Source of the DNA: an uncultured bacterium
GTDB lineage: Bacteria; Abyssobacteria; SURF-5; CBDUXP01
NCBI GenBank assembly: GCA_965371225.1
Contig: CBDUXP010000007.1
Span: 28,392 to 92,391, forward strand
Direction of reading: 5' to 3'
Length of the DNA stretch: 64,000 nt
Position 1 is the first letter of the stretch; every line of letters begins with the position of its first letter. The notes under the pieces were generated by a model. That model was not told where the DNA came from, did no database searches, and saw only the letters and a list, made by a program, of their open reading frames with translations. A program made the translations under genes and the position numbers. This document shows positions 1 through 64,000 of the stretch, piece after piece.

Positions 1-351
1 GCGCGGAAACCCGACGTGCGCATCATCGCGGTCGAGCCGGAAGGCTCGCCCGTGCTCAGCGGCGGCAAACCGGGCCCGCACAAGATCCAAGGCATCGGCG
101 CCGGTTTTATTCCGGACATTCTCAACATGGACGTGGTGGACGAGGTCCTCACCGTCGGCAATGAGGAATCGTTCGCCATGGCCAGGCGCTTGGCGAAGGA
201 AGAGGGCATCCTCTGCGGCATCTCCTCCGGCAGCAACGTGGTGGCGAGTTTGGAATACGCCGCCCGCCCCGAAGCCGCCGGCCAAGTGATCGTCACGATG
301 CTGCCGAGCACCGGTGAGCGCTACCTGAGCACTCCACTGGCGGAAGAGTAA
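1..351 (+). CDS. cysK: Cysteine synthase (O-acetylserine sulfhydrylase), C-terminal fragment. The gene starts upstream of the window.
   Basis: The translation [22 protein letters not shown]...GISSGSNV matches the conserved C-terminal half of CysK/CysM. The reading frame is open from nt 1. Confidence 0.8.
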
Positions 352-438
352 GACCACCTCGAGTGCGCTGGCAGGGGCCCGGCGCTTGTGGCATGCTTGA
401 GCGTCACGGTGGCCTGGCCCGCCGGGCGTGAGGGCCCC

Positions 439-1437
439 ATGGCAAACGTCATCATCCGCCCACCTTGGTGGTTGCCCGACAGCGACGCGACGGACGAAAC
501 GCGCTTCTGGAACCGGCGCAGCTTCCTGCGGGCCATGGGCACGGCGGGCATCGGCGCACTGGGTGCGGCGAGTGGCACCCTCACCGGCTGCGCGCAGGAC
601 GCGGGCGGGGAGAGTGCCGTGGCGCCGCTCCCGCCACCCCCAGGGGTGCCGGACGACGTGCAGGCGCGGTTCCCTGCGTCGCGAAACGAGGCCTTTGCGG
701 TCGACCGCGCCATCACGCCCGAAGCCGTCGCCGGGCGGTACAACAACTTTTACGAATTCACCACGGACAAGGCGCAGGTGTGGCGCCTGGCCCGCCAACT
801 CCAGAGTCGGCCGTGGACCATCGAGATCGCCGGGCTCGTCAACAAACCGCAGACGATTGATGTGGACGACCTGATACGCACCATGCCGATCGAGGAACGG
901 GTCTACCGGTTTCGCTGTGTGGAAGCGTGGGCGATGACGGTGCCCTGGACGGGTTTTCCGTTGCGCGAGCTTATCAAGCGCGTGGAACCGACCGCGCAGG
1001 CCAAGTACGTGCGCCTGCTGACGTTCTTGCGTCTCGAGCAGGCGCCCGGCCAGCGGGCGCAGCCGTGGTATCCCTGGCCGTACTTTGAGGGGCTGCGCAT
1101 GGACGAGGCCCTGAACGACCTGTCGTTGCTCGTGGTCGGGGCGTACGGGAAGCCGCTCCCGAACCAACACGGCGCCCCCGTCCGCCTCATCGTGCCGTGG
1201 AAGTACGGATTCAAGAGCATCAAATCCATCGTGCGCATCGAGTTCACTGCGGAACAACCACGCACGTTCTGGAACCAGGTCACCCCCAGCGAATACGACT
1301 TCTGGGCGAACGTGAATCCCCGCGTTCCGCACCCGCGATGGTCGCAAGCCACGGAACGTTTGATCGATACGCAGGAGCGCGTCGCCACCCGGCCGTATAA
1401 CGGATACGCCGACCAGGTCGCGTCCCTGTACGCTTAA
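439..1437 (+). CDS. msrP: Protein-methionine-sulfoxide reductase catalytic subunit MsrP (YedY, sulfite-oxidase-family molybdoenzyme)
   Basis: Twin-arginine signal RRSFLRAMGTAGIGALGAA, then a YedY-like core (YNNFYEFT, PIEERVYRFRCVEAW, HGAPVRLIVPWKYGFKSIK). The internal ATG at 439 was chosen over the upstream alternative start at 388. Confidence 0.85.
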   Translation: MANVIIRPPWWLPDSDATDETRFWNRRSFLRAMGTAGIGALGAASGTLTGCAQDAGGESAVAPLPPPPGVPDDVQARFPASRNEAFAVDRAITPEAVAGRYNNFYEFTTDKAQVWRLARQLQSRPWTIEIAGLVNKPQTIDVDDLIRTMPIEERVYRFRCVEAWAMTVPWTGFPLRELIKRVEPTAQAKYVRLLTFLRLEQAPGQRAQPWYPWPYFEGLRMDEALNDLSLLVVGAYGKPLPNQHGAPVRLIVPWKYGFKSIKSIVRIEFTAEQPRTFWNQVTPSEYDFWANVNPRVPHPRWSQATERLIDTQERVATRPYNGYADQVASLYA

Positions 1438-1605
1438 CGCCGGCACGCGCACGCAACGTTTTCGCGTTCACCGTCAGGTAATCCTCGGCAAATCCTGCCG
1501 ATCATTCATTTAAATTCCGCCAGTAGCGGAAACGTTGCTGACACTGCCGCCAAAAGTGGCGCGACGCTTTTGCAGCCGTCCCGCGAGCCCTGATATACCT
1601 AACAT

Positions 1606-2958
1606 ATGAGTTTTGACGCGGGAGTCATTGCGCCGCAACGGATTAGCAACCAGCCGATCCGCCACGACCTCTTGGCCAGGCTGCGCACCTACGCGGCGGC
1701 CGCCGTCATGTGTGCGCTGGCCGTAGCGCTCCTCTTCGCGATCCAAGCGTTCAGTACCCCCTATCCCCTGCCCGTGTCCCTGAGCCTCGTCACCGCCCTC
1801 TTCCTGCTCGTGGTCGTAGTGATCCATCTCTTCTTGTCCCGCCACCGGTGGTACGAGTGGCGCACGGACGGGCTGCTGTTCAAGACCGCCTTCGGCCGTA
1901 CGCGGCTCATTCCCTGGGAGCGGTTCCGCGACGTGCGTTATTTCGCCGGCGTGGCCGTGCCCTTTAGCGTCAAGATCGCCCGCCGCAGTCGGCCGGTCCT
2001 CCTAGGGGTGCACCATCCCGATCTGCCTGCCTGGACGAGCGAATGCATGCGGCGGATGCCCATCGACATGACCCGCGGCGGCCCCCTGACCACCGTGCGG
2101 CGGGAGTGGCTGTTCCTGGTGGGCGCGTGCAGCCTGGGCGCGGCCCTGCTGCTATCCCCCATCGGAATCCTCCGGGCGCTGTACGGCGCGCCGGGGTTCG
2201 CCGTGTGGCTCCTGGCCGTGGGCAGCATTGCGGGCACGCTCGCCGCCATCCTGCGTGAACCCTTGCGTTGGACCCGGATCGGCATCACGCTCGGGCGCGG
2301 CCGGAGGCAGCGGCATTACCGGTGGAACGAAATTCGCGGAGAGTGGCGCCGGACCTTCACCGGTGTGGCCGGCCTCTATCTGCACATCCCGAACGCGCCG
2401 ACGCTGCGGGTGCGACTGGGCGGGTGGGGCGCGCCGCGTTTCGTCGCGTGTCTCGACGCGCCGCCGCCGGCGCCCGCCCGGCAGAGCAGCATGAGCACGG
2501 TGAGCACCGGCGCTCTCTTCCCCTGCATGTTGGCCCTGTTCACCCTGATCGTCGGCATCCAGGTACATCAGAGTTCGCGCCTCTTCAGCGAACTCTCCTT
2601 CGACCGGGTGCGGGCCTTGGCCGGCGTCCAGACCCTCGCGAGGATTATCGAAGTGCGGCAGGATGACCGCGGCCTGCGCGTGCGGTACGCGTTCGAAGCC
2701 GACGGCCGCCGCCATCGCGGACAGGGCTGGCTCCTCACCACCGCCTTGACCAACCTCAAGCACCGGTCGTTCATCCCCGTGCGGTATTTCCCCGGGAAGC
2801 CCCGCGTGTCCGTGCCCGTCGGAGAGCCGACCTTGTACTACGCGTTGTACTACGCCCTCTTCGCGCTCTTCCACGCCATCTTCGTGATCCCGCTGATCGC
2901 CCTGTGGAGCGTCACCCCCGCGCCCCGCCCGTTCACCGTGCCCGGCTTCGCCGCGTAA
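1606..2958 (+). CDS. Hypothetical polytopic membrane protein (several TM segments; the C-terminal part resembles a DUF3592-like TM plus beta domain)
   Basis: 450-aa ORF with multiple long hydrophobic stretches (AAAAVMCALAVALLFAI, VTALFLLVVVVIHLF, LFPCMLALFTLIVGI, YYALFALFHAIFVIPLIALW). Nothing coding is evident on the opposite strand. An AT-richer promoter-like region lies immediately upstream. Confidence 0.55.
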   Translation: MSFDAGVIAPQRISNQPIRHDLLARLRTYAAAAVMCALAVALLFAIQAFSTPYPLPVSLSLVTALFLLVVVVIHLFLSRHRWYEWRTDGLLFKTAFGRTRLIPWERFRDVRYFAGVAVPFSVKIARRSRPVLLGVHHPDLPAWTSECMRRMPIDMTRGGPLTTVRREWLFLVGACSLGAALLLSPIGILRALYGAPGFAVWLLAVGSIAGTLAAILREPLRWTRIGITLGRGRRQRHYRWNEIRGEWRRTFTGVAGLYLHIPNAPTLRVRLGGWGAPRFVACLDAPPPAPARQSSMSTVSTGALFPCMLALFTLIVGIQVHQSSRLFSELSFDRVRALAGVQTLARIIEVRQDDRGLRVRYAFEADGRRHRGQGWLLTTALTNLKHRSFIPVRYFPGKPRVSVPVGEPTLYYALYYALFALFHAIFVIPLIALWSVTPAPRPFTVPGFAA

Positions 2959-3211
2959 ACGCCGCGGCGCCACCACCCGCAACTGCGGTGCTGACCGGGC
3001 TCGCGCGCTTCAACAAGCTCTTTGTCGTCTGGGTGGTGTTGTGCAGCGCCATCGGGGTCGTTGTGCCCGCGGCGTTTGCGTAGTTCCGCCCGTTCATCGT
3101 CCCCGGGCGATCAGTCGGCCTCCTGACCGGGCCCAAGCCGCGGGGGCGGGGCGGCATTGAGGCGCCCGGGGCCGGGTGATACACTTCTAACGCATAGCGT
3201 CACGAGCCTTT

Positions 3212-4456
3212 GTGACGCCATGTGAAACTGCTGTGATTCGCCGTATTCCACAGGCGGCTTGGTTGAGCGTTCTGCTCGCCATGGCGCCGATTCACCACCG
3301 GCCGGCCGGGGGGGAAGCCGCTGTCCCGCCCGCCCAGCCTGCCCCGCGTGCCGTGCCACCGGCCGTACGCGCGCAACTTCACGCGCCGGAACCCGCCGAG
3401 CGCATCCGGGCAGTACGCGGGTTGGCCCCCTACGGTCAAAATGCCGTCGAACCGCTGTTTGCCATGCTGACGGACCCCGAGCCCTCCGTCCGCTGGGCCG
3501 CGCTCGGCACCCTCAACAGCTTGCAACACGCCGACCTGGTCCCGCCCATCCTCGCCGCCCTCCCCAGCGCGGACGAGCGGATGCAGGTGCGCCTGTATTT
3601 CCTGCTCGCGCGGCATGCGGACCGCCGGACCTGGGACACGCTCGTGGCTGGCCTGGGACACACGGACAAGAACGTCCGGCAGGTCTGTGCGGACGGGCTG
3701 ACCCGCACCGCACAGCCCGGTGATGAAGCCGTGCTCGGGAAGGCGTTGGCGACGGCCTCCCCCGCCGTGGCGCTGGGGCTGGTCCAAGCCCTGGCACCGC
3801 TCGGTACGCCGGAGGCAGCCGCCGCCCTGGCGCCCCTGCTGCAGCACGAGGACGCCACGTACCGGCAGTACGGCGCGCAGGGGCTGGCCGAACTGGGCCG
3901 ACCGGAAGCGGTGGCGTACCTGACGCAGCATCTTCACGACTCGTCTGCCGAAGTGCGGTCGTGGGTGTACTACGGCATCAGCCAGCATGGCGACGGGAGC
4001 ACCTTCGACATCCTTCTGGCCGGCACCGCCGACCCGGATGCCTACATCCGCAAGGAAAGCGCTTGGGGCCTCGGTCGGCTCGCAGACGCGCGGGCCCTGT
4101 CCGCGCTGCAGGGCGCCCTGACAGACGAGGAACCTACGGTGCGCGGGAGCGCGGCCGAGGCGCTGGGGATGCTCAACCACCCGGCAGCACTGCCCGATCT
4201 GCAGCGTGCCGCCGCGGACCCCGACCCGACCGTCCGTTTGCTGGCCGCAGAATCCCTGCTCCGCCTGGGGGATGCGAGCGGGACTGCCGAACTGATCGAG
4301 AACCTGCGCCATGACAACCGGCACTTCCGCCGAGTCGCGTTACGCGGCCTGACGCTGTACAGCGGGCAAGCTTTCGGCGGCGATTACGACGCGTGGAAGG
4401 CGTGGTGGGCCGCGCAATCGGCCACCCCCGTCCCGCCGCCGGCAGGCCAGGAGTAG
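3212..4456 (+). CDS. HEAT-repeat (PBS-lyase-like) protein with an N-terminal signal-like segment
   Basis: Repeated ~30-aa units carry a D/E-P-x-x-x-V-R core (EPSVRWAALGTL, DKNVRQVCADGL, DAYIRKESAWGLGRL, EPTVRGSAAEALGML, DPTVRLLAAESLLRL). A hydrophobic N-terminus follows RRIPQAAWLSVLLAMAP. The stop lies 2 nt before the patatin start. Confidence 0.7.
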   Translation: MTPCETAVIRRIPQAAWLSVLLAMAPIHHRPAGGEAAVPPAQPAPRAVPPAVRAQLHAPEPAERIRAVRGLAPYGQNAVEPLFAMLTDPEPSVRWAALGTLNSLQHADLVPPILAALPSADERMQVRLYFLLARHADRRTWDTLVAGLGHTDKNVRQVCADGLTRTAQPGDEAVLGKALATASPAVALGLVQALAPLGTPEAAAALAPLLQHEDATYRQYGAQGLAELGRPEAVAYLTQHLHDSSAEVRSWVYYGISQHGDGSTFDILLAGTADPDAYIRKESAWGLGRLADARALSALQGALTDEEPTVRGSAAEALGMLNHPAALPDLQRAAADPDPTVRLLAAESLLRLGDASGTAELIENLRHDNRHFRRVALRGLTLYSGQAFGGDYDAWKAWWAAQSATPVPPPAGQE

Positions 4457-4458
4457 CG

Positions 4459-5943
4459 ATGGCGAAACGCACCCCGCTGCGCCCGCGGGTCTACATCGTC
4501 GGTGCCACGAAGCGACACGTTGGGGAGGTGCAGCGGATCTTCCGGGACCTCAAGCAGTCTCGCGGGCTGCATGTGGAAACGCAGACCTTCGTCGGATTCG
4601 ACCAACTCCGCCCGCACCTGGAACGCTACGTGAACCTCGTCGTGTTCAACTTCCGCGGCGTGGATCCGGCGCAATTCAAGGGGGCCTTGCGCGACCTCCG
4701 GACCGTGTACAGCGGCCGCATGGTCATCGTCAACGACGACCCCAGCGTCCACCCGTGCATCTGGGGGCGCTTCTACGGGATGAACTACCAGGTCGCGGAC
4801 CCGGCGGCCCTGAGCCCGTACATCGCCCGGACCCTGAGCCGGACGCCGCCGCGCGGGCGCACCGCGATCGTGTTCGCCGGCGGGGGCATTCTGGGCGGCT
4901 TCACCGAGGTGGGGGTCTACAACGCCCTCCACGACATGGGCCTGCGCGACTTCGACATGTACCTGGGCCTCAGCGCCGGCGCCCACGTGGCGGCCGTCGC
5001 CGCGCACCGGATTCCCCCCCGCACCATGATCGAACGGGGCGGGCTCGGGCTGCTGGATTTTTACAGCCCCAATGTGCGCGATGCCGTCAGCAAGAGTCTC
5101 TTCTTCCTGCCAAACCTCATTCAGGGCTCGCTGGAGTATCTTCGCAGTCCGTCCCCCGACCTCTTGTTTCTCCTCTCCAGTCTCTTTCCCAGTGCGGCGC
5201 TCACGGGCAAACGCATCTCACGGAGCCTCGAACGGGCAATCCGGCAAGCCGGGGGCACCAATAGCTTCAAGGACTTGCTCGACCGCGGCGTCGAACTGTA
5301 CGTGACCGCCATGGATCTGGACACCACGGAGCTGAGGGTGTTCGGGGCCGACGACGATGTCGACGTCCCGATTTCCCTGGCGGTCCGGGCGTCCGCCGCC
5401 CTGCCCCTGGCCTACCGCCCAGTGGAGATTGACGGCCGCCAGTACATCGACGGCGGCATCCACACCACCGCCCCGATCGACGTGGCCATCGACCACGGCG
5501 CCGACCTCATCATCTGCGTCAATCCGCTCGTGCCCTTCGTGGCCGACGAGCCGGGCACCATCCAGCGGCTCGGGGCCGTCGGGGTGGCCGAGCAGAGCTA
5601 CCGGACGGTGTTGCGCCAACGGTTGCAGAGCGACATTCAGTACTACCGGCTGGCGCATCCGCGGCGCCTCATCCTCTTGATCGAACCCGACCTGCGGAAC
5701 GCGGCGCTGTTCCACAATCCGCTCAACGCCAATCCGGACCTGATCGCCCGCGCGCTCGCGGAGGGTTACGATTCGGTCCGCCGCTATATGGAGCGGGACT
5801 GGGACTTCGTCGAACGCAGTTTCCTGTACCACGGCCGTCCCATTTCCCGCACGATCATGGAGCGCGTCAGCACCGCCCTGCGCCACTCGGAACTCTCGCA
5901 CGAAGCGCTGATGGACGTGTTCGCCGCGGAAGCCGAGGCCTAG
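4459..5943 (+). CDS. Patatin-like phospholipase with an N-terminal pseudo-receiver (CheY-fold-like, phospho-acceptor Asp absent) domain
   Basis: The three patatin motifs are intact: oxyanion loop FAGGGILGG, nucleophile elbow GLSAG, and the catalytic Asp in YIDGGI. The preceding ~140 aa have a receiver-like beta/alpha pattern (VYIVGA...NLVVFNFRG...RMVIVND) without the conserved acidic residues. The ATG at 4459 lies immediately after the HEAT gene stop. Confidence 0.8.
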   Translation: MAKRTPLRPRVYIVGATKRHVGEVQRIFRDLKQSRGLHVETQTFVGFDQLRPHLERYVNLVVFNFRGVDPAQFKGALRDLRTVYSGRMVIVNDDPSVHPCIWGRFYGMNYQVADPAALSPYIARTLSRTPPRGRTAIVFAGGGILGGFTEVGVYNALHDMGLRDFDMYLGLSAGAHVAAVAAHRIPPRTMIERGGLGLLDFYSPNVRDAVSKSLFFLPNLIQGSLEYLRSPSPDLLFLLSSLFPSAALTGKRISRSLERAIRQAGGTNSFKDLLDRGVELYVTAMDLDTTELRVFGADDDVDVPISLAVRASAALPLAYRPVEIDGRQYIDGGIHTTAPIDVAIDHGADLIICVNPLVPFVADEPGTIQRLGAVGVAEQSYRTVLRQRLQSDIQYYRLAHPRRLILLIEPDLRNAALFHNPLNANPDLIARALAEGYDSVRRYMERDWDFVERSFLYHGRPISRTIMERVSTALRHSELSHEALMDVFAAEAEA

Positions 5944-5977
5944 ACCAACCCTCGCGCAGTCCACCGCGCCGGGCGCT

Positions 5978-6006
5978 TTGACCGCCGCCGGGGGCCTGGC
6001 TATACT
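5978..6006 (+). promoter_or_regulatory. Sigma70-type promoter (TTGACC, 17-nt spacer, TATACT) for the downstream secreted-protein gene
   Basis: Near-consensus -35 and -10 hexamers with a 17-nt spacer, read directly from the sequence. An AGGTGG Shine-Dalgarno lies about 10 nt before the ATG at 6057. Confidence 0.45.
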
Positions 6007-6056
6007 GGGCGCCGAGCCGATGGAGGGGAAAGGCTTGGCTCGAAAGGTGGGATGTA

Positions 6057-6788
6057 ATGCCTAGACGAGCGACCAACACTTTGGGGCGCTGGACTACCTT
6101 CCTGATCCTCACGGTCGTCCTCCCCACACTGGCGGAAGCTGCGGACAGCGTGGCGCTCAAGGCCGGCCCGATCATCGAGGGCGAAATCACGGTCGAGAAC
6201 GAGCAGATCATCAAGATCCGCGTGAAGAACGGCCGGGTCATGCAGTTTCCGCGCGCGGTGATCGAAGCCGTCACGTATGGGCCGAACTCCACCGCGCCGA
6301 GCCAAGTGCAGCAGCGCGAGGATGATTCCAAGGCCGACCTGAAGGAAGCCCAGGAAACCGTCAAGCGGATCCGGAAGCGGCGCCGCCGCCGGCGGAAGCC
6401 GAAGGAGGAAGGGAAGATCGAAGAGACCGGCCAAGTCGCCGCCCAGGGCATCATGGCGGACGGGACGCTCATCATCCCCCCGCAGGGGACGCCGGAAGAA
6501 GACAAGTGGATTGAAGAGTTGCGAAACGGCAAGAACAAGATCGTCGCGTGCCGCACCTTGGCCGAGTTGCAATCCCTGATCGCGCTGCCCGACCTGATTA
6601 ACGCGCTCGATGCCGATGGCCCGATCCTTCGGCGAGAGGCCAACACCGCCCTAATGAAGATCACCCATCAAAACTTCCGCTTTGTTTACGACCAACGGAG
6701 TCGCAGCACCCGGGTCGAGGCGATCAAGCGCTGGCGCAAGTGGTACGAGGAGGCGAGCGGCAAGAAGGTGCCCTGGTCGCGCATGTAG
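6057..6788 (+). CDS. Hypothetical secreted protein with a Lys/Arg-rich low-complexity linker
   Basis: Signal peptide (WTTFLILTVVLPTLAEAAD), then a KRIRKRRRRRRKPKEEGK stretch. It has its own strong promoter and RBS. Confidence 0.5.
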   Translation: MPRRATNTLGRWTTFLILTVVLPTLAEAADSVALKAGPIIEGEITVENEQIIKIRVKNGRVMQFPRAVIEAVTYGPNSTAPSQVQQREDDSKADLKEAQETVKRIRKRRRRRRKPKEEGKIEETGQVAAQGIMADGTLIIPPQGTPEEDKWIEELRNGKNKIVACRTLAELQSLIALPDLINALDADGPILRREANTALMKITHQNFRFVYDQRSRSTRVEAIKRWRKWYEEASGKKVPWSRM

Positions 6789-6804
6789 GGTCTCACGGCC
6801 CGGC

Positions 6805-8568
6805 CTAGCCGCTGGGGCCTGGTGCGGCGGATGCCCGCCGGCCCGCGCGCACCGCCACGACCAAGCTGCACAGCAGCGCGCTCGCGGCGACGCCCATGAA
6901 TTGCAAGAGCCCCACGAGCAGGACCGCGACGGCCGGGTCGCGCTGATCCCAAGGGTGGGGGTCTAGCCCGAAGCCCACTAAAAAGACGGCAGCGCCCGCC
7001 GTCGCCACCGCGGCCAGGCCGCCCGCCACGCTGGCAACCACGCTGCCGAACTTCGGCGCCGCCGCGGTCTGGCGGCGCGCAAGCCAACGGGCCGTGAGGT
7101 AGGCCGCTATCAGCCCCAGCGCGCCCTCGCCGAATCGCGGGAGGGCGAACGGGGCAAGCCCCCGACGGCCCGGGCCGCTCAGGCTGTACCCGTTTCCCCC
7201 GGCCAGGAACAGCCCTACGGGCACAAGGACCCCGACCGCGATACCGGCGATCAGCCAAACGGGCGGGTTCTTCGCGGGGGGCGCGCCCGCGCGCGCGGCC
7301 CGCCGGCGCAGGAGCCCCGAGAGAACCATGGCCCCGAGTCCCAGGCCGGTCGCCGCATAGAGCCGCGGCCGTAAGAACCGCTGGGCGGCGAGGGCCAAGT
7401 GCTCGTGCCACCGAAAGCGCAACGCAGAGGCCAGGTTGGCCGCTTCCGACCACGCCAGCTTCCACTGCTGCGCGCCCAGCGCCGCATCCACCAGGTCGGT
7501 CCGCAAACCCCGCGGCATCGGCGCATCCAACTGCGGATCGGCCAGACCCAGCCGGTCGAGGCGGAAGCGATACGCTTGCAACCGTTGCGCCACCGTATCG
7601 CGCCCGCGGCGCGCGCGAACTTCCGGCGCACAGTCCAGCGCGTCATACAGGGGCCAGCCTTCGTTGTGGGTCGGGATGGGTGTCCCCAGCAGCCACGCCA
7701 CGGTCGAGGCGAGGTCCCCCTGCTCCGCCTGACCCGCGGTACCTGGCCGAATGCCCGCGCCCGCTAACACGCAGGGCACAGTCGCCACGACCGGTTCTCC
7801 GCCCATGTGCCCGCCGCGGTCCAGGTGCCCGTGATCGGCGGTGACTACGAGCGTCTCGCGCGTGAAGTCCAGCGCCCGAGCAATCTCCCCAATGCGTTCC
7901 CCCGTCCGCCGGGCCATCTCCAGATACTCGGGGGACGCACCACCCGCCACGTGGCCGGCGCGGTCCACGATGTCAAAGTGCACCCAGATCAGATTCGGTG
8001 CGTCCGGTTGGGCCAACACTTCGAGCAGGCGGGGCAGCAGGACGTCATCGTCCGCGTAGCCCGGCGCGCTCGGCAGCGAATTCGGCGCATCCAGAAACTG
8101 TTCGAGCGCGTACGGGGAGCGCCACGTCACGACGTTGCCCGTGCGCAACCCTGCCTGATGCGCCGCAGTGTAGATACTGCCGAACGTCCGGTAAAAGCCG
8201 GGGCCGACCGCGGCCGCTCCGGTGTTGTTGAGCATGCCGATGGTGAGTTGCGGCGCGCCGGTGGCAATCACATGCGAGAGCGGGATGGAGGCGGTGGGCG
8301 GCGCCACGCTCAGCGTCCAGTCGGCACCCTGCTCCCGGAGGGTATTGAGCGACGCCATCGCTCGCGACGCGTCCACGCGCAAGCCGTCCACCACGCACAG
8401 CACCACCCGCTCCGTCAGCGGCTCCCCCGCCGGACCCCACGGTAGCGGCTCAGCGAACGGCGTGCGGTACAGCGTCGCGCGGGCGTTCAGTTGCGTGAGC
8501 AGCCCCGCGCCGCACACTCCCAACGCCGCAACCAGGAACAGGAGTCGCGCAGGCGTAAATCGGAACAT
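6805..8568 (-). CDS. Alkaline-phosphatase-superfamily enzyme (nucleotide pyrophosphatase/phosphodiesterase-like) with a C-terminal multi-TM anchor
   Basis: Metal-ligand motifs of the AP/NPP fold (VVDGLRVD near the N-terminus, VTADHGH later). The C-terminal ~200 aa are strongly hydrophobic. Confidence 0.6.
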   Translation of the reverse strand: MFRFTPARLLFLVAALGVCGAGLLTQLNARATLYRTPFAEPLPWGPAGEPLTERVVLCVVDGLRVDASRAMASLNTLREQGADWTLSVAPPTASIPLSHVIATGAPQLTIGMLNNTGAAAVGPGFYRTFGSIYTAAHQAGLRTGNVVTWRSPYALEQFLDAPNSLPSAPGYADDDVLLPRLLEVLAQPDAPNLIWVHFDIVDRAGHVAGGASPEYLEMARRTGERIGEIARALDFTRETLVVTADHGHLDRGGHMGGEPVVATVPCVLAGAGIRPGTAGQAEQGDLASTVAWLLGTPIPTHNEGWPLYDALDCAPEVRARRGRDTVAQRLQAYRFRLDRLGLADPQLDAPMPRGLRTDLVDAALGAQQWKLAWSEAANLASALRFRWHEHLALAAQRFLRPRLYAATGLGLGAMVLSGLLRRRAARAGAPPAKNPPVWLIAGIAVGVLVPVGLFLAGGNGYSLSGPGRRGLAPFALPRFGEGALGLIAAYLTARWLARRQTAAAPKFGSVVASVAGGLAAVATAGAAVFLVGFGLDPHPWDQRDPAVAVLLVGLLQFMGVAASALLCSLVVAVRAGRRASAAPGPSG

Positions 8569-8626
8569 GGTCAGAGTGTACTAGCCGCGCGGTCAAGGGC
8601 CCCGGCGATGGCCGCCGTGCGACAGC

Positions 8627-10009
8627 CTACGGGACGAGCTGGTTCCCGTACAGACTCAACGAACCGTTCGACAGGCCGAGGACCACGTCGTTATCGGTAT
8701 CCGCATCGAAGTCGCCCGCGATAATCGCCGTGGGCGGCGCGGCGACCGCAAGCGTCGGCCCCGCCACGAACACCCCGGCGCCGTCATTCACGAAGAACCG
8801 CAACTCGTCCAGGGCCCCGGCCGTATCGCCAATCACCGCCAAGTCCTGCACCGCGGGCGCGGCATCGCTGAATGGCGTCGCAAGCAGGTCCTGCGGTTGC
8901 CCCGGCCCAAACCCGGTCGCCACCTGCGTGGCGGCGAGCAGAGTCCCAGGGGTAGCTGGATCGTTGATCCGGATTTCCAGGTTGCCGTCATCGCGCAGAA
9001 TCACGATATCGCTCAGGTTGTTGATGCCGTCGCCGTCAAAGTTGGCCACCGCGATGGACACTCCGGCCGATCCAATTGTGAACACTGAATCCGGCAGCGC
9101 CCCATTGGTCGTCAAGTTGGCATTCAGCCACACCTCGATCTGCCCCGCAGCCCCCGCATCGGTCAGCGCGATGACATCGACCAGGGCGTCCGCGTTGAAT
9201 ATGCCGAGGGCAACATCGATCACGTTGCCAGTCGCGGCCAGGCTGGCCGTCTCGGCCAAGAGACCCGCGCCGTTATTCAGCGAAACGGTCACACTGGTTC
9301 CGGTCTCGTCCGCGGTCACGAGGTCGACCAAGCCGACGTTCATGCCGTCTACATCAGCCAATATGACGCGCCGGGGTTGCCCGCCGCCTAAGGCATAGGT
9401 ACGGACACCCCCAATGCCGGAGAACTCCCCGATGTCACCCCCGGAATTATCCGAATCGTTCAAGACCGCTTCCAAGTGCGGTCCCGCCCCGGTCACCCCA
9501 TCCGCGACGACTAAATCCAGCAGGGCATCGCCGTCGATCTCTCCAATCGCAACGCCGCCTGGCAGCTTTGCGGTCGCGGCGATATTAGCGACGTTTCCAG
9601 GTTGCGCCAGCGTGCTCGCGTAGGGCCCCGCCGTGACCGCAGGATTCATGAAGGGGAAGGCGCCCGGCAAGGCCGTGACGTCAAACAACTGCGTCAGCAC
9701 CGGGGTCGCGGTGTTGGTGATTGCAACGAAGTCCACGGACGCCCCGGCTCCGGGATCGAGAATGCCCGCGGCCAACGTTCGAATCGTCGCGGCGCCGGCA
9801 ACCGCCTGGTTCGTGTCGAAAAGGAATGCAATGATGCTGGCCGCCGGGGGCGGGACTCCGCCGCCTCCCCCACCGCCGCCGCCGATGCCGCCGATGGGGC
9901 TGTTCCCACTGTTCCCGCCCCCCACGTCACAGGCGGCAAGCGCGAGGCACAGGGCAAGCGGGAGCGCGCGACGCGTACCCCGGCGCGTCCAGGCGTGTAA
10001 AACTGTCAT
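8627..10009 (-). CDS. FG-GAP/VCBS-repeat lipoprotein
   Basis: Lipobox LALCLALAAC, a Gly/Pro linker, and repeated GDxDGDGxxDLV-type FG-GAP units (GEIDGDALLDLVVADG, ADVDGMNVGLVDLV, ANFDGDGINNLSDIVIL, GDFDADTDNDVVLG). The start was set at the internal ATG preceding the signal peptide. Confidence 0.65.
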   Translation of the reverse strand: MTVLHAWTRRGTRRALPLALCLALAACDVGGGNSGNSPIGGIGGGGGGGGGVPPPAASIIAFLFDTNQAVAGAATIRTLAAGILDPGAGASVDFVAITNTATPVLTQLFDVTALPGAFPFMNPAVTAGPYASTLAQPGNVANIAATAKLPGGVAIGEIDGDALLDLVVADGVTGAGPHLEAVLNDSDNSGGDIGEFSGIGGVRTYALGGGQPRRVILADVDGMNVGLVDLVTADETGTSVTVSLNNGAGLLAETASLAATGNVIDVALGIFNADALVDVIALTDAGAAGQIEVWLNANLTTNGALPDSVFTIGSAGVSIAVANFDGDGINNLSDIVILRDDGNLEIRINDPATPGTLLAATQVATGFGPGQPQDLLATPFSDAAPAVQDLAVIGDTAGALDELRFFVNDGAGVFVAGPTLAVAAPPTAIIAGDFDADTDNDVVLGLSNGSLSLYGNQLVP

Positions 10010-10164
10010 AGGAGGGCGCCCTCCCGGCGGGCACCAGCAGGTACTTCGGCAAACTCGATCAGAGAATTCTAGCACGCCGGCGACGTAAGTGTCGAGCCAG
10101 CTTAGAGTTGCGTCGCTTGATTCGCAGCCGGAGGCGGTGGGGCCAGGTGCAGGCCCAAGCGGAG

Positions 10165-11703
10165 CTATAGCGGGGGCGCCCGGCGGACCAGCTCGTAGGC
10201 CAGGCGGTCGCGCGTAGCACGCAGGGGCTTGGCGCTGTGGGGCTCCGGATCGTGGCCCAGCAGGGCGAAGGCCAGGGGGGCCCGGCCGGGCGCGCGCACG
10301 TAGCCGGCCAAGGCGAGGACCCCATCCAGGGACCCACTTTTGCCGCGCAGTTCCCCATGGCGAATGGACTTGGCCAGATCGGTCATGTTCGGGTCGACTC
10401 CCACATGCACCAGGGACCGCTCGAACAACGCGCCGTGCTCGTGGTAGGCCATGGCCATGAGGAGGCGCACGAGCGCCGAGGCGGTGGCGCGGTTCTCCCG
10501 CCCGAGGCCCGACCCGTCCACCAGCCGAAAGGTCCCCGGCTCAACCCCCAGCTCACAAACTGCCTCGTCGATGACGCGGAGCCCCTCGGCCCAGGAGCCG
10601 TCCGTCCCCACCGCCCGACCCAGCGTCTTGCACAGGAGTTCGGCATGAAGATTCTGGCTGCGGCTGTTGATGACCCGGACCATCTCGAACAAGGGTTGGG
10701 AGACGTGGCGCGCAATCTGCCGGGTGTACGGGAGGGCCGGCCCGTTGGCGCGAGTCACGATTTCCGGTGCACCCGCAACGGCGACGCCGGCGCGTTCTAA
10801 CGCATCACGAAACACCCATGCGGCGAACAGGGCGGGCCGTTCGAGCGCCACGGGCAGGGGTTCAATCCGCGCGCGCTGCCCGATCGTGCCGCCAATGGTG
10901 ATGAAGTTCGAGCCCGGCGCGCGCCAGGCAAAGAGTTTGCGCCGGCGCCCCGGGCCCGTCTTCGCCTGCAGCCGCACGCGGACGTACCGGGTCATGGGTT
11001 CCCACCGGAGCGCCGCGCGCGCGCCGACCACCGCGCCCGGCCCGATGTACACATCGACGCAGTTGTCGTTGAACGACAGCGCGCTGACCCGCGCGGCGTA
11101 CCAGCGGTGTTGGTCTTCCATCTTCCAGGGGCCGAAGTCCAGGTCCTCGAAATGGGTGCCGTCGCCATAGACGGCGCCCGTCACCCGCTCGATTCCCGCA
11201 GCGCGCACCTGCTGCGCCAGCGTGTCCAACACTGCGGTGATGCGGTCTTTATAAAAGCGCCCAGAGAGGTTCGGATCCCCCCGGCCGTAGAGCACCAAGT
11301 CGCCTTGCAGTTCCCCGTCGACGATTGGGCCCTGTGCGTACACGGACGTGGTCATCGTGTAGGTCGGTCCCAGCCGGTGCAGGGCCGCGGCCGTCGTGAA
11401 CAGCTTGACGTTCGACGCCGGCATCCGGGACTCGTCCGCGCGGTGGGCGTACAGCGTCTCCCCCGTGTCCAGCCGGTCCACCCGCACCGCCCAGGTGCGG
11501 CCGGCCGCCTCGGCCTCCCGTACGGCCTCGCCCAGCACGGACGCCAAGTCCGCTGGGGCGGCCCAAGCGCCCGTCGCGCCCAGACACACCCACGCCGCCA
11601 CAAGGGCGCGGAAGACCACGCCGACGTTCACTGCGAACGACGACGGGCGCGCGCACGCCGCGCGGTCACCCGAGCCAGCCGATGGGCGAAGCGCGCTTCC
11701 CAC
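10165..11703 (-). CDS. dacB: D-alanyl-D-alanine carboxypeptidase/endopeptidase (PBP4, peptidase S13)
   Basis: PBP4-family similarity throughout (MPASNVKLFTTAAAL, LYGRGDPNLS, the SxxK/SxN context) plus an N-terminal signal peptide. The start may instead be a GTG about 70 nt downstream of 11703. Confidence 0.8.
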   Translation of the reverse strand: MGSALRPSAGSGDRAACARPSSFAVNVGVVFRALVAAWVCLGATGAWAAPADLASVLGEAVREAEAAGRTWAVRVDRLDTGETLYAHRADESRMPASNVKLFTTAAALHRLGPTYTMTTSVYAQGPIVDGELQGDLVLYGRGDPNLSGRFYKDRITAVLDTLAQQVRAAGIERVTGAVYGDGTHFEDLDFGPWKMEDQHRWYAARVSALSFNDNCVDVYIGPGAVVGARAALRWEPMTRYVRVRLQAKTGPGRRRKLFAWRAPGSNFITIGGTIGQRARIEPLPVALERPALFAAWVFRDALERAGVAVAGAPEIVTRANGPALPYTRQIARHVSQPLFEMVRVINSRSQNLHAELLCKTLGRAVGTDGSWAEGLRVIDEAVCELGVEPGTFRLVDGSGLGRENRATASALVRLLMAMAYHEHGALFERSLVHVGVDPNMTDLAKSIRHGELRGKSGSLDGVLALAGYVRAPGRAPLAFALLGHDPEPHSAKPLRATRDRLAYELVRRAPPL

Positions 11704-12866
11704 TCCGCCAGCTTGGCCGGCGCGCCACTAGTGAAGGTACCGGTGCGCTCCAGCCGGTCGAGGGCGCGCCGGCACCAGCCCTCGGCCGCCGCAAAGTCCT
11801 TTCGCCGGTGCTCGTACAGTTTGGCCAGTTCCTCCAAGGCGCTGAAGGCGAGCGACCACTCGGCCGAGAGGAGCTGCTGCCAGAGCTGCTCGGCGGCGGG
11901 CCAGTCCGCCCGGCGTTTCGCGAGCCGGGCCAACCGCCACCGCGCGTCTTCGGCCGTTTCGGCCACGGGCGACTCGGCGGCGCGCGCGTAGCACGCGGCA
12001 GCCTGCGCCCGGGCGTCCGCCTGGTCCGCCGCCTCCAACGTGCGGCCGACGTGCACCAGGTCCTCCAGTTCGACCGCCGGTGCGTGCAAGGGATCCCGGC
12101 CGACGGCGCTGACGCAAACCGCCAGGGCCGCCAGAGACAAGATGTCGGTCGCGTTGTGTTCGAGAATGGGGTCGAGCAAGGCGGCATTCTGCTCGCGCAG
12201 GGCACGGAAATACTGGCCGGGGATCTGCGCCCCGGGAAGATCATCCTGTCTCCCGAGGCCAAACAGGTGCCGCTCGACCGTGCCCAGGCTGGCGTCGCGC
12301 AGACGCGGCCGCCACACGCGCCGCACCGTATGCAACAGGTCCACGTGCGGCGTCGCCTCCAGCGGCCAGTGGCGCCGGTGCATGACGAACCGATCGCGCA
12401 ACAGCGGAACATCGAAGCTCTTGCCGTTGTACGTGACCAACACGGTGCACTGTTGCAGCCGCGCATCCACCGCGGCGAGCATCGCGGGCTCTTCGGGGTA
12501 GTCGCGCATGACATACTGCCGGACCACGAAGTGGTCTCCTTCAAACGCGCCGAGGCCAATCAAAAACGCCACGGTCCCGGCGCCGCCGTTCAGGCCGGTG
12601 GTTTCCGTGTCGAGGAAGACCCACCCGTCGACCGGATACCGCGCGAGTCCCGCGGTCTTCGCCAGAGAGCCGAGCGCGCGGGCATCCACGCGGTTGGGAT
12701 CCAACACCACATCGCCATGCACCTGATCCGCGGCGCAGTGCACCTCGCGGAGGTCGAATGCCGTAACGGTACCCGTCGCGCGCCGGTGCGGCGCCACCGG
12801 ACGCGGACGATCCGGCAGCGCACGGCCCTGGGGATCCAGGTGCCGCAGCCGCTCGCGCAGGCTCAT
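11628..12866 (-). CDS. mrfB: DEDD-type (RNase H-like) 3'-5' exonuclease, YprB/MrfB-like
   Basis: Exo I motif FLDTETTGL, with Exo II/III-like context following (YNGKSFDVPLL, HNATD). The ATG at 12866 overlaps the upstream helicase stop in an ATGA arrangement. The longer 518-aa ORF N-terminus lies antisense inside the helicase gene and is not believed. Confidence 0.7.
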   Translation of the reverse strand: MSLRERLRHLDPQGRALPDRPRPVAPHRRATGTVTAFDLREVHCAADQVHGDVVLDPNRVDARALGSLAKTAGLARYPVDGWVFLDTETTGLNGGAGTVAFLIGLGAFEGDHFVVRQYVMRDYPEEPAMLAAVDARLQQCTVLVTYNGKSFDVPLLRDRFVMHRRHWPLEATPHVDLLHTVRRVWRPRLRDASLGTVERHLFGLGRQDDLPGAQIPGQYFRALREQNAALLDPILEHNATDILSLAALAVCVSAVGRDPLHAPAVELEDLVHVGRTLEAADQADARAQAAACYARAAESPVAETAEDARWRLARLAKRRADWPAAEQLWQQLLSAEWSLAFSALEELAKLYEHRRKDFAAAEGWCRRALDRLERTGTFTSGAPAKLAEWEARFAHRLARVTARRARARRRSQ

Positions 12867-15178
12867 GCCGGGACGGGCGCGGCAGGGCGGGCGGGCGCGC
12901 GGGCGGCGCCACAGTCCGCGAGCACCAGATCGAGCAAGCGAAGGGCGGCGGCCTTGCCCTCCTCCCCCACCTCGAGCGGCGGGCCGACACACGAGGGACA
13001 TCCGCACTCGCACGCACAGCCCGCAATCAACTCGCGCGCCCCGGCGAAGACCATCTCCTGCAAGCGGAAGAGTTTGTCGCTGTAGCCCACGCCGCCGGGA
13101 TAGTTGTCGTACACGTAGACCGTGGCGCGCTCGCTGAACGGCGCACGCACCATCGGCACGGCGCGCACGTCGCGGGGATCGCACATGAGGTAAATCGAGG
13201 CCACTTGCCCGAGCACGTGGGCGACGGCTTGCAGCGCCCCGCCGATGATTTGCGGCCCGACGCCGATGTCTTCGAGCGCCTCCGGCGTAAAGTCGCGCCA
13301 GAACGCCGTCGTGTGCAGGTGCGATTCCGGCAGGTAGATGCGGCCGACCCCCAGGTTCTCGTGCGTGCGGAACTTTACTTTCTTGTACGCGACCGGGAGG
13401 GTGGACACCGCGACTTCGCCGCAGCCGACGCTGCCGCGCGGGGCCGGCGCGTCCTGGAACACCGCGAGCACCTTGATCGCCGTTTTCGATTCCGCGTCCG
13501 TGTAGTAGTCCACCTCCACGGGTTTCACATACGCCTTCTTGTCGTCGTAGTCGAGGCGCTCGACGGAGTAGGTGGCGCCTTCGTGAATGTAGATCGCCCC
13601 TTCGTACACCTCGAGCGTAGCGGCCACGTAATCCACTTCGCCGATGACGCGGTCACCGTTCTGGCAGTCGACGATCACCACGTTCTCCGGCGACGCGCTG
13701 CGCAGGCTCACGTCTTCCGCGGGATACGCGTCGGCCGCCCAATACCACCGGCCCTCCACGTGCCGCACCAGCTCCAACTCCTCCAGGTACGCGAGCATCT
13801 CGCCCATCTCGTCGACGCCGAAGCGCTCCCCGTCCTCGAAGGGCAGCTCGAACAGGGCGCACTTGAGGTGGCCCAGCAAGAGGATGAGGTTGTTCGGATC
13901 CACCACGCCGTGTTCCGGCGGCTGATCGAAGAAGTAGTCCGGATGGTGCATCAGGAACTGGTCCACCGGCGCGCTCGAGCCCACGAGAATCGCGGCGCTC
14001 ACGCTGCTGCGCCGCCCCGCCCGGCCCGCCTGCTGCCAGGTGCTCGCAATGCTGCCGGGATAACCCGCCATCAGACAGGCGTCCAGCGCGCCGATGTCGA
14101 TGCCCAACTCCAAGGCGTTCGTACTGACCACGCACCGGATGCTCCCATCCCGCAGCCCCGCTTCGATCGCCCGCCGCTCGTTGGGAAGGTACCCGCCGCG
14201 GTAGCCCGTGATCCGCCCGGCTTTCTGCCGCCGGGAGCGGGCCTGCTCCTTCAGGTACGTGGTCAACAGTTCCACCCGCAGCCGGCTCCGCCCGAAGACG
14301 ATCAGCTGCGTGCCCTTGTCCATCAGGCGGCTGGCCAGCCGCTGCGTCTCATTAATGACCGAGCGGCGAATGCCCAGCGCCGCGTCCACCACGGGGGGGT
14401 TGTACAGGATGATGTGTTTTTCGCCGCGCGGCGCTCCGTTGTCGTCGATGAGTTCGACGTCCTCCCCGAGCAGTTTCGTGGCGAGTTCGCGCGGATTCGC
14501 AATCGTGGCGCTGCAGCAGATGAACTGCGGCTGCGTGCCGTAGAACGCGCACAGGCGCCGCAGGCGGCGCACGAGATTGGCGAAGTGGGAGCCGAACACC
14601 CCGCGGTACTGGTGCACTTCGTCGATCACGACGTAGCGGAGGTTCTCGAACAACTGTGTCCACTTCGTGTGGTGCGGCAGGATGCCGGTGTGCAGCATGT
14701 CCGGGTTCGTGAGCACGATGTGCCCCGAGCGGCGAATGGCCCGGCGCGCGTCGGCCGGCGTGTCCCCGTCGAACGTGTGCACGCGCAACGGCGTGGGCAA
14801 ACGGTCGCGCAGGCCGCGCAAGGTGTTCAGCTGATCGTTGGCCAGGGCCTTGGTCGGGAAGACGTACAACGCGCGCGCGGCCGGGTCCCGGAGCACCCGC
14901 TGCAACACCGGCAGGTTGTAGCACAAGGTTTTCCCAGACGCGGTGGGCGTCACGATGACCACGTGCCGGCCGCGGCCGACGGCGTCCCACGCGGCAAGCT
15001 GGTGGCTGTACAGAGAGCGGATCCCGTCAGCGGCCAGGGCCGCCTGCAAGCGGGGATCGAGCGTGGGCGGGAAGGGCGCGGTGACCGCCGCGCGCGCCGG
15101 TATGGTGCGCCAGGCCGCCACATTGGCCTGCACCCGCGGATCCGCACGCAACTGGTCGAGGGCTTGGGCGAGGTTCAT
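12863..15178 (-). CDS. mrfA: DEAD/DEAH-box superfamily-2 helicase with a C-terminal DUF1998 zinc-finger domain, YprA/MrfA-like
   Basis: Walker A TPTASGKT, DEVH box (VVIDEVH) and motif VI QQAGRAGRR. The C-terminal 4-Cys cluster CACECGCPSC is typical of DUF1998. Confidence 0.8.
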   Translation of the reverse strand: MNLAQALDQLRADPRVQANVAAWRTIPARAAVTAPFPPTLDPRLQAALAADGIRSLYSHQLAAWDAVGRGRHVVIVTPTASGKTLCYNLPVLQRVLRDPAARALYVFPTKALANDQLNTLRGLRDRLPTPLRVHTFDGDTPADARRAIRRSGHIVLTNPDMLHTGILPHHTKWTQLFENLRYVVIDEVHQYRGVFGSHFANLVRRLRRLCAFYGTQPQFICCSATIANPRELATKLLGEDVELIDDNGAPRGEKHIILYNPPVVDAALGIRRSVINETQRLASRLMDKGTQLIVFGRSRLRVELLTTYLKEQARSRRQKAGRITGYRGGYLPNERRAIEAGLRDGSIRCVVSTNALELGIDIGALDACLMAGYPGSIASTWQQAGRAGRRSSVSAAILVGSSAPVDQFLMHHPDYFFDQPPEHGVVDPNNLILLLGHLKCALFELPFEDGERFGVDEMGEMLAYLEELELVRHVEGRWYWAADAYPAEDVSLRSASPENVVIVDCQNGDRVIGEVDYVAATLEVYEGAIYIHEGATYSVERLDYDDKKAYVKPVEVDYYTDAESKTAIKVLAVFQDAPAPRGSVGCGEVAVSTLPVAYKKVKFRTHENLGVGRIYLPESHLHTTAFWRDFTPEALEDIGVGPQIIGGALQAVAHVLGQVASIYLMCDPRDVRAVPMVRAPFSERATVYVYDNYPGGVGYSDKLFRLQEMVFAGARELIAGCACECGCPSCVGPPLEVGEEGKAAALRLLDLVLADCGAARAPARPAAPVPA

Positions 15179-15352
15179 GCCTGTGGGGACCGCCGCGAGG
15201 GACGCGCCGCCGCCTCGCCAGGCCGAATGGCCGAGTATAGCGAAGACAAACCGAAACTACAAGACACACCCACAGTGCAGAATGTCGGGGCGCCCTGCCC
15301 CCGCCCCGCTAGATATAGGGGAGTGCTGCACCGCGGTCGGCACCCGGCCGAT

Positions 15353-15380
15353 TTGCATCTGCCCCCGAGTCCGGTATCAT
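15353..15380 (+). promoter_or_regulatory. Putative sigma70-like promoter (TTGCAT, 16-nt spacer, TATCAT) giving a leaderless transcript for the TPR lipoprotein
   Basis: Hexamers read from the sequence. The -10 ends about 8 nt before the ATG at 15389, so transcription would start at or next to the start codon. Confidence 0.35.
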
Positions 15381-15388
15381 GCCTGTGT

Positions 15389-17017
15389 ATGCGCGCCTGG
15401 CGGGGAGACCTGCGCACTTACATTCTCGTGTGCTGTGCGGCCGGAGTGCTGCCGCTGTTGGGCTGCAATTCGACACCGAAGGCTGGGTTCAGCCTGGCCA
15501 ACCTGCCCGCGGCGGGGATGCATGAGGAGCCCCTGCCCAGTATCGCCGAGGCTCGGGCGGCGCCGCGCGTGCTGGTGCTGCCGCTGGCGGACCGGGCCGC
15601 GCCCAATCGCATCGGGCGGATGCACAATGCGATCGACGATCTCATTCGGCGCGACCTGATGCTGCTGCCGGAACTCTCGGTGTTTCCGGATAACGCGGTC
15701 CCGATCCCCCTGGCCTCCCTCTATGCCGAAGAGTACCGCGCGCTGGACACCGCGCTCTGGGCGGGGGAACGGGCGGGGGCCACCCACGTGCTCATCGGCG
15801 AGATCGCCGCGCGTGGGGAGCAGATCGTCGTGGAAATTGATCTGATCGACATGCAAGCCCGCGAGATCACGAACTCGGTCCGCGTGCAGGCGGGCCCCAG
15901 GCGCATCGACAAGGAACTGCCGCGCTTGCGGCGGACGGTGATGGAGTTTTTCCGGGACGATTCTGCCCCCCTGAAGAAGACGGTGCCGGGCTTCACGCCC
16001 CCCCACGCCGTGCTCGAGGATTGCGGCTACGGCCAGAACCGCCTCGCCAACGGGGAGTACAGCCAAGCCCTCATCGACTTCTACGCGGCGGCGAAGCACA
16101 AGCGGCCGTACGCGGGCGCGTACGTGGGGATCGCGGAGACGCAACTCCTCCTGGGCGGGTTAGACCTGTCGGATCGCGCGTTCGGGGTCGCGCTCGAGCG
16201 GGATCCGGACTACGTGGAGGTGTACTGGCGGTACGCGGTCATGCGCATCCGCGTGCGCGGCGGCGGCCCCGAAGCGCTGGCGCTGTGTCAGCGGGCGTCA
16301 TTGCGCGCGCCCCTGTTCGGTCCCGCACACTTGACGCTGGGGACCCTGTGGTTTGCGGAGAAGCAGTACGAGCACGCCGACCGGCACTTCGAACTCGCCG
16401 CCACCCTGCTGCCGAACTCCCTGTGGCCCATCTACAATCACGCGCACGTGCGGCGGGTCCAGGGGGACCTGGCGGGCGCGCGCGCCGCCCTGGAACGCGC
16501 CCTGGATCTCGGCCCCCGGCAGCCGCGAATCCATTTCGACCTCGGTCAGCTCCTCCAAGAGCAAGGCGACGACAAGGGCGCGCTGGAACGGTTCAAGAGC
16601 GCCGTCAACTACGACCCGCAGAATCCGCTGTTCCGCTACCACACGGCCGTCCTCTTCGAACGCCTGGGCCAGGCGGACGAGGCGTTGGCGGCGTACCAGG
16701 CGGCGATGGCGATCCCCTTTCGCCACGAGTGGCTCCACCGGAAGCTCGCCGAAGCGTTTCTGCGCCTGAAGCGCCTGCAGGAGGCCGAGCGCACGCTGGC
16801 GGCCGGGTACGCGGACGGCATTCGTGATCCCGAGCATGTGCTCCTGTACGCGAGCGTGCTCCTGCAGCGCGGGCAGAAAAACCACTTGCGACGGCGGGAT
16901 TATTCGACGCGGGCCGGCAACCTGCTCCTCCCGCTACGGGACATGGAGATGACGGCTACGCAGCAGGCGCGGGCGGAGGAATTGGCGGAAGCCGCCGTCC
17001 GCATGGGGACGCGCTAG
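15389..17017 (+). CDS. TPR-repeat lipoprotein
   Basis: Lipobox VLPLLGC, then multiple TPR-like helical repeats. The upstream 728 codons of the 1270-aa track ORF are antisense to mrfA and were rejected. Confidence 0.65.
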   Translation: MRAWRGDLRTYILVCCAAGVLPLLGCNSTPKAGFSLANLPAAGMHEEPLPSIAEARAAPRVLVLPLADRAAPNRIGRMHNAIDDLIRRDLMLLPELSVFPDNAVPIPLASLYAEEYRALDTALWAGERAGATHVLIGEIAARGEQIVVEIDLIDMQAREITNSVRVQAGPRRIDKELPRLRRTVMEFFRDDSAPLKKTVPGFTPPHAVLEDCGYGQNRLANGEYSQALIDFYAAAKHKRPYAGAYVGIAETQLLLGGLDLSDRAFGVALERDPDYVEVYWRYAVMRIRVRGGGPEALALCQRASLRAPLFGPAHLTLGTLWFAEKQYEHADRHFELAATLLPNSLWPIYNHAHVRRVQGDLAGARAALERALDLGPRQPRIHFDLGQLLQEQGDDKGALERFKSAVNYDPQNPLFRYHTAVLFERLGQADEALAAYQAAMAIPFRHEWLHRKLAEAFLRLKRLQEAERTLAAGYADGIRDPEHVLLYASVLLQRGQKNHLRRRDYSTRAGNLLLPLRDMEMTATQQARAEELAEAAVRMGTR

Positions 17018-18150
17018 CGTCGGCCCGAGCGCCGGCCGGCGTCGCCGGCCAGGAGCTGCTCCGCCAGCGCGACGAAGTTCCCCGGCTCATTCGAAGAGCG
17101 CATAGCCAAGTCACGGTCGATGAGACCTGCCACGTACAGTTGCGCCAGGTGTTGTTCGAGCGTAATCATCCCTTCGCCCGACGCCACTTCCATGGCCGTA
17201 TACACCTGATGCACTTTCGAGTCGCGAATGAGCGACTGAATCCCAGTATTCATAATCATGATCTCGCGAACGGCGATGCGCCCCTGATCCTGGTCCGCCC
17301 GCGGAAGCAGAATCTGGGCTAACACGGCGCGCAGCGTGGAGGAGAGCTGCTGCCGGACCTGTTCCTGATGATCCCCGGGGAACACATCGATCACGCGGTT
17401 GATCGTGTCCACGGCGCCGTTGGTGTGCAGCGTCGCGAACACCAAATGCCCCGTTTCCGCAATGGTCAGTGCCGCAGTGATCGTCTCCAAGTCGCGAATC
17501 TCCCCGATCAGCACCACGTCCGGATCCTGCCGCAGGACCCGGCGCAGCCCCTCCGTGAACGACTCGGTATGCGTGCCGATCTCCCGTTGATTGATCATCG
17601 CACGTTTGTCCTCAAAGCTGAACTCGATGGGATCTTCGAGGGTGACGATGTGGCATCGCCGCGTCCGGTTGATGTGCTCCAACATGGCCGCGAGGGTCGT
17701 GGACTTGCCGGAGCCGGTCGGGCCGCACACCAGCACGAGCCCATTGCGAATCTCGGTCAGCCCCGCCACTATCTGCGGCAATCCCAGGTCGGCCATGCTG
17801 GGAATGCGCGTGGGCACCGGCCGCAGGGCCGCCGTCACGCCATGATCGTTGCGCGAGACGTTCACCCGAAAGCGCCCAAGACTCGGGACCGCATACGTGA
17901 AGTCGAGTTCGTTGTGCTGCTCGAAGTACGACCGATGGTGGTCGGACAGGAAGCTGTAGATCAACTTGGTGCAGGCCTTTTCATCCAGCTTCGGGAGTTG
18001 CTTGTGGGCACGCAACTCGCCATCCAGCCGAAAGAGCGGCGAGCGATCCGGGGTGAGATGGATGTCCGACGCGCCGGCCCGCTTCGAGGCGCGCAAGACG
18101 GTGGCAATGTCCAGATCCTCTTGCTCGATGGGGTCCCGGCGCTCGTTCAT
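17014..18150 (-). CDS. pilT: Type IV pilus retraction ATPase PilT
   Basis: Walker A GPTGSGKSTTLAAM, an Asp box and His box (TLEDPIEF...GEIRD...ATLHTN). The N-terminal domain is typical of PilT/PilU. Confidence 0.85.
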   Translation of the reverse strand: MNERRDPIEQEDLDIATVLRASKRAGASDIHLTPDRSPLFRLDGELRAHKQLPKLDEKACTKLIYSFLSDHHRSYFEQHNELDFTYAVPSLGRFRVNVSRNDHGVTAALRPVPTRIPSMADLGLPQIVAGLTEIRNGLVLVCGPTGSGKSTTLAAMLEHINRTRRCHIVTLEDPIEFSFEDKRAMINQREIGTHTESFTEGLRRVLRQDPDVVLIGEIRDLETITAALTIAETGHLVFATLHTNGAVDTINRVIDVFPGDHQEQVRQQLSSTLRAVLAQILLPRADQDQGRIAVREIMIMNTGIQSLIRDSKVHQVYTAMEVASGEGMITLEQHLAQLYVAGLIDRDLAMRSSNEPGNFVALAEQLLAGDAGRRSGRR

Positions 18151-19316
18151 GCGTTACCTCGGCCCGCGCCGGCCAAGCGGGCACCCCGCTGGGCCCGCCG
18201 AATGGCCCGGACGCGGCCGGCGATGCTCCCGAGCCCGGCTTCGCGCCGCGCCACGCTGATCGGGGCGTCATCGTCCGCGGGACAGTTTTCCCATGCCGCC
18301 GCAATGGCCTCACCCCCGCGGCGGCATGCGTCGTGCGCGGCGTCCAGCAGTGCGCCGACGCTGTCCTCACCTTCCACCCCCGCATCGCGCAAAGCCACGA
18401 TGGTCAGGCCCAGCAGGCGCGCGGCCGCCAAGGCGGATTGGGCCTGCGCAATGGGCGTCGCCTCTTCCCCGCCGGTGGCTGCCGAGGCGCCGGGGGGCCC
18501 GGCCAGCGTCTCGTTCAACTGCCACGCCAGCAGTCCGCTGAACAGGCCGCACCCAAACGTGTCTTCGTGGTCCCGGAAGTTCCGGACCATCCCGCGGTAG
18601 GCGGTGTCCTTTGGGCCAATGAGGTTTCCCGCAGGCACGGCGCACCGCTCGAGTTGCACTTGTGCGTGCGGAGAGGTCTCGAGGAAGCCCAGGTCCATGG
18701 GAGGGCTGATTTCCACCCCGGGCCAGTCCCGCTCGACGATGAACGCACTGATGCCCCGCAGCGGGCCGGTGTCGTCCGTCACCGCGATCACGATAAGCAG
18801 ATCGCTTTCCGGCCCGTTCGTGATGTACGCCTTCTGGCCCGTCAGGAAATAGGTGTCGCCTTCCAGCTCGGCGCGCGTTTTGAGGTGCCGGGGATGGGCG
18901 CCGGTCTCCGGTTCGGACACGGCCAAGCAGATAAGGGACTCGCCGTTGAGCAGGCGCGGGAGGTAGCGTTCCCGTTGCGCGTCAGTGGCATACGGCAGGA
19001 ACAAGTTGGACACTACCTGATTGTGGATATTCAGCGACACCCCCAGGCCCAGGTCCTGGCCGTGCTCCACCATCGCCTCCAGCGCGAGCAGCAGGCTGCG
19101 CGCATCCCGGCCCGTGCCGCCCTGGTCCTCCGGCACCAACACGCCCGTAAATCCCGCCGCGGCCAGACGCCGCCACAGATCCCGGTCGAACCGTCGCGCC
19201 CGCGCCCGCTCAGCCCGGGTGGGCGCCACCGCCTCCTCCGCCAACCGTGCCATAGCCTCGCGGAATTGCAGATGCTCCGGAGTCAGGAGGCCCGTTGCCA
19301 GAGCCACGTCGTACAT
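18147..19316 (-). CDS. Acyl-CoA dehydrogenase family protein
   Basis: ACAD fold signatures (CLAVSEPETGAHP, GQKAYITNGPESD). The stop overlaps the pilT ATG in an ATGA arrangement. Confidence 0.75.
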   Translation of the reverse strand: MYDVALATGLLTPEHLQFREAMARLAEEAVAPTRAERARARRFDRDLWRRLAAAGFTGVLVPEDQGGTGRDARSLLLALEAMVEHGQDLGLGVSLNIHNQVVSNLFLPYATDAQRERYLPRLLNGESLICLAVSEPETGAHPRHLKTRAELEGDTYFLTGQKAYITNGPESDLLIVIAVTDDTGPLRGISAFIVERDWPGVEISPPMDLGFLETSPHAQVQLERCAVPAGNLIGPKDTAYRGMVRNFRDHEDTFGCGLFSGLLAWQLNETLAGPPGASAATGGEEATPIAQAQSALAAARLLGLTIVALRDAGVEGEDSVGALLDAAHDACRRGGEAIAAAWENCPADDDAPISVARREAGLGSIAGRVRAIRRAQRGARLAGAGRGNA

Positions 19317-19325
19317 GGTCCTAGT

Positions 19326-20654
19326 CTACTGGACCGTCGGATTGGAAAGCTCCGGCACGTGGTCCGCAAGAGGGGACGGGGGTGCCGGCGCCGTCGCGCG
19401 CCAGAAGGCATAGCCCGCGGCCCGCATCGGGATCGCTTCCAGCGTGAACCACCCGGCGGCGAGGCCGCTGCCCAGCAGGCCGGCACCCACGGCCCCCCGC
19501 ACCATGACTCCCAACTGCCGCTTGCGCACGGCGCGCCAGGGAACCACCAGGAGGCCGAGGGCGCAGAGCGTCAGGGCGCCGCCCAACAGCAGGACGATCT
19601 CCCCCGCCTGCCCCGATTCCATCAACAGCCGCCATCCTGCGAGCGTGCCCGGGACGAGGTGCTCGATCGGGGGTGGGGGCGGCGCCACGTCGTAGGGTGC
19701 AGGGAGCGCCGCGGTCGAGACGCGCGTGAGCGTGGTGCCGATGGCGGGATGATCCGTCAGGGGTTGGGGCGGCGCACCGGGCACGGGCACGGGATCCGTA
19801 AAGATCTGTTCCGGTGGAGTGGTCACCTGCCAGGTGATCTCCCGACCCGGGCGCATCCAGACGAGATCGATCCGACCCGCGCCGCCGGCCGCTCCCGCCT
19901 CATCCCATGGCGCACCGCGCGCGGCCGCCGCGTTCGGCTGGTGGGCCTGGCCGCGCAAGAGACGATAGAACGCGGACTGGCGCATGAAGTTGAAGTCGCC
20001 GACCACGATGGCGGGCGCGTGCCCAGCGCGGGCGGCCACGGCATGGCGGAGGGTGTGCACCTGATGCCAGCGGTCGTACGCGTACTGGTCGTCCATCTCA
20101 TCCCCACCGGGCGGGCGGGCCTGATAGCGCGCGTGCAGGTGCGTCACGCCAAACCAGAGGGGCCCGTCGGGAAGGTCCAGGCGCACCACCCCGATCCCCT
20201 TCCCGCCCCACCAGTCACCATGCCAAATCTTCCAGGGCTTCCCGTTGACCGGAAAAGACGTGTAGTGCCGCTCACCAATGGGATACCGGGACAGCACCAG
20301 CAATCCACTTTCCCCCTCATCCGTGGCGAAATCCGCCTGATACGGAAAATGATCGGCCACCGCCTGCCGCAAGGCCAGCCGCGGGACGGCTGCCCACACC
20401 TCTTGCAACCCCACCACGTGCAGGTCGCTGGCGATGAGGCGCTCGGCCAAGGCGGCGAAGCGCTCGTCGATAAAGGTGGACACCCGGGGAATGCCCCACA
20501 TGTTGATGGTCGCCACCCGCAAGGTTGCGGAAACCGGGCGGGGCGCAGGCGGAGGTTCGGCGCGCGCCCCCTCATCGCCGCCTTGGGCGTGGAGCGTGAC
20601 GGGCCGCATGAACGCGAAACTCCCGGCGACGAGAAGCACAACAAGCGGCCGCAT
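19326..20654 (-). CDS. Endonuclease/exonuclease/phosphatase (EEP) family protein with a signal peptide and a C-terminal TM anchor
   Basis: EEP motifs (ATINMWG, VVGLQEVW, VVGDFN). There is a hydrophobic N-terminus and a hydrophobic C-terminal segment (IVLLLGGALTLCALGLLVV). Confidence 0.65.
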   Translation of the reverse strand: MRPLVVLLVAGSFAFMRPVTLHAQGGDEGARAEPPPAPRPVSATLRVATINMWGIPRVSTFIDERFAALAERLIASDLHVVGLQEVWAAVPRLALRQAVADHFPYQADFATDEGESGLLVLSRYPIGERHYTSFPVNGKPWKIWHGDWWGGKGIGVVRLDLPDGPLWFGVTHLHARYQARPPGGDEMDDQYAYDRWHQVHTLRHAVAARAGHAPAIVVGDFNFMRQSAFYRLLRGQAHQPNAAAARGAPWDEAGAAGGAGRIDLVWMRPGREITWQVTTPPEQIFTDPVPVPGAPPQPLTDHPAIGTTLTRVSTAALPAPYDVAPPPPPIEHLVPGTLAGWRLLMESGQAGEIVLLLGGALTLCALGLLVVPWRAVRKRQLGVMVRGAVGAGLLGSGLAAGWFTLEAIPMRAAGYAFWRATAPAPPSPLADHVPELSNPTVQ

Positions 20655-20716
20655 GGCGCGCCTAGCCTACACGAGCAGCGGGCGGAGGCGGCGATTCATG
20701 CTAGGCTGCGCCGGTT

Positions 20717-21688
20717 ATGGCGCGACGGAACACTACGCTCACCGCCGTCGCGGGCCTGCGCGTCGGCCAGTGGACGGATGCTGACGCGCTCACCGGCTGC
20801 ACGGTGGTGGTGTGCGACGTGCCCACGGTTTGCGGGGTGGACGTGCGCGGCTCGGCGACGGGCACGCGTGAGATCGAACTCTGCCGCCCGCCTCACGTAG
20901 CCGACTGCATCGATGCGCTCGTGCTCTCCGGCGGCAGTGCCTTCGGCCTCGCCGCAGCCGACGGCGTGCAGCAGGAGTTGGAGCGAGACGGTCGGGGCTT
21001 CGCAGTGGGCGACGTACGGATCCCGCTGGTTCCGGCGGCGATTCTGTTCGACCTGAGCATCGGCGCGGCGCACGTTCGCCCGGACGCGGAGGCCGGGGCC
21101 GCGGCCTATCAGGCGGCCACGAACCGGCCGGTGCGGCAGGGCAACGTGGGTGCCGGTACCGGGGCGACAGTCGGCAAGATGGGTGGACTCGCGCGCGCCA
21201 TGAAGGGGGGCCTGGGTTCCGCGGCGTTGCCCGTGGGGGGCAGTACCGTCGGCGCGCTCGTGGCGGTGAACGCCCTCGGCGACATTCGAGACCCGCGCAC
21301 GGGCGCGATCGTTGCAGGTCTGCGGCGCGCGAGCGGGCGGGGATTCGCCGACGCTGCCAAGACGCTGCGTGAGGCGGCCTCGCACCCGGTCCCGACGGGG
21401 GCGAACACGGTGATCGGGTGCGTGGCCACGGACGCGCGCCTGTCCAAGGACGAGGCGACCCTCTTGGCCCGGGCGGGGGCCACGGCTATCGCCAAATGCT
21501 GCTCCCCGGCCCATCTGCCGTCCGATGGAGACGTGGCGTTTGGACTGGGACATCGGGACGGTGACCGTCGCGTGCCCATCGCCCAGCTCGCTGCCGGGGC
21601 GACCGAGGCGATGGTGCGCGCGATACTGAACGCGGTCCGCTACGCCCGCCCCGCGGGAGGGGTGCCGGCAGCCGCGAAGGGCCGATGA
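20717..21688 (+). CDS. P1-family peptidase (DmpA/OAT-like L-aminopeptidase/D-Ala-esterase, peptidase S58)
   Basis: DmpA family similarity (GNVGAGTGATVGK, the self-processing Ser/Thr context, NAVG..ALGDI). Confidence 0.75.
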   Translation: MARRNTTLTAVAGLRVGQWTDADALTGCTVVVCDVPTVCGVDVRGSATGTREIELCRPPHVADCIDALVLSGGSAFGLAAADGVQQELERDGRGFAVGDVRIPLVPAAILFDLSIGAAHVRPDAEAGAAAYQAATNRPVRQGNVGAGTGATVGKMGGLARAMKGGLGSAALPVGGSTVGALVAVNALGDIRDPRTGAIVAGLRRASGRGFADAAKTLREAASHPVPTGANTVIGCVATDARLSKDEATLLARAGATAIAKCCSPAHLPSDGDVAFGLGHRDGDRRVPIAQLAAGATEAMVRAILNAVRYARPAGGVPAAAKGR

Positions 21689-22377
21689 AGCTCCCCGCAT
21701 CGCGCCCGGCCATCTTCCTCGAACGGGTGAACCGGTTCACCGCCCTGGTGAGCGTCGACGGGGAACCCGCCGTCGCGCACGTGCCGCACACGGGCCGGTT
21801 GCGGGAACTCTTGCAGTTGGGGGCGGCATGCCGCGTCGTGCCGGCGCCGGAAAATGGGAACCGGAAGACGGACTGGGACCTGCTCCTCGTGCGCCACCAC
21901 CGGCGGTGGGTGTGCATCGACACGCGCTGGGCGAACGCGCTCGTCGCAGCCGGCCTCCAGCAGGGCGCGCTGCCGGGGTTCGCCGCGTGGCCGCAGGTGG
22001 AAGCGGAGGTGCGCGTCGGGAGCCAGCGGCTGGACTTCCGCGTGAGCAACGGCCGGGATGACTGTTACATCGAAGTGAAGTGCGTCACCCTGGTGGAGGA
22101 GGGCACGGCGCTCTTTCCCGACGCGCCGACCAAGCGGGGGACGGAGCACCTCTGGCGGCTGAGCGAACTCGCCGCCGACGGGCACGGCGCCGCGCTGGTG
22201 TTTGTCCTGTTGCGCAACGATGCGGAGGAACTGCTCCCGCACCGGGAACACGATCCGGCTTTTGCCGCCGCGCTAGCCGGGGCGCGCCGGGCAGGTGTCC
22301 GGCTGCAAGCCTGGACGACGGAGGTGCGGCCGCGCACCATGACCTTGGCACGCACCATCCCCGTCCTGTGCGCGTAG
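21685..22377 (+). CDS. sfsA: Sugar fermentation stimulation protein SfsA (DNA/RNA nuclease SfsA family)
   Basis: SfsA N-terminal motif FLERVNRFTALV and the later CYIEVK..VTL core. There is an ATGA overlap with the upstream peptidase gene. Confidence 0.8.
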   Translation: MKLPASRPAIFLERVNRFTALVSVDGEPAVAHVPHTGRLRELLQLGAACRVVPAPENGNRKTDWDLLLVRHHRRWVCIDTRWANALVAAGLQQGALPGFAAWPQVEAEVRVGSQRLDFRVSNGRDDCYIEVKCVTLVEEGTALFPDAPTKRGTEHLWRLSELAADGHGAALVFVLLRNDAEELLPHREHDPAFAAALAGARRAGVRLQAWTTEVRPRTMTLARTIPVLCA

Positions 22378-22384
22378 GCCGCCG

Positions 22385-24037
22385 CTAGACCAGCTTCCCC
22401 GTGAGACGCGCCTCGGCGACGTTACCCATGAACGCACGCATGCTGTTGAGGTAGTCGATGGAATCGTCGAGCACCTGCTCGGCGGGGATGTTCGTCTCCC
22501 CTTTGACCATGCGCTCCACGTGCTCATCCTTCAAGCGCGCGGCGAGCGCCTTGATCTCGTCGGTCAGCTTCAGCACGTGCTTGGCTCGGACGATACCGTC
22601 CCCGGGACCAACGATGGCCGCGCGCAATTCCTCCATGGCGCGAAGCGTAAGGCCCGACACCTCCTGAAAGTGTTCCATGACGGCGGGATCGTACACGGCT
22701 TCGAGACGCTGCTGCAGCCGCATGAGCCGCTCGCCGAAGTCCGATATCTTCTCGATGTCGTTTACCGCGTGGAAGATGCGCGGCAGGCGCAACGCATCGT
22801 CCGGGCTCATTTCCTGCTGCGCGACTTCGTTGAGATAGCGGAATATTTCGACCTGCAGGGTATCGACGTTGTCTTCCAGCTTCTCCACTTCCTTCAGGTT
22901 GTCCTGGTTGTCCCGAATTCCCTGAATCGCCAACCCGAGCCCGTCGTGAGCCAACTCGAGCATGTGCCCGATCTCCCGCACGACGGCGTTCACCGCCAAG
23001 GTCGGGCTCTGGAGCAGGTTGCGATCCAGGTATTTGGGTCCCGCGAAGCCCACCTCCTTACCTTCGGCCACGCCCTTCGTGGCCAGCCAGGCCAATTGTC
23101 GGGTAAAGGGGAGGAAGACGAGCATATTGATGACGTTGAAGAGGGTGTGTGAGACGGCGATATGCGAGGTGATGGTGGCCTGGGAGAGGTCCCAGGGGGT
23201 GATGGCGTCCACCAGGGTGCGGAATACGCCGAACCAAATGAGCGGCAGGGCCCAGGCGGCGCCGAACAGGTTAAACAAGGTATGCGCCATGGCGGCCCGT
23301 TTCGCGTTCGCCGTCTCCACGCTGAGGGCCGCCAACTGCGCCGTGATCGTGGTGCCGATGTTGTCCCCGATCAGAATGGGGAGCGCCGCCTCGAACGAGA
23401 TCTGCCCCTGCATCGCTAACAACTGGAGGATGGTGATCGTGGCACTGCTGCTCTGCAGCAGGACAGTGAAGACGATTCCGGCCACGAGACCGAGGAGCGG
23501 ATACCGGGCGAAGTTGACGGTCGCCTCCCGCAGCAGATCGCTGTCCTTCAACGGCTCGAACCCGTCTTTCAAGAGGCTCAAACCCAGAAATAACACGCCG
23601 AACCCAAAGATGAACTGCCCCGCGAAGCGCCACCGGTGCCGCTTCGCGTAGGAGCGCAGCAGCAAGCCCAATGCGATGGCCGGCATCGCGTACTTCGTGA
23701 TTTTGAAGACGGCGAGGACGGAGAAGAGGCTGACCAGCCAGGCGGTCGTGGTGGTGCCGATATTCGCGCCCATAATCACGCCGATGGCCTGCTTGAGATT
23801 CAGCAGGTTGGCGTTCACGAAGCCCACCACCAGCACGGTGGTGGCCGAACTGCTCTGCATCAGCGTGGTCATGGCAGTGCCCGCGAGGACCGCCACGATT
23901 CGGTTCCGCGTGAAGAAGCCGAGGACGCTCTTCAGTTGGTGGCTCGCCATGTTCTGGAGACCGTCGGCCATCTCCCGCATTCCGAAGAAGATCAGCGCGA
24001 TACCACCCGCGGCCAGAAAGAGGACGCCCGTAATCAT
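22385..24037 (-). CDS. Na/Pi cotransporter family protein (NptA/YjbB-like, with C-terminal PhoU-like domains)
   Basis: Two repeated transporter halves (LQSSSATTVLVVGFV / LQSSSATITILQ) plus C-terminal PhoU-type helical repeats. The start was moved to the internal ATG so the gene does not overlap greA. Confidence 0.75.
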   Translation of the reverse strand: MITGVLFLAAGGIALIFFGMREMADGLQNMASHQLKSVLGFFTRNRIVAVLAGTAMTTLMQSSSATTVLVVGFVNANLLNLKQAIGVIMGANIGTTTTAWLVSLFSVLAVFKITKYAMPAIALGLLLRSYAKRHRWRFAGQFIFGFGVLFLGLSLLKDGFEPLKDSDLLREATVNFARYPLLGLVAGIVFTVLLQSSSATITILQLLAMQGQISFEAALPILIGDNIGTTITAQLAALSVETANAKRAAMAHTLFNLFGAAWALPLIWFGVFRTLVDAITPWDLSQATITSHIAVSHTLFNVINMLVFLPFTRQLAWLATKGVAEGKEVGFAGPKYLDRNLLQSPTLAVNAVVREIGHMLELAHDGLGLAIQGIRDNQDNLKEVEKLEDNVDTLQVEIFRYLNEVAQQEMSPDDALRLPRIFHAVNDIEKISDFGERLMRLQQRLEAVYDPAVMEHFQEVSGLTLRAMEELRAAIVGPGDGIVRAKHVLKLTDEIKALAARLKDEHVERMVKGETNIPAEQVLDDSIDYLNSMRAFMGNVAEARLTGKLV

Positions 24038-24090
24038 GGGGTGGATTCCCGGTCCGCGGTCACGATGGAGGAGACCTCGTTGGGTGGTTT

Positions 24091-24561
24091 CTAGTGGGTG
24101 ATCCCGAGCACTTCGTAGTGCAGGGTGCCGGCCGGCACGGTGATCTCGACTTTTTCTCCCACCGCCGCGCCGAGCAACCCCCGACCGACGGGTGAGGAGG
24201 TGGAGATCTTGCCGTGCTTGAAGTCCGCTTCCGCCTCGCTCACCAGGTGATACACGAGTTCCTTGTCGCGCGTCAGGTCCCGAAGCGTGAGGGTGCATCC
24301 GACGCGCGCTTTATCATCCGCCGGCTTCTCCATGATGCGGGCCTGCGCCAGCGTCGTCTCCAACCCGGCGATGCGCTTCTCCAGAAACCCTTGGGCTTCC
24401 TTGGCCGCATCGTACTCGGCGTTCTCACTCAGGTCCCCGTGCGCGCGCGCCTCCGCGATCGCCCGCACGATCTCCGGACGTTTGACGGACCGCAACTTGT
24501 GCAGATCGGCGATCAATTTCTCGCGGCCTTCCGGAGTCAGCCAGACGGGTTCATCACCCAC
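24091..24561 (-). CDS. greA: Transcription elongation factor GreA
   Basis: Full-length match to GreA (LTPEGREKL...DLSENAEYDAAKE...VEITVPAG). Confidence 0.9.
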   Translation of the reverse strand: MGDEPVWLTPEGREKLIADLHKLRSVKRPEIVRAIAEARAHGDLSENAEYDAAKEAQGFLEKRIAGLETTLAQARIMEKPADDKARVGCTLTLRDLTRDKELVYHLVSEAEADFKHGKISTSSPVGRGLLGAAVGEKVEITVPAGTLHYEVLGITH

Positions 24562-24762
24562 AGGTCACCTCATTGCTCGCAAGCGGGGCAATGGTAGCGG
24601 ACCCCCCGGCGCACGGCAAGCCGCACGTCCGCCGGCGACCGCCCGGTATACTTGGGGTGTGCGCGCGTTCTTCCAGCAGTACGGGCCGGACCTGGGCCTG
24701 GGGGGGCTCATCCTCTACGTCCTGATCCTCGCTTGGGCCACCGCGCAACAACTCGCCGCGTC

Positions 24763-25521
24763 TTAACTCCGGGGCGCGGGGGGCTTCCGGCCCACCGCAA
24801 GCGCCGTAACGCCGAAGGGCAGATTCCGCGACCGCAGGGGGATCGCCTCCAGCCCGAAGAGGCGGGCGAGCAGATCGTTCACCCATCCCGGCCCCGTCAT
24901 CTCGAAGTCCGACCTGACCGGGTGCGACGCGGCGGCCGGGATCAACCGCCGCGCCATCCGCACCGCCGCGATGGGCAGAAACAGGAGCGCATTGCAATAG
25001 GTGGCCCGCTCCGCGCGCAGGCCCGCGCGTTCCATCAAGGCCGTCAGCTCGCGCAGGCGGTAGCGCTTCTGGTGCTGGTTGATCGTATCGTGATCGCCCC
25101 AGAGCGCCTGAAACGCCGGGACGGCGGCGAGGAGCGCGCCCCCGGGCTTGAGGCACCGCGCGCCCTCGGCTACGACGCCCGCGTCGTCGGCGACGTGTTC
25201 GATGAGGTCCAACATGGACACGAGGTCGAATTGGCCATCGGCAAGGGGCAGGGCCGCGCCGCTGCCCTGCACGAGGCCGGCGTCCGTGCGCTCGCGCGCG
25301 TAGGCGATCGCCTCCGGGGCCAGGTCCAACCCCACCACGTCCCCGTATGGCTGAAAGAACCGCAGCATGTGGCCCGTGCCGCAGCCTACGTCCAGAATCC
25401 GGGCCCCCGGCGTGTCGGGGAGGATCGCCGGCAGCAGCGCGCGCAGAATCGCCTGGCGGCCCCGGAACCACCAGTGCGCCTCCTCTACTCTTGCGTACTC
25501 GGCGTAGAAGTGGGTTTCCAC
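24763..25521 (-). CDS. Class I SAM-dependent methyltransferase (methyltransferase type 11/12)
   Basis: SAM-binding motif I ILDVGCGTG, with motif II/III context following (VVGLDLAPEAI, FDLVSMLDLIEHV). The 5' end is uncertain because the long ORF overlaps the GT2 gene, so a GTG near 25521 was assumed. Confidence 0.65.
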   Translation of the reverse strand: METHFYAEYARVEEAHWWFRGRQAILRALLPAILPDTPGARILDVGCGTGHMLRFFQPYGDVVGLDLAPEAIAYARERTDAGLVQGSGAALPLADGQFDLVSMLDLIEHVADDAGVVAEGARCLKPGGALLAAVPAFQALWGDHDTINQHQKRYRLRELTALMERAGLRAERATYCNALLFLPIAAVRMARRLIPAAASHPVRSDFEMTGPGWVNDLLARLFGLEAIPLRSRNLPFGVTALAVGRKPPAPRS

Positions 25522-26252
25522 CGGGCGGCCGCCTTGGGAAACTGGATGCGCCACCACATCCGCGCAATGGTCCACAACGTCCGGGGAATATTTCCGGGGC
25601 GCACCGTGGTCCGGCCCGCCTGCCGCGGGTAGTGGCGGACCCCCACCTGCTGGATCCGGAGGCGGGCTTTCGCGGCGCGTGACACTATTTCCGCATCCAC
25701 GAAGAAGTCGTCGCACACAATGTCGATGCGGTCGAACACCTCCCGCCGAAACAGTTTGAAGGCGCAATCGATATCCCGAACCGGCAACCAGAAGAGGACG
25801 AAGATGAGCTTGTTGTATATCCAGGAGAGGATACAGCGGAGGACCGAGTCATACCGGTAGATGCGAAACCCGATGACCACGTCATGGTCCCGCAGGTGCG
25901 GCACGAAGTAGCGCACCTCCCGAATGTCGAATTGGAGATCGGCGTCCGTGTAAAACAAGTACGGAAGGCGGGCGGCCTGGAATCCGCTCCGCAGCGCCGC
26001 ACCGTACCCCCGGTTCGCGCCGTGGTGAATCACGCGCACGTGGCCAGGATCGGCCGCCGCGAGCCGATCGGCGATGGCCCCGGTATCGTCCGTGCTGCCA
26101 TCATCGACCACGATGACTTCATACTCGGTCGCGAGAGGCGCCACCGCGCCGACGGCGGCGCGGACCGCGTTCTCGATGTTCTCCTCTTCGTCCAATGCCG
26201 GGAGGATGACCGACAGGCCGGCGCAGCGCTGGGCGGGCGTCGGGGCGCTCAC
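25485..26252 (-). CDS. Family 2 glycosyltransferase (dolichyl-phosphate mannosyltransferase-like)
   Basis: GT2 signatures: LSVILPALDEEENI, VIVVDDGSTDDT, YTDADLQ, CAFKLFRREVF. Confidence 0.8.
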   Translation of the reverse strand: MSAPTPAQRCAGLSVILPALDEEENIENAVRAAVGAVAPLATEYEVIVVDDGSTDDTGAIADRLAAADPGHVRVIHHGANRGYGAALRSGFQAARLPYLFYTDADLQFDIREVRYFVPHLRDHDVVIGFRIYRYDSVLRCILSWIYNKLIFVLFWLPVRDIDCAFKLFRREVFDRIDIVCDDFFVDAEIVSRAAKARLRIQQVGVRHYPRQAGRTTVRPGNIPRTLWTIARMWWRIQFPKAAARWKPTSTPSTQE

Positions 26253-26734
26253 GCGAATTCCTGGTCGAGCATGGACGTGATGAACTTGTCAAGCGAGACG
26301 GGATAGTACGCCATCTTCGGAGTCTGGATAACTCCCGTCGTAATGATTTCGCGCCGCTCCAATTCATCCAACACGCGACTCACCATGTCGGAGAGGCCGA
26401 ACTCGAACTCGCGCCGGCTGAAATCCTCCAAGTGCAGCTCCACCGGCTGGCGCTGGTACTTGAAAGCGAACACGCGGCCGACAATAGTCTCGTCCAGCGG
26501 CTCGGCGTCGAAGACCTCGCCGTAGGTGGGTGCCTGGTCGCCCGGCCGGACGATGAGTTTCGGGCTGACGAGGATTTTGCCGCGAATTTCGGTCGTCCGG
26601 AAGCCGGGCACTTCCGATTCGCCCAGCAGAATGTAGGGCAAATCGTGATATCCCGAATGCACGCCGAACGTCGGCTGCCGGATGATGCGTGTCTGCTCGT
26701 AGAGCCACTTCAACTGTTGAGGATCTTTCGGCAT
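26249..26734 (-). CDS. Hypothetical protein, with markedly lower GC than its neighbours
   Basis: 161-aa ORF starting at the internal ATG (MPKDPQQLKWLYEQ...). The codon usage is AT-richer than the flanking genes. No family was recognised. Confidence 0.45.
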   Translation of the reverse strand: MPKDPQQLKWLYEQTRIIRQPTFGVHSGYHDLPYILLGESEVPGFRTTEIRGKILVSPKLIVRPGDQAPTYGEVFDAEPLDETIVGRVFAFKYQRQPVELHLEDFSRREFEFGLSDMVSRVLDELERREIITTGVIQTPKMAYYPVSLDKFITSMLDQEFA

Positions 26735-26934
26735 AGTCGTGCGCGCCACCAGTCGGAACCCGCATGGTATTCTCCCGGCCCAACCCGGCGGCGTCAAGGG
26801 GCTGGCCGCCACCCGCCCGGGTGCTATACTTGGGCGATCTGCGAGCCAAAGCGGGGGGCGGAGGATCCAGTGCAACAGGCCTTTACCCGCGAGCCTTGGT
26901 TTGCCGAAACCGCCCGGCCCGTTCGAGCAGTGAC

Positions 26935-28029
26935 ATGCCATCGCGTTCCCCCGCCCTCGCAGTAATCCTCGCCACGAGCCTCCTCTTCAGCGGGTGTGGC
27001 TCCGACTCCAGCGCCGCCCCGCCCCCCGAGGAAGATACCGTCAGCATCGGGGTCCGGGTGGTCTCGGTTCAGCGCGGGGACATTATCTCGGTGATCGATG
27101 CCGTCGGCACGTTGCAGGCGGTTCAGGAAGCAACCATTTCCTCGCGCGTGCCCGGGCGCGTGGACGCGCTGCCCTTCGCCGTGGGCGATTGCGTGGACAC
27201 CGGAGACCTGCTGGTCCGGCTGGAACAGCAGGAATTCCACCTGGCCGTCCGCCAGGCGGAAGCGGCCGTCGGGTCGGCCCGCGCGCGCTTGGCGGGCGCG
27301 CGCCTGGTGCACAAGCGCGTGGACGAACTTCGGGCGCAACACATCGCGTCGACCGAACGGCAAGACGCGGCGGCCACGCAACTGGCCATCGGTCAGGCGG
27401 GGGTGCGGGAAGCCAATGCCGCCCTCGATATCGCCGAGGACCAGATGGCCAACAGCGTGATCCTTGCGCCGTTCCGGGGTGATGTGGCGCGTCTGGATGT
27501 GAACGTCGGGGAGCGCATCACGCCCGGCCAGCCGCTCCTGCACCTCGTGAATCTCGATACCGTGGAGATAGACGTCAGTGTGAGCGAGAAGCGTATCCAG
27601 GCGGTCACCCTGGGGCAGTCCGTGCGGGTGCGGGTGGACGGCTTTCCGACACAGAAGTTCGCGGGTGTCGTACACCGACTGTCGCCGACCGTCGACCCCG
27701 TCTCACGCACGTTCGTCGCCACCGTCCAGCTTGTTAACCCGGACCATCGGCTGCGCCCCGGGATGTTTACGCGCGTCGAAATTCAGGTGGGCGAGCATGT
27801 GGATGCCCTGGTGATCCACCGCGCCGGGTTGCTGGAACTGACCGGCGCACTCTGGGCCGTGCGCGTCCGCGACGGGCGGGCGGAGCGAGTAGAGGTAACG
27901 CCGGGCTTCCGGTACGGGGAGCACGTGGAGATCCAAGCCGGCCTCGACCTTGGGGATCAGGTGGTCACTGAGGGCGCCTACGGGCTGGGCAACGGCGCGG
28001 CGTTGCACATCATCGCCGACGCCGGCTAG
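26935..28029 (+). CDS. Efflux RND transporter periplasmic adaptor subunit (HlyD/MFP family), lipoprotein
   Basis: Lipobox LLFSGCGS, then a coiled-coil hairpin and beta-barrel adaptor regions typical of AcrA/MexA-like proteins. Confidence 0.8.
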   Translation: MPSRSPALAVILATSLLFSGCGSDSSAAPPPEEDTVSIGVRVVSVQRGDIISVIDAVGTLQAVQEATISSRVPGRVDALPFAVGDCVDTGDLLVRLEQQEFHLAVRQAEAAVGSARARLAGARLVHKRVDELRAQHIASTERQDAAATQLAIGQAGVREANAALDIAEDQMANSVILAPFRGDVARLDVNVGERITPGQPLLHLVNLDTVEIDVSVSEKRIQAVTLGQSVRVRVDGFPTQKFAGVVHRLSPTVDPVSRTFVATVQLVNPDHRLRPGMFTRVEIQVGEHVDALVIHRAGLLELTGALWAVRVRDGRAERVEVTPGFRYGEHVEIQAGLDLGDQVVTEGAYGLGNGAALHIIADAG

Positions 28030-28040
28030 CGGGGCACCTG

Positions 28041-31000
28041 ATGGGTCTGGCCGACTTCTCCGTCCGGCGCGCCGTCGCGGCCTCCATGATGGTCCTGATC
28101 GTGCTCGTCCTGGGCGCGGTGTCGTACTTCCTGATTCCGGTCGACATCATGCCGGACATGACGTTTCCGGTGATCATGGTGCAGATCGACTACGAGGGGG
28201 TGGGGCCGGAGGAGATCGAAAACTCGATCACCAAAATGGCGGAGGAGGCGTTGAGCCGCGTCGACGGAGTCAAGATGCTGCGCAGCGTCTCGACGCGCGG
28301 GTTCGTGCAACTCGTCATCGAATTCGATTGGGGGCGCAATCTGGACTCGGCGGTGATAGACGTTCGCGAGAAGCTCGACCAGATTCCGGATTTCATGTGG
28401 CCGGACGACGCCGACCGGCCCCGCATCCAGAAGTTCGACCCGTCGGATATCCCCCTCATGGGCATCACCGTGTACGGCGGCGGCAATGACGTGCACCAAC
28501 TCCAAGTGATCGCGGAAGATTATTGCGAGGACGTCATCGTCGGGGTGGAAGGCGTCGCCGCCGTCAGCATCTTCGGCGGGCCGCCCCGCCAGGTGTTGGT
28601 CTCCGTGGATCAGGACCGTCTTGCCGCCCACAACTTCGCCATCCAGACCGTGCTCGAAAAGCTCGCCAGCGAGAATTACAACCTCTCGGCCGGCAGCATG
28701 AAGGAAGGGCACAAGGACTATCTGGTCCGGGCGCTCGGGGAATTCACGTCCATCCGCGAAATTGAAGCGGTGATTCTCGGCATGGCTGGTGGGGCGCCCA
28801 TCCGATTGGCTGACGTCGCCACCGTCATTGAGACCTACGCGGACGACGTGGTCATTGCGCGGAACGACGGCGAGCCCAGCGTCATGTTGATGCTCACGAA
28901 ACAGTCCGGCGCGAATACCGTTGCGGTGAGCGCCCGGGTCTGGGAGAAAATCGCCGAGATTCAGGAGCAGCTCCCGCCCGGGATCGAAATCATAAAAACG
29001 TTCGACACCGCGGATTTCATCAACGAAGCGATTCGTAACGTCCTGGGCAACCTGCTGTGGGGCGGGATGCTGGCCGTGGGCGTTCTCCTGATCTTCCTCC
29101 GGCACCTGCGCCCCACCCTCATCATCGCCATCGCGATCCCCATCTCCCTGCTGACGGCGCTGGTCCCCATGTATTTCCTGGGCACCACGATCAACATGAT
29201 GTCGCTCGGCGGGCTCGCGCTGGCCACGGGCATGCTGGTGGACAACGCCATCGTCGTGCTCGAGAACATCTACCGGCGACAGGAGGATGAGGGGGAGCAC
29301 CGGATGGATGCGGCGCGGCGCGGCGCCCGCGAGGTGACCGGTGCGATCACCGGCTCCACCCTCACCACTATCGTCGTGTTCCTCCCCATCGCGTTCACGC
29401 AAGGATTCGCCGCGCGCCTGTTTCGCGACCTCGCCCTCACCGTGACGTTTGCGCTGGCCGCGTCGCTGTTTACCGCGGTCACGCTCGTGCCCATGCTCGC
29501 CTCCCGCCTGCTGGGTAGCACCACGCGCAGCCGGAGCAGCCGGGGGGTATGGATGCGGCAGCTGACCATCGCGTATCGGGGCTTGGCGCGCGCGGTGGTC
29601 GCGAATCGGTGGAGGGTCTTCGTGGTCGGCAACCTCCTCTGGGTCTTCAGCTTCTTCCTGTTCGGTGCGCTGGAGCGGGAGTTCTTGCCCACCCCGAACG
29701 ACGTCACGATCATGGTGACGGCTGAATTGCCTCGCGGCGTACGCCTGGAAGAAACCGATCGGATCGCCCGGCTGATCGAGGACATCCTGGCCGACTTTCC
29801 GGAGATCGTTTCCGCACGCGCCATGGTCGGGGTCGACACCCAGCGTGACGGCCCGGACCCCAAAAAAGCCTCATTCATCCTGACCCTCAGCCACCAATCG
29901 GACCGCGAGCGTACGGTGGCAGAAATCGTGGACGATATTCGGCAGCGCGTGAGCGCCATCCCCGGGATCGAACGGTTCAACTTCGTCAACCTCCAGAGCC
30001 AGAGCATGGGCGGGGGCGGCGGGAAACCCATCGAGTTGAAAATTTTCGGCAAGGACCTGGAGACCCTGGTCGCGCTCTCCTACGCCACCCTCGAGCGACT
30101 GAAAGAGACGGACGGCGTCCTCGATCCCGAAATTCAATTGACCTACGGGGATCCCGAAGTACAGGTGCGCTTCGACCGGGAGCGCGCCGCCCAACTGGGG
30201 ATGCCGATCCGGTTCACCGCCGACCTCATGGAAGCCGCGATTAAGGGGAAAGCGGCGAGCCGGTACCGCTCCCACGGCGAGGAGTACGACATCGTGGTGC
30301 GGTTGGACGAGGTTGACCGGAACAGCGTGGCGGACATCGGGGCCCTCCACTTCATCACCCCCACGGGCGCCCGCACCCAGCTCAGCGATCTTGCGGACGT
30401 CCGCTATGGCGCGGGACCGACGCGCGTGTACCGGGAAAATCAGAAGCGGGCCGCCACCATCGTCTGCAACAAGGCAGTGGGCTATGGGGATGCGAGCGTC
30501 GTCGCGAACATTCAAGTGGCCCTTGCGGACCTGCCCTTACCGCCGGGGTACTACATCGAGTACGGGGGGTCGTACGAGCGCATGCAGGAGACGCTGCGCG
30601 ATCTGGGCTTCGCCGCGGCGCTGGCGGTGCTGCTGGTGTACATGATCATGGCGGCGCTGTTTGAATCGCTCGTCCTGCCCCTGGCGATCATGCTGTCCGT
30701 GCCCTTCGCCTTCGTGGGCTCGCTCTGGGCGCTGCTAATCACCGGCACCACCCTCTCCGCCGTGTCCGGCATCGGCACGATCCTGCTCGCGGGCATTGTC
30801 GTGAACAACGGCATTGTGCTCGTGGACTATGCCAATCAGTGCCGGCTCCGTGGCGTGTCCCCCGAGGCAGCGATCATCAAGGCCTGCGTGACGCGCCTGC
30901 GGCCGATCCTGATGACCAACTGCACGACGATTCTCGCGCTGTTGCCCATGGCGCTGATCGGCGGGGCCGGCGTGGAAATGCGCCGGCCACTGGCCATCAG

Positions 31001-31181
31001 CATCATTGGGGGCCTCACCTTCGGCGTGGTGCTCACGCTGGTGCTCTTGCCCTCCGCGTATCTCCTCCTGTCGACGCTGGGAGACCGGGTGAGCCGCGCG
31101 ACCCTACGCGTGCTGCATGGGGAGGAGGACGCCGCTCTCCCGGCAGCAGGGGCCGACCGGGGGCCCACTGAGCCGTTCTAG
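28041..31181 (+). CDS. Efflux RND transporter permease subunit (AcrB/CzcA family)
   Basis: 1046 aa with a 12-TM, two-large-loop architecture and conserved AcrB-family segments (FFLRHLRPTLIIAIAIPISLL, GLALATGMLVDNAIVVLENI). Confidence 0.9.
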   Translation: MGLADFSVRRAVAASMMVLIVLVLGAVSYFLIPVDIMPDMTFPVIMVQIDYEGVGPEEIENSITKMAEEALSRVDGVKMLRSVSTRGFVQLVIEFDWGRNLDSAVIDVREKLDQIPDFMWPDDADRPRIQKFDPSDIPLMGITVYGGGNDVHQLQVIAEDYCEDVIVGVEGVAAVSIFGGPPRQVLVSVDQDRLAAHNFAIQTVLEKLASENYNLSAGSMKEGHKDYLVRALGEFTSIREIEAVILGMAGGAPIRLADVATVIETYADDVVIARNDGEPSVMLMLTKQSGANTVAVSARVWEKIAEIQEQLPPGIEIIKTFDTADFINEAIRNVLGNLLWGGMLAVGVLLIFLRHLRPTLIIAIAIPISLLTALVPMYFLGTTINMMSLGGLALATGMLVDNAIVVLENIYRRQEDEGEHRMDAARRGAREVTGAITGSTLTTIVVFLPIAFTQGFAARLFRDLALTVTFALAASLFTAVTLVPMLASRLLGSTTRSRSSRGVWMRQLTIAYRGLARAVVANRWRVFVVGNLLWVFSFFLFGALEREFLPTPNDVTIMVTAELPRGVRLEETDRIARLIEDILADFPEIVSARAMVGVDTQRDGPDPKKASFILTLSHQSDRERTVAEIVDDIRQRVSAIPGIERFNFVNLQSQSMGGGGGKPIELKIFGKDLETLVALSYATLERLKETDGVLDPEIQLTYGDPEVQVRFDRERAAQLGMPIRFTADLMEAAIKGKAASRYRSHGEEYDIVVRLDEVDRNSVADIGALHFITPTGARTQLSDLADVRYGAGPTRVYRENQKRAATIVCNKAVGYGDASVVANIQVALADLPLPPGYYIEYGGSYERMQETLRDLGFAAALAVLLVYMIMAALFESLVLPLAIMLSVPFAFVGSLWALLITGTTLSAVSGIGTILLAGIVVNNGIVLVDYANQCRLRGVSPEAAIIKACVTRLRPILMTNCTTILALLPMALIGGAGVEMRRPLAISIIGGLTFGVVLTLVLLPSAYLLLSTLGDRVSRATLRVLHGEEDAALPAAGADRGPTEPF

Positions 31182-31636
31182 GAGTAATCGGGGGTCGTGG
31201 TATTGCGGCGCTGGTGGTCGTAACCGACCCAGCGCGACTCGCCGGCCACCAGGTGCTCCTTCTTCCACAGCGGCGTATGCAACTTGATCTCGTCCATGAT
31301 CCACTGGCAGGCGTCGAACGCCGGCTTCCGATGGGCGCTCGCGCAGGCGATGGCCACCAGCGTGTCCCCGACCGCGCGCTCGCCGATGCGGTGCGTGATG
31401 GCCACGTCGGACAGGTCGAATTGCGTGATGGCGCGCTCCGCAACGCTCGTGAGCGACTTCACGGCCATGGACTCATAGCACTCCCACGACATGCCGGAAA
31501 TGGGCTGCCCGTCCGGGGCAAGGCTGCGCACGGTGCCGAGGAACGTCACGATCGCACCGATATCGTCCGCCCGCAACGGAGCCACCAGGGCGTCCAACTG
31601 AAAATCGCCTTCCTGGATGCGAATGTGCGGCACCAT
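31178..31636 (-). CDS. moaE: Molybdopterin synthase catalytic subunit MoaE
   Basis: MoaE family match (GAIVTFLGTVR...WKKEH). The start overlaps the moaD stop. Confidence 0.85.
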   Translation of the reverse strand: MVPHIRIQEGDFQLDALVAPLRADDIGAIVTFLGTVRSLAPDGQPISGMSWECYESMAVKSLTSVAERAITQFDLSDVAITHRIGERAVGDTLVAIACASAHRKPAFDACQWIMDEIKLHTPLWKKEHLVAGESRWVGYDHQRRNTTTPDYS

Positions 31637-31881
31637 CAGCCCCCGCTGACGGGTGGGATCAAGGCGATCGTATCCCCCGCTTTCACTCTGGCGCCCTCGT
31701 GCGCATACTCTTCGTTAAGCGCCACGAGACAGCTGGGCAGCGCCTGGCCGATCGCCGGGTAGTCGGCCGCCAAGTCCTCGAGTATGCGGCTCACCGGCGT
31801 CCCGTCCGGTGCGTCGAGTTCGAGTTCCCCGAACCCCACACGCTCGCGCAAACCGGCAAAACACAGAATCGTCACCGCCAC
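31636..31881 (-). CDS. moaD: Molybdopterin synthase sulfur-carrier subunit MoaD
   Basis: 81-aa ubiquitin-like protein ending in Gly-Gly (IALIPPVSGG). A GTG start is assumed, because the longer upstream extension is not MoaD-like. Confidence 0.7.
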   Translation of the reverse strand: MAVTILCFAGLRERVGFGELELDAPDGTPVSRILEDLAADYPAIGQALPSCLVALNEEYAHEGARVKAGDTIALIPPVSGG

Positions 31882-31933
31882 GCGGGCACTGTAGCATAGC
31901 CATGTACCCCGTACACCGACCACTACGCATCGT

Positions 31934-32311
31934 ATGACCAGAGCCACCGTCCTCCTTATCGACGACAACCTCTTCTTCCTGGACAAGCTGAAGCACCAGG
32001 TGGAAGCTGCGGGCTTTGCGCCCAAGTCGGCCATGTTCTCTGCTGCGGTCGACTCCGCCCTCGACTCTCGCTTGCCCGCCGCCGTCGTGGTCAACCTGGA
32101 AGCGGACCGCATGGACGCGCTCGCCATCATCGCGGACCTCCGCGCGCACCAGGGGCTCGCGAGCACGCCGATCGTGGCGTTTGCGGGCCACGTGAAGCCG
32201 GAATTACTTCAGCAGGGTCAGGAAGCAGGCGCGACGCGCGTCGTCACCAACGGCCAGATCGCATCCGGCTTGGCGCAGATGCTCCAGGAACTGTGCGCCG
32301 AACAGCCCTGA
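31934..32311 (+). CDS. Single-domain response regulator (CheY-like receiver)
   Basis: Receiver motifs are present: VLLIDDN near the N-terminus, an Asp in AAVVVNLEADRMD, and a conserved Lys context. There is no output domain. Confidence 0.7.
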   Translation: MTRATVLLIDDNLFFLDKLKHQVEAAGFAPKSAMFSAAVDSALDSRLPAAVVVNLEADRMDALAIIADLRAHQGLASTPIVAFAGHVKPELLQQGQEAGATRVVTNGQIASGLAQMLQELCAEQP

Positions 32312-32328
32312 CGACCGACGGGGCGGTG

Positions 32329-33465
32329 TTACCCCTCGTCGGCCCGCCCCGCCCCTTGCGCGGCGATGACTTGCTCGGGCGCGCCGTGCGGCTGGAGCGG
32401 CGGCGGCTTGGGCAAGCCAAGGCGCGGGGCCAGGTCGTCCGCCAGCCACGCCCCGAGGACGGCGTATCCGCGCGTATTGGGATGCCGCTGCTCGCTCATG
32501 AGGCGGTCCGGCCCGAGGGAGACGAACAGCGGACGGACATCGCGCACGGGCACCTGGAACGTGGCGCCTGCCTGCTGGAGCTGCGCGACGGTGATGGGCC
32601 GCTGGTTGTACAGGACGAGAATGAGCGACGGTATCCCGCGGTCCCGCAACATGGCGAGCATGCGGGTGTAATTGTCGTACGTCTTGTTCGCGCGTTCGGG
32701 ATCGACCGCATCAGGCGCCGCGGCTTCCCGGGCGCGCAGGACGGCGCGCTTATAGCGGCGGTACGCGGCGCTCCGGGTGAGGCCCCGCTGCATGACCGCG
32801 CGCCAGTCGGACCGGCCGTGCGCGGCCAGAAACACCCGCATCTCCCGGGGATGCATCCAGACATCGTTATGCCCATAGGCCAGGATCACGAAGTCCGGCT
32901 TCAGCGGCAGGATCACCTGCTCGAGCCACAGCACCCCGTGGTCGCTGGAATAGGACGGGACGCCCGCGTTGATCACCTCGACGCGACCCGGGGCCACGCG
33001 GTCGAGCTGCTGTTGCACCACCGCCGGGTAGGTGAATTCGTCCGGCGCGTTCAGCCCGAAGGTGACGCTGTCTCCCAGGCAGGCCAGGCGCACCGCCGGC
33101 CGGGCATCGCGGAGTTCCGGGCCGCGGAATCCCTGGGCGTTCAACCGGACGTGGTAGGTCTGCTCGACCGCCTGCATGGGATTGAGATTGACCAGGTACC
33201 GGTACTCCGTCTCGTAGTGCGGCCGCGGCCGCCAGAGCAGGTCCCGATCGAGCACGAACATACTCTGGGGGCTCGTGCGGTAATGATCCTCTATACCGAT
33301 GACCTCGGCCGCATAGGGGTTGGCGTTGGACTCCACCAGCCAGGCCAGCCCCTCCACCCCCAGCCCGAGGAGCAGCAGAAACACGAGCGTGAAGGCGGCG
33401 CTCTTGAGCGGCCCCGGGCTGGCGGACGTGTGGGGCGGCGCGGGCGCGGGCGCCGAATCGGCCAT
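32329..33465 (-). CDS. SGNH/GDSL-family hydrolase
   Basis: GDSL block LACLGDSVTFG, with later D-x-x-H-type context. There is an N-terminal hydrophobic segment. The start was set at the internal ATG (MADSAPAP...). Confidence 0.65.
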   Translation of the reverse strand: MADSAPAPAPPHTSASPGPLKSAAFTLVFLLLLGLGVEGLAWLVESNANPYAAEVIGIEDHYRTSPQSMFVLDRDLLWRPRPHYETEYRYLVNLNPMQAVEQTYHVRLNAQGFRGPELRDARPAVRLACLGDSVTFGLNAPDEFTYPAVVQQQLDRVAPGRVEVINAGVPSYSSDHGVLWLEQVILPLKPDFVILAYGHNDVWMHPREMRVFLAAHGRSDWRAVMQRGLTRSAAYRRYKRAVLRAREAAAPDAVDPERANKTYDNYTRMLAMLRDRGIPSLILVLYNQRPITVAQLQQAGATFQVPVRDVRPLFVSLGPDRLMSEQRHPNTRGYAVLGAWLADDLAPRLGLPKPPPLQPHGAPEQVIAAQGAGRADEG

Positions 33466-33858
33466 GCGCCGAGTATACCAACCGCGAGTGTCCGGCCCGC
33501 CCGAGGAGACGGCCGGCGTGCGAGGGTAGCGCAACAGGGGGGAGTCTTGACACTCTAGTACGCGCCGGGTAGCCTTGCGCCGAATTGCGTTCCCGCATGC
33601 CACGAGGGGAACCCATCCGACGCGGGGCCGCAGCGGCGCCGTCAGGGAGCGGTGGCCGGTGGCGGCCCCCGGCGCGGACGGGCTGGAGCACTGGACGGGC
33701 GGTTCGCGGCCCGTGTGGTCCCCGACGGCTGGGAAACGGGATTCCCCCGCCGAACGACATCACGCCATGCACGGTAGACCACAGACTGGTGCCGCCCCCG
33801 GTGGGCGGCGTGGTACACCTGCTGCGCGCGCACATAGAGAGCCTGAAAGGACGACGCT

Positions 33859-34623
33859 ATGGACGCCATGAACCTGCTTGAGTCGCTCTTCCGCTGGACG
33901 CACGTCGTGGCCGGCATCCTGTGGATTGGCTTGCTGTTCTTCTTCAATTGGGTCAACAGCGCCTTTGCGCCGACCATGGATGCGGACACGAAGAAGAAGG
34001 TCGTGCCCGAGCTGCTCCCCCGCACGCTCTACTGGTTCCGCTGGGGCGCCGCGTACACCTGGATCACCGGGGTCGTCCTCCTGCTGCTCGTTTTCTACCA
34101 CACGGGGATCGTGCGCGAAAACACCGAGGCAGGCTTGACCACCGGCACCTGGATCTTCTTCGCCCTCACGTTTGCGCTCGTGTTCGCGTACGACGCACTG
34201 GCCAAGGGCCCCATGAAGCCCCTGCCCAACGCGTTCTGGGGCGGCGTGATCGGGACCGCGATTTGGGTGTTTGTCCTGGGCGTGATCGGCGGCTTCAGTT
34301 TCCGGGGCGTGGCCATCCACTTGGGGACCCTGTTCGGGAGCAGCATGGCGTTCAACGTGTGGTTCCGCATCTGGCCGGCGCAGCAGAAGATCATCACCGC
34401 GATCAAGAACGGCGAGGCGCCCGACGCGGACCTGACCGCGCTGGCGGGCCTGCGGTCGAAGCACAACACCTACATGTCCATCCCGCTGGTGTTCGTCATG
34501 CTGAACCAGCACAGCACCTGGGCGGCCAGCCCATCACTACTGTGGTTGCCCGCGGTGGTCGCCGTCGGGTGGCTCGTGTGCACGCAGCTGTACAACAAGG
34601 CCAAGACCGTCCCCGGCTTCTAA
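33859..34623 (+). CDS. Integral membrane protein, DUF989/urate-hydroxylase-PuuD-N-terminal-like
   Basis: Six predicted TM helices. The N-terminal motif FRWTHVVAGILWIGLLFFFNWVN resembles the membrane domain of PuuD-type proteins. This family assignment is recalled from memory and was not searched. Confidence 0.5.
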   Translation: MDAMNLLESLFRWTHVVAGILWIGLLFFFNWVNSAFAPTMDADTKKKVVPELLPRTLYWFRWGAAYTWITGVVLLLLVFYHTGIVRENTEAGLTTGTWIFFALTFALVFAYDALAKGPMKPLPNAFWGGVIGTAIWVFVLGVIGGFSFRGVAIHLGTLFGSSMAFNVWFRIWPAQQKIITAIKNGEAPDADLTALAGLRSKHNTYMSIPLVFVMLNQHSTWAASPSLLWLPAVVAVGWLVCTQLYNKAKTVPGF

Positions 34624-34688
34624 CCCCCGGGGACGGGCAGCGGCCCAAGCGGCCCCAGAGCCTGGGCCGACGTCCCTGGAGGGCCGGG

Positions 34689-35504
34689 ATGCCTGGATAT
34701 CGACGACGCGTGAGGACCGCGGCCGTGCTCGCGGTGTGCGTGCTCGGGTGCGGACAGAAGGAATCGGACCCGGCCGCGCCTTCCCCCGCCCCCGCGGCGG
34801 CGGCGCCGGCCCCGGTAGCCGAGCCCACGCCGGCTCCCATCCCGCCCCCCCCCGGCAGCGGCGTTAAGCTGACCGGCACCGTGACCGGGCCAGTGCCGGC
34901 GGACGAACCGAAGGCGCTTCGCATGGCCGCGGATACCTACTGCAAGAACGCGCACGATGCGCCGGTGTATAGCCAGGCGGCTGCGATCGGCGCCGACGGC
35001 GCCGTGCAGTGGGCGTTCGTGTACGTGAAGGTGGGCCTAGACCATATAGCGTTCCCCACGCCCGAGGCGCCGGTGGTGCTGGACCAGAAGGGCTGCATGT
35101 ACGAGCCCCACGTCTTCGGCGTGCAGACCGGGCAGACTATCGAGATTCACAACAGCGACAAGACGCTGCACAACGTCCACGCGCTGCCCAAGCGCCCGAA
35201 CAAGGCCTTCAACATCGCCCACCCCGCGGTGGCCAGCATAGTGCACAGGCGAAGCTTCAAGTGGCCGGAAGTCGCGGTGCGCATCAAGTGCGACGTGCAC
35301 CCGTGGATGAACGCATACGCCGGAGTCGTGCCCCACCCCTTCTTTGCCGTGACGGACGCGAACGGCCGCTTCGCCATCGCCGACCTGCCGCCGGGCGAGT
35401 ACACCGTCGCGGCGTGGCACGAGCGGCTCGGCGAAGTCGAAGGACCGATCACGATCCCGGGGGATGGCGCGCCCACCCTCGACTTGGCGTTTACCGAGCC
35501 GTAG
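34689..35504 (+). CDS. Cupredoxin (amicyanin/pseudoazurin-like blue copper protein) lipoprotein
   Basis: Lipobox VLGCGQ, a Pro/Ala linker, then the type-1 copper ligand pattern HNVH ... C-D-V-H-P-W-M (Cys-x2-His-x2-Met, as in amicyanin CTPHPFM). Confidence 0.55.
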   Translation: MPGYRRRVRTAAVLAVCVLGCGQKESDPAAPSPAPAAAAPAPVAEPTPAPIPPPPGSGVKLTGTVTGPVPADEPKALRMAADTYCKNAHDAPVYSQAAAIGADGAVQWAFVYVKVGLDHIAFPTPEAPVVLDQKGCMYEPHVFGVQTGQTIEIHNSDKTLHNVHALPKRPNKAFNIAHPAVASIVHRRSFKWPEVAVRIKCDVHPWMNAYAGVVPHPFFAVTDANGRFAIADLPPGEYTVAAWHERLGEVEGPITIPGDGAPTLDLAFTEP

Positions 35505-35513
35505 CGGCCGGCG

Positions 35514-36074
35514 CTACTTGATCAGCGGGAGCGCCTGCTTGAATTCCGGCGTGCCGGCTTTGCCCATGATCTCGTACATGGCGGCCTCGGTACTCGTGAG
35601 CACCACGCCCGCGTCCCGCATCTTCTGCACGCCCTGCGCGTACTCCTCCGGCTTGCGGGATTCCACCGCGTCCGCGAGCACGTGCGCCTTGTAGCCCGCA
35701 TGAAGCGCGTCGAGCGCGGTCTGCGCGACGCAGATGTGCGCCTCGACACCGGTCACAACCACGCTCCCCACGTTCTCCGCCGCGAGCGCCTTCACGAAGG
35801 CGTCATTGCCGAAGCAACTGAATTCCGTCTTCTCGGTGGGCGCCAGGCCGTCCATCTCGGCTTGAATTGTCTCGACCGTCCGGCCGAGGCCGCGGGGATA
35901 CTGCTCCGTCCAGAGGATCGGCAGGCCGTAAATCTTCGCAAACCGGATGAACTTGACGGTATTCGCGGTCACGCGCTCCACCGCGTTCGGATCGAACACG
36001 GCCAGCAGCTTCTCCTGGAAATCGACGACCAACAGCGCAGTATTCTCGGCGGTCAAGATGTGGTCGTGTCGCAT
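35514..36074 (-). CDS. Isochorismatase-family cysteine hydrolase
   Basis: Isochorismatase-like fold signatures (ALLVVDFQ, VVVTGVEAHICV). Confidence 0.8.
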   Translation of the reverse strand: MRHDHILTAENTALLVVDFQEKLLAVFDPNAVERVTANTVKFIRFAKIYGLPILWTEQYPRGLGRTVETIQAEMDGLAPTEKTEFSCFGNDAFVKALAAENVGSVVVTGVEAHICVAQTALDALHAGYKAHVLADAVESRKPEEYAQGVQKMRDAGVVLTSTEAAMYEIMGKAGTPEFKQALPLIK

Positions 36075-37585
36075 CAGGATTCCTCCCCGCCGCCGGGTGG
36101 GGCCGCGGCCGCCGTCCGCCCCGAAGCCCGTGCGCGAAGCAGGACAGGCACCCGCCGTATCGGCACCATCAGCTCCCCATTCAGCGGCTTGACCACCGCC
36201 ATATTGAATTGCCCGATCGTATTCTGCACCATCTCGCCGATTTCCACGGTCTCATCGGTCAGCTTCAGCGAGACCTGCGTCGCCACATCCGCCTCCAGCG
36301 CATTGAGCTTGTATTCGCGCGTCGCGGCGTAATCCCACCACAGGACGTACACGAGCGCGTCGGAACCCCGGCGCGGAAACTGCAGCACCACCACCTCGTT
36401 CTGCCCATCGCTCAGCACGGACGCCGAGTCGTAATCCACCTGACCCAGCAGCCGCACGAGCAATCGGTACGAGGTGTACGCCAGCTTCGGCGCGCCATCG
36501 TGATCCCGCAGCCCGCTGTAAAACGTCCGATTCTTCCACTGGTGCGGACCTTGCTCCGTAATCCCGGCCTCGTAAATGCGGTGCACCCCGTTCGCGAGCA
36601 TGTAGGTATACCGGCGCACGAGATCGGCCCCCTGCGTGAGTTCGCTGGCCTCGCGATCCCGCATGGCATTGCGCGGCGTATAGCGGCTGTACGAACAGCT
36701 CAACGTGCACCAGAGGGGCCGATCCCCCGCCCGCACGCGCATCGCCTTCACCGCCTTGCGTAATTCCTCCGACACCAGCGTGCGCGGCAGATACTCGAAC
36801 GCCACCACGTCCACCTGTGCGCCAGCCGGGCTGGCCAGGATCCCGTCCAGCACGTCTAAGCCCGAGTCCCGCTCGTCCGCCGAACTGATTGCCCCGACCA
36901 CCACCCGGGCCGTGGGCTCCGCCGCGCGGATCGCGTCGGCGGCCGCGCCGAGCACGCGCACGTATTGGTCCACGGTGGCGTAGCGCCCCCCGCTCAGCCC
37001 GACCAAGAGGTCCGGCGTCTCCCCCACCTGCCACGCGCCGATCCGGAAGCGGAGGCCGGGCATGTCGTCGGTCCCATCGCCGTCATACCGCTCGACCACG
37101 GCCCGCACCCACGCGCCATACGCCTCGAGGTCCGCGGGCAGGTACCGGTGCCCTTGCTCGGCATCGACCGCCGGGTCCCGGTGCAGAGCCAACACCGGCA
37201 AGACGTTGATGCCCGCCCGTTGCGCCGCCGTGACCAGCGCATCCGTGCGGGCGAAGGTGATGTCCGTGCCCCGACCCCGGGGATCCATCCGATCCCAGGC
37301 GAAGCCGGCGTACTCCCCCGGCCGGACGCGATAGTGGCGGGCGCCAAGTTCCGTGGCGTGGGCCAGGTCCTTGTCCTCGAGCACCGCCATCACCTCGGAG
37401 GGATTGAGGCGCTGCAACTCGGCCTGCTCCTCGGAATAGTCGAATACCCGGCTCAGACCGAAGGGCGATGCCAATTCGGGATACACCGGCACGGCTTCCG
37501 CCCCACCGCGCACGGGCCCCACCCACAGCAGGCAGCCGACCGTGCAGACTACAACCCGGGTTCCAGCCGCGATGGAGAGTCGCAT
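36074..37585 (-). CDS. Putative secreted glycoside hydrolase (TIM-barrel, GH5/GH39-like)
   Basis: Signal peptide, then a ~400-aa domain with an alternating beta/alpha pattern and candidate catalytic acids. The family assignment is tentative. Confidence 0.45.
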   Translation of the reverse strand: MRLSIAAGTRVVVCTVGCLLWVGPVRGGAEAVPVYPELASPFGLSRVFDYSEEQAELQRLNPSEVMAVLEDKDLAHATELGARHYRVRPGEYAGFAWDRMDPRGRGTDITFARTDALVTAAQRAGINVLPVLALHRDPAVDAEQGHRYLPADLEAYGAWVRAVVERYDGDGTDDMPGLRFRIGAWQVGETPDLLVGLSGGRYATVDQYVRVLGAAADAIRAAEPTARVVVGAISSADERDSGLDVLDGILASPAGAQVDVVAFEYLPRTLVSEELRKAVKAMRVRAGDRPLWCTLSCSYSRYTPRNAMRDREASELTQGADLVRRYTYMLANGVHRIYEAGITEQGPHQWKNRTFYSGLRDHDGAPKLAYTSYRLLVRLLGQVDYDSASVLSDGQNEVVVLQFPRRGSDALVYVLWWDYAATREYKLNALEADVATQVSLKLTDETVEIGEMVQNTIGQFNMAVVKPLNGELMVPIRRVPVLLRARASGRTAAAAPPGGGEES

Positions 37586-37597
37586 AGGTGGCCTAGT

Positions 37598-38572
37598 TTA
37601 CACGCCAACCGGCACCGGCTCCGCCACGGGGCACAGATGAGGCGACAAGGCGCGGAAAAAGGCCAGATCGTGGCGGTGCGAGGATTTCACCACCGTGAAG
37701 TGGCACCCCTCCAGCGGCCCGGCCAAGGCGACGGTGCCGAGGAAATCGATGATCTTGTGCCGCACGAATTCGTCCGCCACCCCCCCGTACCGCACCGGTC
37801 CGCGAACCCGGCCCCGCTCCATAATCAACATGCTCTGTTCGGAGATGCCGGTCCCCAGTCCGTACCGCGGGTAGAAGAGGCGCGCCCCGAAGCGCACGAG
37901 GGCCGATGGCAGCCACGCGTACTGGTTCATCAATGTGCGCGCCCGGCTGACCTGGTCCCGAAACGCGACGGGCTCCACGTCCAACGTCACCGTGGCGTCA
38001 GGGATGCCCAGATGTGGGTAGCCGCCCGTATACGTCACGCGCAGGCCGGGTCCCGGTTCCACGCGGACGGAGTCTCCCCGCTGGGCATCCGTCAGCTCGA
38101 AGGGCGCACTCACGGTGCGCGGACGCCGCGGCGCAGGCTGTGTCACCACCCCCGCCGCCTCGATGGCGGCGATGAAGCCTTCCGTGCTGTCGGCAAGCAA
38201 GGGCAGCGCCTGGCGGTGGAAGAGCTTGGGCCAGAGCCCCGGCTTCTCGAGGACGACGGTCGCGTTATCGATGCCCCACGCGACGAAAACCGCGTTCAGG
38301 TGTTCCACGTTCGTGATGACGGTGTCGCCGTCCTGGAGACAGATGCACCGATCCCGATTCGTCGCCGTCTCCAGCGTCGCGGGCACGGGCACGGATTCCA
38401 AGACGACGGTGTCGCGATCGGCTCGCCCCAGGGCATACCGCAAGCCCGACTCCGGTCGGGCGGGTAACACGCGGACGCGGGTGCGGGCCCCGCTCTGCAG
38501 CTCCTGCCCGGCGACCCACGCCGTCGGCGCGGCCAGCGTCCGTTGCCGTGTGCGGCTAATAACCGGCCGCAC
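37598..38572 (-). CDS. lpxC: UDP-3-O-acyl-N-acetylglucosamine deacetylase LpxC
   Basis: LpxC motifs EFVRHKIIDFLG and HRHD, and overall family similarity. Confidence 0.85.
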   Translation of the reverse strand: MRPVISRTRQRTLAAPTAWVAGQELQSGARTRVRVLPARPESGLRYALGRADRDTVVLESVPVPATLETATNRDRCICLQDGDTVITNVEHLNAVFVAWGIDNATVVLEKPGLWPKLFHRQALPLLADSTEGFIAAIEAAGVVTQPAPRRPRTVSAPFELTDAQRGDSVRVEPGPGLRVTYTGGYPHLGIPDATVTLDVEPVAFRDQVSRARTLMNQYAWLPSALVRFGARLFYPRYGLGTGISEQSMLIMERGRVRGPVRYGGVADEFVRHKIIDFLGTVALAGPLEGCHFTVVKSSHRHDLAFFRALSPHLCPVAEPVPVGV

Positions 38573-40373
38573 CCCCTTCGCGGCGGGGATCGCTTCCCCC
38601 CATGATCAAGCCCGTGTCCGCCTCGACCCAGATGGCCTGCACATCGCCGAAGGACCGCCGCCGGACGGGCGACCCCCCCTCGACGGCATGGCCCCGCCCC
38701 TCCAGTTCCGACTGGACCTCGGGCGCCAGGGCAAAGCGCTCCGCCCCCAGGACGGGCGGGAGCCACTGGTGGTGGACCCGCGGCGCGTCAACCGCTTCCT
38801 GCACGGTCATGCCGAAGTCCACCATGTTGATGATGGTTTGTAGGACGGCGGTGATAATCCTGCTGCCACCGGGACTCCCGAGAACCAAGGCGACCCGGCC
38901 GTCCTTCGACAGGAGGGTCGGCGTCATGCTGCTCAGGGGAATCTTGCCCGGCGCCACGGCATTCGCTTCTCCCCCGACGAGCCCGTACAGATTGGGCACG
39001 CCGGGCTTCGCGCTGAAATCATCCATCTCGTTGTTCAGGAAGATGCCCGTCCGCCCCGCCACCACGCCCGCGCCAAAGTTCGCATTCAGCGTCTGCGTCA
39101 GCGCGACCGCGTTCCCCCAGCGATCCACCACGGAGAGGTGCGTCGTCTGCCCGGACTCGTAGCGCAGAGGGGTCCCCGGAGCGATGTCCTCGCTGGGCCG
39201 GGCCCAGTCCGGCGCGATGGCCATGCGCAGTTCCTCGGCGTACTCCTTGGACGTGAGACCGCGCACCGGCACCCTGACGAATGCGGGATCGCCGAGGAAC
39301 TTGGACCGGTCCGCATACGCCAGCTTCATGGTTTCCGCCAGGCGGTGCGTGTAGTCCACCGAGCCATAGCCCCAGGCGGCCAGGTCGTACCCCTCGAGCA
39401 CGTTCAACATCTGGAGCAGGTGCACGCCGCCGGAGCTGGGGGGCGGCATAGACCACACGTCGTAACCCCGGTAGGTGCCGTGCACGGGCATCCGAATCAT
39501 CGGCCGGTAGTTGGCGAGGTCCGCACGCGTGATGAGTCCGCCATGCGCCGCCATATCCTCCGCGATGGCCGCCGCAATCCGCCCGTGGTAGAAATCCTGC
39601 CACCCGGCCCGCGCGAGCCGCTTGAGCGTTCGGGCCAGCTGGCGTTGGCGGAGCAGGGTGCCTTCCGGCAGCGGGTCACCTTCATCGGTGAGGAGGATGG
39701 CCGCCGCCTCGGCATCGGTCGCCAACACGGCGCGCCGGCTGCGAATGGCCCGATGCAAGTGGGCGCTGACAGGAACGCCCCGGTCCGCAAGCCGAATGGC
39801 AGGGCGCAGGACAGTGCCGAGCCGCCTGGTGCCGTAGTCCTGGAGCGCGAGCGCCAAGCCGGCCACGCCCCCCGGCACTCCCGCGGCCAAGTACCCGTCG
39901 ACGCTCCGCCGCGGTACCACCTGGCCCGACTCGTCCAAGTACATATCGCGGGAGGCCGCCGCCGGCGCTTTCTCGCGAAAATCGATCACGACCACGTTCT
40001 GCTGCGCCGCGCGATAGATCAGCATGAACCCGCCGCCGCCGATGACTCCCGCGTACGGGGTGACCACGTTCAACGCGAACGAGGTGGCCACAGCCGCGTC
40101 CACCGCGGTCCCGCCATCACGCAAGACCTGCACGCCGACTTCCGAGGCGAGGGGATGCCCACTGACGACCACGCCGTTACGCGCGGCAAGGGGGCGCCGC
40201 GACGCGGCGGCCACCGGCGTACTCGGCGAAGCGAGCAGCCCCGCGGCGATGGAGAGGATGACGAGGCGAGGCACGTAGTGGTTCATAGGTTTCGTCGCTT
40301 CCGCGGTGCAGCGTGGGACGCCCGGATGGGTCAAGCGGTGCGGCGCATTATAGCGATGACGGCCCCTGCGCAC
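38556..40373 (-). CDS. ggt: Gamma-glutamyltransferase
   Basis: GGT signature around the autoprocessing Thr (GQTTHLSVVDRWGNAVALTQTLN) and a signal peptide. Confidence 0.9.
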   Translation of the reverse strand: MRRGRHRYNAPHRLTHPGVPRCTAEATKPMNHYVPRLVILSIAAGLLASPSTPVAAASRRPLAARNGVVVSGHPLASEVGVQVLRDGGTAVDAAVATSFALNVVTPYAGVIGGGGFMLIYRAAQQNVVVIDFREKAPAAASRDMYLDESGQVVPRRSVDGYLAAGVPGGVAGLALALQDYGTRRLGTVLRPAIRLADRGVPVSAHLHRAIRSRRAVLATDAEAAAILLTDEGDPLPEGTLLRQRQLARTLKRLARAGWQDFYHGRIAAAIAEDMAAHGGLITRADLANYRPMIRMPVHGTYRGYDVWSMPPPSSGGVHLLQMLNVLEGYDLAAWGYGSVDYTHRLAETMKLAYADRSKFLGDPAFVRVPVRGLTSKEYAEELRMAIAPDWARPSEDIAPGTPLRYESGQTTHLSVVDRWGNAVALTQTLNANFGAGVVAGRTGIFLNNEMDDFSAKPGVPNLYGLVGGEANAVAPGKIPLSSMTPTLLSKDGRVALVLGSPGGSRIITAVLQTIINMVDFGMTVQEAVDAPRVHHQWLPPVLGAERFALAPEVQSELEGRGHAVEGGSPVRRRSFGDVQAIWVEADTGLIMGGSDPRREGGAAGY

Positions 40374-40499
40374 CCCGGTTGCGCGAGGCGGGGGCGTTTG
40401 TTAACATGCCACCGTTAGAGTCTATTGCCGGTCACCGACCATGGAGTTGGGCGCGGGGGACGCGCCCGGGGGTCCGGGGCGCGTCGGGAAAGGCAGCAG

Positions 40500-40943
40500 A
40501 TGGCGAAGATCCTGATCGCTGACGATGAGGGCGATCTCCTCGAAGTCATGCGGGCAACGCTGGAGGCCACCGGGCATAAGGTGGGGACCGCGCGCGACGG
40601 CGTCATCGCGCGCAAGATGCTCGCGAAATTCCCGTTCGACTGTGCCATTCTGGATGTGGTGATGCCCCGGCTCAATGGGGTAGCACTGCTGAAGATGATC
40701 CGGAAGAGCCGCTCCCGCCAGAATCTGCCGGTCTGCCTGATGACCGCGAATCCACAAGAGCGCGATGCCCTGCTGAAAAGTGAAGGCTTGGCCGCCGATG
40801 TCCTCCTCATCAAGCCCTTCAATACCATGGATCTCATCGAGGCCGTGACGGCGATGACCGAGGCGGGCACAAGTCAGCCCGATGAGCAGGGCCGGCGCCT
40901 GAAAACCACCCTCCCCGGCCGGCACCGGACCACGAGCATCTGA
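40500..40943 (+). CDS. Single-domain response regulator (CheY-like receiver)
   Basis: Starts MAKILIADDEGDLLEV. The phospho-acceptor is in CAILDVVMPRLNG and a conserved Lys sits in LLIKPF. There is no output domain. This is the first gene of a co-directional cluster. Confidence 0.75.
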   Translation: MAKILIADDEGDLLEVMRATLEATGHKVGTARDGVIARKMLAKFPFDCAILDVVMPRLNGVALLKMIRKSRSRQNLPVCLMTANPQERDALLKSEGLAADVLLIKPFNTMDLIEAVTAMTEAGTSQPDEQGRRLKTTLPGRHRTTSI

Positions 40944-41037
40944 GCCCGGGCCGCCGGCGACCCTGGTGCCCCACCGCCGAGGGTGCGGTAGAATTAGAAT
41001 AGAATACGGCTGCTCCGGCAGCGTTTCGCTGACCCCT

Positions 41038-41514
41038 ATGGCACAGACTTGGGCTGAACACGAATCCTGCGCCCGGTGCGGCGCCTCCCTGGGCGGGGAG
41101 TTCCGCACAAATCACCTGGGGGTCCGGTTCTGCCAAACCTGCTATGAGGATAGCGTGGTCCCCCGCGCAGCGGAGCGGAGCCCGGACCCCGTCCTGGAAC
41201 AGGTGTGCAATCGCTGCCGGGGCTCCCTGATCAATGGCTACCACGCAAATTACATGGGCGTCCTCTTCTGCACCGCGTGTTTCGAGCGGACGCACACGCC
41301 GGAAGGCCGGCCACGCGCGGACTGGGCAGAACGCGAGGCGCTGAGCGTGGCCCAACAGCCCCGCGACCGGGATGAGGACGGGGACGCGCCTGCCGGCGAG
41401 GATGAAGAGGGCATCTATCTTCACGACGTCTTTTTCGTCACGACGATTCTCGCCCTGGTGATGTACGCGGTGTCGCGCTTCGGCGGCGCGCTGCTAGCCC
41501 TCGGCGGCTACTAG
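41038..41514 (+). CDS. Tandem zinc-ribbon protein with an acidic linker and a C-terminal TM anchor
   Basis: Two C-x2-C-x17-C-x2-C modules (CARCGASLGGEFRTNHLGVRFCQTCY and CNRCRGSLINGYHANYMGVLFCTACF), a Glu/Asp-rich stretch, and a C-terminal hydrophobic helix. There is a 4-nt gap to the archease gene. Confidence 0.45.
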   Translation: MAQTWAEHESCARCGASLGGEFRTNHLGVRFCQTCYEDSVVPRAAERSPDPVLEQVCNRCRGSLINGYHANYMGVLFCTACFERTHTPEGRPRADWAEREALSVAQQPRDRDEDGDAPAGEDEEGIYLHDVFFVTTILALVMYAVSRFGGALLALGGY

Positions 41515-41518
41515 CCGC

Positions 41519-41947
41519 GTGCCCGCCGCAACGTTCGAGCGGATCGACCACACGGCCGACGTCGGCTTGCGTCTCCTGGCCCCCACCGAAGCCGACCTGT
41601 TCGTCACGGCGGTCGCGGGCCTGCACGCACTCTGGGGGCTTCCCGCGCCCGAGCCGCCGGCGGGCGCGCCGACGGAGCCACTGGAAGTGCATGGGGCGGA
41701 CATCGAAAGCCTCCTGGTCGCCTGGCTGAACGAATTGATCTTTCAAGCGACGGCGGCGGGGCGAGTGGCCGCGAGCGTGCAGGAGCCCTGCCTGGCGGAC
41801 GGCCGGTTCCGGGCGGAGGTGGCCTGGCAGCCCGTACAGTGGGACACCTCGGTGGACGGGGCGGACATCAAGGCGGCCACCTACCACACCGTACACGTGA
41901 CCGAAACGGCGGAAGGCTTCACCACGACGATCATCTTCGACGTGTGA
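41519..41947 (+). CDS. Archease (RtcB activator)
   Basis: N-terminal FERIDHTADVG motif and an archease-length protein immediately upstream of rtcB. Confidence 0.8.
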   Translation: MPAATFERIDHTADVGLRLLAPTEADLFVTAVAGLHALWGLPAPEPPAGAPTEPLEVHGADIESLLVAWLNELIFQATAAGRVAASVQEPCLADGRFRAEVAWQPVQWDTSVDGADIKAATYHTVHVTETAEGFTTTIIFDV

Positions 41948-41963
41948 GCCGGCCAGGCGGGCA

Positions 41964-43496
41964 ATGCTGATGGGCTGGTTGAAGCGGAAAAAGCCAAAGA
42001 AGCGGCGCGACGCGATCGTGGCGCGCACCCTCGACGTCGACGGCGACGCGTCGGCCCTGACGTACAACCGCGTCTCGGACGTGCTCTGGGAGATCCCCCG
42101 CACCGGGAACATGCGCGTGCCCGCGCGGATCTACGCGACCCGGGCTGGCCTGGAACGCATCAAACAGGACAAAGCCCCGCTCCAGGCCGTGAATGTGGCG
42201 CACCTGCCCGGCATCGTGAAGTATTCCCTCGCCATGCCGGACATCCATTGGGGCTACGGGTTTCCCATCGGTGGCGTGGCCGCAACCGACCCGGCCGAGG
42301 GGGGCGTTATCTCGCCCGGCGGCGTCGGCTATGACATCAATTGCGGGTGCCGCCTGGTGACCACCGGCCTAACGCGGGAGGAGGTGCAGCCCAAGATGGC
42401 GGCGCTCGTGAATCGCTTGTTCGAACAGATTCCCACGGGGGTCGGCGCAAACCACGCCATCGATAAGCTCTCGGTCGCGCAGCTGCGCAAGCTCATCGTC
42501 GATGGGGCGGAGTACGCGACCGCCCAGGGGTATGGCGACGCCGCCGAGCTGGACCACATCGAAGGAGGCGGTAAGTTCGAGGGTGCCGATCCGAAAGCGC
42601 CCTCGACCAAAGCGTTTCAGCGGGGGATCAATTCCGTCGGCACCCTCGGCTCCGGGAATCATTTCCTCGAAGTGGGGTACGTGGACGAACTGTACGATAC
42701 CGCCACCGCCGCGGCATTCGGCCTTGTCGAAGGCATGGTGACGGTCCTCATCCACACCGGCTCGCGCGGCTTCGGCCATCAGGTGTGCGTCGATCATTTG
42801 GAGCAGATGTCGCATGCCGGCCGCAAATACGATCTGCACCTGCCCGACCGGCAGTTGGCAGCCGCCCCTATCGAATCACCAGAGGGGGAACAGTACCTGA
42901 CCGCTATGGGGTGCGCGGCGAATTACGCGTGGGTGAACCGGCAAGTCATCCAGCAGTTGGCCCGCGACGCGTTCATGCACGTGTTCGATATATCGCCGAC
43001 AGACTTGGCGTGGCGGCTGTTGTACGATGTCTGCCATAACATCGCCAAGATGGAGACCCATACCGTGGACGGTGAGGCGCGTCGGCTGTGCGTCCATCGC
43101 AAGGGGGCGACTCGCGCGTTCCCTTCGGGGCATCCGGACCTCCCGCCGGCGTTCCGGACGACCGGCCAACCCGTACTCATCCCAGGGGACATGGGGCGAG
43201 GCTCCTTCGTGTGCGTCGGTCTCCCGGGAGCCATGGAGGAAACGTTCGGCAGCACGTGCCACGGCGCGGGGCGCGCTATGAGCCGCCGCCAGGCATTGAA
43301 GCGCGCAAAAGGGCGCTCGATCGTGGACGAACTTCGACAGCAGGGCATTATCGTGAAAGCGAAAAGTCACGCCACCATCGGGGAAGAAATGCCCGAGGCA
43401 TACAAGGACGCCACCGACGTGGTGAGGGTTGTGGACCGTGCCGGCATCAGTCGGACCGTGGCCAAGCTCCGCCCGCTGGGCGTCATTAAGGGATAA
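41964..43496 (+). CDS. rtcB: RNA-splicing ligase RtcB (3'-phosphate/5'-hydroxyl RNA ligase)
   Basis: Full-length RtcB with metal/GTP-binding histidines (DIHWGYGFPIGG, GYDINCGCRL, GSGNHFLEV, HTGSRGFGHQV, the nucleophile His in STCHGAGR). Confidence 0.9.
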   Translation: MLMGWLKRKKPKKRRDAIVARTLDVDGDASALTYNRVSDVLWEIPRTGNMRVPARIYATRAGLERIKQDKAPLQAVNVAHLPGIVKYSLAMPDIHWGYGFPIGGVAATDPAEGGVISPGGVGYDINCGCRLVTTGLTREEVQPKMAALVNRLFEQIPTGVGANHAIDKLSVAQLRKLIVDGAEYATAQGYGDAAELDHIEGGGKFEGADPKAPSTKAFQRGINSVGTLGSGNHFLEVGYVDELYDTATAAAFGLVEGMVTVLIHTGSRGFGHQVCVDHLEQMSHAGRKYDLHLPDRQLAAAPIESPEGEQYLTAMGCAANYAWVNRQVIQQLARDAFMHVFDISPTDLAWRLLYDVCHNIAKMETHTVDGEARRLCVHRKGATRAFPSGHPDLPPAFRTTGQPVLIPGDMGRGSFVCVGLPGAMEETFGSTCHGAGRAMSRRQALKRAKGRSIVDELRQQGIIVKAKSHATIGEEMPEAYKDATDVVRVVDRAGISRTVAKLRPLGVIKG

Positions 43497-43498
43497 GC

Positions 43499-44983
43499 AT
43501 GCCCACACCGTCTCCCTCCCCCACGCGGGTCATGGTCATTGCCGACACGCAGGACGGACTGAACGCCGCCGCGCAGGCGCTTCGCGACTGGGCCACAGAA
43601 GCCGGCCAGAACCTGGAGCTGCTCGCGGTCCACGGGCTGGGGGGCGCGCAGGCGCACCTGCATCAGTACATCAACCTCGTCGTCCTCAACTACGTGGGCC
43701 TCCCCGCCGCCCGCGCCATCCCCACCCTGGCCGGACTGCGGGACGCCTACTGCGGGCCCGCGATCGTGGTCAGCGACGACGCCACGGTGGATTCCTGCAC
43801 GTGGGGCCGGCGATACAGCGCGGATTACCATGCGGATGCGCTGGCCGCGCTGGGCGGATACGTGGCCAAAGTGCTCGAGCGGGACCGGCCGCAGGGAAAG
43901 ACGGCGCTCGTGTTCGCCGGTGGCGGCATCCTCGGCGGGTTCAACGAGGCGGGCAGCTTGAAAGCCCTCTACGACTTCGGCATTCGCGAGGCCGACATGT
44001 ACATCGGCCTCAGTGCCGGCTCGTGGGTGGCGGCCATGGCGGCGAACGATGTCACGCCCGAACTGATGATCGAACACCCCCATCTGCACCCGCGCGACTT
44101 CTACCAGTTGAACGGCCGGGACATACTGCGCCAGCTCACCATGTTGGGGCCCAACGTGGTCCGGAGCCTCGCCCAGCGCGTCCTGCATCCGGACAGCGAT
44201 TGGCTCTTCCAACTCTCCAGTATCTTCACCACCTCGCCTCTGACCGGGGACCGGCTGCGGCAGCGGTTCTGCGAGGTGCTCGGCCAGGAGGGGGGCACCA
44301 ACGATTTCGGCGAACTCCGGGAACGCGGGCGGGAACTGTACATCATGGCCGTGGAACTGGATTCCGCCGAACGTCGGGTGTTCGGCGAGGGCGACGACAT
44401 CCACGTCCCCATCTCGGAGGCCGTCAGCGCCTCGTCGGCGCTCCCGATGTTCTACCGGCCGGTGCATATCGACGGCCGCGACTACGTGGACGGTGGGCTC
44501 GCGCGCTCCGCCTGCATCGACACCGCGATTGACAACGGCGCCGACCTCATCGTGTGTCTCAATCCCCTGGTGCCCTACACGGGTGGGGATCCGGGGCACA
44601 TCAAAGCGTTGGGCCTGGCGGGCATCGCCGAGCAGAGCGTGCGCGCGCTCATCCACTCCCGCCTGCACGCGACGGTGGAACGGTTCCGGCAGATTCACCC
44701 GCACGTGACGATCCTCCTCATCGAACCCGATACGAACGATCCCGCCATGTTCCACAACCCCCTGCGCGGGAGCGAGAATATGATTCAACTGGCCGCGCTG
44801 GAGGGATTCAAGTCGACCAAGGCGTTCCTGGAAGAACGGTCGGAATTCATCCAGCATATCTTCGCCAGCCACGGGCGCACGCTAGCCGTCCCGGCCGCGG
44901 ACGATGCGGGAGCCGGAGACGTGCCGTTCGACCACATGCCCGAGACCTGGGTGGACGATCCGGACGTTCAGGAACTGGCGTGA
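43499..44983 (+). CDS. Patatin-like phospholipase, paralog of the 4459..5943 gene, with an N-terminal pseudo-receiver domain
   Basis: Patatin motifs FAGGGILGG, GLSAG and YVDGGL. The N-terminal receiver-like pattern (VMVIAD...NLVVLNYVG...AIVVSDD) is co-linear with the first paralog. The start is 2 nt after the rtcB stop. Confidence 0.8.
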   Translation: MPTPSPSPTRVMVIADTQDGLNAAAQALRDWATEAGQNLELLAVHGLGGAQAHLHQYINLVVLNYVGLPAARAIPTLAGLRDAYCGPAIVVSDDATVDSCTWGRRYSADYHADALAALGGYVAKVLERDRPQGKTALVFAGGGILGGFNEAGSLKALYDFGIREADMYIGLSAGSWVAAMAANDVTPELMIEHPHLHPRDFYQLNGRDILRQLTMLGPNVVRSLAQRVLHPDSDWLFQLSSIFTTSPLTGDRLRQRFCEVLGQEGGTNDFGELRERGRELYIMAVELDSAERRVFGEGDDIHVPISEAVSASSALPMFYRPVHIDGRDYVDGGLARSACIDTAIDNGADLIVCLNPLVPYTGGDPGHIKALGLAGIAEQSVRALIHSRLHATVERFRQIHPHVTILLIEPDTNDPAMFHNPLRGSENMIQLAALEGFKSTKAFLEERSEFIQHIFASHGRTLAVPAADDAGAGDVPFDHMPETWVDDPDVQELA

Positions 44984-45507
44984 TGCCCCTGGAACGGGCG
45001 TTTTGCGGCCGGCGCCTGGAACTCCTGCAAGGGGACATCACCGAGCAAGCGACCGACGCCATCGTCAACGCGGCGAATAACCATCTCGTCCTCGGTGCGG
45101 GCGTGGCCGGGGCGATTCGGACGAAGGGCGGGCCGAGCATTCAGGAGGAGTGCACCCGTCTGGGCCCCATCCCGATAGGGGAAGCAGCCGTGACCGGGGC
45201 CGGGAACCTTGCGGCCCGCCACGTGATTCATGCGGCAAGCATGGGCGATGAACCGGTCAGCGCCAGGTCGTTGCGGGACAGCACGCACAACAGCTTGAAA
45301 CGCGCGAGGGAACTCGGGTTGACCTCTATCAGCTTTCCCGCCATCGGGACGGGGATCGGTGGCTTCTCGCTCCACGAAGCCGCGACGATCATGCTCGGCA
45401 CCGCCAAGGAGCACTTGGAAGCCGACACGACGCTGGACCTCGTCCGCTTCGTTCTGTGGAGCGAGGCCGATTACCAGGCGTTTGAGACGATCCTTAACCG
45501 GCTCTAG
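44983..45507 (+). CDS. Macro-domain protein (MacroD/YmdB-type ADP-ribose/O-acetyl-ADP-ribose hydrolase)
   Basis: Motifs VNAANNHLVLGAGVAGAI and AIGTGIGGF. The ATG overlaps the patatin stop in TGATG. Confidence 0.85.
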   Translation: MPLERAFCGRRLELLQGDITEQATDAIVNAANNHLVLGAGVAGAIRTKGGPSIQEECTRLGPIPIGEAAVTGAGNLAARHVIHAASMGDEPVSARSLRDSTHNSLKRARELGLTSISFPAIGTGIGGFSLHEAATIMLGTAKEHLEADTTLDLVRFVLWSEADYQAFETILNRL

Positions 45508-45559
45508 ACCGGTCCGGCGGCGGCGCCCGTGGCTGGCGGCGTTGGTAGTCGGAACCGCG

Positions 45560-48391
45560 ATGCCAGCCGTGGCAGCGGCCGCGCCACCCGCACCGCCCGA
45601 CCCGGTCGCGGTCCTGGTTCCAGGCGGCCCGCAAGACTTCTGGGGCTGGACCCTCGGTCCGCGTACCATGCCCGAGGGGCTGCACGCGACCGTGCGGTTC
45701 GCAGGCTGGTCCGAGACCGCCACCCGCGAAGCGTTGCTGGAGAGCATGGTGGCCGGAACCGCGGCGGATCTCGTCCTGCTGCGGCCCCAGGACGTGCCCC
45801 CCTTGGCGGACGCCGGCCTCCTGGCCGACCTGGCTGACGAACCCGCCGTGGCTCAGGTGCGCACGCACGCCGGCGCCGGAGTGGTGTCGTGCATCGCCGA
45901 CGGTGATGCCGTGTGGGGTATCGCGGCAGGGTTGACGCTGCCGCTCGTGCTCATCCGGCCGGAACACGCCACCGGCCTACCCATCCCCGACACGTGGGCG
46001 GCGTTCTTCGCTCGCCTGCCGAGCCCCGCACGGGACAACGGCGTCGCGCTGGACCCGGGCCAACTGGAACTGACCTTCGACTGGTTGCGCCGCCGCGCGC
46101 AGCTCCGGCTGGACGCGACGGGAATGGACGCGCCCGCCGCCTGGGGCGCGTGTCTGACGCTCCTGCGCCGCTTGCACTCGACGCCGAGCGCTACGCGGTT
46201 CTGGCAGAAGCGTTGGTCGCCGGCCGTGCCCACCTTTCGGCGCGGCCGCGCCGCGGTGGCCATCGCCGACACGGAGGCATTGCGGGATACGACACCCGGC
46301 ATAACCGGCACGCACGCGATGCCCCTGCCGGCCATCGGTGCGGGCGGCGACCGGTATCCCGTCGCGGTGGCCGGCGTGTGGGTGGTGCCCGCGGGGACGG
46401 ACGTGACGCGGGTTCGGCCGCTGCTCGCGTTCGTCACCAGTGCGGCATTCGCCGCGCGCCTGGCGCAGCACCACGGGTGGGCGCCCGTACGCACCGATGC
46501 CTGGGACCTGATGGGCGCGCTGCTCGAACGCATTCCCGCCTGGCAGACCGTGCAGCGGCTCTTGCAAGGAGCGGTCCGGACCGAGGCGGAAGGGCCCGGG
46601 GTAGATGCGCGACGCGTGCGCATGGCCCGAGCCGCTGGGCTCTGGCTCTCGGGCGTGCATCCCGACCCAGCCGCTGCGTGGCGGGCTGCGCAGGCCGCGG
46701 AATGGCAGGCCGCTCCGCCGCTACCCCAGCCGTTTCTGCGAATCGCGTCGGCGTCGATGAAGGCATCCACGTCGACAGAGGTGCCGAGAACCCTGGCACA
46801 AGGCGAGACGGCGCTGCTTGAACTCGCCGCCCCGCCGCCCAAGTCGCTGGCCGGCGCGGGGGAGGTCGTCGTCTACGCGCGTGTGAACGGGCGAGCAATC
46901 CCGTTGCCGGCCCAGTTGGCCTTCGTGACCGGCGAACGGGATGCTCTGCGCCCGGCCGGAGTGGGACAGACAGCCGCGCCGCCGACCGCCCGATACTTCG
47001 TCGACGTGCACGTACCGTTCGGTACACCACTAGGCCGGTACGACCTCACCCTTGCGCCGGGCGGGGACACCGGGGGATCCTCGGACGGGATGCCGATCGG
47101 ATCCGTGCGAGTGACCGCGATCCCGACCGACGAGCGAACGGTACCCGCCTTGTGCGGGTTGGGCCTGCCGGCAGGCTCTCCGTACACGGACGCGGTACGC
47201 ACCCTGCTGCTCGATCACGGTTTTACTCCTTTCCCCCTGCCGCTCGATGCGCCGCTCGTGGCCGATCCCCGGCGCGGGCCTCTCGTGTTGCGACGCTGGC
47301 ACGATCCCACGCAAGCTGAGCGTGACGCGCACGCGGCCGGGGAGGCGGGGGTGCTGGCGGACGTGCTCGAGTATTCGTACGACGAACCGACGCTCCTCCA
47401 CTTTCCGCACCTGCGACACGAAGCGGCGCGGTACCAGGCGCTGGGCGTACGGGTGCTCGCGACGCATCCGCCCGATCCGCTGTTGGCAGGGACCGCGCAG
47501 GTGTGGGGTGTGCACACGGCCCTGCGGCCGACGCACACGCCGAGCACGCCGGACGCGTGGCGCACGGTGGTCCGACGCATGGCGGATGCCCGGGCGCGGG
47601 GGGAAGACGTGTGGTGGTATACCGCGGGGGATGTCGCCCCCCTCCCCAGCCTGCAGCTCCACGCGAACCTGACGCGCCTCCGCGCCGCCTTTTTTCGGTT
47701 GCCCGCGTTGGGATTCTCGGGCGTGCTTCAGCCGGAGGCGGCGGCGTGGGGTCCCGACCCCGGCGAATTAGACCGGGGGGCGCTGGGGGTCGGCGAGGGA
47801 ATTCTGTGCTTTCCGGCACGCGATGGCTCGGCGGTGGTCCGACCCAGCGTCCGCCTGAAGGCCTTGCGCGAGGGACGGTGGACCCTCCACCTGCTCGCCC
47901 AGTTACACCGGCAGCTCGCGGCGCGGACGGCGGCACTGCCGGACGGCGCGGCGTGGACGGCATACCCGGCGGAACGGCTAGCGGCGTACGGTCGCGCGGT
48001 GGTCAGACCTGAGGCGTTAGCGCTCGGTGACGCCGTGCATCCGCTCATGCACCTCACCACGGATCCCAGGCACTTGGCGACGGTCGCGCGCGCATTGCGC
48101 CTGGAACTCGAGGGGGCATTCAGGGGACCGTGGCTGCTGGTACGCGCGGACGTGCCGGACTGGAGCGTGACGACCGCGGACCGCGTCACGCTCTCCGGCC
48201 GCGTCCCGGCCCAGGGGACGGTATCCGTCGCGGGGCGACGCGTCGTGACCACCGCGAACGGGAATTTTACCGTGACACCGATGCTGGACCTTGGCTTGAC
48301 CCTGCTCGACATCGAGGTCCGCTCGGGCGGGAAGGCGCATCGCATGACGTGGCACGTGTGGCGCGCCGCCGGCCCGTTGTCTGGCGCATAG
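45560..48391 (+). CDS. Large hypothetical protein. The N-terminal ~400 aa resemble an ABC-type extracellular solute-binding protein (family 1) without a signal peptide. The C-terminal ~550 aa are uncharacterised.
   Basis: 944 aa from the first plausible ATG after the macro-domain gene (a TTG at 45542 is also possible). The N-terminal pattern FWGW...AADLVLL...DAGLLADL...GDAVWGIA is typical of sugar-SBP folds. Confidence 0.5.
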   Translation: MPAVAAAAPPAPPDPVAVLVPGGPQDFWGWTLGPRTMPEGLHATVRFAGWSETATREALLESMVAGTAADLVLLRPQDVPPLADAGLLADLADEPAVAQVRTHAGAGVVSCIADGDAVWGIAAGLTLPLVLIRPEHATGLPIPDTWAAFFARLPSPARDNGVALDPGQLELTFDWLRRRAQLRLDATGMDAPAAWGACLTLLRRLHSTPSATRFWQKRWSPAVPTFRRGRAAVAIADTEALRDTTPGITGTHAMPLPAIGAGGDRYPVAVAGVWVVPAGTDVTRVRPLLAFVTSAAFAARLAQHHGWAPVRTDAWDLMGALLERIPAWQTVQRLLQGAVRTEAEGPGVDARRVRMARAAGLWLSGVHPDPAAAWRAAQAAEWQAAPPLPQPFLRIASASMKASTSTEVPRTLAQGETALLELAAPPPKSLAGAGEVVVYARVNGRAIPLPAQLAFVTGERDALRPAGVGQTAAPPTARYFVDVHVPFGTPLGRYDLTLAPGGDTGGSSDGMPIGSVRVTAIPTDERTVPALCGLGLPAGSPYTDAVRTLLLDHGFTPFPLPLDAPLVADPRRGPLVLRRWHDPTQAERDAHAAGEAGVLADVLEYSYDEPTLLHFPHLRHEAARYQALGVRVLATHPPDPLLAGTAQVWGVHTALRPTHTPSTPDAWRTVVRRMADARARGEDVWWYTAGDVAPLPSLQLHANLTRLRAAFFRLPALGFSGVLQPEAAAWGPDPGELDRGALGVGEGILCFPARDGSAVVRPSVRLKALREGRWTLHLLAQLHRQLAARTAALPDGAAWTAYPAERLAAYGRAVVRPEALALGDAVHPLMHLTTDPRHLATVARALRLELEGAFRGPWLLVRADVPDWSVTTADRVTLSGRVPAQGTVSVAGRRVVTTANGNFTVTPMLDLGLTLLDIEVRSGGKAHRMTWHVWRAAGPLSGA

Positions 48392-48469
48392 GCCTGTGTT
48401 ACCATGCGCCGAACGCACGTTCGGACACGTGTAACCCCCTGCCCTCGTTAGGCTAACGACAGCGCACGC

Positions 48470-49420
48470 ATGGGCCGCACCGGCTTCCTCACCCATGAGA
48501 GCTTTCTCCTGCACGACACGGGCCCCAGGCACCCGGAGCAGCCGGACCGCCTCCGGGCCATCTGGAACAAGGTCGATAACTCCCCTATTGCTAAAGACTT
48601 AGCGAGACCGGAAGTGCAGGCCGTGCCCTTCGCCGAGGCGGAGCGCTGTCATGGGCAAGGCGTAATCGACACGGCGGAGCGGGTCTTTGCGACCGAGGGC
48701 CTCGGCTACTTGGACGGGGACACCGTGGCGGGACCCGGGACCCAAGAGGCGGCGTGCCGGGCCATCGGGGCCGGGCGACTGGCGGCCGACCTGGTGGCGG
48801 CCGGTGAGCTGACGAATGCGTTTTGCGCCGTGCGGCCCCCCGGCCATCACGCAACACCCTCTCGTTCCATGGGCTTCTGCGTGTTCAACAATGTCGCTTT
48901 GCTGGCCCGCACTTTGCAGGACGACCACGGGGCGGAACGAATCCTGATCGTGGACTGGGACGTCCACCACGGGAACGGCACGCAGGACATCTTCTACGAC
49001 GATCCGGCGGTGCTGTACTTCAGCGTGCACCAGTCCCCGCACTATCCCGGCACGGGCGCCGCCACCGAAACGGGCGGTGGTCCCGGGCGCGGCGCCACCC
49101 TGAACGTACCGCTGCCCGCGGGCGCCGGCGATGCTGAATACGGCGCCATCTTCGAGAAGATTCTCGTGCCCGCCGCAGACGCGTTCTGCCCGGACTGGGT
49201 CCTGGTGTCAGCGGGGTTCGATGCCCACGCGGCCGACCCGCTCGGGGGCATGGCGCTCAGTGCCGCCGGATTCGCGGCCCTGACCGATCGGGTGACGGCG
49301 ATCGCAGCGCGCCACTGTGGCGGACGGTGCATCAGCTATCTGGAGGGGGGCTACGATCTCGAGGGGCTGGCGGACTCGGTCGCCGCCCACCTGGAACGGC
49401 TGCAGGCCGCAGCCGCGTAA
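48470..49420 (+). CDS. Histone-deacetylase-family protein (acetoin utilisation AcuC/HDAC-like amidohydrolase)
   Basis: HDAC signatures RPPGHHA, DWDVHHGNGT and YLEGGY. Confidence 0.85.
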   Translation: MGRTGFLTHESFLLHDTGPRHPEQPDRLRAIWNKVDNSPIAKDLARPEVQAVPFAEAERCHGQGVIDTAERVFATEGLGYLDGDTVAGPGTQEAACRAIGAGRLAADLVAAGELTNAFCAVRPPGHHATPSRSMGFCVFNNVALLARTLQDDHGAERILIVDWDVHHGNGTQDIFYDDPAVLYFSVHQSPHYPGTGAATETGGGPGRGATLNVPLPAGAGDAEYGAIFEKILVPAADAFCPDWVLVSAGFDAHAADPLGGMALSAAGFAALTDRVTAIAARHCGGRCISYLEGGYDLEGLADSVAAHLERLQAAAA

Positions 49421-49437
49421 CGTCTTCGGAGGCATAT

Positions 49438-50622
49438 ATGTGGCACATGATTCGACGTCCGGGGTGGATGATCTTGGTGGCCGGCCTCGCCGTGGGGTGC
49501 GGCCAGCGGGGAGAGGCGCCACCGCCCAGTCCGCCCTCCAGTCCGGAAGCCGCGGCCACGGAGATCCTTCTGGGAGTGGCGGCACCGTTCACCGGCGATG
49601 TGGCGCAGTTCGGCGTGAGCATTCGTAAGGGTGCCGACCTCATGGTGGAGGAAGTAAACGGGCGAGGCGGCATCCATGGCGCCCAGGTGAAATTGATCTA
49701 TGAGAATGACGCCGGCAACCCCCAGGAAGCGGCTATCGTAGCCCGCAAATTGGCAAGCAACAGCGCGATCACCGCCGTCATCGGCCATTTCAACAGCTCG
49801 TGCTCCCTGGCCGGGAAGCCGATCTACAAGGCTGCGGAGATTCTCCAGTTCTCCCCCGCCAGCACGAATCCGATGGTGACGAAGGGCAGCGAGTGGACGT
49901 TTCGCAACATTTATGACGACGACTTTCAGGGGTACTCCCTTGCCCATTACGTGTACGACAGGTTGCATCTGCAATCCGTCGGCGTGTTCTACGACAACGA
50001 CGACTATGGAATCGGCCTGAAGGATGCGTTCATCAGAGAGGCGAACAACCTCGGTATCGAGATCGTCGGTCTGGAGAGTTTCGAGCGCGACACGGTAGAT
50101 TTCACGCCGCAACTGGTCAAGATCGGCGGCGCGAAACCTGAGGCCATCATCATTGGGGGCCTCTATACCCAAGCGGGGCAGATCGCCGCCCAAGCCCGGC
50201 GCATGGGCCTGACGGCGCTCCTCCTGGGCGCCGACGGCCTGCACTCCATCGACCTCATCAAGATCGGCGGCGAGGCGACCGAAGGGATGCTCATCACGGT
50301 CCCCTTCCTCATGGAGCTGGGGGACGACAACACGAAGGCTTTCGTGGCGCGGTATCAGGCCAAGTACAACGAGGACCCCGATTCCTGGTCCGCCCTGTCG
50401 TACGACGCGGTGGGCACGGTGTTGACCGCCATCGAGCGGGTCGGCACGAACCGGCGGGCGGTGCGCGACGCGGTGGCGGCTATGGACTCGCCGGAGACGG
50501 GATACCAGGGGGTCACGGGCGTGTCGTACTTCGACGCGCAAGGCGACACGCGGAAGCCCGTGCACGTGGCCACGATCAGGGATGGGGCCTTCGTCCCCGC
50601 GGAGCTGCAACTGCTGGACTAG
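49438..50622 (+). CDS. livK: Branched-chain amino acid ABC transporter substrate-binding lipoprotein (LivJ/LivK family)
   Basis: Lipobox LAVGCGQ, then Leu/Ile/Val-binding-protein family similarity (ILLGVAAPFTGDVAQFG, VIGHFNSS). Confidence 0.8.
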   Translation: MWHMIRRPGWMILVAGLAVGCGQRGEAPPPSPPSSPEAAATEILLGVAAPFTGDVAQFGVSIRKGADLMVEEVNGRGGIHGAQVKLIYENDAGNPQEAAIVARKLASNSAITAVIGHFNSSCSLAGKPIYKAAEILQFSPASTNPMVTKGSEWTFRNIYDDDFQGYSLAHYVYDRLHLQSVGVFYDNDDYGIGLKDAFIREANNLGIEIVGLESFERDTVDFTPQLVKIGGAKPEAIIIGGLYTQAGQIAAQARRMGLTALLLGADGLHSIDLIKIGGEATEGMLITVPFLMELGDDNTKAFVARYQAKYNEDPDSWSALSYDAVGTVLTAIERVGTNRRAVRDAVAAMDSPETGYQGVTGVSYFDAQGDTRKPVHVATIRDGAFVPAELQLLD

Positions 50623-50644
50623 CCCCTCCCCCCCTGCGCGACCC

Positions 50645-51772
50645 ATGGAATACCTGATTCTGGGCCTCTCCATCGGAGGGGCCTATGCCTTAATCGCCGT
50701 CGGGTACACCATGGTGTACGGCATTATTCAACTGATCAACTTCGCGCACGGCGAAATTTTCATGTTCGGCGCGTTCTGCACGTTCGCGTTCATCGTGCCG
50801 ACGGCCACTCGCGAGAGCACGGCCATGGCCGGGGTCATGGGGCTCGTGTTCCTGGTGGTCGGGAATTTCGCCGCGGCCCCGCGCATTCGGTCCATGCCGC
50901 TCCGCCTCCCCCTGGTGGCGCTCGGCGCGGGGGCCTTGGCCCTGGGGTTCTACCAACTCTGCATCCACCACATCAGCTTCCATTTCGCCGTGCCCCTGGC
51001 GATGGTGTTCACGGCGTGTCTGGGCGTCGCGGTCGACCGGCTCGCCTACGCGCCCCTGCGCCACGCCCCGCGCCTGGCGCCGCTGATCACCGCCATCGGC
51101 ACCTCGCTGTTGCTGAGCAATCTGATGATGGTCATCTGGGGTGCCCGGACGCGCGCCTACCCGGAGGAGTACATTCCGGACATCCTCACCGTGCCGCTCA
51201 CGGTGCGCGGGGAATTCTTCACCGAAGAGATGCGCCACGCCATGACGTGGTCGGAATTGCTCTTGGAGCGGCACGAGATTCGCCTGTGGGGCGACCAGGT
51301 CGTCACCATTCTGAGCGCGTCCGTGTTTGTGACGTCCGTGGTGCTCATGATGCTGCTGAACCTGATCGTGCACCGGACGAAACTGGGCCGGGCCATGCGG
51401 GCGTGCGCGGAGGACAAAGCGGTGGCCGCGCTCATGGGCGTCAACGTGGACCGGACGATTGCCGCGACGTTCGCCATCGGCTCCGCCCTGGCAGCCGTGG
51501 GGGGCGCCCTGTACGCCCTGAACTACCGGAGCTTGAAGCCGACCATGGGCTTCTGGGTGGGCGTCGTCGCGTTCTCCGCGGCCGTCCTCGGTGGCATCGG
51601 GAACCTCACGGGCGCCATGCTCGGCGGCTTCATCATCGGCGTCGCCGCGGCATTCGCCACGCCGTTGGGCGTCTCCAATTGGAGTAACGGCGTCGCCTTC
51701 GCCATCATGATTCTCGTCATCATCTTCCGGCCCAGCGGACTGTTCGGCCGCGCGACGGCGAAGCGAGCCTGA
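50645..51772 (+). CDS. livH: Branched-chain amino acid ABC transporter permease (LivH)
   Basis: Starts MEYLILGLSIGGAYALIAVGYTMVYG, with 8-10 TM helices. Confidence 0.8.
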   Translation: MEYLILGLSIGGAYALIAVGYTMVYGIIQLINFAHGEIFMFGAFCTFAFIVPTATRESTAMAGVMGLVFLVVGNFAAAPRIRSMPLRLPLVALGAGALALGFYQLCIHHISFHFAVPLAMVFTACLGVAVDRLAYAPLRHAPRLAPLITAIGTSLLLSNLMMVIWGARTRAYPEEYIPDILTVPLTVRGEFFTEEMRHAMTWSELLLERHEIRLWGDQVVTILSASVFVTSVVLMMLLNLIVHRTKLGRAMRACAEDKAVAALMGVNVDRTIAATFAIGSALAAVGGALYALNYRSLKPTMGFWVGVVAFSAAVLGGIGNLTGAMLGGFIIGVAAAFATPLGVSNWSNGVAFAIMILVIIFRPSGLFGRATAKRA

Positions 51773-51773
51773 C

Positions 51774-52817
51774 ATGCTCGAGGCCGCGAAACGGTACCGG
51801 CAACGCGTCACCGCCCTCGGAGACCGATTCCTCCGCAACCATCCGTGGATGCTGCTGGCGGTGCTGGTAGTCGCGATCCTGCTGGCCCCGCGCGTGATGA
51901 GCCCGCCCGTGTTGAACATCGCCATCCTAATCGGGATGTACATGATCGCCGCGTCGGGATTGAACGTGACCGTCGGCATTACCGGGCTGCTCGACCTGGG
52001 TTATGTGGGGTTCCTAGCAATCGGCGCTTATACGACCGCGGTCGCGGCGACCACCTACGAGATCAACTACTGGATCGCCCTGGCGCTGGGCACGGCGCAC
52101 GCGGCCCTGTGGGGCGTGCTGCGCGGCGCGCCGACCCTCCGCCTCACGGGCGACTACTTCGCCATCGTGACCTTCGGTTGTGCGGAGCTCGCGTGGCTCG
52201 CCATTCGGAACCTGGACGGCCTGACTCGTGGAGCGCGGGGCTTTCCGGACATTACGCCGCCGTCGATCCTGGGGCGCGAATTTGCGATCGATCCGCCCGT
52301 CGCCTACTGGTATCTGGTCATGGGGCTGACCGTGGCCACGGTGTTCATCATCCGCCGGCTGGTGTATTCGCGGGTCGGCCGGGCCTGGATGGCGATCCGC
52401 GAAGACGAGACCGCCGCCGCCTGTCTGGGCGTGAACGTCCAGCAGTACAAGACCTATGCGTTCGCGATCAGCGCCGGCCTGGGGGGCCTCGCGGGCGGCT
52501 TCTACGCCGGCTACCTGCAAAACCTGCACCCCGACAGTTTCAAGTTCCTCGAATCCGTCTGGATTCTCTGCATGGTCGTGATCGGGGGCATGGGCAGCGT
52601 CACCGGAGCGCTGCTGGGCGCGATCATCTTTGTCACGGTTCGGGAACTGCTGCGCGACGTGCTCGGCCGGGTAAACCTGCCGGCGGAGTCGCTGTATCTG
52701 CTGTTCGGCATGGCGCTCGTATTCATGATGCGTTTCCGGCCGGAAGGGCTGATCAACACCCGCACCATGCGCGCGGAATTGCACGCCACCACGGCAGATG
52801 GCGCCCCCCGTGCGTGA
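51774..52817 (+). CDS. livM: Branched-chain amino acid ABC transporter permease (LivM)
   Basis: LivM-family permease, with a 1-nt gap from livH. Confidence 0.8.
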   Translation: MLEAAKRYRQRVTALGDRFLRNHPWMLLAVLVVAILLAPRVMSPPVLNIAILIGMYMIAASGLNVTVGITGLLDLGYVGFLAIGAYTTAVAATTYEINYWIALALGTAHAALWGVLRGAPTLRLTGDYFAIVTFGCAELAWLAIRNLDGLTRGARGFPDITPPSILGREFAIDPPVAYWYLVMGLTVATVFIIRRLVYSRVGRAWMAIREDETAAACLGVNVQQYKTYAFAISAGLGGLAGGFYAGYLQNLHPDSFKFLESVWILCMVVIGGMGSVTGALLGAIIFVTVRELLRDVLGRVNLPAESLYLLFGMALVFMMRFRPEGLINTRTMRAELHATTADGAPRA

Positions 52818-52827
52818 TCGGCTGCCC

Positions 52828-53601
52828 ATGCTCCGCGTCGAGCACCTCACCCAGCGGTTCGGGGGCGTCGTGGCGCTCAACGACGTGTCGTTCGAGGTGT
52901 ACCCGGGGGAGATCGCCAGCCTCATCGGCCCGAACGGTGCCGGGAAGACCTCCCTGTTCAACGTGGTAACCGGGTTGTACGAGCCCGCGGACGGTGCGGT
53001 GCGATTCGGCGTGGATGAACCTCAAGACCTCACGCATCTGTCCCCGAATGCCATTACGCGGCTCGGCATTGCGCGGACTTTTCAGAATCTGCGGTTGTTC
53101 AACAACCTCACGGTGCTCGATAACGTCATGATCGGCCGGCACTGCCGGCTGTACTCGCGCATGGTGGGCGCCGTGCTTCGGACCGCGTCCCAGCGCAAGG
53201 AGGAGGCCGAAGCCCGAGACGCGGCGCTCGCCCTGTTGGCTTACGCGGGCCTCGAGGAGCAGGCGCATGGCCTGGCCAATGGGCTGCCTTTTGGGGACGC
53301 GCGACGCCTGGAGATTGCGCGGGCGCTGGCGGCGGACCCGAAGCTGCTACTCCTGGACGAACCGGCCGCGGGCATGAATCCCATCGAGTCACAAGCGCTC
53401 ATGGAATTCGTGCGGGATATCCGCGGACGGGGCATCACTATTCTGCTCATCGAGCATGACATGCAGGTCGTGATGGGCATCAGCGACCGCGTGATCGTGT
53501 TCGACCACGGCGTCAACATCGCGGAGGGGAAGCCCGAGGAGATTCAGCGCCACCCCCAAGTCATCGAGGCGTATCTTGGGACGGGATCGGATCAAGCCTA
53601 G
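52828..53601 (+). CDS. livG: Branched-chain amino acid ABC transporter ATP-binding protein (LivG)
   Basis: Walker A GPNGAGKTS, signature LPFGDARRLEIARAL, Walker B LLLLDEPAAG. Confidence 0.85.
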   Translation: MLRVEHLTQRFGGVVALNDVSFEVYPGEIASLIGPNGAGKTSLFNVVTGLYEPADGAVRFGVDEPQDLTHLSPNAITRLGIARTFQNLRLFNNLTVLDNVMIGRHCRLYSRMVGAVLRTASQRKEEAEARDAALALLAYAGLEEQAHGLANGLPFGDARRLEIARALAADPKLLLLDEPAAGMNPIESQALMEFVRDIRGRGITILLIEHDMQVVMGISDRVIVFDHGVNIAEGKPEEIQRHPQVIEAYLGTGSDQA

Positions 53602-54314
53602 TGCTGGACGTGCGCGACCTGGTAGTGGCCTACGGGGCGATCGAGGCGCTGCATGGGGTGTCCTTCGGCGTGGAAGAAGGCGAGATCGTCACGCTCATCG
53701 GGGCCAACGGCGCGGGGAAGACTACGGCGTTGCACGCTATCTCCCGCCTGGTCAATGCGAAGGCCGGCGCCATCCACTTCGCTGGCCAGCCGATTCACGA
53801 AGAATTGCCGGGCCGGGTCGTCGCTTTGGGCATCAGCCAAGTGCCGGAAGGGCGACGATTGTTTCAGGAAATGACGGTGCTGGAGAATTTGCAGATGGGT
53901 GCGTACCTCCGCGCGGCGGGCCCGGAAGTCCGCGCCGATATCGACCTGTCGTTCTCGTACTTTCCGATCCTGCGGGAGCGCGCCGGCGCGCGGGCCGGCA
54001 CGCTCAGCGGCGGCGAGCAACAGATGCTCGCCATCGCCCGTGGCCTCATGGCGCGGCCGCGGCTCCTGCTCCTGGATGAACCCTCGCTCGGGTTGGCCCC
54101 GAAACTCGTGGAACAGATCTTCGGCATCATCCAGCGGATCAATGGGGACGGCACCACCATCCTCCTGGTGGAGCAGAATGCGCGTATGGCCCTGAGTATT
54201 GCGGACCGGGCATACGTGCTGGCGAGCGGCAACGTGCACATGACCGATACGGGGGCCGCCTTGCTGCGGAATGATGACGTGCGCCGTACGTACCTCGGCG
54301 AAACGAGCGGCTAG
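53601..54314 (+). CDS. livF: Branched-chain amino acid ABC transporter ATP-binding protein (LivF)
   Basis: Walker A GANGAGKTT, signature LSGGEQQMLAIARGL, Walker B LLLLDEPSLG. Confidence 0.85.
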   Translation: MLDVRDLVVAYGAIEALHGVSFGVEEGEIVTLIGANGAGKTTALHAISRLVNAKAGAIHFAGQPIHEELPGRVVALGISQVPEGRRLFQEMTVLENLQMGAYLRAAGPEVRADIDLSFSYFPILRERAGARAGTLSGGEQQMLAIARGLMARPRLLLLDEPSLGLAPKLVEQIFGIIQRINGDGTTILLVEQNARMALSIADRAYVLASGNVHMTDTGAALLRNDDVRRTYLGETSG

Positions 54315-54766
54315 GGCGTTTCGGACGAGGCGTCCCCCGCTGCCAGAAGGTGCAGCAGCGCGCCCTGTCCCCCCGCGAGGTCACCAAGGGCCGCATCGTT
54401 CAACGCCAGCCAGAAGAATTCGAACACCACCGGCGGGCCGCCGTCGGACCGGTGCCGTTCCACGTGGTGCCACTCCGCGGGAGGTTCGGCCCGAAGACCC
54501 ACGTGAAATACATGCCGTTCCTGTACCTCCGCCCGGACCGGTGACAGGTCGAACTCGGTTACACCAAGCAGGCGGGGGGCGGGAAGATCGGTCAGGCCCG
54601 TCTCTTCGTGGATCTCGCGCAGCACCGCCTGGGCAGGCGCCTCACCCGCCTCGACTGTCCCCGCAGGCACCTGCAAGCCCGCGTCAGGTATATCTCGCTG
54701 CCGGAATACCAGGAGCCGGCCCGCCCAGGTGATGTAAGCGAGCACCTTCGTGACGCGCGTGCTCAT
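54311..54766 (-). CDS. NUDIX hydrolase
   Basis: Nudix box G-x5-E-x7-REIHEETGL. The start was set at the internal ATG (MSTRVTKVLAY). Confidence 0.7.
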   Translation of the reverse strand: MSTRVTKVLAYITWAGRLLVFRQRDIPDAGLQVPAGTVEAGEAPAQAVLREIHEETGLTDLPAPRLLGVTEFDLSPVRAEVQERHVFHVGLRAEPPAEWHHVERHRSDGGPPVVFEFFWLALNDAALGDLAGGQGALLHLLAAGDASSETP

Positions 54767-54820
54767 GGTGCGTTCGCGGAACCGCCGGTCATCGCCCACC
54801 GGGGACGGCCCGCGCCCGAC

Positions 54821-55246
54821 TCAGGCTACCAGATGTTCGTACCCGTTCTCGTCCAACCACTCGCGAAACATCTTGTACACGGGCTTCGTGATGGGAATGA
54901 GCTTGAGAGCTTTGGCGATCTTGCCCTTCGTCTTGATCTGACCGCGGGCGATAGCGATGGGCACGTTGACCTTCCCCTGGAAATAGCGAATGGCGACGTC
55001 TGAATCCATCATCATTTCCACGTCCGGGTCCCAGTCCCGTTGCTTGTCGCCCCAGATCCAGTGCAGATGTTGGCCAGTCTCGACGGGGTCATCCTCCGCC
55101 GCGACCGCGTTCAGTATGAGTTTCATGTCTGGGAAAATGAACCGTTGGGGCACCCGCGCGCGTCGGAGCCGCGGTCCCATTTTGGCGTCGGTGCTCATCA
55201 GGTCCATCACGGCGTCCATGACCGTCCTGAATTCTTCTTTATCCAT
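54821..55246 (-). CDS. SCP2 (sterol-carrier-protein-2-like) domain protein
   Basis: The C-terminal ARGQIKTKGKIAKALKLIPI matches the SCP2 signature region. Confidence 0.6.
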   Translation of the reverse strand: MDKEEFRTVMDAVMDLMSTDAKMGPRLRRARVPQRFIFPDMKLILNAVAAEDDPVETGQHLHWIWGDKQRDWDPDVEMMMDSDVAIRYFQGKVNVPIAIARGQIKTKGKIAKALKLIPITKPVYKMFREWLDENGYEHLVA

Positions 55247-55262
55247 CGATCTCTCCCGCCTT

Positions 55263-56459
55263 CTACGGCCGGCCCCGAATGCCCTCTGCCCCCAGGAGGT
55301 GCTCGTTCATGAGGGTCAGGCCTTGAATATCATAGATGTCCTGCGCGAAATACGGAATAGGGAGTACGAACTCGGACTTGCGGCAGTAAGCGCGCAATCG
55401 CTCGACGGCCTGGCGATCGGCGTCGGCCAACTGCTGAAAGTTGTCGAACGTCTCCGCAAGCTGGGCGCCCAGCCGATCGAATGCCGCGCCTTCTGTGGCG
55501 CTGCGCCCTAGGGCGGCCAGGGCGGCCATGCCTTCCCCATCCCGGCGCCAACGGGTGTAGGCGGATTTCATGCCCCGGCGCGACAGGTAATTCTCATGCA
55601 CCTTATTGACGATGAAGCCGCCGAACGGCATCCGGTAGTCCTTCAGCTTGTCATAGAAAAAGATGGACTCCTCCAGCGTCAGGTCCTCGGGGCTCGTCAC
55701 CAAGAGGAAGACCGTCGCCTTGCTCCGGAGGATGCGGCTGACCTTCGCCGCGCGCTCTTTGAAGCCGTCGTACATACCTTCAAAACCCAGAAAGAACTCC
55801 GACACAATCTTCAACACGGTCAAGCCGGTGACTTTCTCCAGGGCGCTCAGGACCGTTCGCGTGCCGCGCTGCATCACCCGCAGCCCCGCCCCCGCCACGC
55901 CGAAGTACGGCTTGAGAAACCATTGCAGGATCGAGCCGTCCAGAAACTCCGTCATGCGTGTTGGAGCATCCAGAAAATCCAGAGCGTGGCGCGTGGGCGG
56001 TGTGTCCAGCACGATCAAATCGTATTCCCCTTCGAGGTGCAGTTCGTACAGCTTCTCCATCGCCATGTACTCCTGCGAACCCGCCAACGCGTTTGAAATG
56101 TTCTGATACAGGAGATTGCCAAGAATACGGTCGGCGATCTCGGGCGAAGGGGCGTGCCGCCCCACCAAGTCATCGAACGTGCGCTTGGTATCCAACATCA
56201 TCGCCCACAGCGTCCCCCGCATCTCCAACCCCGCTTGGGCGCACTTGTCGCGGGGAACTTGCCGCGCCTCGTTGCCCAACTCCGACAGGCCGAGGGAGTT
56301 GGCCAAGCGCTTGGCAGGATCAATCGTCAGGACAAGGGCGTTCAGACCCTGATCCGCCGCGGCCAGCGCCAGGGACGCCGCCGTCGTGGTCTTGCCGACC
56401 CCCCCGCTGCCGCAGCACACGACAATTCGTTTCGAGTCGAGACAATCGCGCAGATTCAT
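55263..56459 (-). CDS. ArsA/GET3-family anion-transporting-type ATPase, single-domain homolog
   Basis: Deviant Walker A VVCCGSGGVGKTTTAASLA. It overlaps the upstream paralog by 4 nt. Confidence 0.8.
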   Translation of the reverse strand: MNLRDCLDSKRIVVCCGSGGVGKTTTAASLALAAADQGLNALVLTIDPAKRLANSLGLSELGNEARQVPRDKCAQAGLEMRGTLWAMMLDTKRTFDDLVGRHAPSPEIADRILGNLLYQNISNALAGSQEYMAMEKLYELHLEGEYDLIVLDTPPTRHALDFLDAPTRMTEFLDGSILQWFLKPYFGVAGAGLRVMQRGTRTVLSALEKVTGLTVLKIVSEFFLGFEGMYDGFKERAAKVSRILRSKATVFLLVTSPEDLTLEESIFFYDKLKDYRMPFGGFIVNKVHENYLSRRGMKSAYTRWRRDGEGMAALAALGRSATEGAAFDRLGAQLAETFDNFQQLADADRQAVERLRAYCRKSEFVLPIPYFAQDIYDIQGLTLMNEHLLGAEGIRGRP

Positions 56460-57439
56460 GCGAGGTCGACCGCGTCCAACCGCTCCTCAAGACTCGTGGA
56501 GACCGTGTCCACGAGGTCGAAGTCCAGGCTGCTTGAAAAGACGAAGGGAACCTCGACGGCCACGTGCCGGATCTCCCGTGTGAGTTTGGTGATGTACTTC
56601 TCGTTCAGGGCGCGCCGCCGGACTGCGGCGTCCATACAGGCGATCATGGCCTGTACGAGCGCCGCGTCCCGCGGGGGAAGCTCAGCGGTGTCCAGGCGCG
56701 CGGACAACTCCGCCAGGGTAGCCTGCTGAGCCGCGCTTAACACCTTGGGATATACCCCGTTGATGATCAGGCTAGCCAGGGGAATGCCCAATTCCCCCTC
56801 GATCGCGTGATACATTTCGATGGCTTCATTAGCCGGCATGTCCTCGGCCAGCGTGACCAGTAAAAACCGCGTGCGGCGCTTGTCTTTCAAGAGCGCGATG
56901 ATCTTTTCCGCTTGCTTGAAAATGGGGCCCATCTTCAGCGTCTTCTTCACCAGATACGGGACGCGGAGAAAGGAAATGCCATGGCCGGTGGCCGGGGCAT
57001 CGACGATAATGAGGTCCCACTTGGGCTTCGCCGACCGGCGCGTGCGGCGTTCCTCTTCCAGCATTCGGATTCGGCCGAGCGTCACGAGTTCCTTCAGCCC
57101 CGGGGCGGCCGCCACGAAATATCGATAGATGGGGCTCTCCACCACCTGGCGGGCCAACGCGCGCAGCGGCACCTGGGACTGAATGAATTCGTCCATCACG
57201 CGCTCGGGATGCAGATTCACTGCCCAGACGTTCTCAAATACCTGGCGCCCGTCATGCCCCACCTCCGGCGCGCCGAAGAGCTGGGAAATCCGCTCCTTGG
57301 AATCGAGTTCGACAGCCAGCACGCGTTTGCCCCGGCGAGCGGCCATGAGGGCCGTGGCCGCCACCACGGTGCTTTTCCCCACGCCGCCTTTGCCCGATAC
57401 GATCAGGAGGCGTTTATTGAGCAGACCGGTTACATTCAC
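56456..57439 (-). CDS. ArsA/GET3-family ATPase, single-domain homolog (second paralog)
   Basis: Deviant Walker A LLIVSGKGGVGKSTVVAATAL. Confidence 0.8.
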   Translation of the reverse strand: MNVTGLLNKRLLIVSGKGGVGKSTVVAATALMAARRGKRVLAVELDSKERISQLFGAPEVGHDGRQVFENVWAVNLHPERVMDEFIQSQVPLRALARQVVESPIYRYFVAAAPGLKELVTLGRIRMLEEERRTRRSAKPKWDLIIVDAPATGHGISFLRVPYLVKKTLKMGPIFKQAEKIIALLKDKRRTRFLLVTLAEDMPANEAIEMYHAIEGELGIPLASLIINGVYPKVLSAAQQATLAELSARLDTAELPPRDAALVQAMIACMDAAVRRRALNEKYITKLTREIRHVAVEVPFVFSSSLDFDLVDTVSTSLEERLDAVDLA

Positions 57440-57549
57440 GCCACGAACTCCCGCTGGACGGGCGAGCCGCTCATCCCGGCCTGTCGCCGGCTTACAGCCG
57501 CCTGCACCGTGGGCACGGGCGCTGAGAAATGAGTGAATCCGGCAATCAG

Positions 57550-59331
57550 TTACTCACGTTCAAACCAGCGCTCCCATTCGAAATCGGCCGTCGGCAATAG
57601 GTCGGCGGTACGGTGCACCAAGATCGCGCGAATTTCCGACGCCGTGGCGGCCGACAACGCTTCCGCCGCCACCGCCTGGGAATCGCTCAGGGAGATGGAC
57701 CGGATGATGCGCTTGATCTCCGGAATTTCGGCGGGGACCATGCTGAACTCGCGCAAGCCCAGGCCGAGCAGGAGCATAGTGAACCCGGGGTGGCCTGCCA
57801 GATCGCCGCAGAGACTCACGGGCCTCTGGGCCTGTTCCGCGGCGCGGAGCAGATGGTGGAGACTGCGGATGATACTGGGATGCGCGGGCACGTACAGGTG
57901 CGAGACTAGTTCGTTGATGCGGTCCACCGCGAGCGTGTACTGAATGAGGTCGTTGGTGCCCACGCTCAGAAAATCGCATTCCCGCGCGAGCAGATCGGCG
58001 GTGAAGACGGCCGAGGGAATTTCGATCATCGCGCCAACAGCCATGTGCTCGGGCAGCGTCGCGGCCTCCGCGACCAACTCCGCCCAGGTTTGATCGAACG
58101 CCTCCCGCGCCCGCCGAAAGTCCTCGAGCCCGGTGACCATGGGAAACATGACGCGCACGTCCCCATGGGCGCCCGCCCGGCAAATGGCCCGCAGCTGCGT
58201 GCGGAACAACTCAGGATGCGCGAGACTGAACCGAATCGCGCGACAGCCCATGACGGGATTCGCCTCATGGTAGTCGTACTGCCCGTCCAGCACCCGATCC
58301 GCGCCCACGTCAAGGGTGCGGATGGTGACGGGCTGCCCGGCGAACCGTTCCGCGACCCGCCGGTACGCCTGATATTGCTCCTCTTCATCGGGCAGTGTGG
58401 GGCGATTCAAGAAGAGATATTCGGTCCGGTACAGCCCCACGCCTGTCGCGCCATGCATGTCGAGACTCACCACTTCGTCCGGCAGGTCAATATTTGCTTG
58501 AAGCTGGACTTCGATCTCGTCCGTCGTCTCCGCCCGTAAATCCTCCAACTGGTCCAGCTCGTGCTCGAACTCGATCACATGGGCCCGCCGTTCTTCCGTC
58601 GCGGCAATCATCTGCGCATCCGGATGCACGGTGACCTCACCCCGATACCCGTCCACGATCAACGTATCCCCGGGCCGGATGCGATAGAGCTGGGCCTTGG
58701 CGCCGACGACGGCGGGAATCTCGAGGGCCTTCGCCAGAATGGCCGTGTGGCTTGTCTGGCCGCCCGCCACCGTGACGAACGCCCGCACATGCTCCCGGTC
58801 CAACTGCATGGTGTCCGACGGGGTGAGGTCGTGCGCCACGACAATCACCGGCCCGTCCAACTTCTCGAGGCTCGCCGCCTCTCCAGTCGCCAATTTGCTC
58901 TGCACGCGCCGACACACGTCAGCGATATCCACAAAGCGATCCGCCAAATAGGGGTCGTCGACATGCTGAAACCGTTCGCGGAGCGTCGTCACCTCGTCAG
59001 CGAGAATGTACTCGACGTTCCGCAACTCGGACCGCACCCGTTGGGGGATGCGGCCGAAGAAGGTGGTGTCCTGCAGGAGTTGCAAATGCGACTTGAAGAT
59101 TTCCTCCACACTGGGCTCGCCGATTTCTTCCATCGCGCGCCGACTCAGGGCCTCTATGTCTTTCCGCGTCTCGAGCACAGCCAGCGTAAGGCGTTGGATC
59201 TCCGCGTCCACCTCTTCTTCCTGAATCCGCCGCGGGACGACGTAGAAATCCTCGCTGAAGTGGATGTGCGCCCGGCCCACGGCGATCCCCGGCGACGCCG
59301 GCACCCCGGTAATGACGTTCGCTTCAGGCAT
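57550..59331 (-). CDS. ptsI: Phosphoenolpyruvate-protein phosphotransferase (PTS enzyme I)
   Basis: Full-length EI. The phospho-His region is GGQTSHTAILAKALEIPAVVG, followed by the PEP-binding TIM barrel. The start was chosen just downstream of ptsH. Confidence 0.9.
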   Translation of the reverse strand: MPEANVITGVPASPGIAVGRAHIHFSEDFYVVPRRIQEEEVDAEIQRLTLAVLETRKDIEALSRRAMEEIGEPSVEEIFKSHLQLLQDTTFFGRIPQRVRSELRNVEYILADEVTTLRERFQHVDDPYLADRFVDIADVCRRVQSKLATGEAASLEKLDGPVIVVAHDLTPSDTMQLDREHVRAFVTVAGGQTSHTAILAKALEIPAVVGAKAQLYRIRPGDTLIVDGYRGEVTVHPDAQMIAATEERRAHVIEFEHELDQLEDLRAETTDEIEVQLQANIDLPDEVVSLDMHGATGVGLYRTEYLFLNRPTLPDEEEQYQAYRRVAERFAGQPVTIRTLDVGADRVLDGQYDYHEANPVMGCRAIRFSLAHPELFRTQLRAICRAGAHGDVRVMFPMVTGLEDFRRAREAFDQTWAELVAEAATLPEHMAVGAMIEIPSAVFTADLLARECDFLSVGTNDLIQYTLAVDRINELVSHLYVPAHPSIIRSLHHLLRAAEQAQRPVSLCGDLAGHPGFTMLLLGLGLREFSMVPAEIPEIKRIIRSISLSDSQAVAAEALSAATASEIRAILVHRTADLLPTADFEWERWFERE

Positions 59332-59599
59332 AGGCCTCCCCAAAGCCCGACGCGAAATACTCCACGAGGAACTGCAGGCACGCCTCCTCGTCCGGTCCGT
59401 CCAGGTGCGCGATAACTTCCGCGCCGTTTCCCGCGGCGAGCGTGAGCAAACCGATGATGCTCTTCGCGTTCACCCGCTCGCCATCCTTCTCCAAATAGAC
59501 ATCACAGCGGAACTTGTTCAGTTTCTCCACCAGCTTGGCCGCCGGTCGCGCGTGCAGCCCTATCTCATTTGTTACGCGCATGGTCACAGACCGGCTCAC
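59324..59599 (-). CDS. ptsH: Phosphocarrier protein HPr
   Basis: His15 context IGLHARPAAKLV and Ser46 context NAKSIIGLLTLAAG (the HprK target). Confidence 0.8.
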   Translation of the reverse strand: MSRSVTMRVTNEIGLHARPAAKLVEKLNKFRCDVYLEKDGERVNAKSIIGLLTLAAGNGAEVIAHLDGPDEEACLQFLVEYFASGFGEAYA

Positions 59600-60480
59600 G
59601 TAGCTTCCGCCCGCAAAAGGTCTCGATGCTGCACGTGAACCCGCCCGACCGGCGCCGCCCGGCCAAGGGCCTCTGCCAGGGCGACCCCGAGGGCGACCGA
59701 CCGGTGCCGGCCTCCCGTACAGCCGACCCCGATCGTCAGGTAGCTCTTGCCCTCACGCGAGTAGGCCGGTAGTGCAAACGCGAGCAAGCCCACCATGCGG
59801 TCGAGGAATTCCGCGGTGGGCTCCGCCGTGAGGACGTAGTCGCGCACGGGCGCGTCCAATCCGGTCAGGGGCCGCAACGCTGGATCGTAGTGCGGATTCG
59901 GGAGGAATCGCGCATCGAAGAGCAAGTCCACTTCAGCGGGCACCCCGTACTTATACCCGAAAGAGACCACCTGCACCTGCATCCGCACGCGCTCGGACGG
60001 GGCCGCGTATCGTTCCCGCAACACATCCCGAAGCTGGTGGACGGTCAGCCGCGAGGTATCGATCACCGCAGCCGCCTGCCGGCGCAGGACCGTCAGTTTC
60101 TCCCGCTCGGCTTCGATGGCACCCCGCAGGTCATCCGCGGCCGCCGCCATGGGATGCCGGCGCCGGGATTCGCTATAGCGTTGGACGAGAGTGTCCGTCG
60201 CTGCCTCCAGGAACAACACTTCATACCCGAGCCCGCGGCTCGTGAGCGCTTGGAGGTGCAGGGTGACATTCTCAAAGAACTCGCGCTCGCGAATATCGAT
60301 GACGAGCGCCACCCGCCCCAACGTCGGCCCTTCCGTGGTGCATAGCTCGGAGAAGGGCGGCAACAAAGCGGCCGGCATATTATCGATGCAGAAGTAGCCC
60401 AGGTCTTCCAGCACGTTCGCGGCGGCACTGCGGCCGGCGCCGGACAGGCCCGTGATGACGACGATATGCTGGGCGTCCAC
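59596..60480 (-). CDS. rapZ: RNase adapter protein RapZ (YhbJ family P-loop NTPase)
   Basis: Walker A VVITGLSGAGRS and RapZ family similarity. There is an ATGA overlap with ptsH. Confidence 0.85.
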   Translation of the reverse strand: MDAQHIVVITGLSGAGRSAAANVLEDLGYFCIDNMPAALLPPFSELCTTEGPTLGRVALVIDIREREFFENVTLHLQALTSRGLGYEVLFLEAATDTLVQRYSESRRRHPMAAAADDLRGAIEAEREKLTVLRRQAAAVIDTSRLTVHQLRDVLRERYAAPSERVRMQVQVVSFGYKYGVPAEVDLLFDARFLPNPHYDPALRPLTGLDAPVRDYVLTAEPTAEFLDRMVGLLAFALPAYSREGKSYLTIGVGCTGGRHRSVALGVALAEALGRAAPVGRVHVQHRDLLRAEAT

Positions 60481-60482
60481 GT

Positions 60483-61433
60483 TCAGGCGGAGCCGGTGTT
60501 CTGCGCCCGCAAGGCTTCCTGTAACTGTTCGTCAAGCTGGCGCGCGGTGTGGATGCCGAAGTCCTTCAGCCGCTGGTTCAAGGCTGCCACCTCGATAATG
60601 ATGGCAATGTTGCGGCCGGGGCGCACCGGGATCGTCAATTTCGGCAGGCGCAGCTCCAGCAAGATGAAGGAGTCTTCCTCGATCCCGAGCCGGTCGTACT
60701 CCTTCGAGACATCCCAGTCTTCCAATTCGATCACGAGGCGGACGCGCTTGGTGTCGCGCACGGCGCCCACGCCAAAGATATTCCGCACATCGACGATGCC
60801 GAGCCCGCGCACCTCCATGTGGTGCTTCACTAGCGCCAGGCCTGCCCCATAGAGGTAGCGGTCCGCGCGGCGCGTAATCGCCACAGCGTCGTCGGCCACC
60901 AGCCGATGCCCGCGTTCCACCAGTTCCAGTGCCGCTTCGCTCTTGCCCACGCCCGCGTGCCCGAGAATCAGGACGCCCACCCCATGGACATCCACCAAGG
61001 TGCCGTGCAGCGTCGTCTGCGGGGAGAAGCGCTCATCGAGGAACACGATCGCCTTGCTCACGACTTTCGTCGTGGTGAGCAGGGAGCGCAGCACCGGCAC
61101 TCGCGCCGCCTCGGCGGCTTCGAGAAACACGGGGGGCGGCATGAGGCCGCGGCTGATAATGAAGCAGGGAATATCGAACTCGAACATGCGCGTTACGCGT
61201 TCCTGCAGCGTGTCGGGCGGCAACTGGAGCATGTAGTTGATCTCGGTGAGCCCCATGACCTGCGCCCGATCAAACGCGAAATAGTCCAAGTACCCCGCGA
61301 GCGCGAGACCGGGCCGATTCACATCGGGAATGGACAGGGTGCGGTCGAGGCCTGCCTCACCAGCGATGACGTGCAGCCGCAACCCAGTCTTCTCTTCAGC
61401 GAGAAATTCGGCCACCGGAAGGGACGGGCGCAT
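60483..61433 (-). CDS. hprK: HPr kinase/phosphorylase
   Basis: P-loop ILGHAGVGKSEAALEL and the C-terminal HprK signature. Confidence 0.85.
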   Translation of the reverse strand: MRPSLPVAEFLAEEKTGLRLHVIAGEAGLDRTLSIPDVNRPGLALAGYLDYFAFDRAQVMGLTEINYMLQLPPDTLQERVTRMFEFDIPCFIISRGLMPPPVFLEAAEAARVPVLRSLLTTTKVVSKAIVFLDERFSPQTTLHGTLVDVHGVGVLILGHAGVGKSEAALELVERGHRLVADDAVAITRRADRYLYGAGLALVKHHMEVRGLGIVDVRNIFGVGAVRDTKRVRLVIELEDWDVSKEYDRLGIEEDSFILLELRLPKLTIPVRPGRNIAIIIEVAALNQRLKDFGIHTARQLDEQLQEALRAQNTGSA

Positions 61434-61456
61434 GTGGAGTCCCGCGCGCCGGGGCC

Positions 61457-62056
61457 CTACGACCGGGTAATCAACCCGAGCTGACCGTCGGGACCCCGGT
61501 AGAGGACGTCAACGCTATTGCTCTCGTCGTTGATGAAGGCGAAGAACCGGTGTCCGTTGGCGAGCAGGGCCTCGATGGCAAGGGTCAGCGGCATCGGCCC
61601 GGCCGGCGCGCGGGTCGGCAAATCCGCCGCCACCACCGCCCCTTCGGCCTCTGCGCCGGGGTCGATATCCCCCTCAGCCCACTCGTCCTCGGCCTCATTC
61701 CCGTCCCATTCTTGTTCGGCCACGGCCGCCGCGTGCAGGTCGCGCTCCGCATGGTCCGGGCCGGTTTTCTTGCGCCGCGTCACCCGGTCCTTGTGCTTGC
61801 GGACTTGCCGCTCCAGCCGGTGCACCGCCCGGTCCACCGCGGCGTACATGTCCGGATCCCGCTCCCGCACGTGCAACGTCACGTGATTCCCCGTGACCGT
61901 GATGTCAGTCACATGGTCGTCCCGTTCGAGAAACAGAATGACGTGCGCGTCGAGTAGATTATGGAAGAAATGCTCCAGCTTGGCGAGGCGCCGCGCGACG
62001 TGGTCCCGCAGGGGGCGCGTCACATCAATGTGGCGCCCAGTCACTCGGACTTGCAT
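61457..62056 (-). CDS. hpf: Ribosome hibernation promoting factor, long form (HPF/RaiA)
   Basis: N-terminal sigma54-modulation/S30EA domain (MQVRVTGRHIDVT) plus a C-terminal dimerisation domain. Confidence 0.85.
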   Translation of the reverse strand: MQVRVTGRHIDVTRPLRDHVARRLAKLEHFFHNLLDAHVILFLERDDHVTDITVTGNHVTLHVRERDPDMYAAVDRAVHRLERQVRKHKDRVTRRKKTGPDHAERDLHAAAVAEQEWDGNEAEDEWAEGDIDPGAEAEGAVVAADLPTRAPAGPMPLTLAIEALLANGHRFFAFINDESNSVDVLYRGPDGQLGLITRS

Positions 62057-62217
62057 TCACCACCCTCCTCTCGGCAACGGCTCCTTGGGCGCGGTCGGGG
62101 CGAGCTGCCGGCGCGGGCCACGAGTGTACTCATGCAGGGGGCGGCAGCCGAATGAGGCCCCTGCCGCGGACCAGTATCATACCCAGGACCTACGTAAGCG
62201 TCAATTTGGACAGGAGG

Positions 62218-62997
62218 TTACGTGTCCTTCCCCGCAACGTCGGCATCGGGCACGTACCGAAACTCTTCCCCCAAATAGACTTGCTTGGCCACCGGATGAT
62301 CGACCAGTTCCCGAGATGATCCGGACACCACGACCCGCCCCTCGTGGATGAGGTAGGCGCGGTCCACCACGTCCAGCGTTTCCCGCACGCTGTGGTCCGT
62401 AATCAGGATCCCCAGCCCCCGCGTGCGCAGATCCTTCACGAGGGTCTGCAGCCCGAACACGGCCTTCGGGTCCACGCCGGAAAACGGCTCGTCGAGCAAG
62501 AGAAACCGCGGCTCCAAAACCAGGGCGCGCCCGATTTCGACCCGGCGGCGCTCGCCCCCCGACAGCGCGTACGCGCGTTGGTCCGCGAGACCGTCGATCC
62601 CCATACTCTCCAGCATGCGCGTCACCCGGTCGCGCTGTTCCGCCACCGGAATGGGGAGCATCTCCGCGACGGCCTGCAGGTTTTCCCGCACCGTCATCCG
62701 GCGGAAGATGGACGCTTCCTGGGGGAGATAGCCCACCCCGCACCGCGCCCGTTGGTACATGGGCAGCCGCGTCAGCTCCTCGTTGTCCAGGAGCACACGC
62801 CCGGCATCGGGCCGGGTGAGGCCCACCACCATATTAAACGTCGTCGTCTTACCGGCCCCATTGGGGCCCAGCAGCCCCACGATTTCGCCAGCGGCCACGG
62901 CAATGTCCACGTCATTCACGACGCGCCGGCCCTTGTACGCCTTGACCAGGTGCTCCGCGGACAGCGTGCCGGTCAGCGCGGCGCCGTCACTCGCCAT
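62218..62997 (-). CDS. lptB: LPS export ABC transporter ATP-binding protein LptB
   Basis: Walker A GPNGAGKTT, signature LSGGERRRVEIGRAL, and LptB-length. Confidence 0.9.
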   Translation of the reverse strand: MASDGAALTGTLSAEHLVKAYKGRRVVNDVDIAVAAGEIVGLLGPNGAGKTTTFNMVVGLTRPDAGRVLLDNEELTRLPMYQRARCGVGYLPQEASIFRRMTVRENLQAVAEMLPIPVAEQRDRVTRMLESMGIDGLADQRAYALSGGERRRVEIGRALVLEPRFLLLDEPFSGVDPKAVFGLQTLVKDLRTRGLGILITDHSVRETLDVVDRAYLIHEGRVVVSGSSRELVDHPVAKQVYLGEEFRYVPDADVAGKDT

Positions 62998-63532
62998 CGC
63001 TGCTCGTGTCGAGTTGCTTCGGGAAAATCACGCCCCGGACGTTCCCCTCCGCGGACACGCGATTGGTTTCGAGATACACCCGAATCCGATCCGCCGTGAG
63101 TTGCCCCCGGTCATCCTCCACATAGTTGTCCTGCAGCAGGTCCACCGTCCCCTGGCGGCCGTCGTAGACCGCCAACTCGCTCTTCGCGGTTAACCCTTCC
63201 CGCATCATGACCACCCGGCCCTCCGCGACAATCCGATCGGCCTGTCGCGACCCCTCCACCGTAAAGATGGTGACCTTGGTGGCTTTCAGACGCGCCTCGC
63301 GCTGGTCCCGACCGACCACGATGATGTCCACGTGCCCCTGGAACACTTGCGGCTCGTCCGGGGTCTGGGTCACCGCCATGGAGTCGGCGTGGATCAGGCG
63401 GACCTCCTTGATCTCGCTGGGCACCACCGAGCCCCCCGCGGCCGTTTGCGGGCTCGCGGGCGGGACGCCCGCCGCGAGCACGCCGCCCCACGCGCCCAGC
63501 AGGACGAACGCCCTAGCCGGCCAGTTCCGCAT
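62987..63532 (-). CDS. lptA: LPS transport periplasmic protein LptA (OstA-N-like)
   Basis: Signal peptide plus OstA-like beta-jellyroll repeats. It sits between lptB and the lptC-like gene. Confidence 0.7.
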   Translation of the reverse strand: MRNWPARAFVLLGAWGGVLAAGVPPASPQTAAGGSVVPSEIKEVRLIHADSMAVTQTPDEPQVFQGHVDIIVVGRDQREARLKATKVTIFTVEGSRQADRIVAEGRVVMMREGLTAKSELAVYDGRQGTVDLLQDNYVEDDRGQLTADRIRVYLETNRVSAEGNVRGVIFPKQLDTSSDGE

Positions 63533-64000
63533 CGTGCAACACGCCGTGTACCTGGAAGAGCTTCACATCTTGCAGCCCAGGTGAGGTTTCCATTCCCGTT
63601 GCCGTGATGTGCGACTCGCCCCGGCGCAACGTCACGCGTCCGTCGGTTCGCAATTTTCGATTCGCCCCGCTCCAATACAGGATAGTGCTGTCCAGGGTAT
63701 CCCCGTTCGGCGCCGCAATATGCACGTGGCCCCGCAGGGTGGCATCCTGCGACGCCGGGTCGTAATCCGCCTCGTCCGCGGTCACGATCGTCGGCCTCGG
63801 GTCTTCCCCGAAGAACTGCAGGGTCACCTCTACCAGGTGGGCGGGTTCCTGCGGCCGCTGCTGCACCCGCGCCGCATGCAACTCCCACTCAGTGACCAGG
63901 CCCCGGGTCTGGCGGAACGTGACGTCTTCCAACTCCTGTTCCAGGCTCAGGCCCCCCAAGGCGCCCGAGGCCGAGAACGCGTCAGGCTCGGGAGCGGTGG
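63513..64000 (-). CDS. lptC: LptC-like protein, probably truncated at the window edge (the N-terminus lies beyond 64000)
   Basis: LptC-like beta-jellyroll sequence (TADEADYDPASQDATLRGHVHI). No N-terminal TM helix is present inside the window, so the gene probably continues beyond the end. Confidence 0.5.
   Translation of the reverse strand, partial: TAPEPDAFSASGALGGLSLEQELEDVTFRQTRGLVTEWELHAARVQQRPQEPAHLVEVTLQFFGEDPRPTIVTADEADYDPASQDATLRGHVHIAAPNGDTLDSTILYWSGANRKLRTDGRVTLRRGESHITATGMETSPGLQDVKLFQVHGVLHDAELAG

Follow-up and report, generated by a model that had tools for sequence, protein, structure and literature searches.

The gene for a HEAT-repeat protein and the patatin gene behind it form, as read from the DNA, a conserved and tightly coupled two-gene operon. 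We tentatively suggest, with a little less than even confidence, that this bicistronic unit is controlled by a PhaR-type operator and serves the hydrolysis of esters in storage polymer or lipid. The whole stretch of DNA analyzed, 64 kb in length, is called the window, and its relevant features are listed in Table 1.

Table 1. Features of the HEAT-patatin locus, its neighbors and the paralogous patatin (positions in the window)
Feature	Position	Strand	Details
Upstream multi-pass membrane protein	1606..2958	+	450 aa; no family in Pfam; in synteny with the pair at every pat1-clade locus
Promoter	3157..3185	+	-35 TTGAGG 3157-3162, 17-nt spacer, extended -10 TG-n-TACACT 3177-3185; conserved
Palindromic operator TAACGCATAGCGTCA, PhaR-box-like	3188..3202	.	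3 nt past the -10 hexamer, over the expected transcription start
HEAT-repeat protein gene	3233..4456	+	ORF opens at 3212; conserved GTG start 3233; 407 aa from 3233; HEAT_2 match
HEAT/patatin junction	4449..4461	+	SD AGGAG 4449-4453 inside the HEAT gene, stop TAG 4454-4456, 2 nt, ATG 4459
Patatin pseudo-receiver N-domain	4459..4860	+	Residues 1-134; (beta-alpha)5 fold
Patatin catalytic domain and C-terminal helical region	4861..5943	+	Pfam Patatin; invariant Ser-Asp dyad
Downstream protein	6057..6788	+	243 aa; signal peptide; weak HEAT_2 match; W..W tail; syntenic in L001/2 and L086
Paralogous pseudo-receiver patatin	43499..44983	+	Archease-RtcB-patatin-macro operon; no PhaR-box-like motif

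Both open reading frames of the initial annotation were present on the forward strand (3212..4456, 414 aa; 4459..5943, 494 aa), and the junction DNA, which reads ...CAGGAG TAG CG ATG..., bore out the reported coupling with the stop 2 nt before the ATG. The gap between the genes was +2 nt in the window and +2, +2, -4, and -4 nt in four orthologous loci, and a promoter/terminator scan found no promoter-like or terminator-like site at the junction. A search of other genomes located the HEAT gene 5' of the patatin gene in 5/5 loci of this patatin's clade (pat1), with varying flanking genes. Across these five distinct loci, identity was 66-81% for the patatin and 48-63% for the HEAT protein (orthologs in L001/2, L169, L085, and L086). 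An SBF gene was inserted 5' of the pair in L085/L169 and a GMC oxidoreductase gene 3' of it in L085/L086; the insertions lie directly on either side of the pair and never between its two genes. An ortholog-based HEAT HMM found no adjoining HEAT protein in about 165 other patatin-relative loci, indicating that the pairing is lineage-specific, and since all five loci represent one lineage, the conservation of the pair is partly inherited synteny. Literature searches on HEAT+patatin operons, on receiver+patatin, and on RtcB+patatin+macro found nothing directly relevant.

From its sequence and model, the patatin is predicted to be a catalytically intact, cytoplasmic serine hydrolase of the patatin fold. 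Residues 137-344 matched Pfam Patatin (PF01734; 3.6e-25, 89.7 bits against a cut-off of 27.7). The nucleophile elbow is G170-L-S172-A-G174 (Ser codon 4972-4974) and the catalytic aspartate lies in D331-G-G (Asp codon 5449-5451); S172 and D331 were invariant across 33 family members. The Gly-rich loop GGGILGG (residues 141-147, nt 4879-4899) retains the glycines of the GGxR/KG oxyanion loop typical of phospholipase members and lacks its basic residue, and the invariant G146 stands where the PlpD loop (GAARG) has its Arg. A loop without Arg or Lys suggests that the substrate may not be phospholipid. The AF2 model (pLDDT 82, pTM 0.76) was matched by Foldseek to PlpD (2e-14), followed by CapV, CapE, VipD, and ExoU (E to 1e-9). 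No match was obtained by tblastn of the catalytic part against plasmids.

The N-domain of the patatin had been described as a pseudo-receiver, and this description held. It has the (beta-alpha)5 fold of CheY-like domains, and at receiver positions assigned by the order of secondary structure elements rather than by superposition, no conserved phospho-acceptor was present: the end of beta-3 carries N64 in the window and N/D/A/V/Y/H/T across the family, G-A-T replaces the acidic pair after beta-1, and no conserved Lys follows beta-5. Judged by these residues, the N-domain is a receiver fold that cannot be phosphorylated. It did not match Response_reg (PF00072) even at E <= 1, and scans of Pfam, NCBIfam, and PADLOC assigned it to no family. 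A profile of the N-domain run against 1.84 billion representatives recovered only the patatin family itself, its fragments, and repetitive artefacts. This result led us to reject a module common to other effectors, and with it the proposed modular effector family, in which the domain would have been shuffled.

The two patatins of the window aligned by BLASTP from residue 1 with 204/463 identities (44%), no gaps, and an E value of 1e-141. Their N-domains alone were 33% identical, which indicates that these are homologous and that the domain order is the same, as had been claimed. Neither outcome named beforehand as fatal to the initial annotation, non-homologous N-domains or a HEAT gene unlinked from patatin in every relative, was observed. 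The second copy also matched Pfam Patatin (2.8e-21), and Pfam confirmed its reported partners (archease, RtcB, and macro). In the clade of this copy (pat2), macro was found 3' of the patatin in 5/5 loci and RtcB 5' of it wherever the contig extends far enough. Two further receiver-patatin clades, c and d, had no HEAT, RtcB, archease, or macro gene beside the patatin; small ORFs 5' of the clade-d patatins were not conserved and were rejected as genes. Each of the two paralogs has a fixed partner, which supports this part of the initial reading. The invariant residues of the N-domain were identical whether a clade had HEAT, RtcB/macro, or neither of them, so they cannot be what specifies context.

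In the HEAT protein, tandem HEAT repeats (PF13646, PF02985, PF03130) scored above cut-offs: HEAT_2 in six stretches (5.7e-64, 212.8 bits), HEAT (2.6e-27, 92.7 bits), and HEAT_PBS (8e-17, 60.2 bits). It fell below the curated equivalog cut-offs for NblB (71.5 bits vs. 300), CpcF (48.6 vs. 220), CpcE (48 vs. 330), and DVU0298 (38.7 vs. 75). After its orthologs, its best database match was 30% identical, and a C-terminal motif, DAWxxWW, is conserved. The conserved start is most likely GTG 3233 rather than position 3212, since this codon keeps the frame and is shared by L169, L002, and the window. One public gene call begins at ATG 3281 (391 aa), a start that would remove the hydrophobic N-terminus, which is conserved.

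The N-terminal 18-25 or so residues (MIRRIPQAAWLSVLLAMA...) fit a Sec-type signal peptide when judged by eye. The signal-like N-terminus noted earlier recurred in all five orthologs, each of which has Arg in its n-region, then a short hydrophobic core (about 11-15 aa) and an AxA motif (AMA, AHA, ALA, ALA, and ARA), and the best 11-residue Kyte-Doolittle means were 1.75-2.36. In the window protein, AMA is followed by Pro, which is unfavorable for signal peptidase I. N-terminal analysis found no export signal on the patatin. The HEAT protein is probably exported through this putative Sec signal peptide, and the two proteins would then probably lie on opposite sides of the membrane.

The export pattern bears directly on the role first proposed for the HEAT protein, that of a cytosolic adaptor or chaperone. 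As a full account, such a scaffold would bind the pseudo-receiver of the patatin and direct or restrain the enzyme, with RtcB/macro doing the same for the other paralog. The tight coupling in 5/5 loci and the clade-specific, conserved partners agree with this, as does the public 391-aa call, which yields a HEAT protein without the hydrophobic N-terminus. Receiver folds commonly use the alpha4-beta5-alpha5 face for protein contacts, and D94 and W102-G103-R104 fall in this part of the N-domain. Against it stand the conserved GTG start, the tripartite signal pattern in every HEAT ortholog, and a patatin that carries no such signal; nor do N-domain invariants shared with clades that lack HEAT and RtcB/macro read as marks of a partner. 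We consider a cytosolic scaffold improbable.

Upstream of the HEAT gene, alignment of five orthologous regions showed that TTGnGG and TGnTAnAnT are kept although the upstream gene differs. The promoter scores 8/12 to consensus, which places it under the threshold of the generic promoter scan, and the scan missed it. The palindrome behind it was the sole exact or relaxed (T.ACGC...GCGT.A) match within the window, against a chance expectation of about 0.007 calculated from base composition. Searches allowing 2 mismatches gave matches at chance level, so the search is informative only with the exact pattern or under the palindrome constraint. The operator was invariant and in the same position in 5/5 pat1-clade loci, and its central triplet in the window is ATA (R-N-R). 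The other receiver-patatin clades (pat2, clade d, and 2/3 distinct clade-c loci) had no operator motif, and the relaxed search 5' of pat2, clade d, L003, and L006 remained at background level.

Neither the promoter nor the PhaR-type operator had been recorded in the initial annotation; they give the operon a regulatory context.

The operator is a candidate PhaR site, assigned because the motif is associated with phaR genes and resembles one from Alphaproteobacteria. Among 171 patatin-relative loci, 52 encode a PHB_acc_N (PhaR-type) protein, and 50 of these 52 genes lie directly 5' of the patatin gene on the same strand, often overlapping it. The motif was present at the phaR promoter in 29/52, typically in two copies that flank a TTGACA -35. 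Altogether, 62 motif instances occurred in 1.84 Mb, compared to a few by chance (estimated for a 10-base palindrome). The central triplet, left free in the search pattern, was R-N-Y in 42/61 instances, which gives a core CGCRNYGCG, a subset of the PhaR core YGCRNYGCR of Sinorhizobium meliloti (PMC12542648). In the 119 loci without an adjoining phaR, the motif was found 5' of the patatin in eight, namely the five HEAT-patatin loci, L089, L145, and L166. The last three have no HEAT gene; together with the phaR-patatin cassettes, they indicate that the motif tracks the patatin and not HEAT. A PhaR-like operator points to carbon-storage turnover rather than to an effector-chaperone pair.

Other observations limit this link, among them the R-N-R triplet of the window operator, outer positions that differ from those of the alphaproteobacterial motif, and the lack of the motif in the other receiver-patatin clades. 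No PhaR-type gene was found within the window or the available flanks of the orthologous loci, the window contains no PHA synthesis or phasin genes, and the sampled phaR-patatin pairs had no PHA gene beside them, be it for a synthase, a phasin, or another product. The regulators in these pairs matched only the DNA-binding domain PHB_acc_N of Pfam and not the PHB_acc domain, and the ligand may therefore not be PHA.

The same data bear on a reading in which the two genes share inherited synteny and no function, and the palindrome regulates HEAT, or binds some other regulator, and has no bearing on the patatin. The five loci are of one lineage and also have in common the upstream membrane protein (tblastn identities of 43-65% in L001/2, L169, L085, and L086; no family match) and, in part, the downstream gene. 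Genomes of this kind are rich in HEAT_2 proteins, one of which lies unlinked 5 kb from the L003 patatin, and the roughly 165 relatives without a HEAT protein fit this reading as well. In opposition, rearrangements flank the pair and never split it, as where the SBF transporter gene separates the upstream membrane protein from the pair in some pat1-clade loci. The junction of +2/-4 nt, with the SD inside the HEAT gene and neither promoter-like nor terminator-like site, points the same way. The downstream gene has its own promoter-like site at 5978-6006, the sole site from the generic scan. The operator also precedes HEAT-less patatins and phaR-patatin cassettes. Synteny without shared function is, in our judgment, doubtful.

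In the favored reading, of a PhaR-controlled operon for storage-polymer or lipid ester hydrolysis, transcription would start from a sigma-70-type promoter with an extended -10, and the single PhaR-type palindrome over the start would be occupied by a PhaR-family repressor encoded elsewhere in the genome. As hydrophobic storage polymer builds up, in PHA granules or a depot of that kind, it would titrate the repressor away and the operon would be transcribed. The patatin may then hydrolyze esters in the storage polyester itself, in the lipids on its surface, or in neutral lipid, with the pseudo-receiver as a built-in regulatory or oligomerization module. The HEAT protein would be a co-regulated partner on the periplasmic side rather than a cytosolic chaperone; what an exported HEAT protein would do in granule metabolism is not obvious, which counts against the storage model. 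An ancestral operator-phaR-patatin cassette could have gained the receiver-like domain before the family duplicated. In one copy the HEAT gene would have replaced phaR behind the operator, and the other copy would have moved into an RtcB RNA-repair operon.

A conflict system, with the patatin as a membrane-destroying effector (CBASS CapV/CapE or Tle-type) and the exported HEAT solenoid as its periplasmic immunity protein, or an abortive-infection module triggered via the receiver-like domain, is very unlikely: CapV and CapE are among the closest solved structures, PADLOC phospholipase-effector profiles match weakly (E 1e-8), exported immunity proteins are known beside lipase toxins in type VI systems, and the sister paralog has RtcB and a macro domain as neighbors, both of which occur in conflicts involving RNA damage, but the patatin scored 15.7 bits against the NCBIfam CBASS_lipase cut-off of 200 and has no secretion or delivery domain, no CD-NTase, other cyclase, secretion-system, or other defense gene was found among the neighbors, which are housekeeping genes (MsrP-like molybdoenzyme, D-Ala-D-Ala carboxypeptidase, LpxC, and AcrB), and the operator links the patatin to a metabolic regulator. 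Scans of both proteins with PADLOC, Pfam, and NCBIfam returned generic HEAT or patatin matches and no defense-system assignment, and Rfam had no match in the window.

Patatin-like hydrolases are among the commonest unassigned bacterial enzymes, usually annotated only as "RssA/NTE family". The present analysis defines a rare patatin family whose pseudo-receiver domain is clear in structure and had not been described before, and whose two paralogs have two conserved, different operon partners. The PhaR-type operator hypothesis is cheap to test and also connects a regulator of carbon-storage granules with several dozen relatives that lack the receiver and come from at least four phyla. Should this connection hold, a large uncharacterized patatin subfamily gains a physiological context and phyla with no known PHA-mobilizing enzymes gain candidates; if it fails, the HEAT-patatin pair is a lineage-specific curiosity. 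In a wider speculation that we regard as rather unlikely, the Arg-less subfamily would consist of widespread, unrecognized PhaR-controlled hydrolases that mobilize or remodel storage polyester or lipid, the dead receiver would be an extra switch, and storage-lipid turnover would be connected to envelope processes through the HEAT copy and to RNA-damage or ADP-ribose signaling through the RtcB/macro copy.

Among known systems, CapV/CapE, PlpD, VipD, and ExoU share the patatin fold and the Ser-Asp dyad with the window patatin and are its best structural matches, at 14-22% identity. They have no receiver domain and are activated by cyclic nucleotides, an outer-membrane barrel, or host ubiquitin/Rab5, and PlpD has its loop Arg where the window family has an invariant Gly. 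The N-domains of CpaE/TadZ and the receiver-like subunit of mycobacterial complex I are likewise phosphorylation-independent (pseudo-)receivers, 9-15% identical to the N-domain here, which differs in its set of invariant residues and in its fusion to a lipase-type enzyme. In Escherichia coli, the patatin-like gene rssA is in an operon with rssB, which encodes a receiver-domain protein. A patatin-like protein is thus associated with a receiver fold in both cases, but RssA and RssB are not fused, and RssB carries a genuine acceptor Asp; the window patatin scored 32 bits against the NCBIfam RssA profile, whose cut-off is 272.

A precedent for the storage reading exists in Haloferax mediterranei, where the patatin-like PhaZh1 is a granule-associated PHA depolymerase (PMC4823750); in Methylorubrum extorquens, loss of phaR up-regulates a PhaZh1 homolog (PMC6520949). 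By description rather than by sequence comparison, PhaZh1 resembles the window patatin as a patatin-fold serine hydrolase tied to storage polyester; the PhaR of its haloarchaeal host is an unrelated type of regulator. To our knowledge, PhaZh1 has no receiver-like domain or HEAT partner.

The PhaR regulon of S. meliloti (phaP1/2, SMa1961) has a palindromic operator, with two PhaR sites flanking the -35 at the phasin promoters and one site between the -10 and the TSS at SMa1961, a PhaR-repressed PHB depolymerase gene (PMC12542648). The operators described here belong to the same core class and show both site layouts, but their outer bases are CGC/GCG with TRA/TYA flanks, compared to TGC/GCA with TTG/CAA flanks in S. 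meliloti. Apart from the PhaZh1 and M. extorquens papers, a literature search on phaR+patatin pairs found nothing directly relevant and no description of such a pair. Arg-less patatins occur in phaR cassettes of Acidobacteriota, Chloroflexota, Dormibacterota, and Proteobacteria and as receiver-fused forms in Planctomycetota-like, Poribacteria, and Abyssobacteria lineages. In its catalytic and C-terminal part, the window patatin is most closely related to the cassette patatins (31-39% identity), which share its Arg-less glycine loop and its operator; they differ in having neither the receiver-like N-domain nor HEAT, and the regulator gene occupies the position that HEAT holds in the window.

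The HEAT-repeat gene and the first patatin gene of the window (pat1) meet at the sequence CAGGAG-TAG-CG-ATG, and the HEAT stop therefore lies 2 nt before the patatin ATG, as the initial annotation had described for this coupled pair. An AGGAG Shine-Dalgarno sequence is located within the HEAT gene, 5 nt 5' of the patatin start. Both window patatins aligned from residue 1 without a gap over 463 residues (44% identity, E 1e-141), with 33% identity between the N-domains alone (first 134 residues), which bears out the proposed co-linearity of an N-domain followed by a catalytic core. The partners ascribed to the second copy (pat2) were also found in the window by Pfam: RtcB and a macro-domain gene flank this patatin, and archease and a response regulator are encoded farther 5'. 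The full order of the pat2 operon is response regulator, 182-aa Cys-rich protein with a hydrophobic C-terminal tail, archease, RtcB, pseudo-receiver patatin and macro, which places a lipase-type enzyme within an operon for RNA repair.

Coordinates of the features in the window and in loci of other genomes (L-numbers) that carry patatin relatives
Locus	Feature	Position	Strand	Basis or remark
Window	Multi-pass membrane protein, 450 aa	1606-2958		No family in Pfam or NCBIfam
Window	TTGnGG element	3157-3162		Five-locus alignment
Window	TGnTAnAnT element	3177-3185		Five-locus alignment
Window	Palindrome TAACGCnnnGCGTCA	3188-3202		Five-locus alignment; unique in the 64-kb window
Window	HEAT-repeat ORF	3212..4456	+	HEAT_2 (Pfam), 5.7e-64
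Window	Patatin ORF, first copy	4459..5943	+	Patatin (Pfam), residues 137-344, 3.6e-25
Window	Downstream protein, 243 aa	6057-6788		Clear signal peptide; promoter-like site 5978-6006
Window	587-aa protein	6805-8568	-	N-terminal type-I phosphodiesterase / alkaline-phosphatase-superfamily domain (Pfam Phosphodiest match in ortholog); C-terminal half hydrophobic
Window	482-aa protein	8627-10075	-	Signal-like N-terminus, run of about 12 Gly, FG-GAP-like repeats
Window	DEAD-box helicase	12863-15178	-	C-terminal MrfA Zn-binding domain (MZB), HRQ1-type winged helix
Window	pat2 operon	40425-45507		
Window	Patatin ORF, second copy	43499..44983	+	Patatin (Pfam)
L008	Tandem genes upstream of clade-d patatin	1629-2033, 2778-3257		
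L010	Tandem genes upstream of clade-d patatin	5975-6397, 7015-7551		
L089	Clade c, receiver-patatin then ~590-aa protein	5712-7335		Methyltransf_28-like domain
L003	Clade c, receiver-patatin then ~590-aa protein	8001-11328		Methyltransf_28-like domain
L023	Cassette, regulator + patatin	6760-7419 + 7965-9158		
L040	Cassette, regulator + patatin	7332-7895 + 7896-9239		
L017	Cassette, regulator + patatin	7454-8083 + 8058-9302		Overlapping genes

A search of 5.8 billion proteins yielded approximately 33 full-length patatin relatives of roughly 495 aa. Next below them, after a sharp drop, were patatins of ~418 aa covering residues ~130-470 only; these shorter relatives are without the N-domain. The receiver-patatins formed four clades in a neighbour-joining tree: pat1 (the window's first copy and three relatives), pat2 (its second copy and four relatives), clade c, which includes Planctomycetota MAGs, and clade d, which is large and contains Poribacteria and Abyssobacteria. 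Ser172 in GxSxG, Asp331-Gly and the glycine loop GGGxLGGF were invariant in the family alignment, as were Y57, R81, Y84, G86, D94 and W102-G103-R104 of the N-domain.

When the HEAT-patatin pair was sought in other genomes, a HEAT gene of ~400-424 codons was present directly 5' of patatin in all five distinct pat1-type loci (the window, L001/L002, L169, L085 and L086), all from one lineage, with gaps of +2, -4, +2, +2 and -4 nt and identities of 66-81% for patatin and 48-63% for HEAT. The flanks of the pair varied: a bile-acid/sodium symporter (SBF) gene was inserted 5' of HEAT in L085 and L169, and a GMC oxidoreductase gene lay downstream of patatin in L085 and L086. We are confident that the operon and the pair are conserved. 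The HEAT subfamily is limited to the window's lineage (next best database match, 30% identical), and an HMM of the HEAT orthologs detected no adjoining HEAT protein in about 165 other patatin loci. In the pat2 clade, macro lay 3' of patatin in 5/5 loci, overlapping by 4 nt in four and by 1 nt in one, and RtcB lay 5' wherever the contig extended far enough. Since both paralogs were found in the same samples, the duplication is old and both gene arrangements are stable. Neither a HEAT nor an RtcB/macro partner adjoined patatin in clades c and d.

Several neighbours of the patatins were also recorded. The 450-aa membrane protein was encoded 5' of the pair in all five loci (43-65% identity), separated from it by the SBF gene in two. 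L001/2 and L086 have homologs of the 243-aa downstream protein close to the pair. The N-terminus of this protein resembles the Leptospira LA_0442/LA_0875 domain (NCBIfam, 37.7 bits, under the cut-off of 43); it also has a Lys/Arg/Glu-rich stretch and a weak HEAT_2 match, and its W..W tail is similar to the DAWxxWW motif that closes the HEAT protein. Only in the window and L001/2 did the gene for the 587-aa protein run convergently towards the operon. In clade d (L008-L011, L014, L015, L090), one or two tandem genes upstream of patatin encoded a signal-peptide-bearing protein of ~178 aa that matches no Pfam family, and a family-2 glycosyltransferase gene lay 3' of patatin in four loci.

The N-domain is very probably a pseudo-receiver, as judged from AlphaFold2 models (whole patatin, pLDDT 82; isolated N-domain, pLDDT 90) with a topology of five beta-alpha repeats. 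The label is justified because the phospho-acceptor position, which closes strand 3 and is Asp in true receivers, holds Asn in the window patatin and varies across the family, and neither the acidic pair after strand 1 nor the Lys after strand 5 is conserved. An N-domain profile run against 1.84 billion representative proteins matched its own family (whole or fragmentary members) and repeat artefacts and nothing else; a module common to other enzymes was thus ruled out. The initial annotation had proposed a modular effector family with a HEAT chaperone, of which the paralogs with distinct, stable partners stand and the shared module does not. As the invariant N-domain residues are common to all clades, an intramolecular or self-association role for them seems more likely than partner recognition.

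Structural matches of the catalytic part (Foldseek) were PlpD, CapV, CapE, VipD and ExoU, of which PlpD alone was reached by sequence; scores against the curated RssA, CBASS lipase and VpdC profiles were far below their cut-offs. The enzyme looks active, and its substrate need not be phospholipid. PlpD carries Arg in its glycine loop (GAARG), whereas the window patatin family has the invariant Gly146 at the aligned position. The mammalian PNPLA-family lipases that act on neutral lipids are likewise not known to carry a basic residue in this loop.

The longest HEAT ORF opens at GTG 3212, and one public annotation places the start at ATG 3281 (391 aa). Across the orthologs, however, the DNA conserves an in-frame start at GTG 3233, giving a protein that begins MIRRIPQAAWLSVLLAMA; it keeps a hydrophobic, signal-peptide-like N-terminus that the ATG 3281 call would drop. 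The HEAT gene call in L001 spans no more than 332 aa. Each of the five orthologs opens with one or two Arg, then ~11-15 hydrophobic residues, AxA and a Pro/Ala-rich linker. These features suggest that the HEAT protein is likely exported by Sec, although the Pro directly after AMA in the window protein weakens the case; alternatively, the same hydrophobic N-terminus may anchor it to the membrane or a granule surface. The patatin N-terminus (MAKRTPLRPRVYIVG) has no hydrophobic segment, and its first receiver-fold strand starts at residue 10, so that the enzyme presumably remains in the cytoplasm. Sec export of HEAT and a cytoplasmic patatin would argue against a cytosolic version of the adaptor or chaperone role suggested earlier for HEAT, which we disfavour.

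A conserved block, read as a promoter with its operator, was common to the five HEAT upstream regions, whichever gene precedes: TTGnGG, a 17-nt spacer, TGnTAnAnT and, 3 nt on, the palindrome. The same 15-mer recurred in some 20 loci from Acidobacteriota, ~1.2 kb 5' of a patatin relative, usually paired around a TTGACA box directly before the gene for a protein (...IRRYGNRKLY) that matches PHB_acc_N (Pfam; 77-97 bits vs a cut-off of 25), the DNA-binding domain of PhaR, a regulator of PHA storage granules. Among 171 loci with patatin relatives, 52 encoded such a regulator, in 50 directly 5' of patatin on the same strand and often overlapping its start, across Acidobacteriota, Chloroflexota, Dormibacterota and Proteobacteria. 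The palindrome T.ACGC...GCGT.A was present at the regulator promoter in 29/52 loci. Without an adjacent regulator, it lay 5' of patatin in only 8/119, namely all five HEAT-patatin loci, L145, L166 and L089 of clade c, where it sits some 110 nt ahead of patatin. The three central positions, unconstrained by the search pattern, were purine-N-pyrimidine in 42/61 instances; the motif core is therefore CGCRNYGCG, a subset of the EMSA-verified PhaR core YGCRNYGCR defined in Sinorhizobium meliloti (PMC12542648). On association and resemblance, the window palindrome is probably a PhaR-type operator. In the phaR-patatin cassettes (L016-L084), the PHB_acc_N gene lies directly 5' of an Arg-less patatin of ~400-450 aa, with T[AG]ACGC-RNY-GCGT[CT]A palindromes in pairs around -35.

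The nearest relatives of the patatin enzyme are thus regulator-enzyme cassettes with a predicted PhaR-type repressor, and the HEAT-patatin operon appears to keep the cassette operator, with HEAT standing where the regulator was. In the simplest account, a PhaR-family protein encoded elsewhere would repress the operon, which would be switched on when storage polymer titrates the repressor, and the pseudo-receiver would supply a second, post-translational control layer over patatin. We give this composite explanation slightly less than an even chance, because no PhaR gene was found in the 64-kb window or the examined flanks of orthologous loci; no PHA synthase or phasin gene adjoined the sampled cassettes; the cassette regulators match the DNA-binding domain alone (Pfam); the motif was not found at the pat2 operon, in clade d or in two of three distinct clade-c loci (L003 and L006, unlike L089, carry no PhaR-box-like motif); an exported HEAT protein has no evident part in such a scheme; and the HEAT-patatin loci come from a single lineage. 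To action of the patatin on a storage polyester or neutral lipid we give a lower chance still.

The window surroundings are ordinary chromosomal (cysteine synthase fragment, MsrP-like molybdoenzyme, D-Ala-D-Ala carboxypeptidase, LpxC, AcrAB-type efflux, MoaE); no defence or secretion genes were found around the pair in the window, and PADLOC returned nothing specific. The helicase is an MrfA-like DNA-repair helicase, unrelated to the pair. The searchable literature held no account of a receiver-patatin fusion, a HEAT-patatin operon, an RtcB-patatin-macro operon or a bacterial phaR-patatin cassette. The finding is a patatin-fold hydrolase probably under a known type of regulator, with an undescribed, putatively regulatory domain and lineage-specific partners, and the proposed regulatory link opens the function of a sizeable uncharacterised subfamily of patatins to direct tests. 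In S. meliloti, two PhaR sites flank the -35 of phasin promoters, as at the phaR promoters here, and the PhaR-repressed PHB depolymerase gene SMa1961 carries a single site between -10 and the transcription start, a layout similar to that of the HEAT-patatin promoter (PMC12542648). PhaZh1 of Haloferax mediterranei, a granule-bound patatin-like PHA depolymerase (PMC4823750) a homolog of which increases when Methylorubrum extorquens carries a phaR mutation (PMC6520949), provides a precedent for a patatin-like enzyme acting on a storage polymer, as proposed here.

Follow-up and report, generated by a model that had tools for sequence, protein, structure and literature searches.

In Bacillus subtilis, MrfA and MrfB (YprA and YprB) interact and make up an excision pathway that is specific for mitomycin C and independent of UvrABC (10.1101/426304, PMC7797055, PMC11194089). 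The pair makes no contribution to the repair of interstrand crosslinks in B. subtilis and was assigned by the authors to mitomycin C mono-adducts and possibly to intrastrand crosslinks (10.1101/426304). The family criteria are four closely spaced zinc-coordinating cysteines for MrfA (Burby & Simmons, 10.1101/426304; Roske et al., PMC7797055) and five DEDDh catalytic residues for MrfB (Burby & Simmons, 10.1101/426304). Homologues of MrfAB are found in diverse phyla (10.1101/426304, PMC7797055, PMC11194089), and a phylogeny of the YprA family sets MrfAB/YprAB on a broadly distributed, distinct repair branch, apart from DISARM, Dpd and Druantia (10.1101/2025.09.15.676423). Among related helicases, SftH of Mycobacterium smegmatis is a monomeric 3'-5' DNA helicase (10.1101/2025.09.15.676423, 10.1101/426304), and the RecQ4-like Hrq1 of Saccharomyces cerevisiae is reported to match MrfA in domain structure and to be 32% identical to it (Burby & Simmons, 10.1101/426304). 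Eukaryotic homologues of MrfA have been linked to protection against mitomycin C in work cited by Bell et al. (10.1101/2025.09.15.676423).

The locus described here lies on the minus strand of the window, which is the whole stretch of 64,000 nucleotides that was analysed. We put at about 80% the probability that it represents a chromosomal mrfA-mrfB operon, the orthologue of yprA-yprB in B. subtilis, and serves the UvrABC-independent excision of bulky guanine adducts. The mrfA orthologue (12863..15178, minus strand, 771 aa) runs from an ATG at 15178 to a TGA at 12865-12863, and the mrfB orthologue (11628..12866, minus strand, 412 aa) runs from an ATG at 12866 to a TGA at 11630-11628. At their junction, ccggcATGAgc, start and stop genuinely overlap by the 4 nt ATGA (12863..12866, minus strand), with the mrfB ATG (12866-12864) overlapping the mrfA stop TGA. 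The initial annotation had placed a helicase-exonuclease pair with an ATGA overlap at 11628-15178; both ORFs were found at exactly these coordinates, with the exonuclease in frame.

The mechanical ORF of the exonuclease reaches upstream to a GTG at 13184. The comparisons support the ATG at 12866 as the likely start of mrfB, because an identical 412-aa protein is already public (P0001, 100% identity and coverage), because homologues align from residue 1 and because the gene calls in the closest relative (L081/L082) show the same 4-nt overlap. Long spurious ORFs are common in high-GC genomes, and here a 1270-aa ORF on the plus strand (13205..17017) overlaps the helicase gene; the pair might thus be chance ORFs in high-GC DNA, or it might be a pseudogenised remnant. 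Against this, the codon-position GC of both genes is typical of genuine genes in this genome (GC3 of 0.89 in mrfA and 0.84 in mrfB), and both are kept in relatives. Neither ORF contains a frameshift or an internal stop. Both proteins give full-length alignments to characterised proteins with very low E-values, and every catalytic residue is intact. These alignments and residues refute the reading as an artefact or decayed locus, to which we attach next to no probability.

By its sequence, the 771-aa protein is an SF2 DExH DNA helicase with the domain order NTR-RecA1-RecA2-WH-OB-CON-MZB. Pfam models for DEAD (3.2e-34, 118.5 bits), Helicase_C (1.6e-15, 57.7 bits) and WHD_HRQ1 (4.1e-09, residues 426-495) all match, as does the model for the MrfA Zn-binding domain (MZB, formerly DUF1998, PF09369), which is covered over profile positions 2-80 of 80 (4.6e-20, 72.5 bits against a cutoff of 24.2). 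The MZB domain is encoded at 12986..13222 (minus strand, residues 653-731). A phmmer comparison with PDB 6znp, B. subtilis YprA/MrfA, gave an E-value of 4.5e-253, and a single HMMER alignment joined residues 6-751 to residues 7-749 of the 6znp chain with gaps of just 1-2 residues. Identity to B. subtilis MrfA was 50.5% over 740 aligned residues. The motif residues K83 (motif I, GKT), D186-E187-V-H189 (motif II, DExH) and S223 (motif III, SAT) map one to one onto B. subtilis and are invariant in 45 homologues.

The zinc cluster, CACECGCPSC at residues 721-730, has the spacing C721-x-C723-x-C725-x-C727-x-x-C730. C721, C723, C727 and C730 align to the zinc cysteines of B. subtilis (chain positions 720, 722, 726 and 729, respectively) and are invariant in the 45 homologues (alignment A3), while C725 is an extra cysteine at a position that is Asp in B. 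subtilis. In B. subtilis, the residues equivalent to the helicase motifs and to the zinc cysteines are needed in vivo, and mutation of the motif residues abolishes function (10.1101/426304). The DUF1998 Cys4 domain that had been proposed for the C-terminus of the helicase is thus borne out by the PF09369 match and by the four zinc cysteines. The AF2 model of the helicase (pLDDT 75) has 6znp_A, DNA-bound MrfA, as its top Foldseek match (E 1.6e-82, TM 0.80/0.82, 763 columns aligned) and fits it along the full length. Taken together, the DExH core motifs, the MZB/DUF1998 domain, the four zinc cysteines and the collinear architecture place the protein in the MrfA family. Relative to the B. subtilis structures (PDB 6ZNP/6ZNQ/6ZNS for MrfA, 8UN9 for MrfB), the seven-region architecture of the helicase, its motifs and its zinc cysteines are the same, and the differences are C725 and a 20-residue low-complexity Ala/Pro tail at the C-terminus.

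Other helicases resemble the protein less closely. The NCBIfam model TIGR03817 ('helicase/secretion neighborhood putative DEAH-box helicase'), which represents actinobacterial SftH-type proteins of the same DUF1998 helicase family, aligned over model positions 5-740 of 742 (E 1.1e-215), but the score of 718.2 bits lies below the curated cutoff of 874.1, which makes the helicase a relative of this equivalog (DECH_helic) and not a member of it. The gene described here also differs from SftH/TIGR03817 in that it has no type VII secretion genes nearby and is paired with an MrfB exonuclease. Hrq1 has in common with it the DEAD/Helicase_C core, the WHD_HRQ1 winged helix and the DUF1998-type C-terminus, but Hrq1 is eukaryotic, lacks an MrfB-type partner gene and is much more distant in sequence. 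Lhr and Lhr-core (PDB 5V9X, 7LHL), which are SF2 3'-5' DNA repair helicases, have a similar RecA1 (E ~1e-29, residues 60-313); their similarity is limited to the helicase core, their C-terminal domains differ, they have no MZB, and the TM score is 0.49 compared to 0.80 for MrfA.

The 412-aa protein is, from its residues and predicted fold, a DEDDh 3'-5' exonuclease. It matches Pfam RNase_H_2 (PF13482) at 1.6e-37 with 129.4 bits against a cutoff of 22, and phmmer aligned it to PDB 8un9, the exonuclease core of MrfB, at an E-value of 6.7e-33. The B. subtilis counterparts of residues D86, E88, D152, H237 and D241 are D107, E109, D172, H258 and D262, for which catalytic roles have been described (PMC11194089), and this pentad is invariant in 69 homologues. 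The ExoI motif FLDTETTGL (12591..12617, minus strand, residues 84-92), which the initial annotation had read as that of a DEDD exonuclease, contains the catalytic D86 and E88 and ends in L92, the equivalent of the conserved L113 of B. subtilis; that reading was upheld by the intact pentad and the PF13482 match. The AF2 model (pLDDT 92.1, pTM 0.87) gave 8un9_A as its top Foldseek match (E 3.2e-08). It begins with a short helix and then a disordered linker (residues ~1-36), continues with an exonuclease core of roughly residues 80-257 and ends with a TPR-like helical repeat at 267-411.

Seven helices were modelled in the C-terminal region (267-279, 283-296, 302-318, 322-334, 337-354, 358-376 and 383-411), and they form three helix pairs and a long cap, as described for the TPR of MrfB (PMC11194089). 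Confidence in this region is mostly above pLDDT 90, with the lowest 10-residue blocks at 87-89. Pfam TPR models found no match in the repeat at E≤0.01; among the 69 aligned homologues, 1 to 23 matched the various TPR models, about a third at most. Relative to B. subtilis MrfB, the exonuclease core is just 38.6% identical and the TPR region does not reach the Pfam thresholds, yet the DEDDh pentad, the conserved leucine, the disordered N-terminus and the C-terminal three-repeat TPR-like domain are the same. The pentad, the RNase_H_2 core, the modelled TPR-like domain and the position downstream of mrfA are those expected of MrfB. At the N-terminus, MrfB homologues have in common the majority consensus xxxLxxxLRxL. 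AlphaFold-Multimer has suggested that the N-terminus of MrfB docks on the WH domain of MrfA (PMC11194089), and the consensus would be compatible with such docking.

As in B. subtilis, mrfB lies directly 3' of mrfA. The ATGA overlap implies a single mrfA-mrfB transcript, and the translation of the two genes is probably coupled through it, which would favour stoichiometric production of MrfA and MrfB. Among 82 MrfB-homologue loci from many phyla, mrfA directly adjoins mrfB in 31. An mrfB placed directly downstream of mrfA was seen in L081/L082 and in 29 more loci. In 24 of these adjacent pairs the nearest possible mrfB start lies -23 to +13 nt from the mrfA stop, and 10 of the 31 have a possible start that would produce a -4 overlap. 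MrfA was not adjacent in 42 of the 80 GTDB loci that carry an MrfB homologue and have 2.5 kb or more of sequence upstream, so the two partners need not share an operon. Upstream of mrfA, a promoter-like element (15234..15262, minus strand) consists of TTGTAG, a 17-nt spacer and TATACT, and ends 56 nt before the ATG. It lies inside the block TTGTAGTTTCGnTnTGTCTTCGCTATACT, which is nearly invariant relative to L081, unlike the diverged intergenic sequence that flanks it. A consensus scanner did not call the element because its -35 hexamer fits just 3 of 6 positions. We infer that it acts as the promoter from which mrfA and mrfB would both be transcribed. Directly downstream of mrfB is a gene for a PBP4-type D,D-carboxypeptidase, and a candidate GTG start of this gene overlaps the mrfB stop.

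The initial annotation had also raised the possibility of a defence-like module. In such a reading the YprA-family helicase and its nuclease would degrade invading DNA, as in DISARM, Druantia or Dpd, and the PADLOC models BrxHI, SngC, DruE and DrmA do match the helicase with E-values from 1e-22 to 2e-49. These matches, however, cover only the generic RecA1/RecA2 core (e.g., residues 40-397 against positions 8-349 of 698 in BrxHI), and none spans the MZB region, so that no defence helicase was matched over its full length. The helicases of DISARM (DrmA/DrmB), Druantia (DruE) and Dpd (DpdJ/DpdF) have in common with MrfA an SF2 core and an ancestral OB-CON-DUF1998 canopy (10.1101/2025.09.15.676423), but the core alone aligns. 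BrxA-like inserts and additional zinc-binding ones are present in the defence clades (10.1101/2025.09.15.676423), whereas the helicase described here contains no insertion when compared with B. subtilis MrfA. Its partner is a DEDDh exonuclease, and within ~10 kb there is no PLD or other endonuclease, methyltransferase or companion of the DrmB/DruH type; no DrmC, DruA-D or Dpd cluster accompanies the pair.

The surroundings of the pair point the same way. Its neighbours are housekeeping genes, among them LpxC, an RND pump, GreA and PilT, and Pfam annotation from ~10 kb downstream to ~18 kb upstream of the pair, together with ten more distant ORFs, found housekeeping functions only. Gene order, including the 4-nt overlap, is identical in the closest relative at a protein identity of 70-86%, which argues for core genome and not for a mobile island. 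With the core-only PADLOC matches, the housekeeping and syntenic context and the place of MrfAB on the repair branch of the published YprA phylogeny, a defence island or module is disfavoured, and we regard the proposal as very improbable. LpxC and the RND pump, with its membrane-fusion protein, lie in the window, so the host is a diderm, as had been stated. Unlike B. subtilis, it is a high-GC, LPS-producing organism from a poorly sampled lineage.

The MrfAB assignment draws on the integrity of the genes, the domains, the catalytic and zinc residues, the fold, the operon layout, the housekeeping context and the synteny, all observed at this locus. For enzymatic polarity, complex formation, the excision mechanism and lesion specificity we rely on the work in B. 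subtilis. By that analogy, MrfA would be an ATP-driven 3'-to-5' translocase and helicase on single-strand DNA, with its WH-OB-CON-MZB 'canopy' clamping the loading strand, and MrfB would be a DEDDh 3'-to-5' DNA exonuclease that depends on Mg2+/Mn2+ and bears a TPR tail. A complex of the two is expected, in which MrfA would unwind the damaged stretch from a nick and MrfB would degrade the displaced strand bearing the lesion. This route may excise bulky guanine adducts (mitomycin C-type mono-adducts, possibly intrastrand crosslinks) without UvrABC. The suggestion of a crosslink-repair module independent of nucleotide excision repair therefore holds only in part, and the term crosslink repair says too much: excision by the B. 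subtilis pair is UvrABC-independent, but that pair is assigned to mono-adducts and possibly to intrastrand crosslinks and has no role at interstrand crosslinks (10.1101/426304).

The same enzymes might instead do another job, acting on other bulky or natural-product adducts, at stalled forks or on recombination intermediates (compare the Hrq1/RecQ4-type helicases) and not on mitomycin C-type lesions. Homologues of MrfA and MrfB from Pseudomonas aeruginosa failed to complement B. subtilis mutants, and Burby & Simmons proposed that MrfAB has come to serve other purposes in distant bacteria (10.1101/426304). The WHD_HRQ1 domain is common to the helicase and eukaryotic Hrq1, and MrfB homologues are often unlinked from MrfA. 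At this locus, however, the tight operon coupling is kept, the DNA-contacting domains are collinear with those of B. subtilis MrfA at an identity that represents modest divergence between phyla, and no other partner genes near the pair show conservation beyond the closest relative. We consider a different job unlikely. Slightly more doubtful is that the pair has been retargeted to a substrate other than mitomycin C lesions, is under dedicated regulation or is co-expressed with the PBP4-type gene. Dedicated regulation is suggested because the nearly invariant block of ~30 nt overlaps the promoter-like element, but outside two related genomes nothing positively points to any of the three.

Every sequence and structure test that was run agreed with the YprA/YprB (MrfA/MrfB) architecture named in the initial annotation, and the locus is a genuine but routine MrfAB orthologue, a repair pair that is already known and widespread in bacteria. 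The family is very large (2574 clusters of 50% identity at E≤1e-30) and is present in many diderm phyla. Its occurrence outside Firmicutes, which had been thought worth flagging, was already documented (10.1101/2025.09.15.676423, 10.1101/426304, PMC7797055). The finding matters little beyond correct annotation and raises no new question. In public records these two proteins are unnamed and their relatives are entered only as 'DEAD/DEAH box helicase' and 'ribonuclease H-like domain-containing protein'; the two can confidently be given the names MrfA and MrfB. This locus is a further diderm example of a repair system that has so far been studied experimentally in B. subtilis only, and a pair so tightly coupled and fully intact is a reasonable candidate for gauging the functional conservation of MrfAB across phyla.

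The helicase gene mrfA lies on the minus strand from an ATG at 15178 to a TGA at 12865-12863 and encodes 771 aa. The exonuclease ORF, on the same strand, was begun at its first GTG in a mechanical listing (13184..11628). We placed the start of mrfB at ATG 12866-12864, which forms a 4-nt ATGA overlap with the mrfA stop (junction sequence ccggcATGAgc), because a 412-aa protein identical to the resulting product is already public (P0001), alignments of MrfB homologues begin at residue 1 of that product, and independent gene calls in the closest related contig, L081 (7680..10004 and 10001..11236), have an equal 4-nt overlap. The ATGA start/stop overlap claimed in the initial annotation can be read directly in the sequence, with exactly the bounds claimed for the pair, and the exonuclease ORF is in frame. 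GC contents at codon positions 1/2/3 (helicase 0.69/0.46/0.89; exonuclease 0.76/0.51/0.84) are typical of genuine genes in this window, which has 67% GC. A 1270-aa ORF on the plus strand (13205..17017) was rejected as a gene over 13205-15178. There it simply runs antisense to mrfA, before continuing in frame into a real lipoprotein gene from about 15389. Artefacts of this kind are typical of high-GC DNA.

Pfam searches of the helicase returned DEAD (3.2e-34), Helicase_C (1.6e-15), the Hrq1-type winged helix WHD_HRQ1 (4.1e-09) and, over the full profile, MZB (PF09369; 4.6e-20, 72.5 bits, cutoff 24.2), the 'MrfA Zn-binding domain' earlier named DUF1998. The best matches among all PDB sequences were B. 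subtilis YprA/MrfA (6ZNP, 6ZNQ and 6ZNS; E = 4.5e-253). The alignment with 6ZNP is a single one from residues 6 to 751 with gaps of just 1-2 residues, and identity to B. subtilis MrfA, computed from the PDB alignment, is 50.5% over 740 positions. An AF2 model of the helicase (mean pLDDT 75, pTM 0.69, with the linker regions lowest in confidence) was used to search PDB folds; DNA-bound MrfA (6znp_A) was far the best match (E = 1.6e-82, TM 0.80/0.82, 763 columns), and the next family, Lhr, reached a TM of just 0.49. Since the MZB profile, the 6ZNP alignment and the fold match concur, the C-terminal DUF1998 domain reported from the sequence is present and the fold is that of MrfA.

Residues K82, D185/E186 and S222 of B. 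subtilis MrfA, which are needed in vivo (10.1101/426304), correspond to K83, D186/E187 and S223 of the window helicase, and the four zinc-coordinating cysteines to C721, C723, C727 and C730; all of these are invariant in an alignment of 45 homologue sequences. The cysteine cluster quoted in the initial annotation, CACECGCPSC (residues 721-730; 12989-13018, minus strand), follows the pattern CxCxCxCxxC, its fifth cysteine being C725 at a position occupied by Asp in B. subtilis. C725 is unconserved among the homologues. The helicase also aligned over nearly its whole length with TIGR03817, the NCBIfam model of actinobacterial SftH-type helicases, and scored 718 bits, below the cutoff of 874; it is thus a relative of that equivalog, and membership is ruled out.

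The exonuclease matched the RNase-H-like profile RNase_H_2 (PF13482) at 1.6e-37, and its sole match among PDB sequences was 8UN9, the MrfB exonuclease core (E = 6.7e-33; 38.6% identity over 184 residues). The DEDDh catalytic pentad of B. subtilis MrfB, D107, E109, D172, H258 and D262 (PMC11194089), is equivalent to D86, E88, D152, H237 and D241, each invariant in a 69-sequence alignment; L113 is equivalent to L92, and the motif FLDTETTGL noted from the sequence occupies residues 84-92. An AF2 model made from the same alignment was confident (pLDDT 92.1, pTM 0.87) and places a short N-terminal helix and a disordered linker before the exonuclease core. Its C-terminus (267-411) has seven helices, arranged as three helix pairs and a long capping helix, the same description as that of the TPR domain of B. 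subtilis MrfB (PMC11194089). A Foldseek search with the model gave 8un9_A first, followed by family-B polymerase exonuclease domains and TREX1. The C-terminal repeat is assigned as a predicted TPR on the basis of the model and homology, since window MrfB reaches no Pfam TPR model at E≤0.01; up to about one third of the aligned homologues do reach such models.

Residues 1-36 of MrfB comprise the short helix (residues 3-10; MSLRERLRHL) and the linker, and a majority consensus at the N-terminus, xxxLxxxLRxL, is common to the 69 homologues. A published AlphaFold-Multimer result suggested docking of the MrfB N-terminus onto the winged-helix domain of MrfA (PMC11194089; residues ~426-495 in the window helicase), and the helix and consensus seen here would be compatible with this arrangement. 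Taken together, the sequence and structure matches support the assignment of the genes to a YprA/YprB (MrfAB)-type pair, and we consider both its identity and its biochemical type very likely correct.

In 31 loci from many phyla, the MrfA gene is directly upstream of the MrfB homologue. An overlap of -4 is possible in 10 of these and the nearest possible mrfB start is -23 to +13 nt from the mrfA stop in 24, both counts being upper bounds because start choice prefers the candidate closest to the stop. As no Shine-Dalgarno sequence is evident before the mrfB ATG in the window, the ATGA overlap plausibly couples translation of the two genes. The sole terminator-like site from a consensus scan (12584..12565) is inside mrfB and was disregarded as implausible.

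Upstream of mrfA, and divergent from it, is a TPR lipoprotein gene (15389..17017, plus strand; 542 aa, lipobox LLGC). When the 210-nt intergenic region was aligned with the closest relative, the block TTGTAGTTTCGnTnTGTCTTCGCTATACT was almost unchanged while its flanks had diverged. From its sequence, this block may hold a promoter-like element for mrfA (-35 TTGTAG at 15262-15257, a 17-nt spacer and -10 TATACT at 15239-15234), ending 56 nt 5' of the ATG; transcription would be predicted to start near 15227. The consensus scan called no minus-strand promoter for mrfA, and missed this candidate because its -35 fits at only 3 of 6 positions. A sigma-70-like match on the plus strand (15352-15389; TTTGCA, 17 nt, TATCAT) ends 9 nt before the lipoprotein ATG at 15389, and its -10 region is kept in L081. 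The predicted promoter suggests that the lipoprotein transcript may be leaderless or almost so.

MrfB homologues are numerous: an exhaustive HMMER search found 2574 clusters (50% identity) at E≤1e-30, rising to 5256 when the threshold was E≤1e-10. A scan of GTDB with one genome per species yielded at least 370 confirmed loci, the best 80 of which are from Atribacterota, KSB1, Acidobacteriota, Chloroflexota, Methylomirabilota, Binatia, Gemmatimonadota, Sumerlaeia, Syntrophales, a gammaproteobacterial symbiont and many Clostridia. None of the matches listed exceeded 46% identity. Of 80 GTDB loci for which 2.5 kb or more of upstream sequence is available, 42 have an MrfB homologue with no MrfA within about 6 kb. 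These MrfA-less loci (including L003, L006, L007, L010, L013, L015, L019-L022, L024, L025, L027 and L029) are found notably in Bryobacteraceae/Solibacteraceae, Christensenellales-type Clostridia and Chloroflexia. No substitute helicase was seen beside the lone homologues; their neighbours (ABC-F, DnaJ/PilZ, YebC, VanY, biotin carboxylase) are unrelated housekeeping genes, and therefore no alternative partner of MrfB was found. In JGI annotations, proteins of this kind already bear the name 'uncharacterized protein YprB with RNaseH-like and TPR domain'. Burby & Simmons, whose homologue criteria were applied here, found that MrfA and MrfB occur in five phyla (10.1101/426304), and Roske et al. 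described MrfA-type helicases as a widespread family (PMC7797055).

The neighbours of mrfAB are housekeeping genes. Downstream are an S13/PBP4-type D,D-carboxypeptidase, an FG-GAP protein and a phosphodiesterase; upstream are PilT, an acyl-CoA dehydrogenase, an EEP-family phosphatase and an S58 peptidase, then SfsA, a Na/Pi transporter, GreA and an RND efflux pump with its membrane-fusion protein. LpxC, GGT, RtcB and an HDAC-type deacetylase are more distant. LpxC and the RND/MFP pump bear out the diderm host and indicate an LPS producer. The closest relative, a 76.8-kb ENA metagenome contig (protein identity 86% for MrfA, 70% for MrfB and 82% for PilT), carries its genes in an identical order over the stretch that begins with the EEP phosphatase and ends with the FG-GAP protein. 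Because of the housekeeping context and the gene order kept in the relative, we place the pair in the core chromosome, not on a mobile island. The window has no tRNA, rRNA or Rfam matches.

Several other features of the window were noted. The source lineage is poorly sampled: PilT (17014-18150, minus strand), a protein that is usually well conserved, has one metagenomic relative at 82%, and its next best matches, at about 50%, are spread over Polyangia, Gemmatimonadota, Hydrogenedentes and Rokubacteria. The RtcB RNA ligase gene (8.7e-168) is directly followed by a patatin-like phospholipase ORF (41901-44983 together, plus strand), with an overlap of a few bases when listed stop to stop, and a second patatin-like gene is at 4315-5943 (plus strand).

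The suggestion in the initial annotation that the pair is a defence-like module fared poorly. PADLOC did match the helicase, but only in the RecA core; the protein is without the insertions characteristic of defence clades, its partner is a DEDDh exonuclease, and the locus is syntenic housekeeping chromosome. Neither the PADLOC scan nor the annotated neighbourhood contained companion defence genes, and integrases were absent from the latter. Bell et al. placed MrfAB/YprAB on a branch apart from that of DISARM, Dpd and Druantia (10.1101/2025.09.15.676423). We therefore reject a defence system as highly improbable.

The PBP4/DacB-like D-Ala-D-Ala carboxypeptidase (10165-11631, minus strand; Peptidase_S13, 1e-79) abuts mrfB. 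Its candidate GTG (11631-11629) overlaps the mrfB TGA as GTGA, and translation from it would give a signal-peptide-like N-terminus; a second candidate GTG is 12 nt beyond the first. The S13 peptidase and the divergent TPR lipoprotein adjoin the pair in L081 and L082, the closest-relative loci, and in none of the 80 others, and a functional tie of either to the pair was judged improbable on this distribution. The adjacency of both genes is treated as lineage-specific synteny; for the peptidase, synteny of this kind or co-transcription is the probable reading. A retargeting or regulation of MrfAB peculiar to this lineage, possibly with co-expression of the PBP4 gene, seems unlikely.

In the B. 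subtilis model, MrfA would load on single-stranded DNA and translocate 3'-to-5' using its WH-OB-CON-MZB canopy, and MrfB bound to MrfA would degrade the unwound lesion-bearing strand 3'-to-5'; bulky guanine adducts would be excised in this way independently of UvrABC. The weakest point of this proposal is lesion specificity, because the homologues from P. aeruginosa failed to complement mutants of B. subtilis, and the study's authors suggested that distant bacteria may use them for other purposes (10.1101/426304). The 'crosslink repair' first put forward is too broad, since B. subtilis MrfAB had no effect on interstrand-crosslink repair (10.1101/426304). Considered as a whole, we put the probability that window MrfAB is a repair module acting by the B. 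subtilis model at roughly 80%. The architecture, partner and breadth of MrfA-MrfB were all known before, and the window pair is a routine orthologue of a described, broadly distributed repair pair.

Follow-up and report, generated by a model that had tools for sequence, protein, structure and literature searches.

Do two neighbouring genes, one for a membrane protein and one for a lipoprotein, encode the two parts of a single redox system in which a blue-copper protein takes the place of a haem c partner? This question is raised by a locus in the middle of a 64-kb window, i.e. the whole stretch of 64,000 nucleotides that was analysed. The genes follow each other on the + strand, the first one (hereafter MEM) at positions 33859-34623 and the second one (hereafter CUP) at positions 34689-35504, leaving a spacer of exactly 65 nt (34624-34688) between the MEM stop and the CUP start, as the preliminary description of this region had given it. 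A Shine-Dalgarno-like GGAGGG (34678-34683, + strand) precedes the CUP start by 5 nt, and a 10-bp GC hairpin (34607-34616/34627-34636) spans the MEM stop codon (34621-34623). The stability of the spacer fold is no greater than that of shuffled sequence (z = -1.27), and no T-run terminator is present on the + strand of the spacer. Similarly, neither a sigma-70-like promoter nor a + strand terminator was found at MEM and CUP, and no Rfam family was retrieved from positions 33300-35700 at E <= 1. Co-transcription of MEM and CUP in the window is plausible. Since MEM ends at its own stop codon and CUP is read in another frame, two polypeptides are encoded and no fusion is present here. An open reading frame at 33921-35504, which has the frame of CUP and overlaps MEM, is a high-GC artefact and no fusion. 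The G+C content of the window is 67%.

MEM is a 254-aa integral membrane protein with seven helices, assigned to a short subfamily (~250 aa) of Urate_ox_N/DUF989 without a cytochrome c domain. Its match to the Pfam family PF06181 (Urate_ox_N, formerly DUF989) reaches 141.9 bits (E 3.7e-41; cut-off 26.9) and consists of two stretches, the best one spanning profile positions 62-261 of 295. The N-terminal motif R12 W13. H15 V16. A18 G19 .. W22 I23 G24 .. F F, from which membership of DUF989 had been proposed beforehand, is indeed present. The preliminary description was also right in stating that no cytochrome is fused to the membrane protein. The protein stops at residue 254, contains a single Cys and zero CXXCH motifs, and thus has no fused cytochrome c; no cytochrome domain was found in it by Pfam either. 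The AF2 model of MEM (pLDDT 83) shows the seven helices, and the Lys and Arg residues, 14 of which occur in the odd loops and the C-terminus versus three in the N-terminus and the even loops (sequence count), indicate an N-out/C-in topology. At least 4838 homologues were found, with identities of 57-80%.

Across the short DUF989 subfamily, the alignment contains four invariant His residues, namely H15, H154 (codon 34318-34320), H202, and H218. The first of these, in the RW.H motif (codon 33901-33903, + strand), is located at the periplasmic end of helix 1 in the AF2 model. H15, H202, and H218 are invariant in the aligned PuuD-type and fusion proteins as well, and H154 is nearly invariant there. 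All four are candidate cofactor ligands, a role that we infer from this conservation. H15, H154, and H218, together with H81 (present in 90% of the sequences), form a periplasmic His cluster at the ends of helices 1, 5, and 6, and a polar cluster at the cytoplasmic face comprises K47, E51, R55, Y111, D112, Q175, R199, H202, and N203. In the alignment of MEM with PuuD-type proteins, both cytochrome c-fused and cupredoxin-fused ones included, the invariant residues are R12, H15, W22-I23-G24, W59-F60, W62, Y111-D112, R149, N166, P173, Q175, R199-S200, H202-N203, and H218.

To our knowledge, PuuD is the sole DUF989 protein with an assigned function. This integral-membrane cytochrome c urate oxidase, known from Agrobacterium fabrum (Doniselli et al. 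2015, PMC4562309), shares with MEM the Urate_ox_N/DUF989 domain and its invariant core, and combines a membrane domain with a periplasmic one-electron carrier, as the window pair would. However, only PuuD has eight helices, an extra conserved segment in loop I-II, a fused C-terminal cytochrome c (CXXCH), and a place in purine-catabolism clusters, whereas the window encodes seven helices, no haem c motif, and a separate cupredoxin, with no purine genes nearby. In the alignment, MEM lacks the PuuD-type segment of ~20 residues in cytoplasmic loop I-II (W-M-V-H-G-G-x-x-Y-x-V-E-K) as well as helix VIII, and displays Y-W-F-R-W-G versus H-W-F-K-W-E in all aligned PuuD-type sequences. Judged by alignment, MEM is a member of a distinct and abundant 250-aa DUF989 subfamily and not PuuD minus its cytochrome. 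The PuuD-type identity proposed in the preliminary description therefore holds for the Pfam family and the shared core, but not for the loop I-II segment, helix VIII, and nearby purine genes. All full-length DUF989 members carry cytochrome c according to the PuuD paper (PMC4562309), which also describes a short variant in Sphingobium, Pseudomonas stutzeri, and Magnetospirillum with four helices (I, II, V, and VI). The latter resembles MEM in its non-purine gene context and in being devoid of the cytochrome c domain, but keeps four helices versus seven in MEM. The window MEM is a third, intermediate DUF989 form, not described in that paper.

CUP encodes a predicted lipoprotein of 271 aa, in which portions of a CarboxypepD_reg-like beta-sandwich lie on both sides of a cupredoxin domain. 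Its N-terminus, MPGYRRRVRTAAVLAVCVLGC, consists of a signal peptide and a lipobox, recognised by sequence pattern as V-L-G-C21 (Cys21 codon 34749-34751, + strand), followed by a Pro/Ala-rich tether (residues ~22-56). The lipobox was found in most of 20 aligned CUP homologues, and CUP is predicted to be exported to the periplasm and lipid-anchored at Cys21. The cupredoxin domain (35061-35333, + strand; residues ~125-215) contains the copper-site motifs H161-N-V-H164 and C201-D-V-H204-P-W-M207. Alignment with amicyanin by hhalign (probability 84%, E 7.6e-6) places H161, C201, H204, and M207 on His53, Cys92, His95, and Met98, respectively, and the C-x2-H-x2-M loops of the two proteins are of equal length. 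The predicted type-1 copper ligands are thus His161 (35169-35171), Cys201 (35289-35291), His204 (35298-35300), and Met207 (35307-35309), all on the + strand and all invariant in 106 CUP homologues. These results bear out the full type-1 copper site that had been ascribed to this lipoprotein. No curated cupredoxin model matched CUP above threshold (Cupredoxin_1, 12.7 bits versus a cut-off of 27, E 0.13), and no NCBIfam match was found; the CUP family is too divergent for current cupredoxin sequence models. A search of PDB sequences with the single MEM or CUP sequence gave nothing meaningful and only the CUP family profile reached cupredoxins, namely a Nitrosopumilus blue-copper protein (E 0.0016) and amicyanins (E 0.016-0.06). 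The AlphaFold model of CUP (pLDDT 83) matched NirK, amicyanin, pseudoazurin, and plastocyanin in Foldseek with a probability of 1.00 and target-normalised TM-scores of 0.6-0.72. Taken from ligand alignment and predicted fold, the central domain of CUP is a cupredoxin with a predicted type-1 (blue) copper centre.

Compared with amicyanin, pseudoazurin, and plastocyanin, CUP has the same fold and ligand set, its H-N-V-H and C-x2-H-P-[FW]-M motifs being almost letter-for-letter those of amicyanin, although identity amounts to only ~18-25% over ~100 structurally aligned residues and the sequence falls below the Pfam cupredoxin cut-off. Among these proteins, only CUP has a lipid anchor and a long tether, a cupredoxin domain embedded in a CarboxypepD_reg-like sandwich, and an extra, invariant Cys pair (C85 and C136). 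The C-terminal part of this sandwich (35334-35489, + strand) matches PF13620 just below threshold (31.6 bits, cut-off 32.3; profile positions 32-80 of 82) and contains an invariant His216 and an invariant Trp243-His244-Glu245. Genes for methylamine dehydrogenase, the partner of amicyanin (mau cluster), were not among the genes called within 10 kb in the syntenic relative L161. Cytochrome c_y resembles CUP as a membrane-anchored periplasmic one-electron carrier with a long Ala/Pro-rich linker, and the only weak PDB match in the single-sequence search with CUP was to this linker; however, CUP carries copper instead of haem and a lipid anchor instead of a helix, so the resemblance is functional only. 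The CUP family counts at least 2545 homologues, many of which are named 'plastocyanin' in IMG.

The two genes were found together in other genomes as well. Among 80 species-representative MEM loci (the best 80 of at least 594), CUP occurs within 1.2 kb of MEM in 17 genomes and is directly adjacent in 15; when only loci flanked by 1.5 kb or more on each side are counted, the proportion is 17 of 57. Of the 12 best-scoring MEMs, 10 have CUP beside them. The two genes thus occur together far more often than by chance, in favour of the preliminary proposal. The labelled taxa among the MEM+CUP loci include Binatia, Polyangiaceae, Planctomycetota, and Limnocylindria. Four arrangements were encountered, namely convergent, MEM before CUP, CUP before MEM, and one gene apart; in loci L054 and L067, the intervening gene is without a Pfam match. 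MEM and CUP converge in 10 paired loci, which is most of them, and hence are not co-transcribed as one operon there. In a neighbour-joining tree, the MEM-adjacent CUPs fall into at least three separate CUP lineages, that of the window among them, indicating that the link between MEM and CUP was made or kept repeatedly. No third partner gene is common to all MEM+CUP loci. In addition, CUP is absent within 8 kb in ~70-80% of the species with a short-subfamily MEM (best 80 of at least 594 loci), and a trace of MEM was found in only one of 80 metagenomic CUP loci. Hence the partnership is facultative, unless the partner gene lies elsewhere. Two Binatia loci also have a gene for a lipoprotein monohaem cytochrome c directly upstream of MEM. 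Elsewhere, genes of the CUP family lie immediately downstream of those for cytochrome b and multihaem cytochrome c and ahead of those for cytochrome oxidase subunits, a position expected for a respiratory electron carrier.

Natural fusions of both families were retrieved too. In all 123 of at least 123 such proteins (520-593 aa, about 540 aa), DUF989 is N-terminal to the CUP domain, which occupies the position of the cytochrome c of PuuD, and the copper ligands are conserved in 122-123 of the 123. Examples are P0325, P0334, P0367, P0294, and P0420. When P0325 is compared with the window proteins, its N-terminal half matches MEM at 36% identity (E 1e-43) and its C-terminal half matches CUP at 42% identity (E 2e-50), so that the order is that of the window. 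Four of the six fusions examined adjoin genes for allantoinase, allantoicase/OHCU decarboxylase, and HIU hydrolase, which are urate-degradation clusters; one of those examined also adjoins xanthine dehydrogenase, and another one has the gene for the copper chaperone SCO1 (SCO1/SenC) directly upstream. This architecture and context indicate that the CUP domain takes the place of the electron-relay cytochrome of PuuD (PMC4562309). The fusions thus correspond to the window pair in homology of both halves, gene order, copper ligands, and flanking beta-sandwich. Yet, they are single polypeptides with a full-length, PuuD-type membrane domain according to the alignment, and most of those examined lie in urate clusters, whereas the window has separate genes, the short subfamily, and another context. 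Several of the fusions are labelled 'urate hydroxylase PuuD' by NCBI and 'uncharacterized membrane protein/plastocyanin' in IMG. In the literature, no paper was found that joins DUF989/PuuD with a cupredoxin or plastocyanin, or that describes a cupredoxin/CarboxypepD_reg protein.

Altogether, MEM and CUP rather likely constitute a two-part, membrane-bound redox module in which a cupredoxin serves as relay. The preliminary description had suggested a split membrane oxidoreductase using a cupredoxin instead of haem c, and family membership, ligand alignment, recurrent adjacency, and natural fusions all speak in favour of this suggestion. Against it speak the absence of CUP beside most short-subfamily MEMs, the convergent loci, the full-length membrane domain of the fusions, and a window in which no respiratory, purine, or peroxide gene indicates a pathway. 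As MEM belongs to a distinct short subfamily and has no purine genes nearby, the term 'split PuuD' would be too specific. In the proposed mechanism, CUP would be exported and lipid-anchored via Cys21, carrying its type-1 copper centre on the flexible Pro/Ala tether. It would dock on the periplasmic face of MEM and exchange single electrons with a MEM-bound cofactor at that face, and may link onward to the aerobic respiratory chain. Its role would equal that of the fused cytochrome c in PuuD and of the fused CUP domain in the ~540-aa DUF989::cupredoxin proteins; indeed, CUP most likely does the electron-carrying job of the fused cytochrome c of PuuD. Urate oxidation is probably not the reaction that MEM catalyses at its cytoplasmic or membrane face. 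What is proposed here, and not observed, comprises contact and electron transfer between MEM and CUP, the cofactor and substrate of MEM, and the direction in which electrons flow.

Several other explanations have to be weighed against such a module. MEM and CUP may be neighbours only, CUP being a general periplasmic respiratory carrier and MEM an unrelated membrane enzyme or transporter, brought together by inherited synteny or shared regulation. This would agree with a CUP family that is much broader than MEM (MEM is missing from 79 of the 80 metagenomic CUP loci), with the many CUPs that follow a peptidase M23 gene or belong to bc-complex/cytochrome-oxidase operons, with the absence of CUP from most MEM loci, and with the convergence in 10 loci, which excludes a shared transcript. 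It is nevertheless unlikely, in view of the direct adjacency in 15 species versus ~0.1 expected (a rough figure that assumes at most three CUP copies per ~4000 genes), the four arrangements, the at least three CUP lineages, and the at least 123 covalent fusions of both families. Alternatively, the pair could be a split urate oxidase, oxidising urate at the cytoplasmic face and passing electrons to the periplasmic carrier. Indeed, MEM and PuuD share one Pfam family and an invariant core, cupredoxin-fused DUF989 proteins occur in urate-degradation clusters, and NCBI calls several of the closest 250-aa homologues of MEM 'urate hydroxylase PuuD', a label that is probably wrong for this subfamily. 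However, MEM lacks the loop I-II segment and helix VIII and has the altered Y-W-F-R-W-G motif, and tblastn retrieved no purine-catabolism genes (HIU hydrolase, OHCU decarboxylase, allantoinase, or allantoicase) from the 64-kb window or the 17 MEM+CUP loci, for which reason urate oxidation was rejected as the main reading. Moreover, a quite different gene context of shorter DUF989 proteins has been noted before (PMC4562309). A urate-oxidising pair is thus very improbable.

A reversed electron flow is conceivable as well, from the respiratory chain via CUP and MEM to cytoplasmic rubrerythrin/DUF3501 or peroxiredoxin, in defence against peroxide, unless MEM itself detoxifies a membrane oxidant. 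At least one gene of this kind occurs in the 8-kb flanks, mostly at less than 3 kb, in 25 of 81 MEM-bearing sequences (the best 80 loci and the window), with 18 cases of a FUR-family regulator, 10 of DUF3501, 12 of AhpC/TSA peroxiredoxin, and eight of KatG. Furthermore, Binatia display a string rubrerythrin-DUF3501-FUR-CUP on one strand, converging on MEM, and a Marinimicrobia locus has the order MEM-FUR-thioredoxin-reductase-like-1-Cys peroxiredoxin. DUF3501 is a known companion of 'aerobic-type' rubrerythrin, the electron donor of which is unknown (PMC5114695). However, these associations are clumped in a few clades and such genes are found in neither the window nor most MEM+CUP loci; the 64-kb window contains no genes for a bc complex, cytochrome oxidase, SCO1, FUR, rubrerythrin, DUF3501, AhpC, or M23. 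In addition, electrons are supposed to move outward in PuuD, the only characterised relative. Reversed flow is accordingly quite improbable for the window pair, and it seems equally doubtful that the 250-aa DUF989 subfamily as a whole serves the oxidative-stress response by conducting electrons across the membrane, between a periplasmic carrier and cytoplasmic peroxide-reducing systems. As its carrier, such a conduit would use the cupredoxin in the window and, in some Binatia, a lipoprotein cytochrome c; 'aerobic-type' rubrerythrin/DUF3501 or peroxiredoxins would be the targets. If true, cytoplasmic peroxide removal would be paid by respiratory-chain electrons, and the long-missing donor of rubredoxin-less rubrerythrins would be supplied. 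Finally, copper might be passed between CUP and MEM for import or for cuproenzyme loading, as in CopC/CopD, where a periplasmic copper-binding beta-sandwich protein is likewise encoded beside a polytopic membrane protein. Conserved His residues at the periplasmic face of the multi-helix MEM and the SCO1/SenC gene directly upstream of one fusion would fit such copper handling. The copper sites of CopC are, however, Cys-free, whereas that of CUP has the buried His/Cys/His/Met type-1 pattern, identical to amicyanin, that is typical of electron transfer. Similarly, no homology of MEM to CopD was detected (hhalign of the MEM profile against E. coli YebZ, 1.1% probability, a weak test with a single sequence on one side), and the fusions replace an electron-relay cytochrome within a catabolic cluster, all of which makes copper handling highly improbable.

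The preferred reading, a MEM-CUP redox module, would imply that the DUF989 family works with a blue-copper carrier too, whether this carrier is fused to the membrane domain or encoded as a lipoprotein of its own. The use of cytochrome c or cupredoxin by DUF989 proteins would then be a further case of haem/copper interchange, like that of plastocyanin and cytochrome c6. In addition, an extensive cupredoxin family that has no name, with thousands of sequences that score below the Pfam cupredoxin cut-off, gains a ligand set and at least two contexts, namely respiratory operons and DUF989. The pairing also provides a handle on an abundant and highly conserved membrane protein of Binatia, Marinimicrobia, Acidobacteriota, and Planctomycetota, as a coloured, easily purified partner protein could be used as a read-out in the search for the substrate of MEM.

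The membrane protein gene (MEM; 33859-34623, + strand, 254 aa) had been assigned to DUF989 in the preliminary description, which was confirmed by its sole Pfam match, Urate_ox_N/DUF989 (PF06181; 141.9 bits, E 3.7e-41); no NCBIfam model was retrieved with MEM. This family includes PuuD, the cytochrome c-fused membrane urate oxidase of Agrobacterium fabrum. As also claimed before, no cytochrome is fused to MEM, which contains one cysteine and no CXXCH motif. Its AlphaFold model (pLDDT 83) has seven helices, and a count of Lys and Arg residues, with 14 on one side (odd loops plus C-terminus) and 3 on the other (N-terminus plus even loops), gives an N-out/C-in topology, in agreement with the published N-out topology of PuuD (PMC4562309). 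MEM was aligned with full-length proteins fused to either cytochrome c or a cupredoxin, and shares an invariant core with them (R12, H15, W59-F60, W62, Y111-D112, R149, R199-S200, H202-N203, and H218), with H154 kept in all sequences except one. According to alignment and model, the invariant His residues of MEM mostly lie where helices 1, 5, and 6 end on the periplasmic side, and a second conserved polar cluster lies on the cytoplasmic side. Unlike PuuD-type proteins, MEM lacks about 20 residues of the cytoplasmic loop I-II (the WMVHGGxxYxVEK segment) as well as helix VIII, and carries YWFRWG instead of HWFKWE. The sole shorter form mentioned in the PuuD paper, called the 'short variant', has four helices and occurs in another gene context (PMC4562309); the 250-aa, 7-helix form is a third type beside this variant and full-length PuuD. 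This large subfamily, probably mis-annotated, is abundant and unusually conserved (57-68% identity between homologues labelled as different phyla), and 1041 family members were retrieved at E <= 1e-10 from 1.84 billion representatives. Two tandem Urate_ox_N domains were present in proteins P0254, P0256, P0261 (~700 aa), and P0268 (549 aa), while P0365 (lipocalin/CrtC plus DUF989) and P0377 (CobD plus DUF989) could be either genuine fusions or errors of gene calling.

The neighbouring lipoprotein gene (CUP; 34689-35504, + strand, 271 aa) encodes a signal peptide with a lipobox (VLGC21) and, behind it, a segment rich in Pro and Ala. Matches in Pfam were sub-threshold, namely Cupredoxin_1 (E 0.13) and, at the C-terminus, the second half only of CarboxypepD_reg (31.6 bits, slightly below the cut-off). 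The AlphaFold model (pLDDT 83), built from an alignment of 20 CUP homologues, gave significant Foldseek matches in the PDB to cupredoxins only (NirK, many amicyanin entries, pseudoazurin, plastocyanin, and CuA domains; target-normalised TM-scores of 0.6-0.72), and a profile search of PDB sequences retrieved 5fc9, a blue-copper protein of Nitrosopumilus (E 0.0016), as well as amicyanins (E 0.016-0.06). When the same 20-homologue alignment was compared with amicyanin by hhalign, CUP residues 125-209 were aligned with amicyanin residues 17-100 (probability 84%, E 7.6e-6), pairing H161, C201, H204, and M207 with His53, Cys92, His95, and Met98, respectively. The amicyanin sequence used matches PDB 1aac in length (105 residues). 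Amicyanin has nearly the same local motifs as CUP (HNVH and C-x-x-H-P-[W/F]-M). Among 20 aligned homologues, C85, C136, H161, H164, C201, H204, M207, H216, and W243-H244-E245 were invariant, and the four copper ligands and the C85/C136 pair were 100% conserved in 106 homologues from genomes and metagenomes. The copper site is predicted to be of the canonical electron-transfer type, and the amicyanin-like blue-copper lipoprotein proposed earlier is borne out by fold, ligand alignment, and lipobox. The CUP family comprises more than 2500 matches, many of them labelled 'plastocyanin' in IMG, and no paper on it was found. The cupredoxin domain is apparently inserted in a CarboxypepD_reg-like beta-sandwich (first strand 59-66, remainder ~216-267), and the family-wide invariants C85/C136, H216, and W243-H244-E245 may represent a disulfide bond and possibly another site.

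Both modules also occur in single chains. Pfam matches and sequences of P0294, P0325, P0334, and P0367 revealed a full-length Urate_ox_N domain joined by another hydrophobic segment and a linker to a complete CUP module (GTVxFxGTAP, QxxCxYxPRV, NSDPxxHNV, CDVHPWM, HPxFAVT, and WHE). With P0325 as query, more than 120 clusters of such fusions (520-593 aa) were retrieved, named 'urate hydroxylase PuuD' by NCBI and 'uncharacterized membrane protein/plastocyanin' by IMG; the fusions are P0294, P0325, P0334, P0367, and P0391-P0509. DUF989 was N-terminal to CUP in all 123 fusions, and the four copper ligands were kept in 123, 123, 122, and 123 of them. MEM and CUP of the window are 36% (E 1e-43) and 42% (E 2e-50) identical to the N-terminal and C-terminal halves of P0325, respectively. 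Urate-degradation clusters hold four of the six fusions examined (loci L163-L168). These clusters encode allantoinase, allantoicase/OHCU decarboxylase, and HIU hydrolase (of transthyretin type in the P0334 locus) beside P0294, P0334, P0367, and P0420. P0334 has SCO1/SenC directly upstream and is followed by the three urate-degradation genes, and P0367 comes last, behind xanthine dehydrogenase subunits and that set; purine genes were absent from the context of P0325 and P0444. Layout and clusters together indicate that a cupredoxin version of PuuD exists, on which no paper was found in the literature searched.

Co-conservation of the separate genes was examined in the best 80 MEM loci (of at least 594; one genome per species), the six-frame ORFs of which were searched with HMMs of both families. 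As the earlier pairing of the two genes had implied, CUP was found in 17 of these 80 loci (17/57 when only loci with at least 1.5 kb on either side of MEM are counted), directly adjacent in 15 and one gene off in two, and it lay beside 10 of the 12 MEMs with the highest family-profile scores. The arrangement was tail-to-tail convergent in 10 loci (the majority from Binatia or MAGs with a Deltaproteobacteria label) and convergent with one gene between in L054 and L067; on the same strand, MEM preceded CUP in the window, its closest relative (L161/L162), L006, and L010 (Polyangiaceae), and CUP preceded MEM in L053 (Planctomycetota), L056 (Limnocylindria), and L077. Conversely, among 80 CUP loci from metagenomes (31 with at least 1 kb on either side), MEM occurred in a single one, as a partial gene where the contig ends, indicating that CUP is the broader family, just some members of which accompany MEM. 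In a neighbour-joining tree (133 CUP domains, 216 columns, 100 bootstraps), fusion domains formed one clade (bootstrap 83) and MEM-adjacent CUPs two (15 members, bootstrap 67; three members, bootstrap 96), with the window/L161 CUP outside both, among general CUPs, at a position without support. With moderate support values, this indicates that several CUP lineages formed or retained the link, which argues for function over inherited gene order.

The best-supported reading is that CUP would act as the periplasmic one-electron partner of MEM, which would carry electrons between a reaction at the cytoplasmic face and a periplasmic carrier. This reading is based on the CUP module occupying the place of the relay cytochrome of PuuD-type proteins, on its electron-transfer copper site, and on its respiratory-gene contexts elsewhere, where CUP, often in tandem copies, lies directly downstream of genes for cytochrome b and multihaem cytochrome c, and upstream of those for cytochrome oxidase subunits. 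The conserved residues on both sides of MEM (periplasmic His and cytoplasmic polar cluster) are expected of such an electron mover. Of the split PuuD-like oxidoreductase with a cupredoxin relay proposed in the preliminary description, the cupredoxin in place of haem c is supported, a familiar haem-to-copper swap, but MEM belongs to a separate short subfamily and is not a split PuuD. The substrate of MEM is probably not urate, since the PuuD-specific loop segment is gone and no purine-catabolism genes were found in the window or in any locus with both genes. Alternatively, electrons might flow inward via MEM to peroxide removal. Within 8-kb flanks of 81 MEM-bearing sequences (80 loci plus the window), at least one of four peroxide-related families was encoded in 25, namely a FUR-family regulator (18/81), an AhpC/TSA peroxiredoxin (12/81, usually directly upstream), DUF3501 (10/81), and KatG (8/81), most matches lying less than 3 kb from MEM. 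In Binatia (L003, L007, L013, and L073), a one-strand string of rubrerythrin, DUF3501, FUR, and CUP converges on MEM; in L026 (Marinimicrobia), MEM, FUR, a thioredoxin-reductase-like gene, and a 1-Cys peroxiredoxin follow in that order, and peroxide-defence genes also neighbour MEM in L039, L074, and other Marinimicrobia loci. DUF3501 is a known companion of 'aerobic-type' rubrerythrin, the electron donor of which is unresolved (PMC5114695). Peroxide-defence genes are absent from the window and their associations are clumped by clade, and inward flow is an improbable reading. Together with the fusions and the probable mis-annotation, the peroxide-gene link provides a useful entry to an abundant membrane protein.

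In the window, MEM and CUP are 65 nt apart, with GGAGGG 5 nt ahead of the CUP start codon. A 527-aa ORF (33921-35504, + strand), easily mistaken for a MEM-CUP fusion, was rejected as such because the MEM and CUP frames differ; it extends the CUP frame back over the greater part of MEM, lacks homologues for its N-terminal part, and is an artefact of the 67% G+C DNA. A perfect 10-bp GC-rich inverted repeat (CCGTCCCCGG / CCGGGGACGG; 34607-34636) without a T-run spans the MEM stop codon, and a second 10-bp repeat is located at 34641-34669; the spacer fold was no more stable than that of shuffled sequence, and searches of the DNA surrounding the two genes detected neither a riboswitch nor a promoter or terminator. 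The neighbourhood (28041-40373) is completely syntenic with that of the closest relative (L161/L162; MEM 80% identical), encoding an RND pump, MoaE, MoaD/ThiS, a response regulator, an SGNH hydrolase, MEM, CUP, an isochorismatase, a 500-aa protein of unknown family, LpxC, and a gamma-glutamyltranspeptidase, and gives no pathway clue for the pair.

Further gene contexts were encountered in other loci. In metagenome loci L089, L111, L119, L131, and L152, CUP, often in two tandem copies, directly follows cytochrome b (in separate N and C parts) plus a multihaem cytochrome c of ~950 aa, with COX3/COX4 next; in 26 others it lies behind a peptidase M23 gene. In L026, a MAG of a Marinimicrobia-like group, genes for a xanthine-dehydrogenase-like FAD/2Fe-2S subunit, a cytidine/guanine-deaminase-type protein, and an adenosine-deaminase fragment (5224-7469, - strand) are directly upstream of a glutamate-synthase-like fragment and MEM, and may connect part of the short subfamily with purines. 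Small cytochromes c with CXXCH are encoded directly beside MEM in L003 (7509-7865, + strand, with lipobox), L007 (~7490-7831, + strand), and L031 (8831-9469, - strand), those of the Binatia L003 and L007 being monohaem lipoproteins encoded directly upstream of MEM, with CUP on the other side. PSCyt1-type cytochromes occur ~2 kb upstream in L066, L068, and L074.
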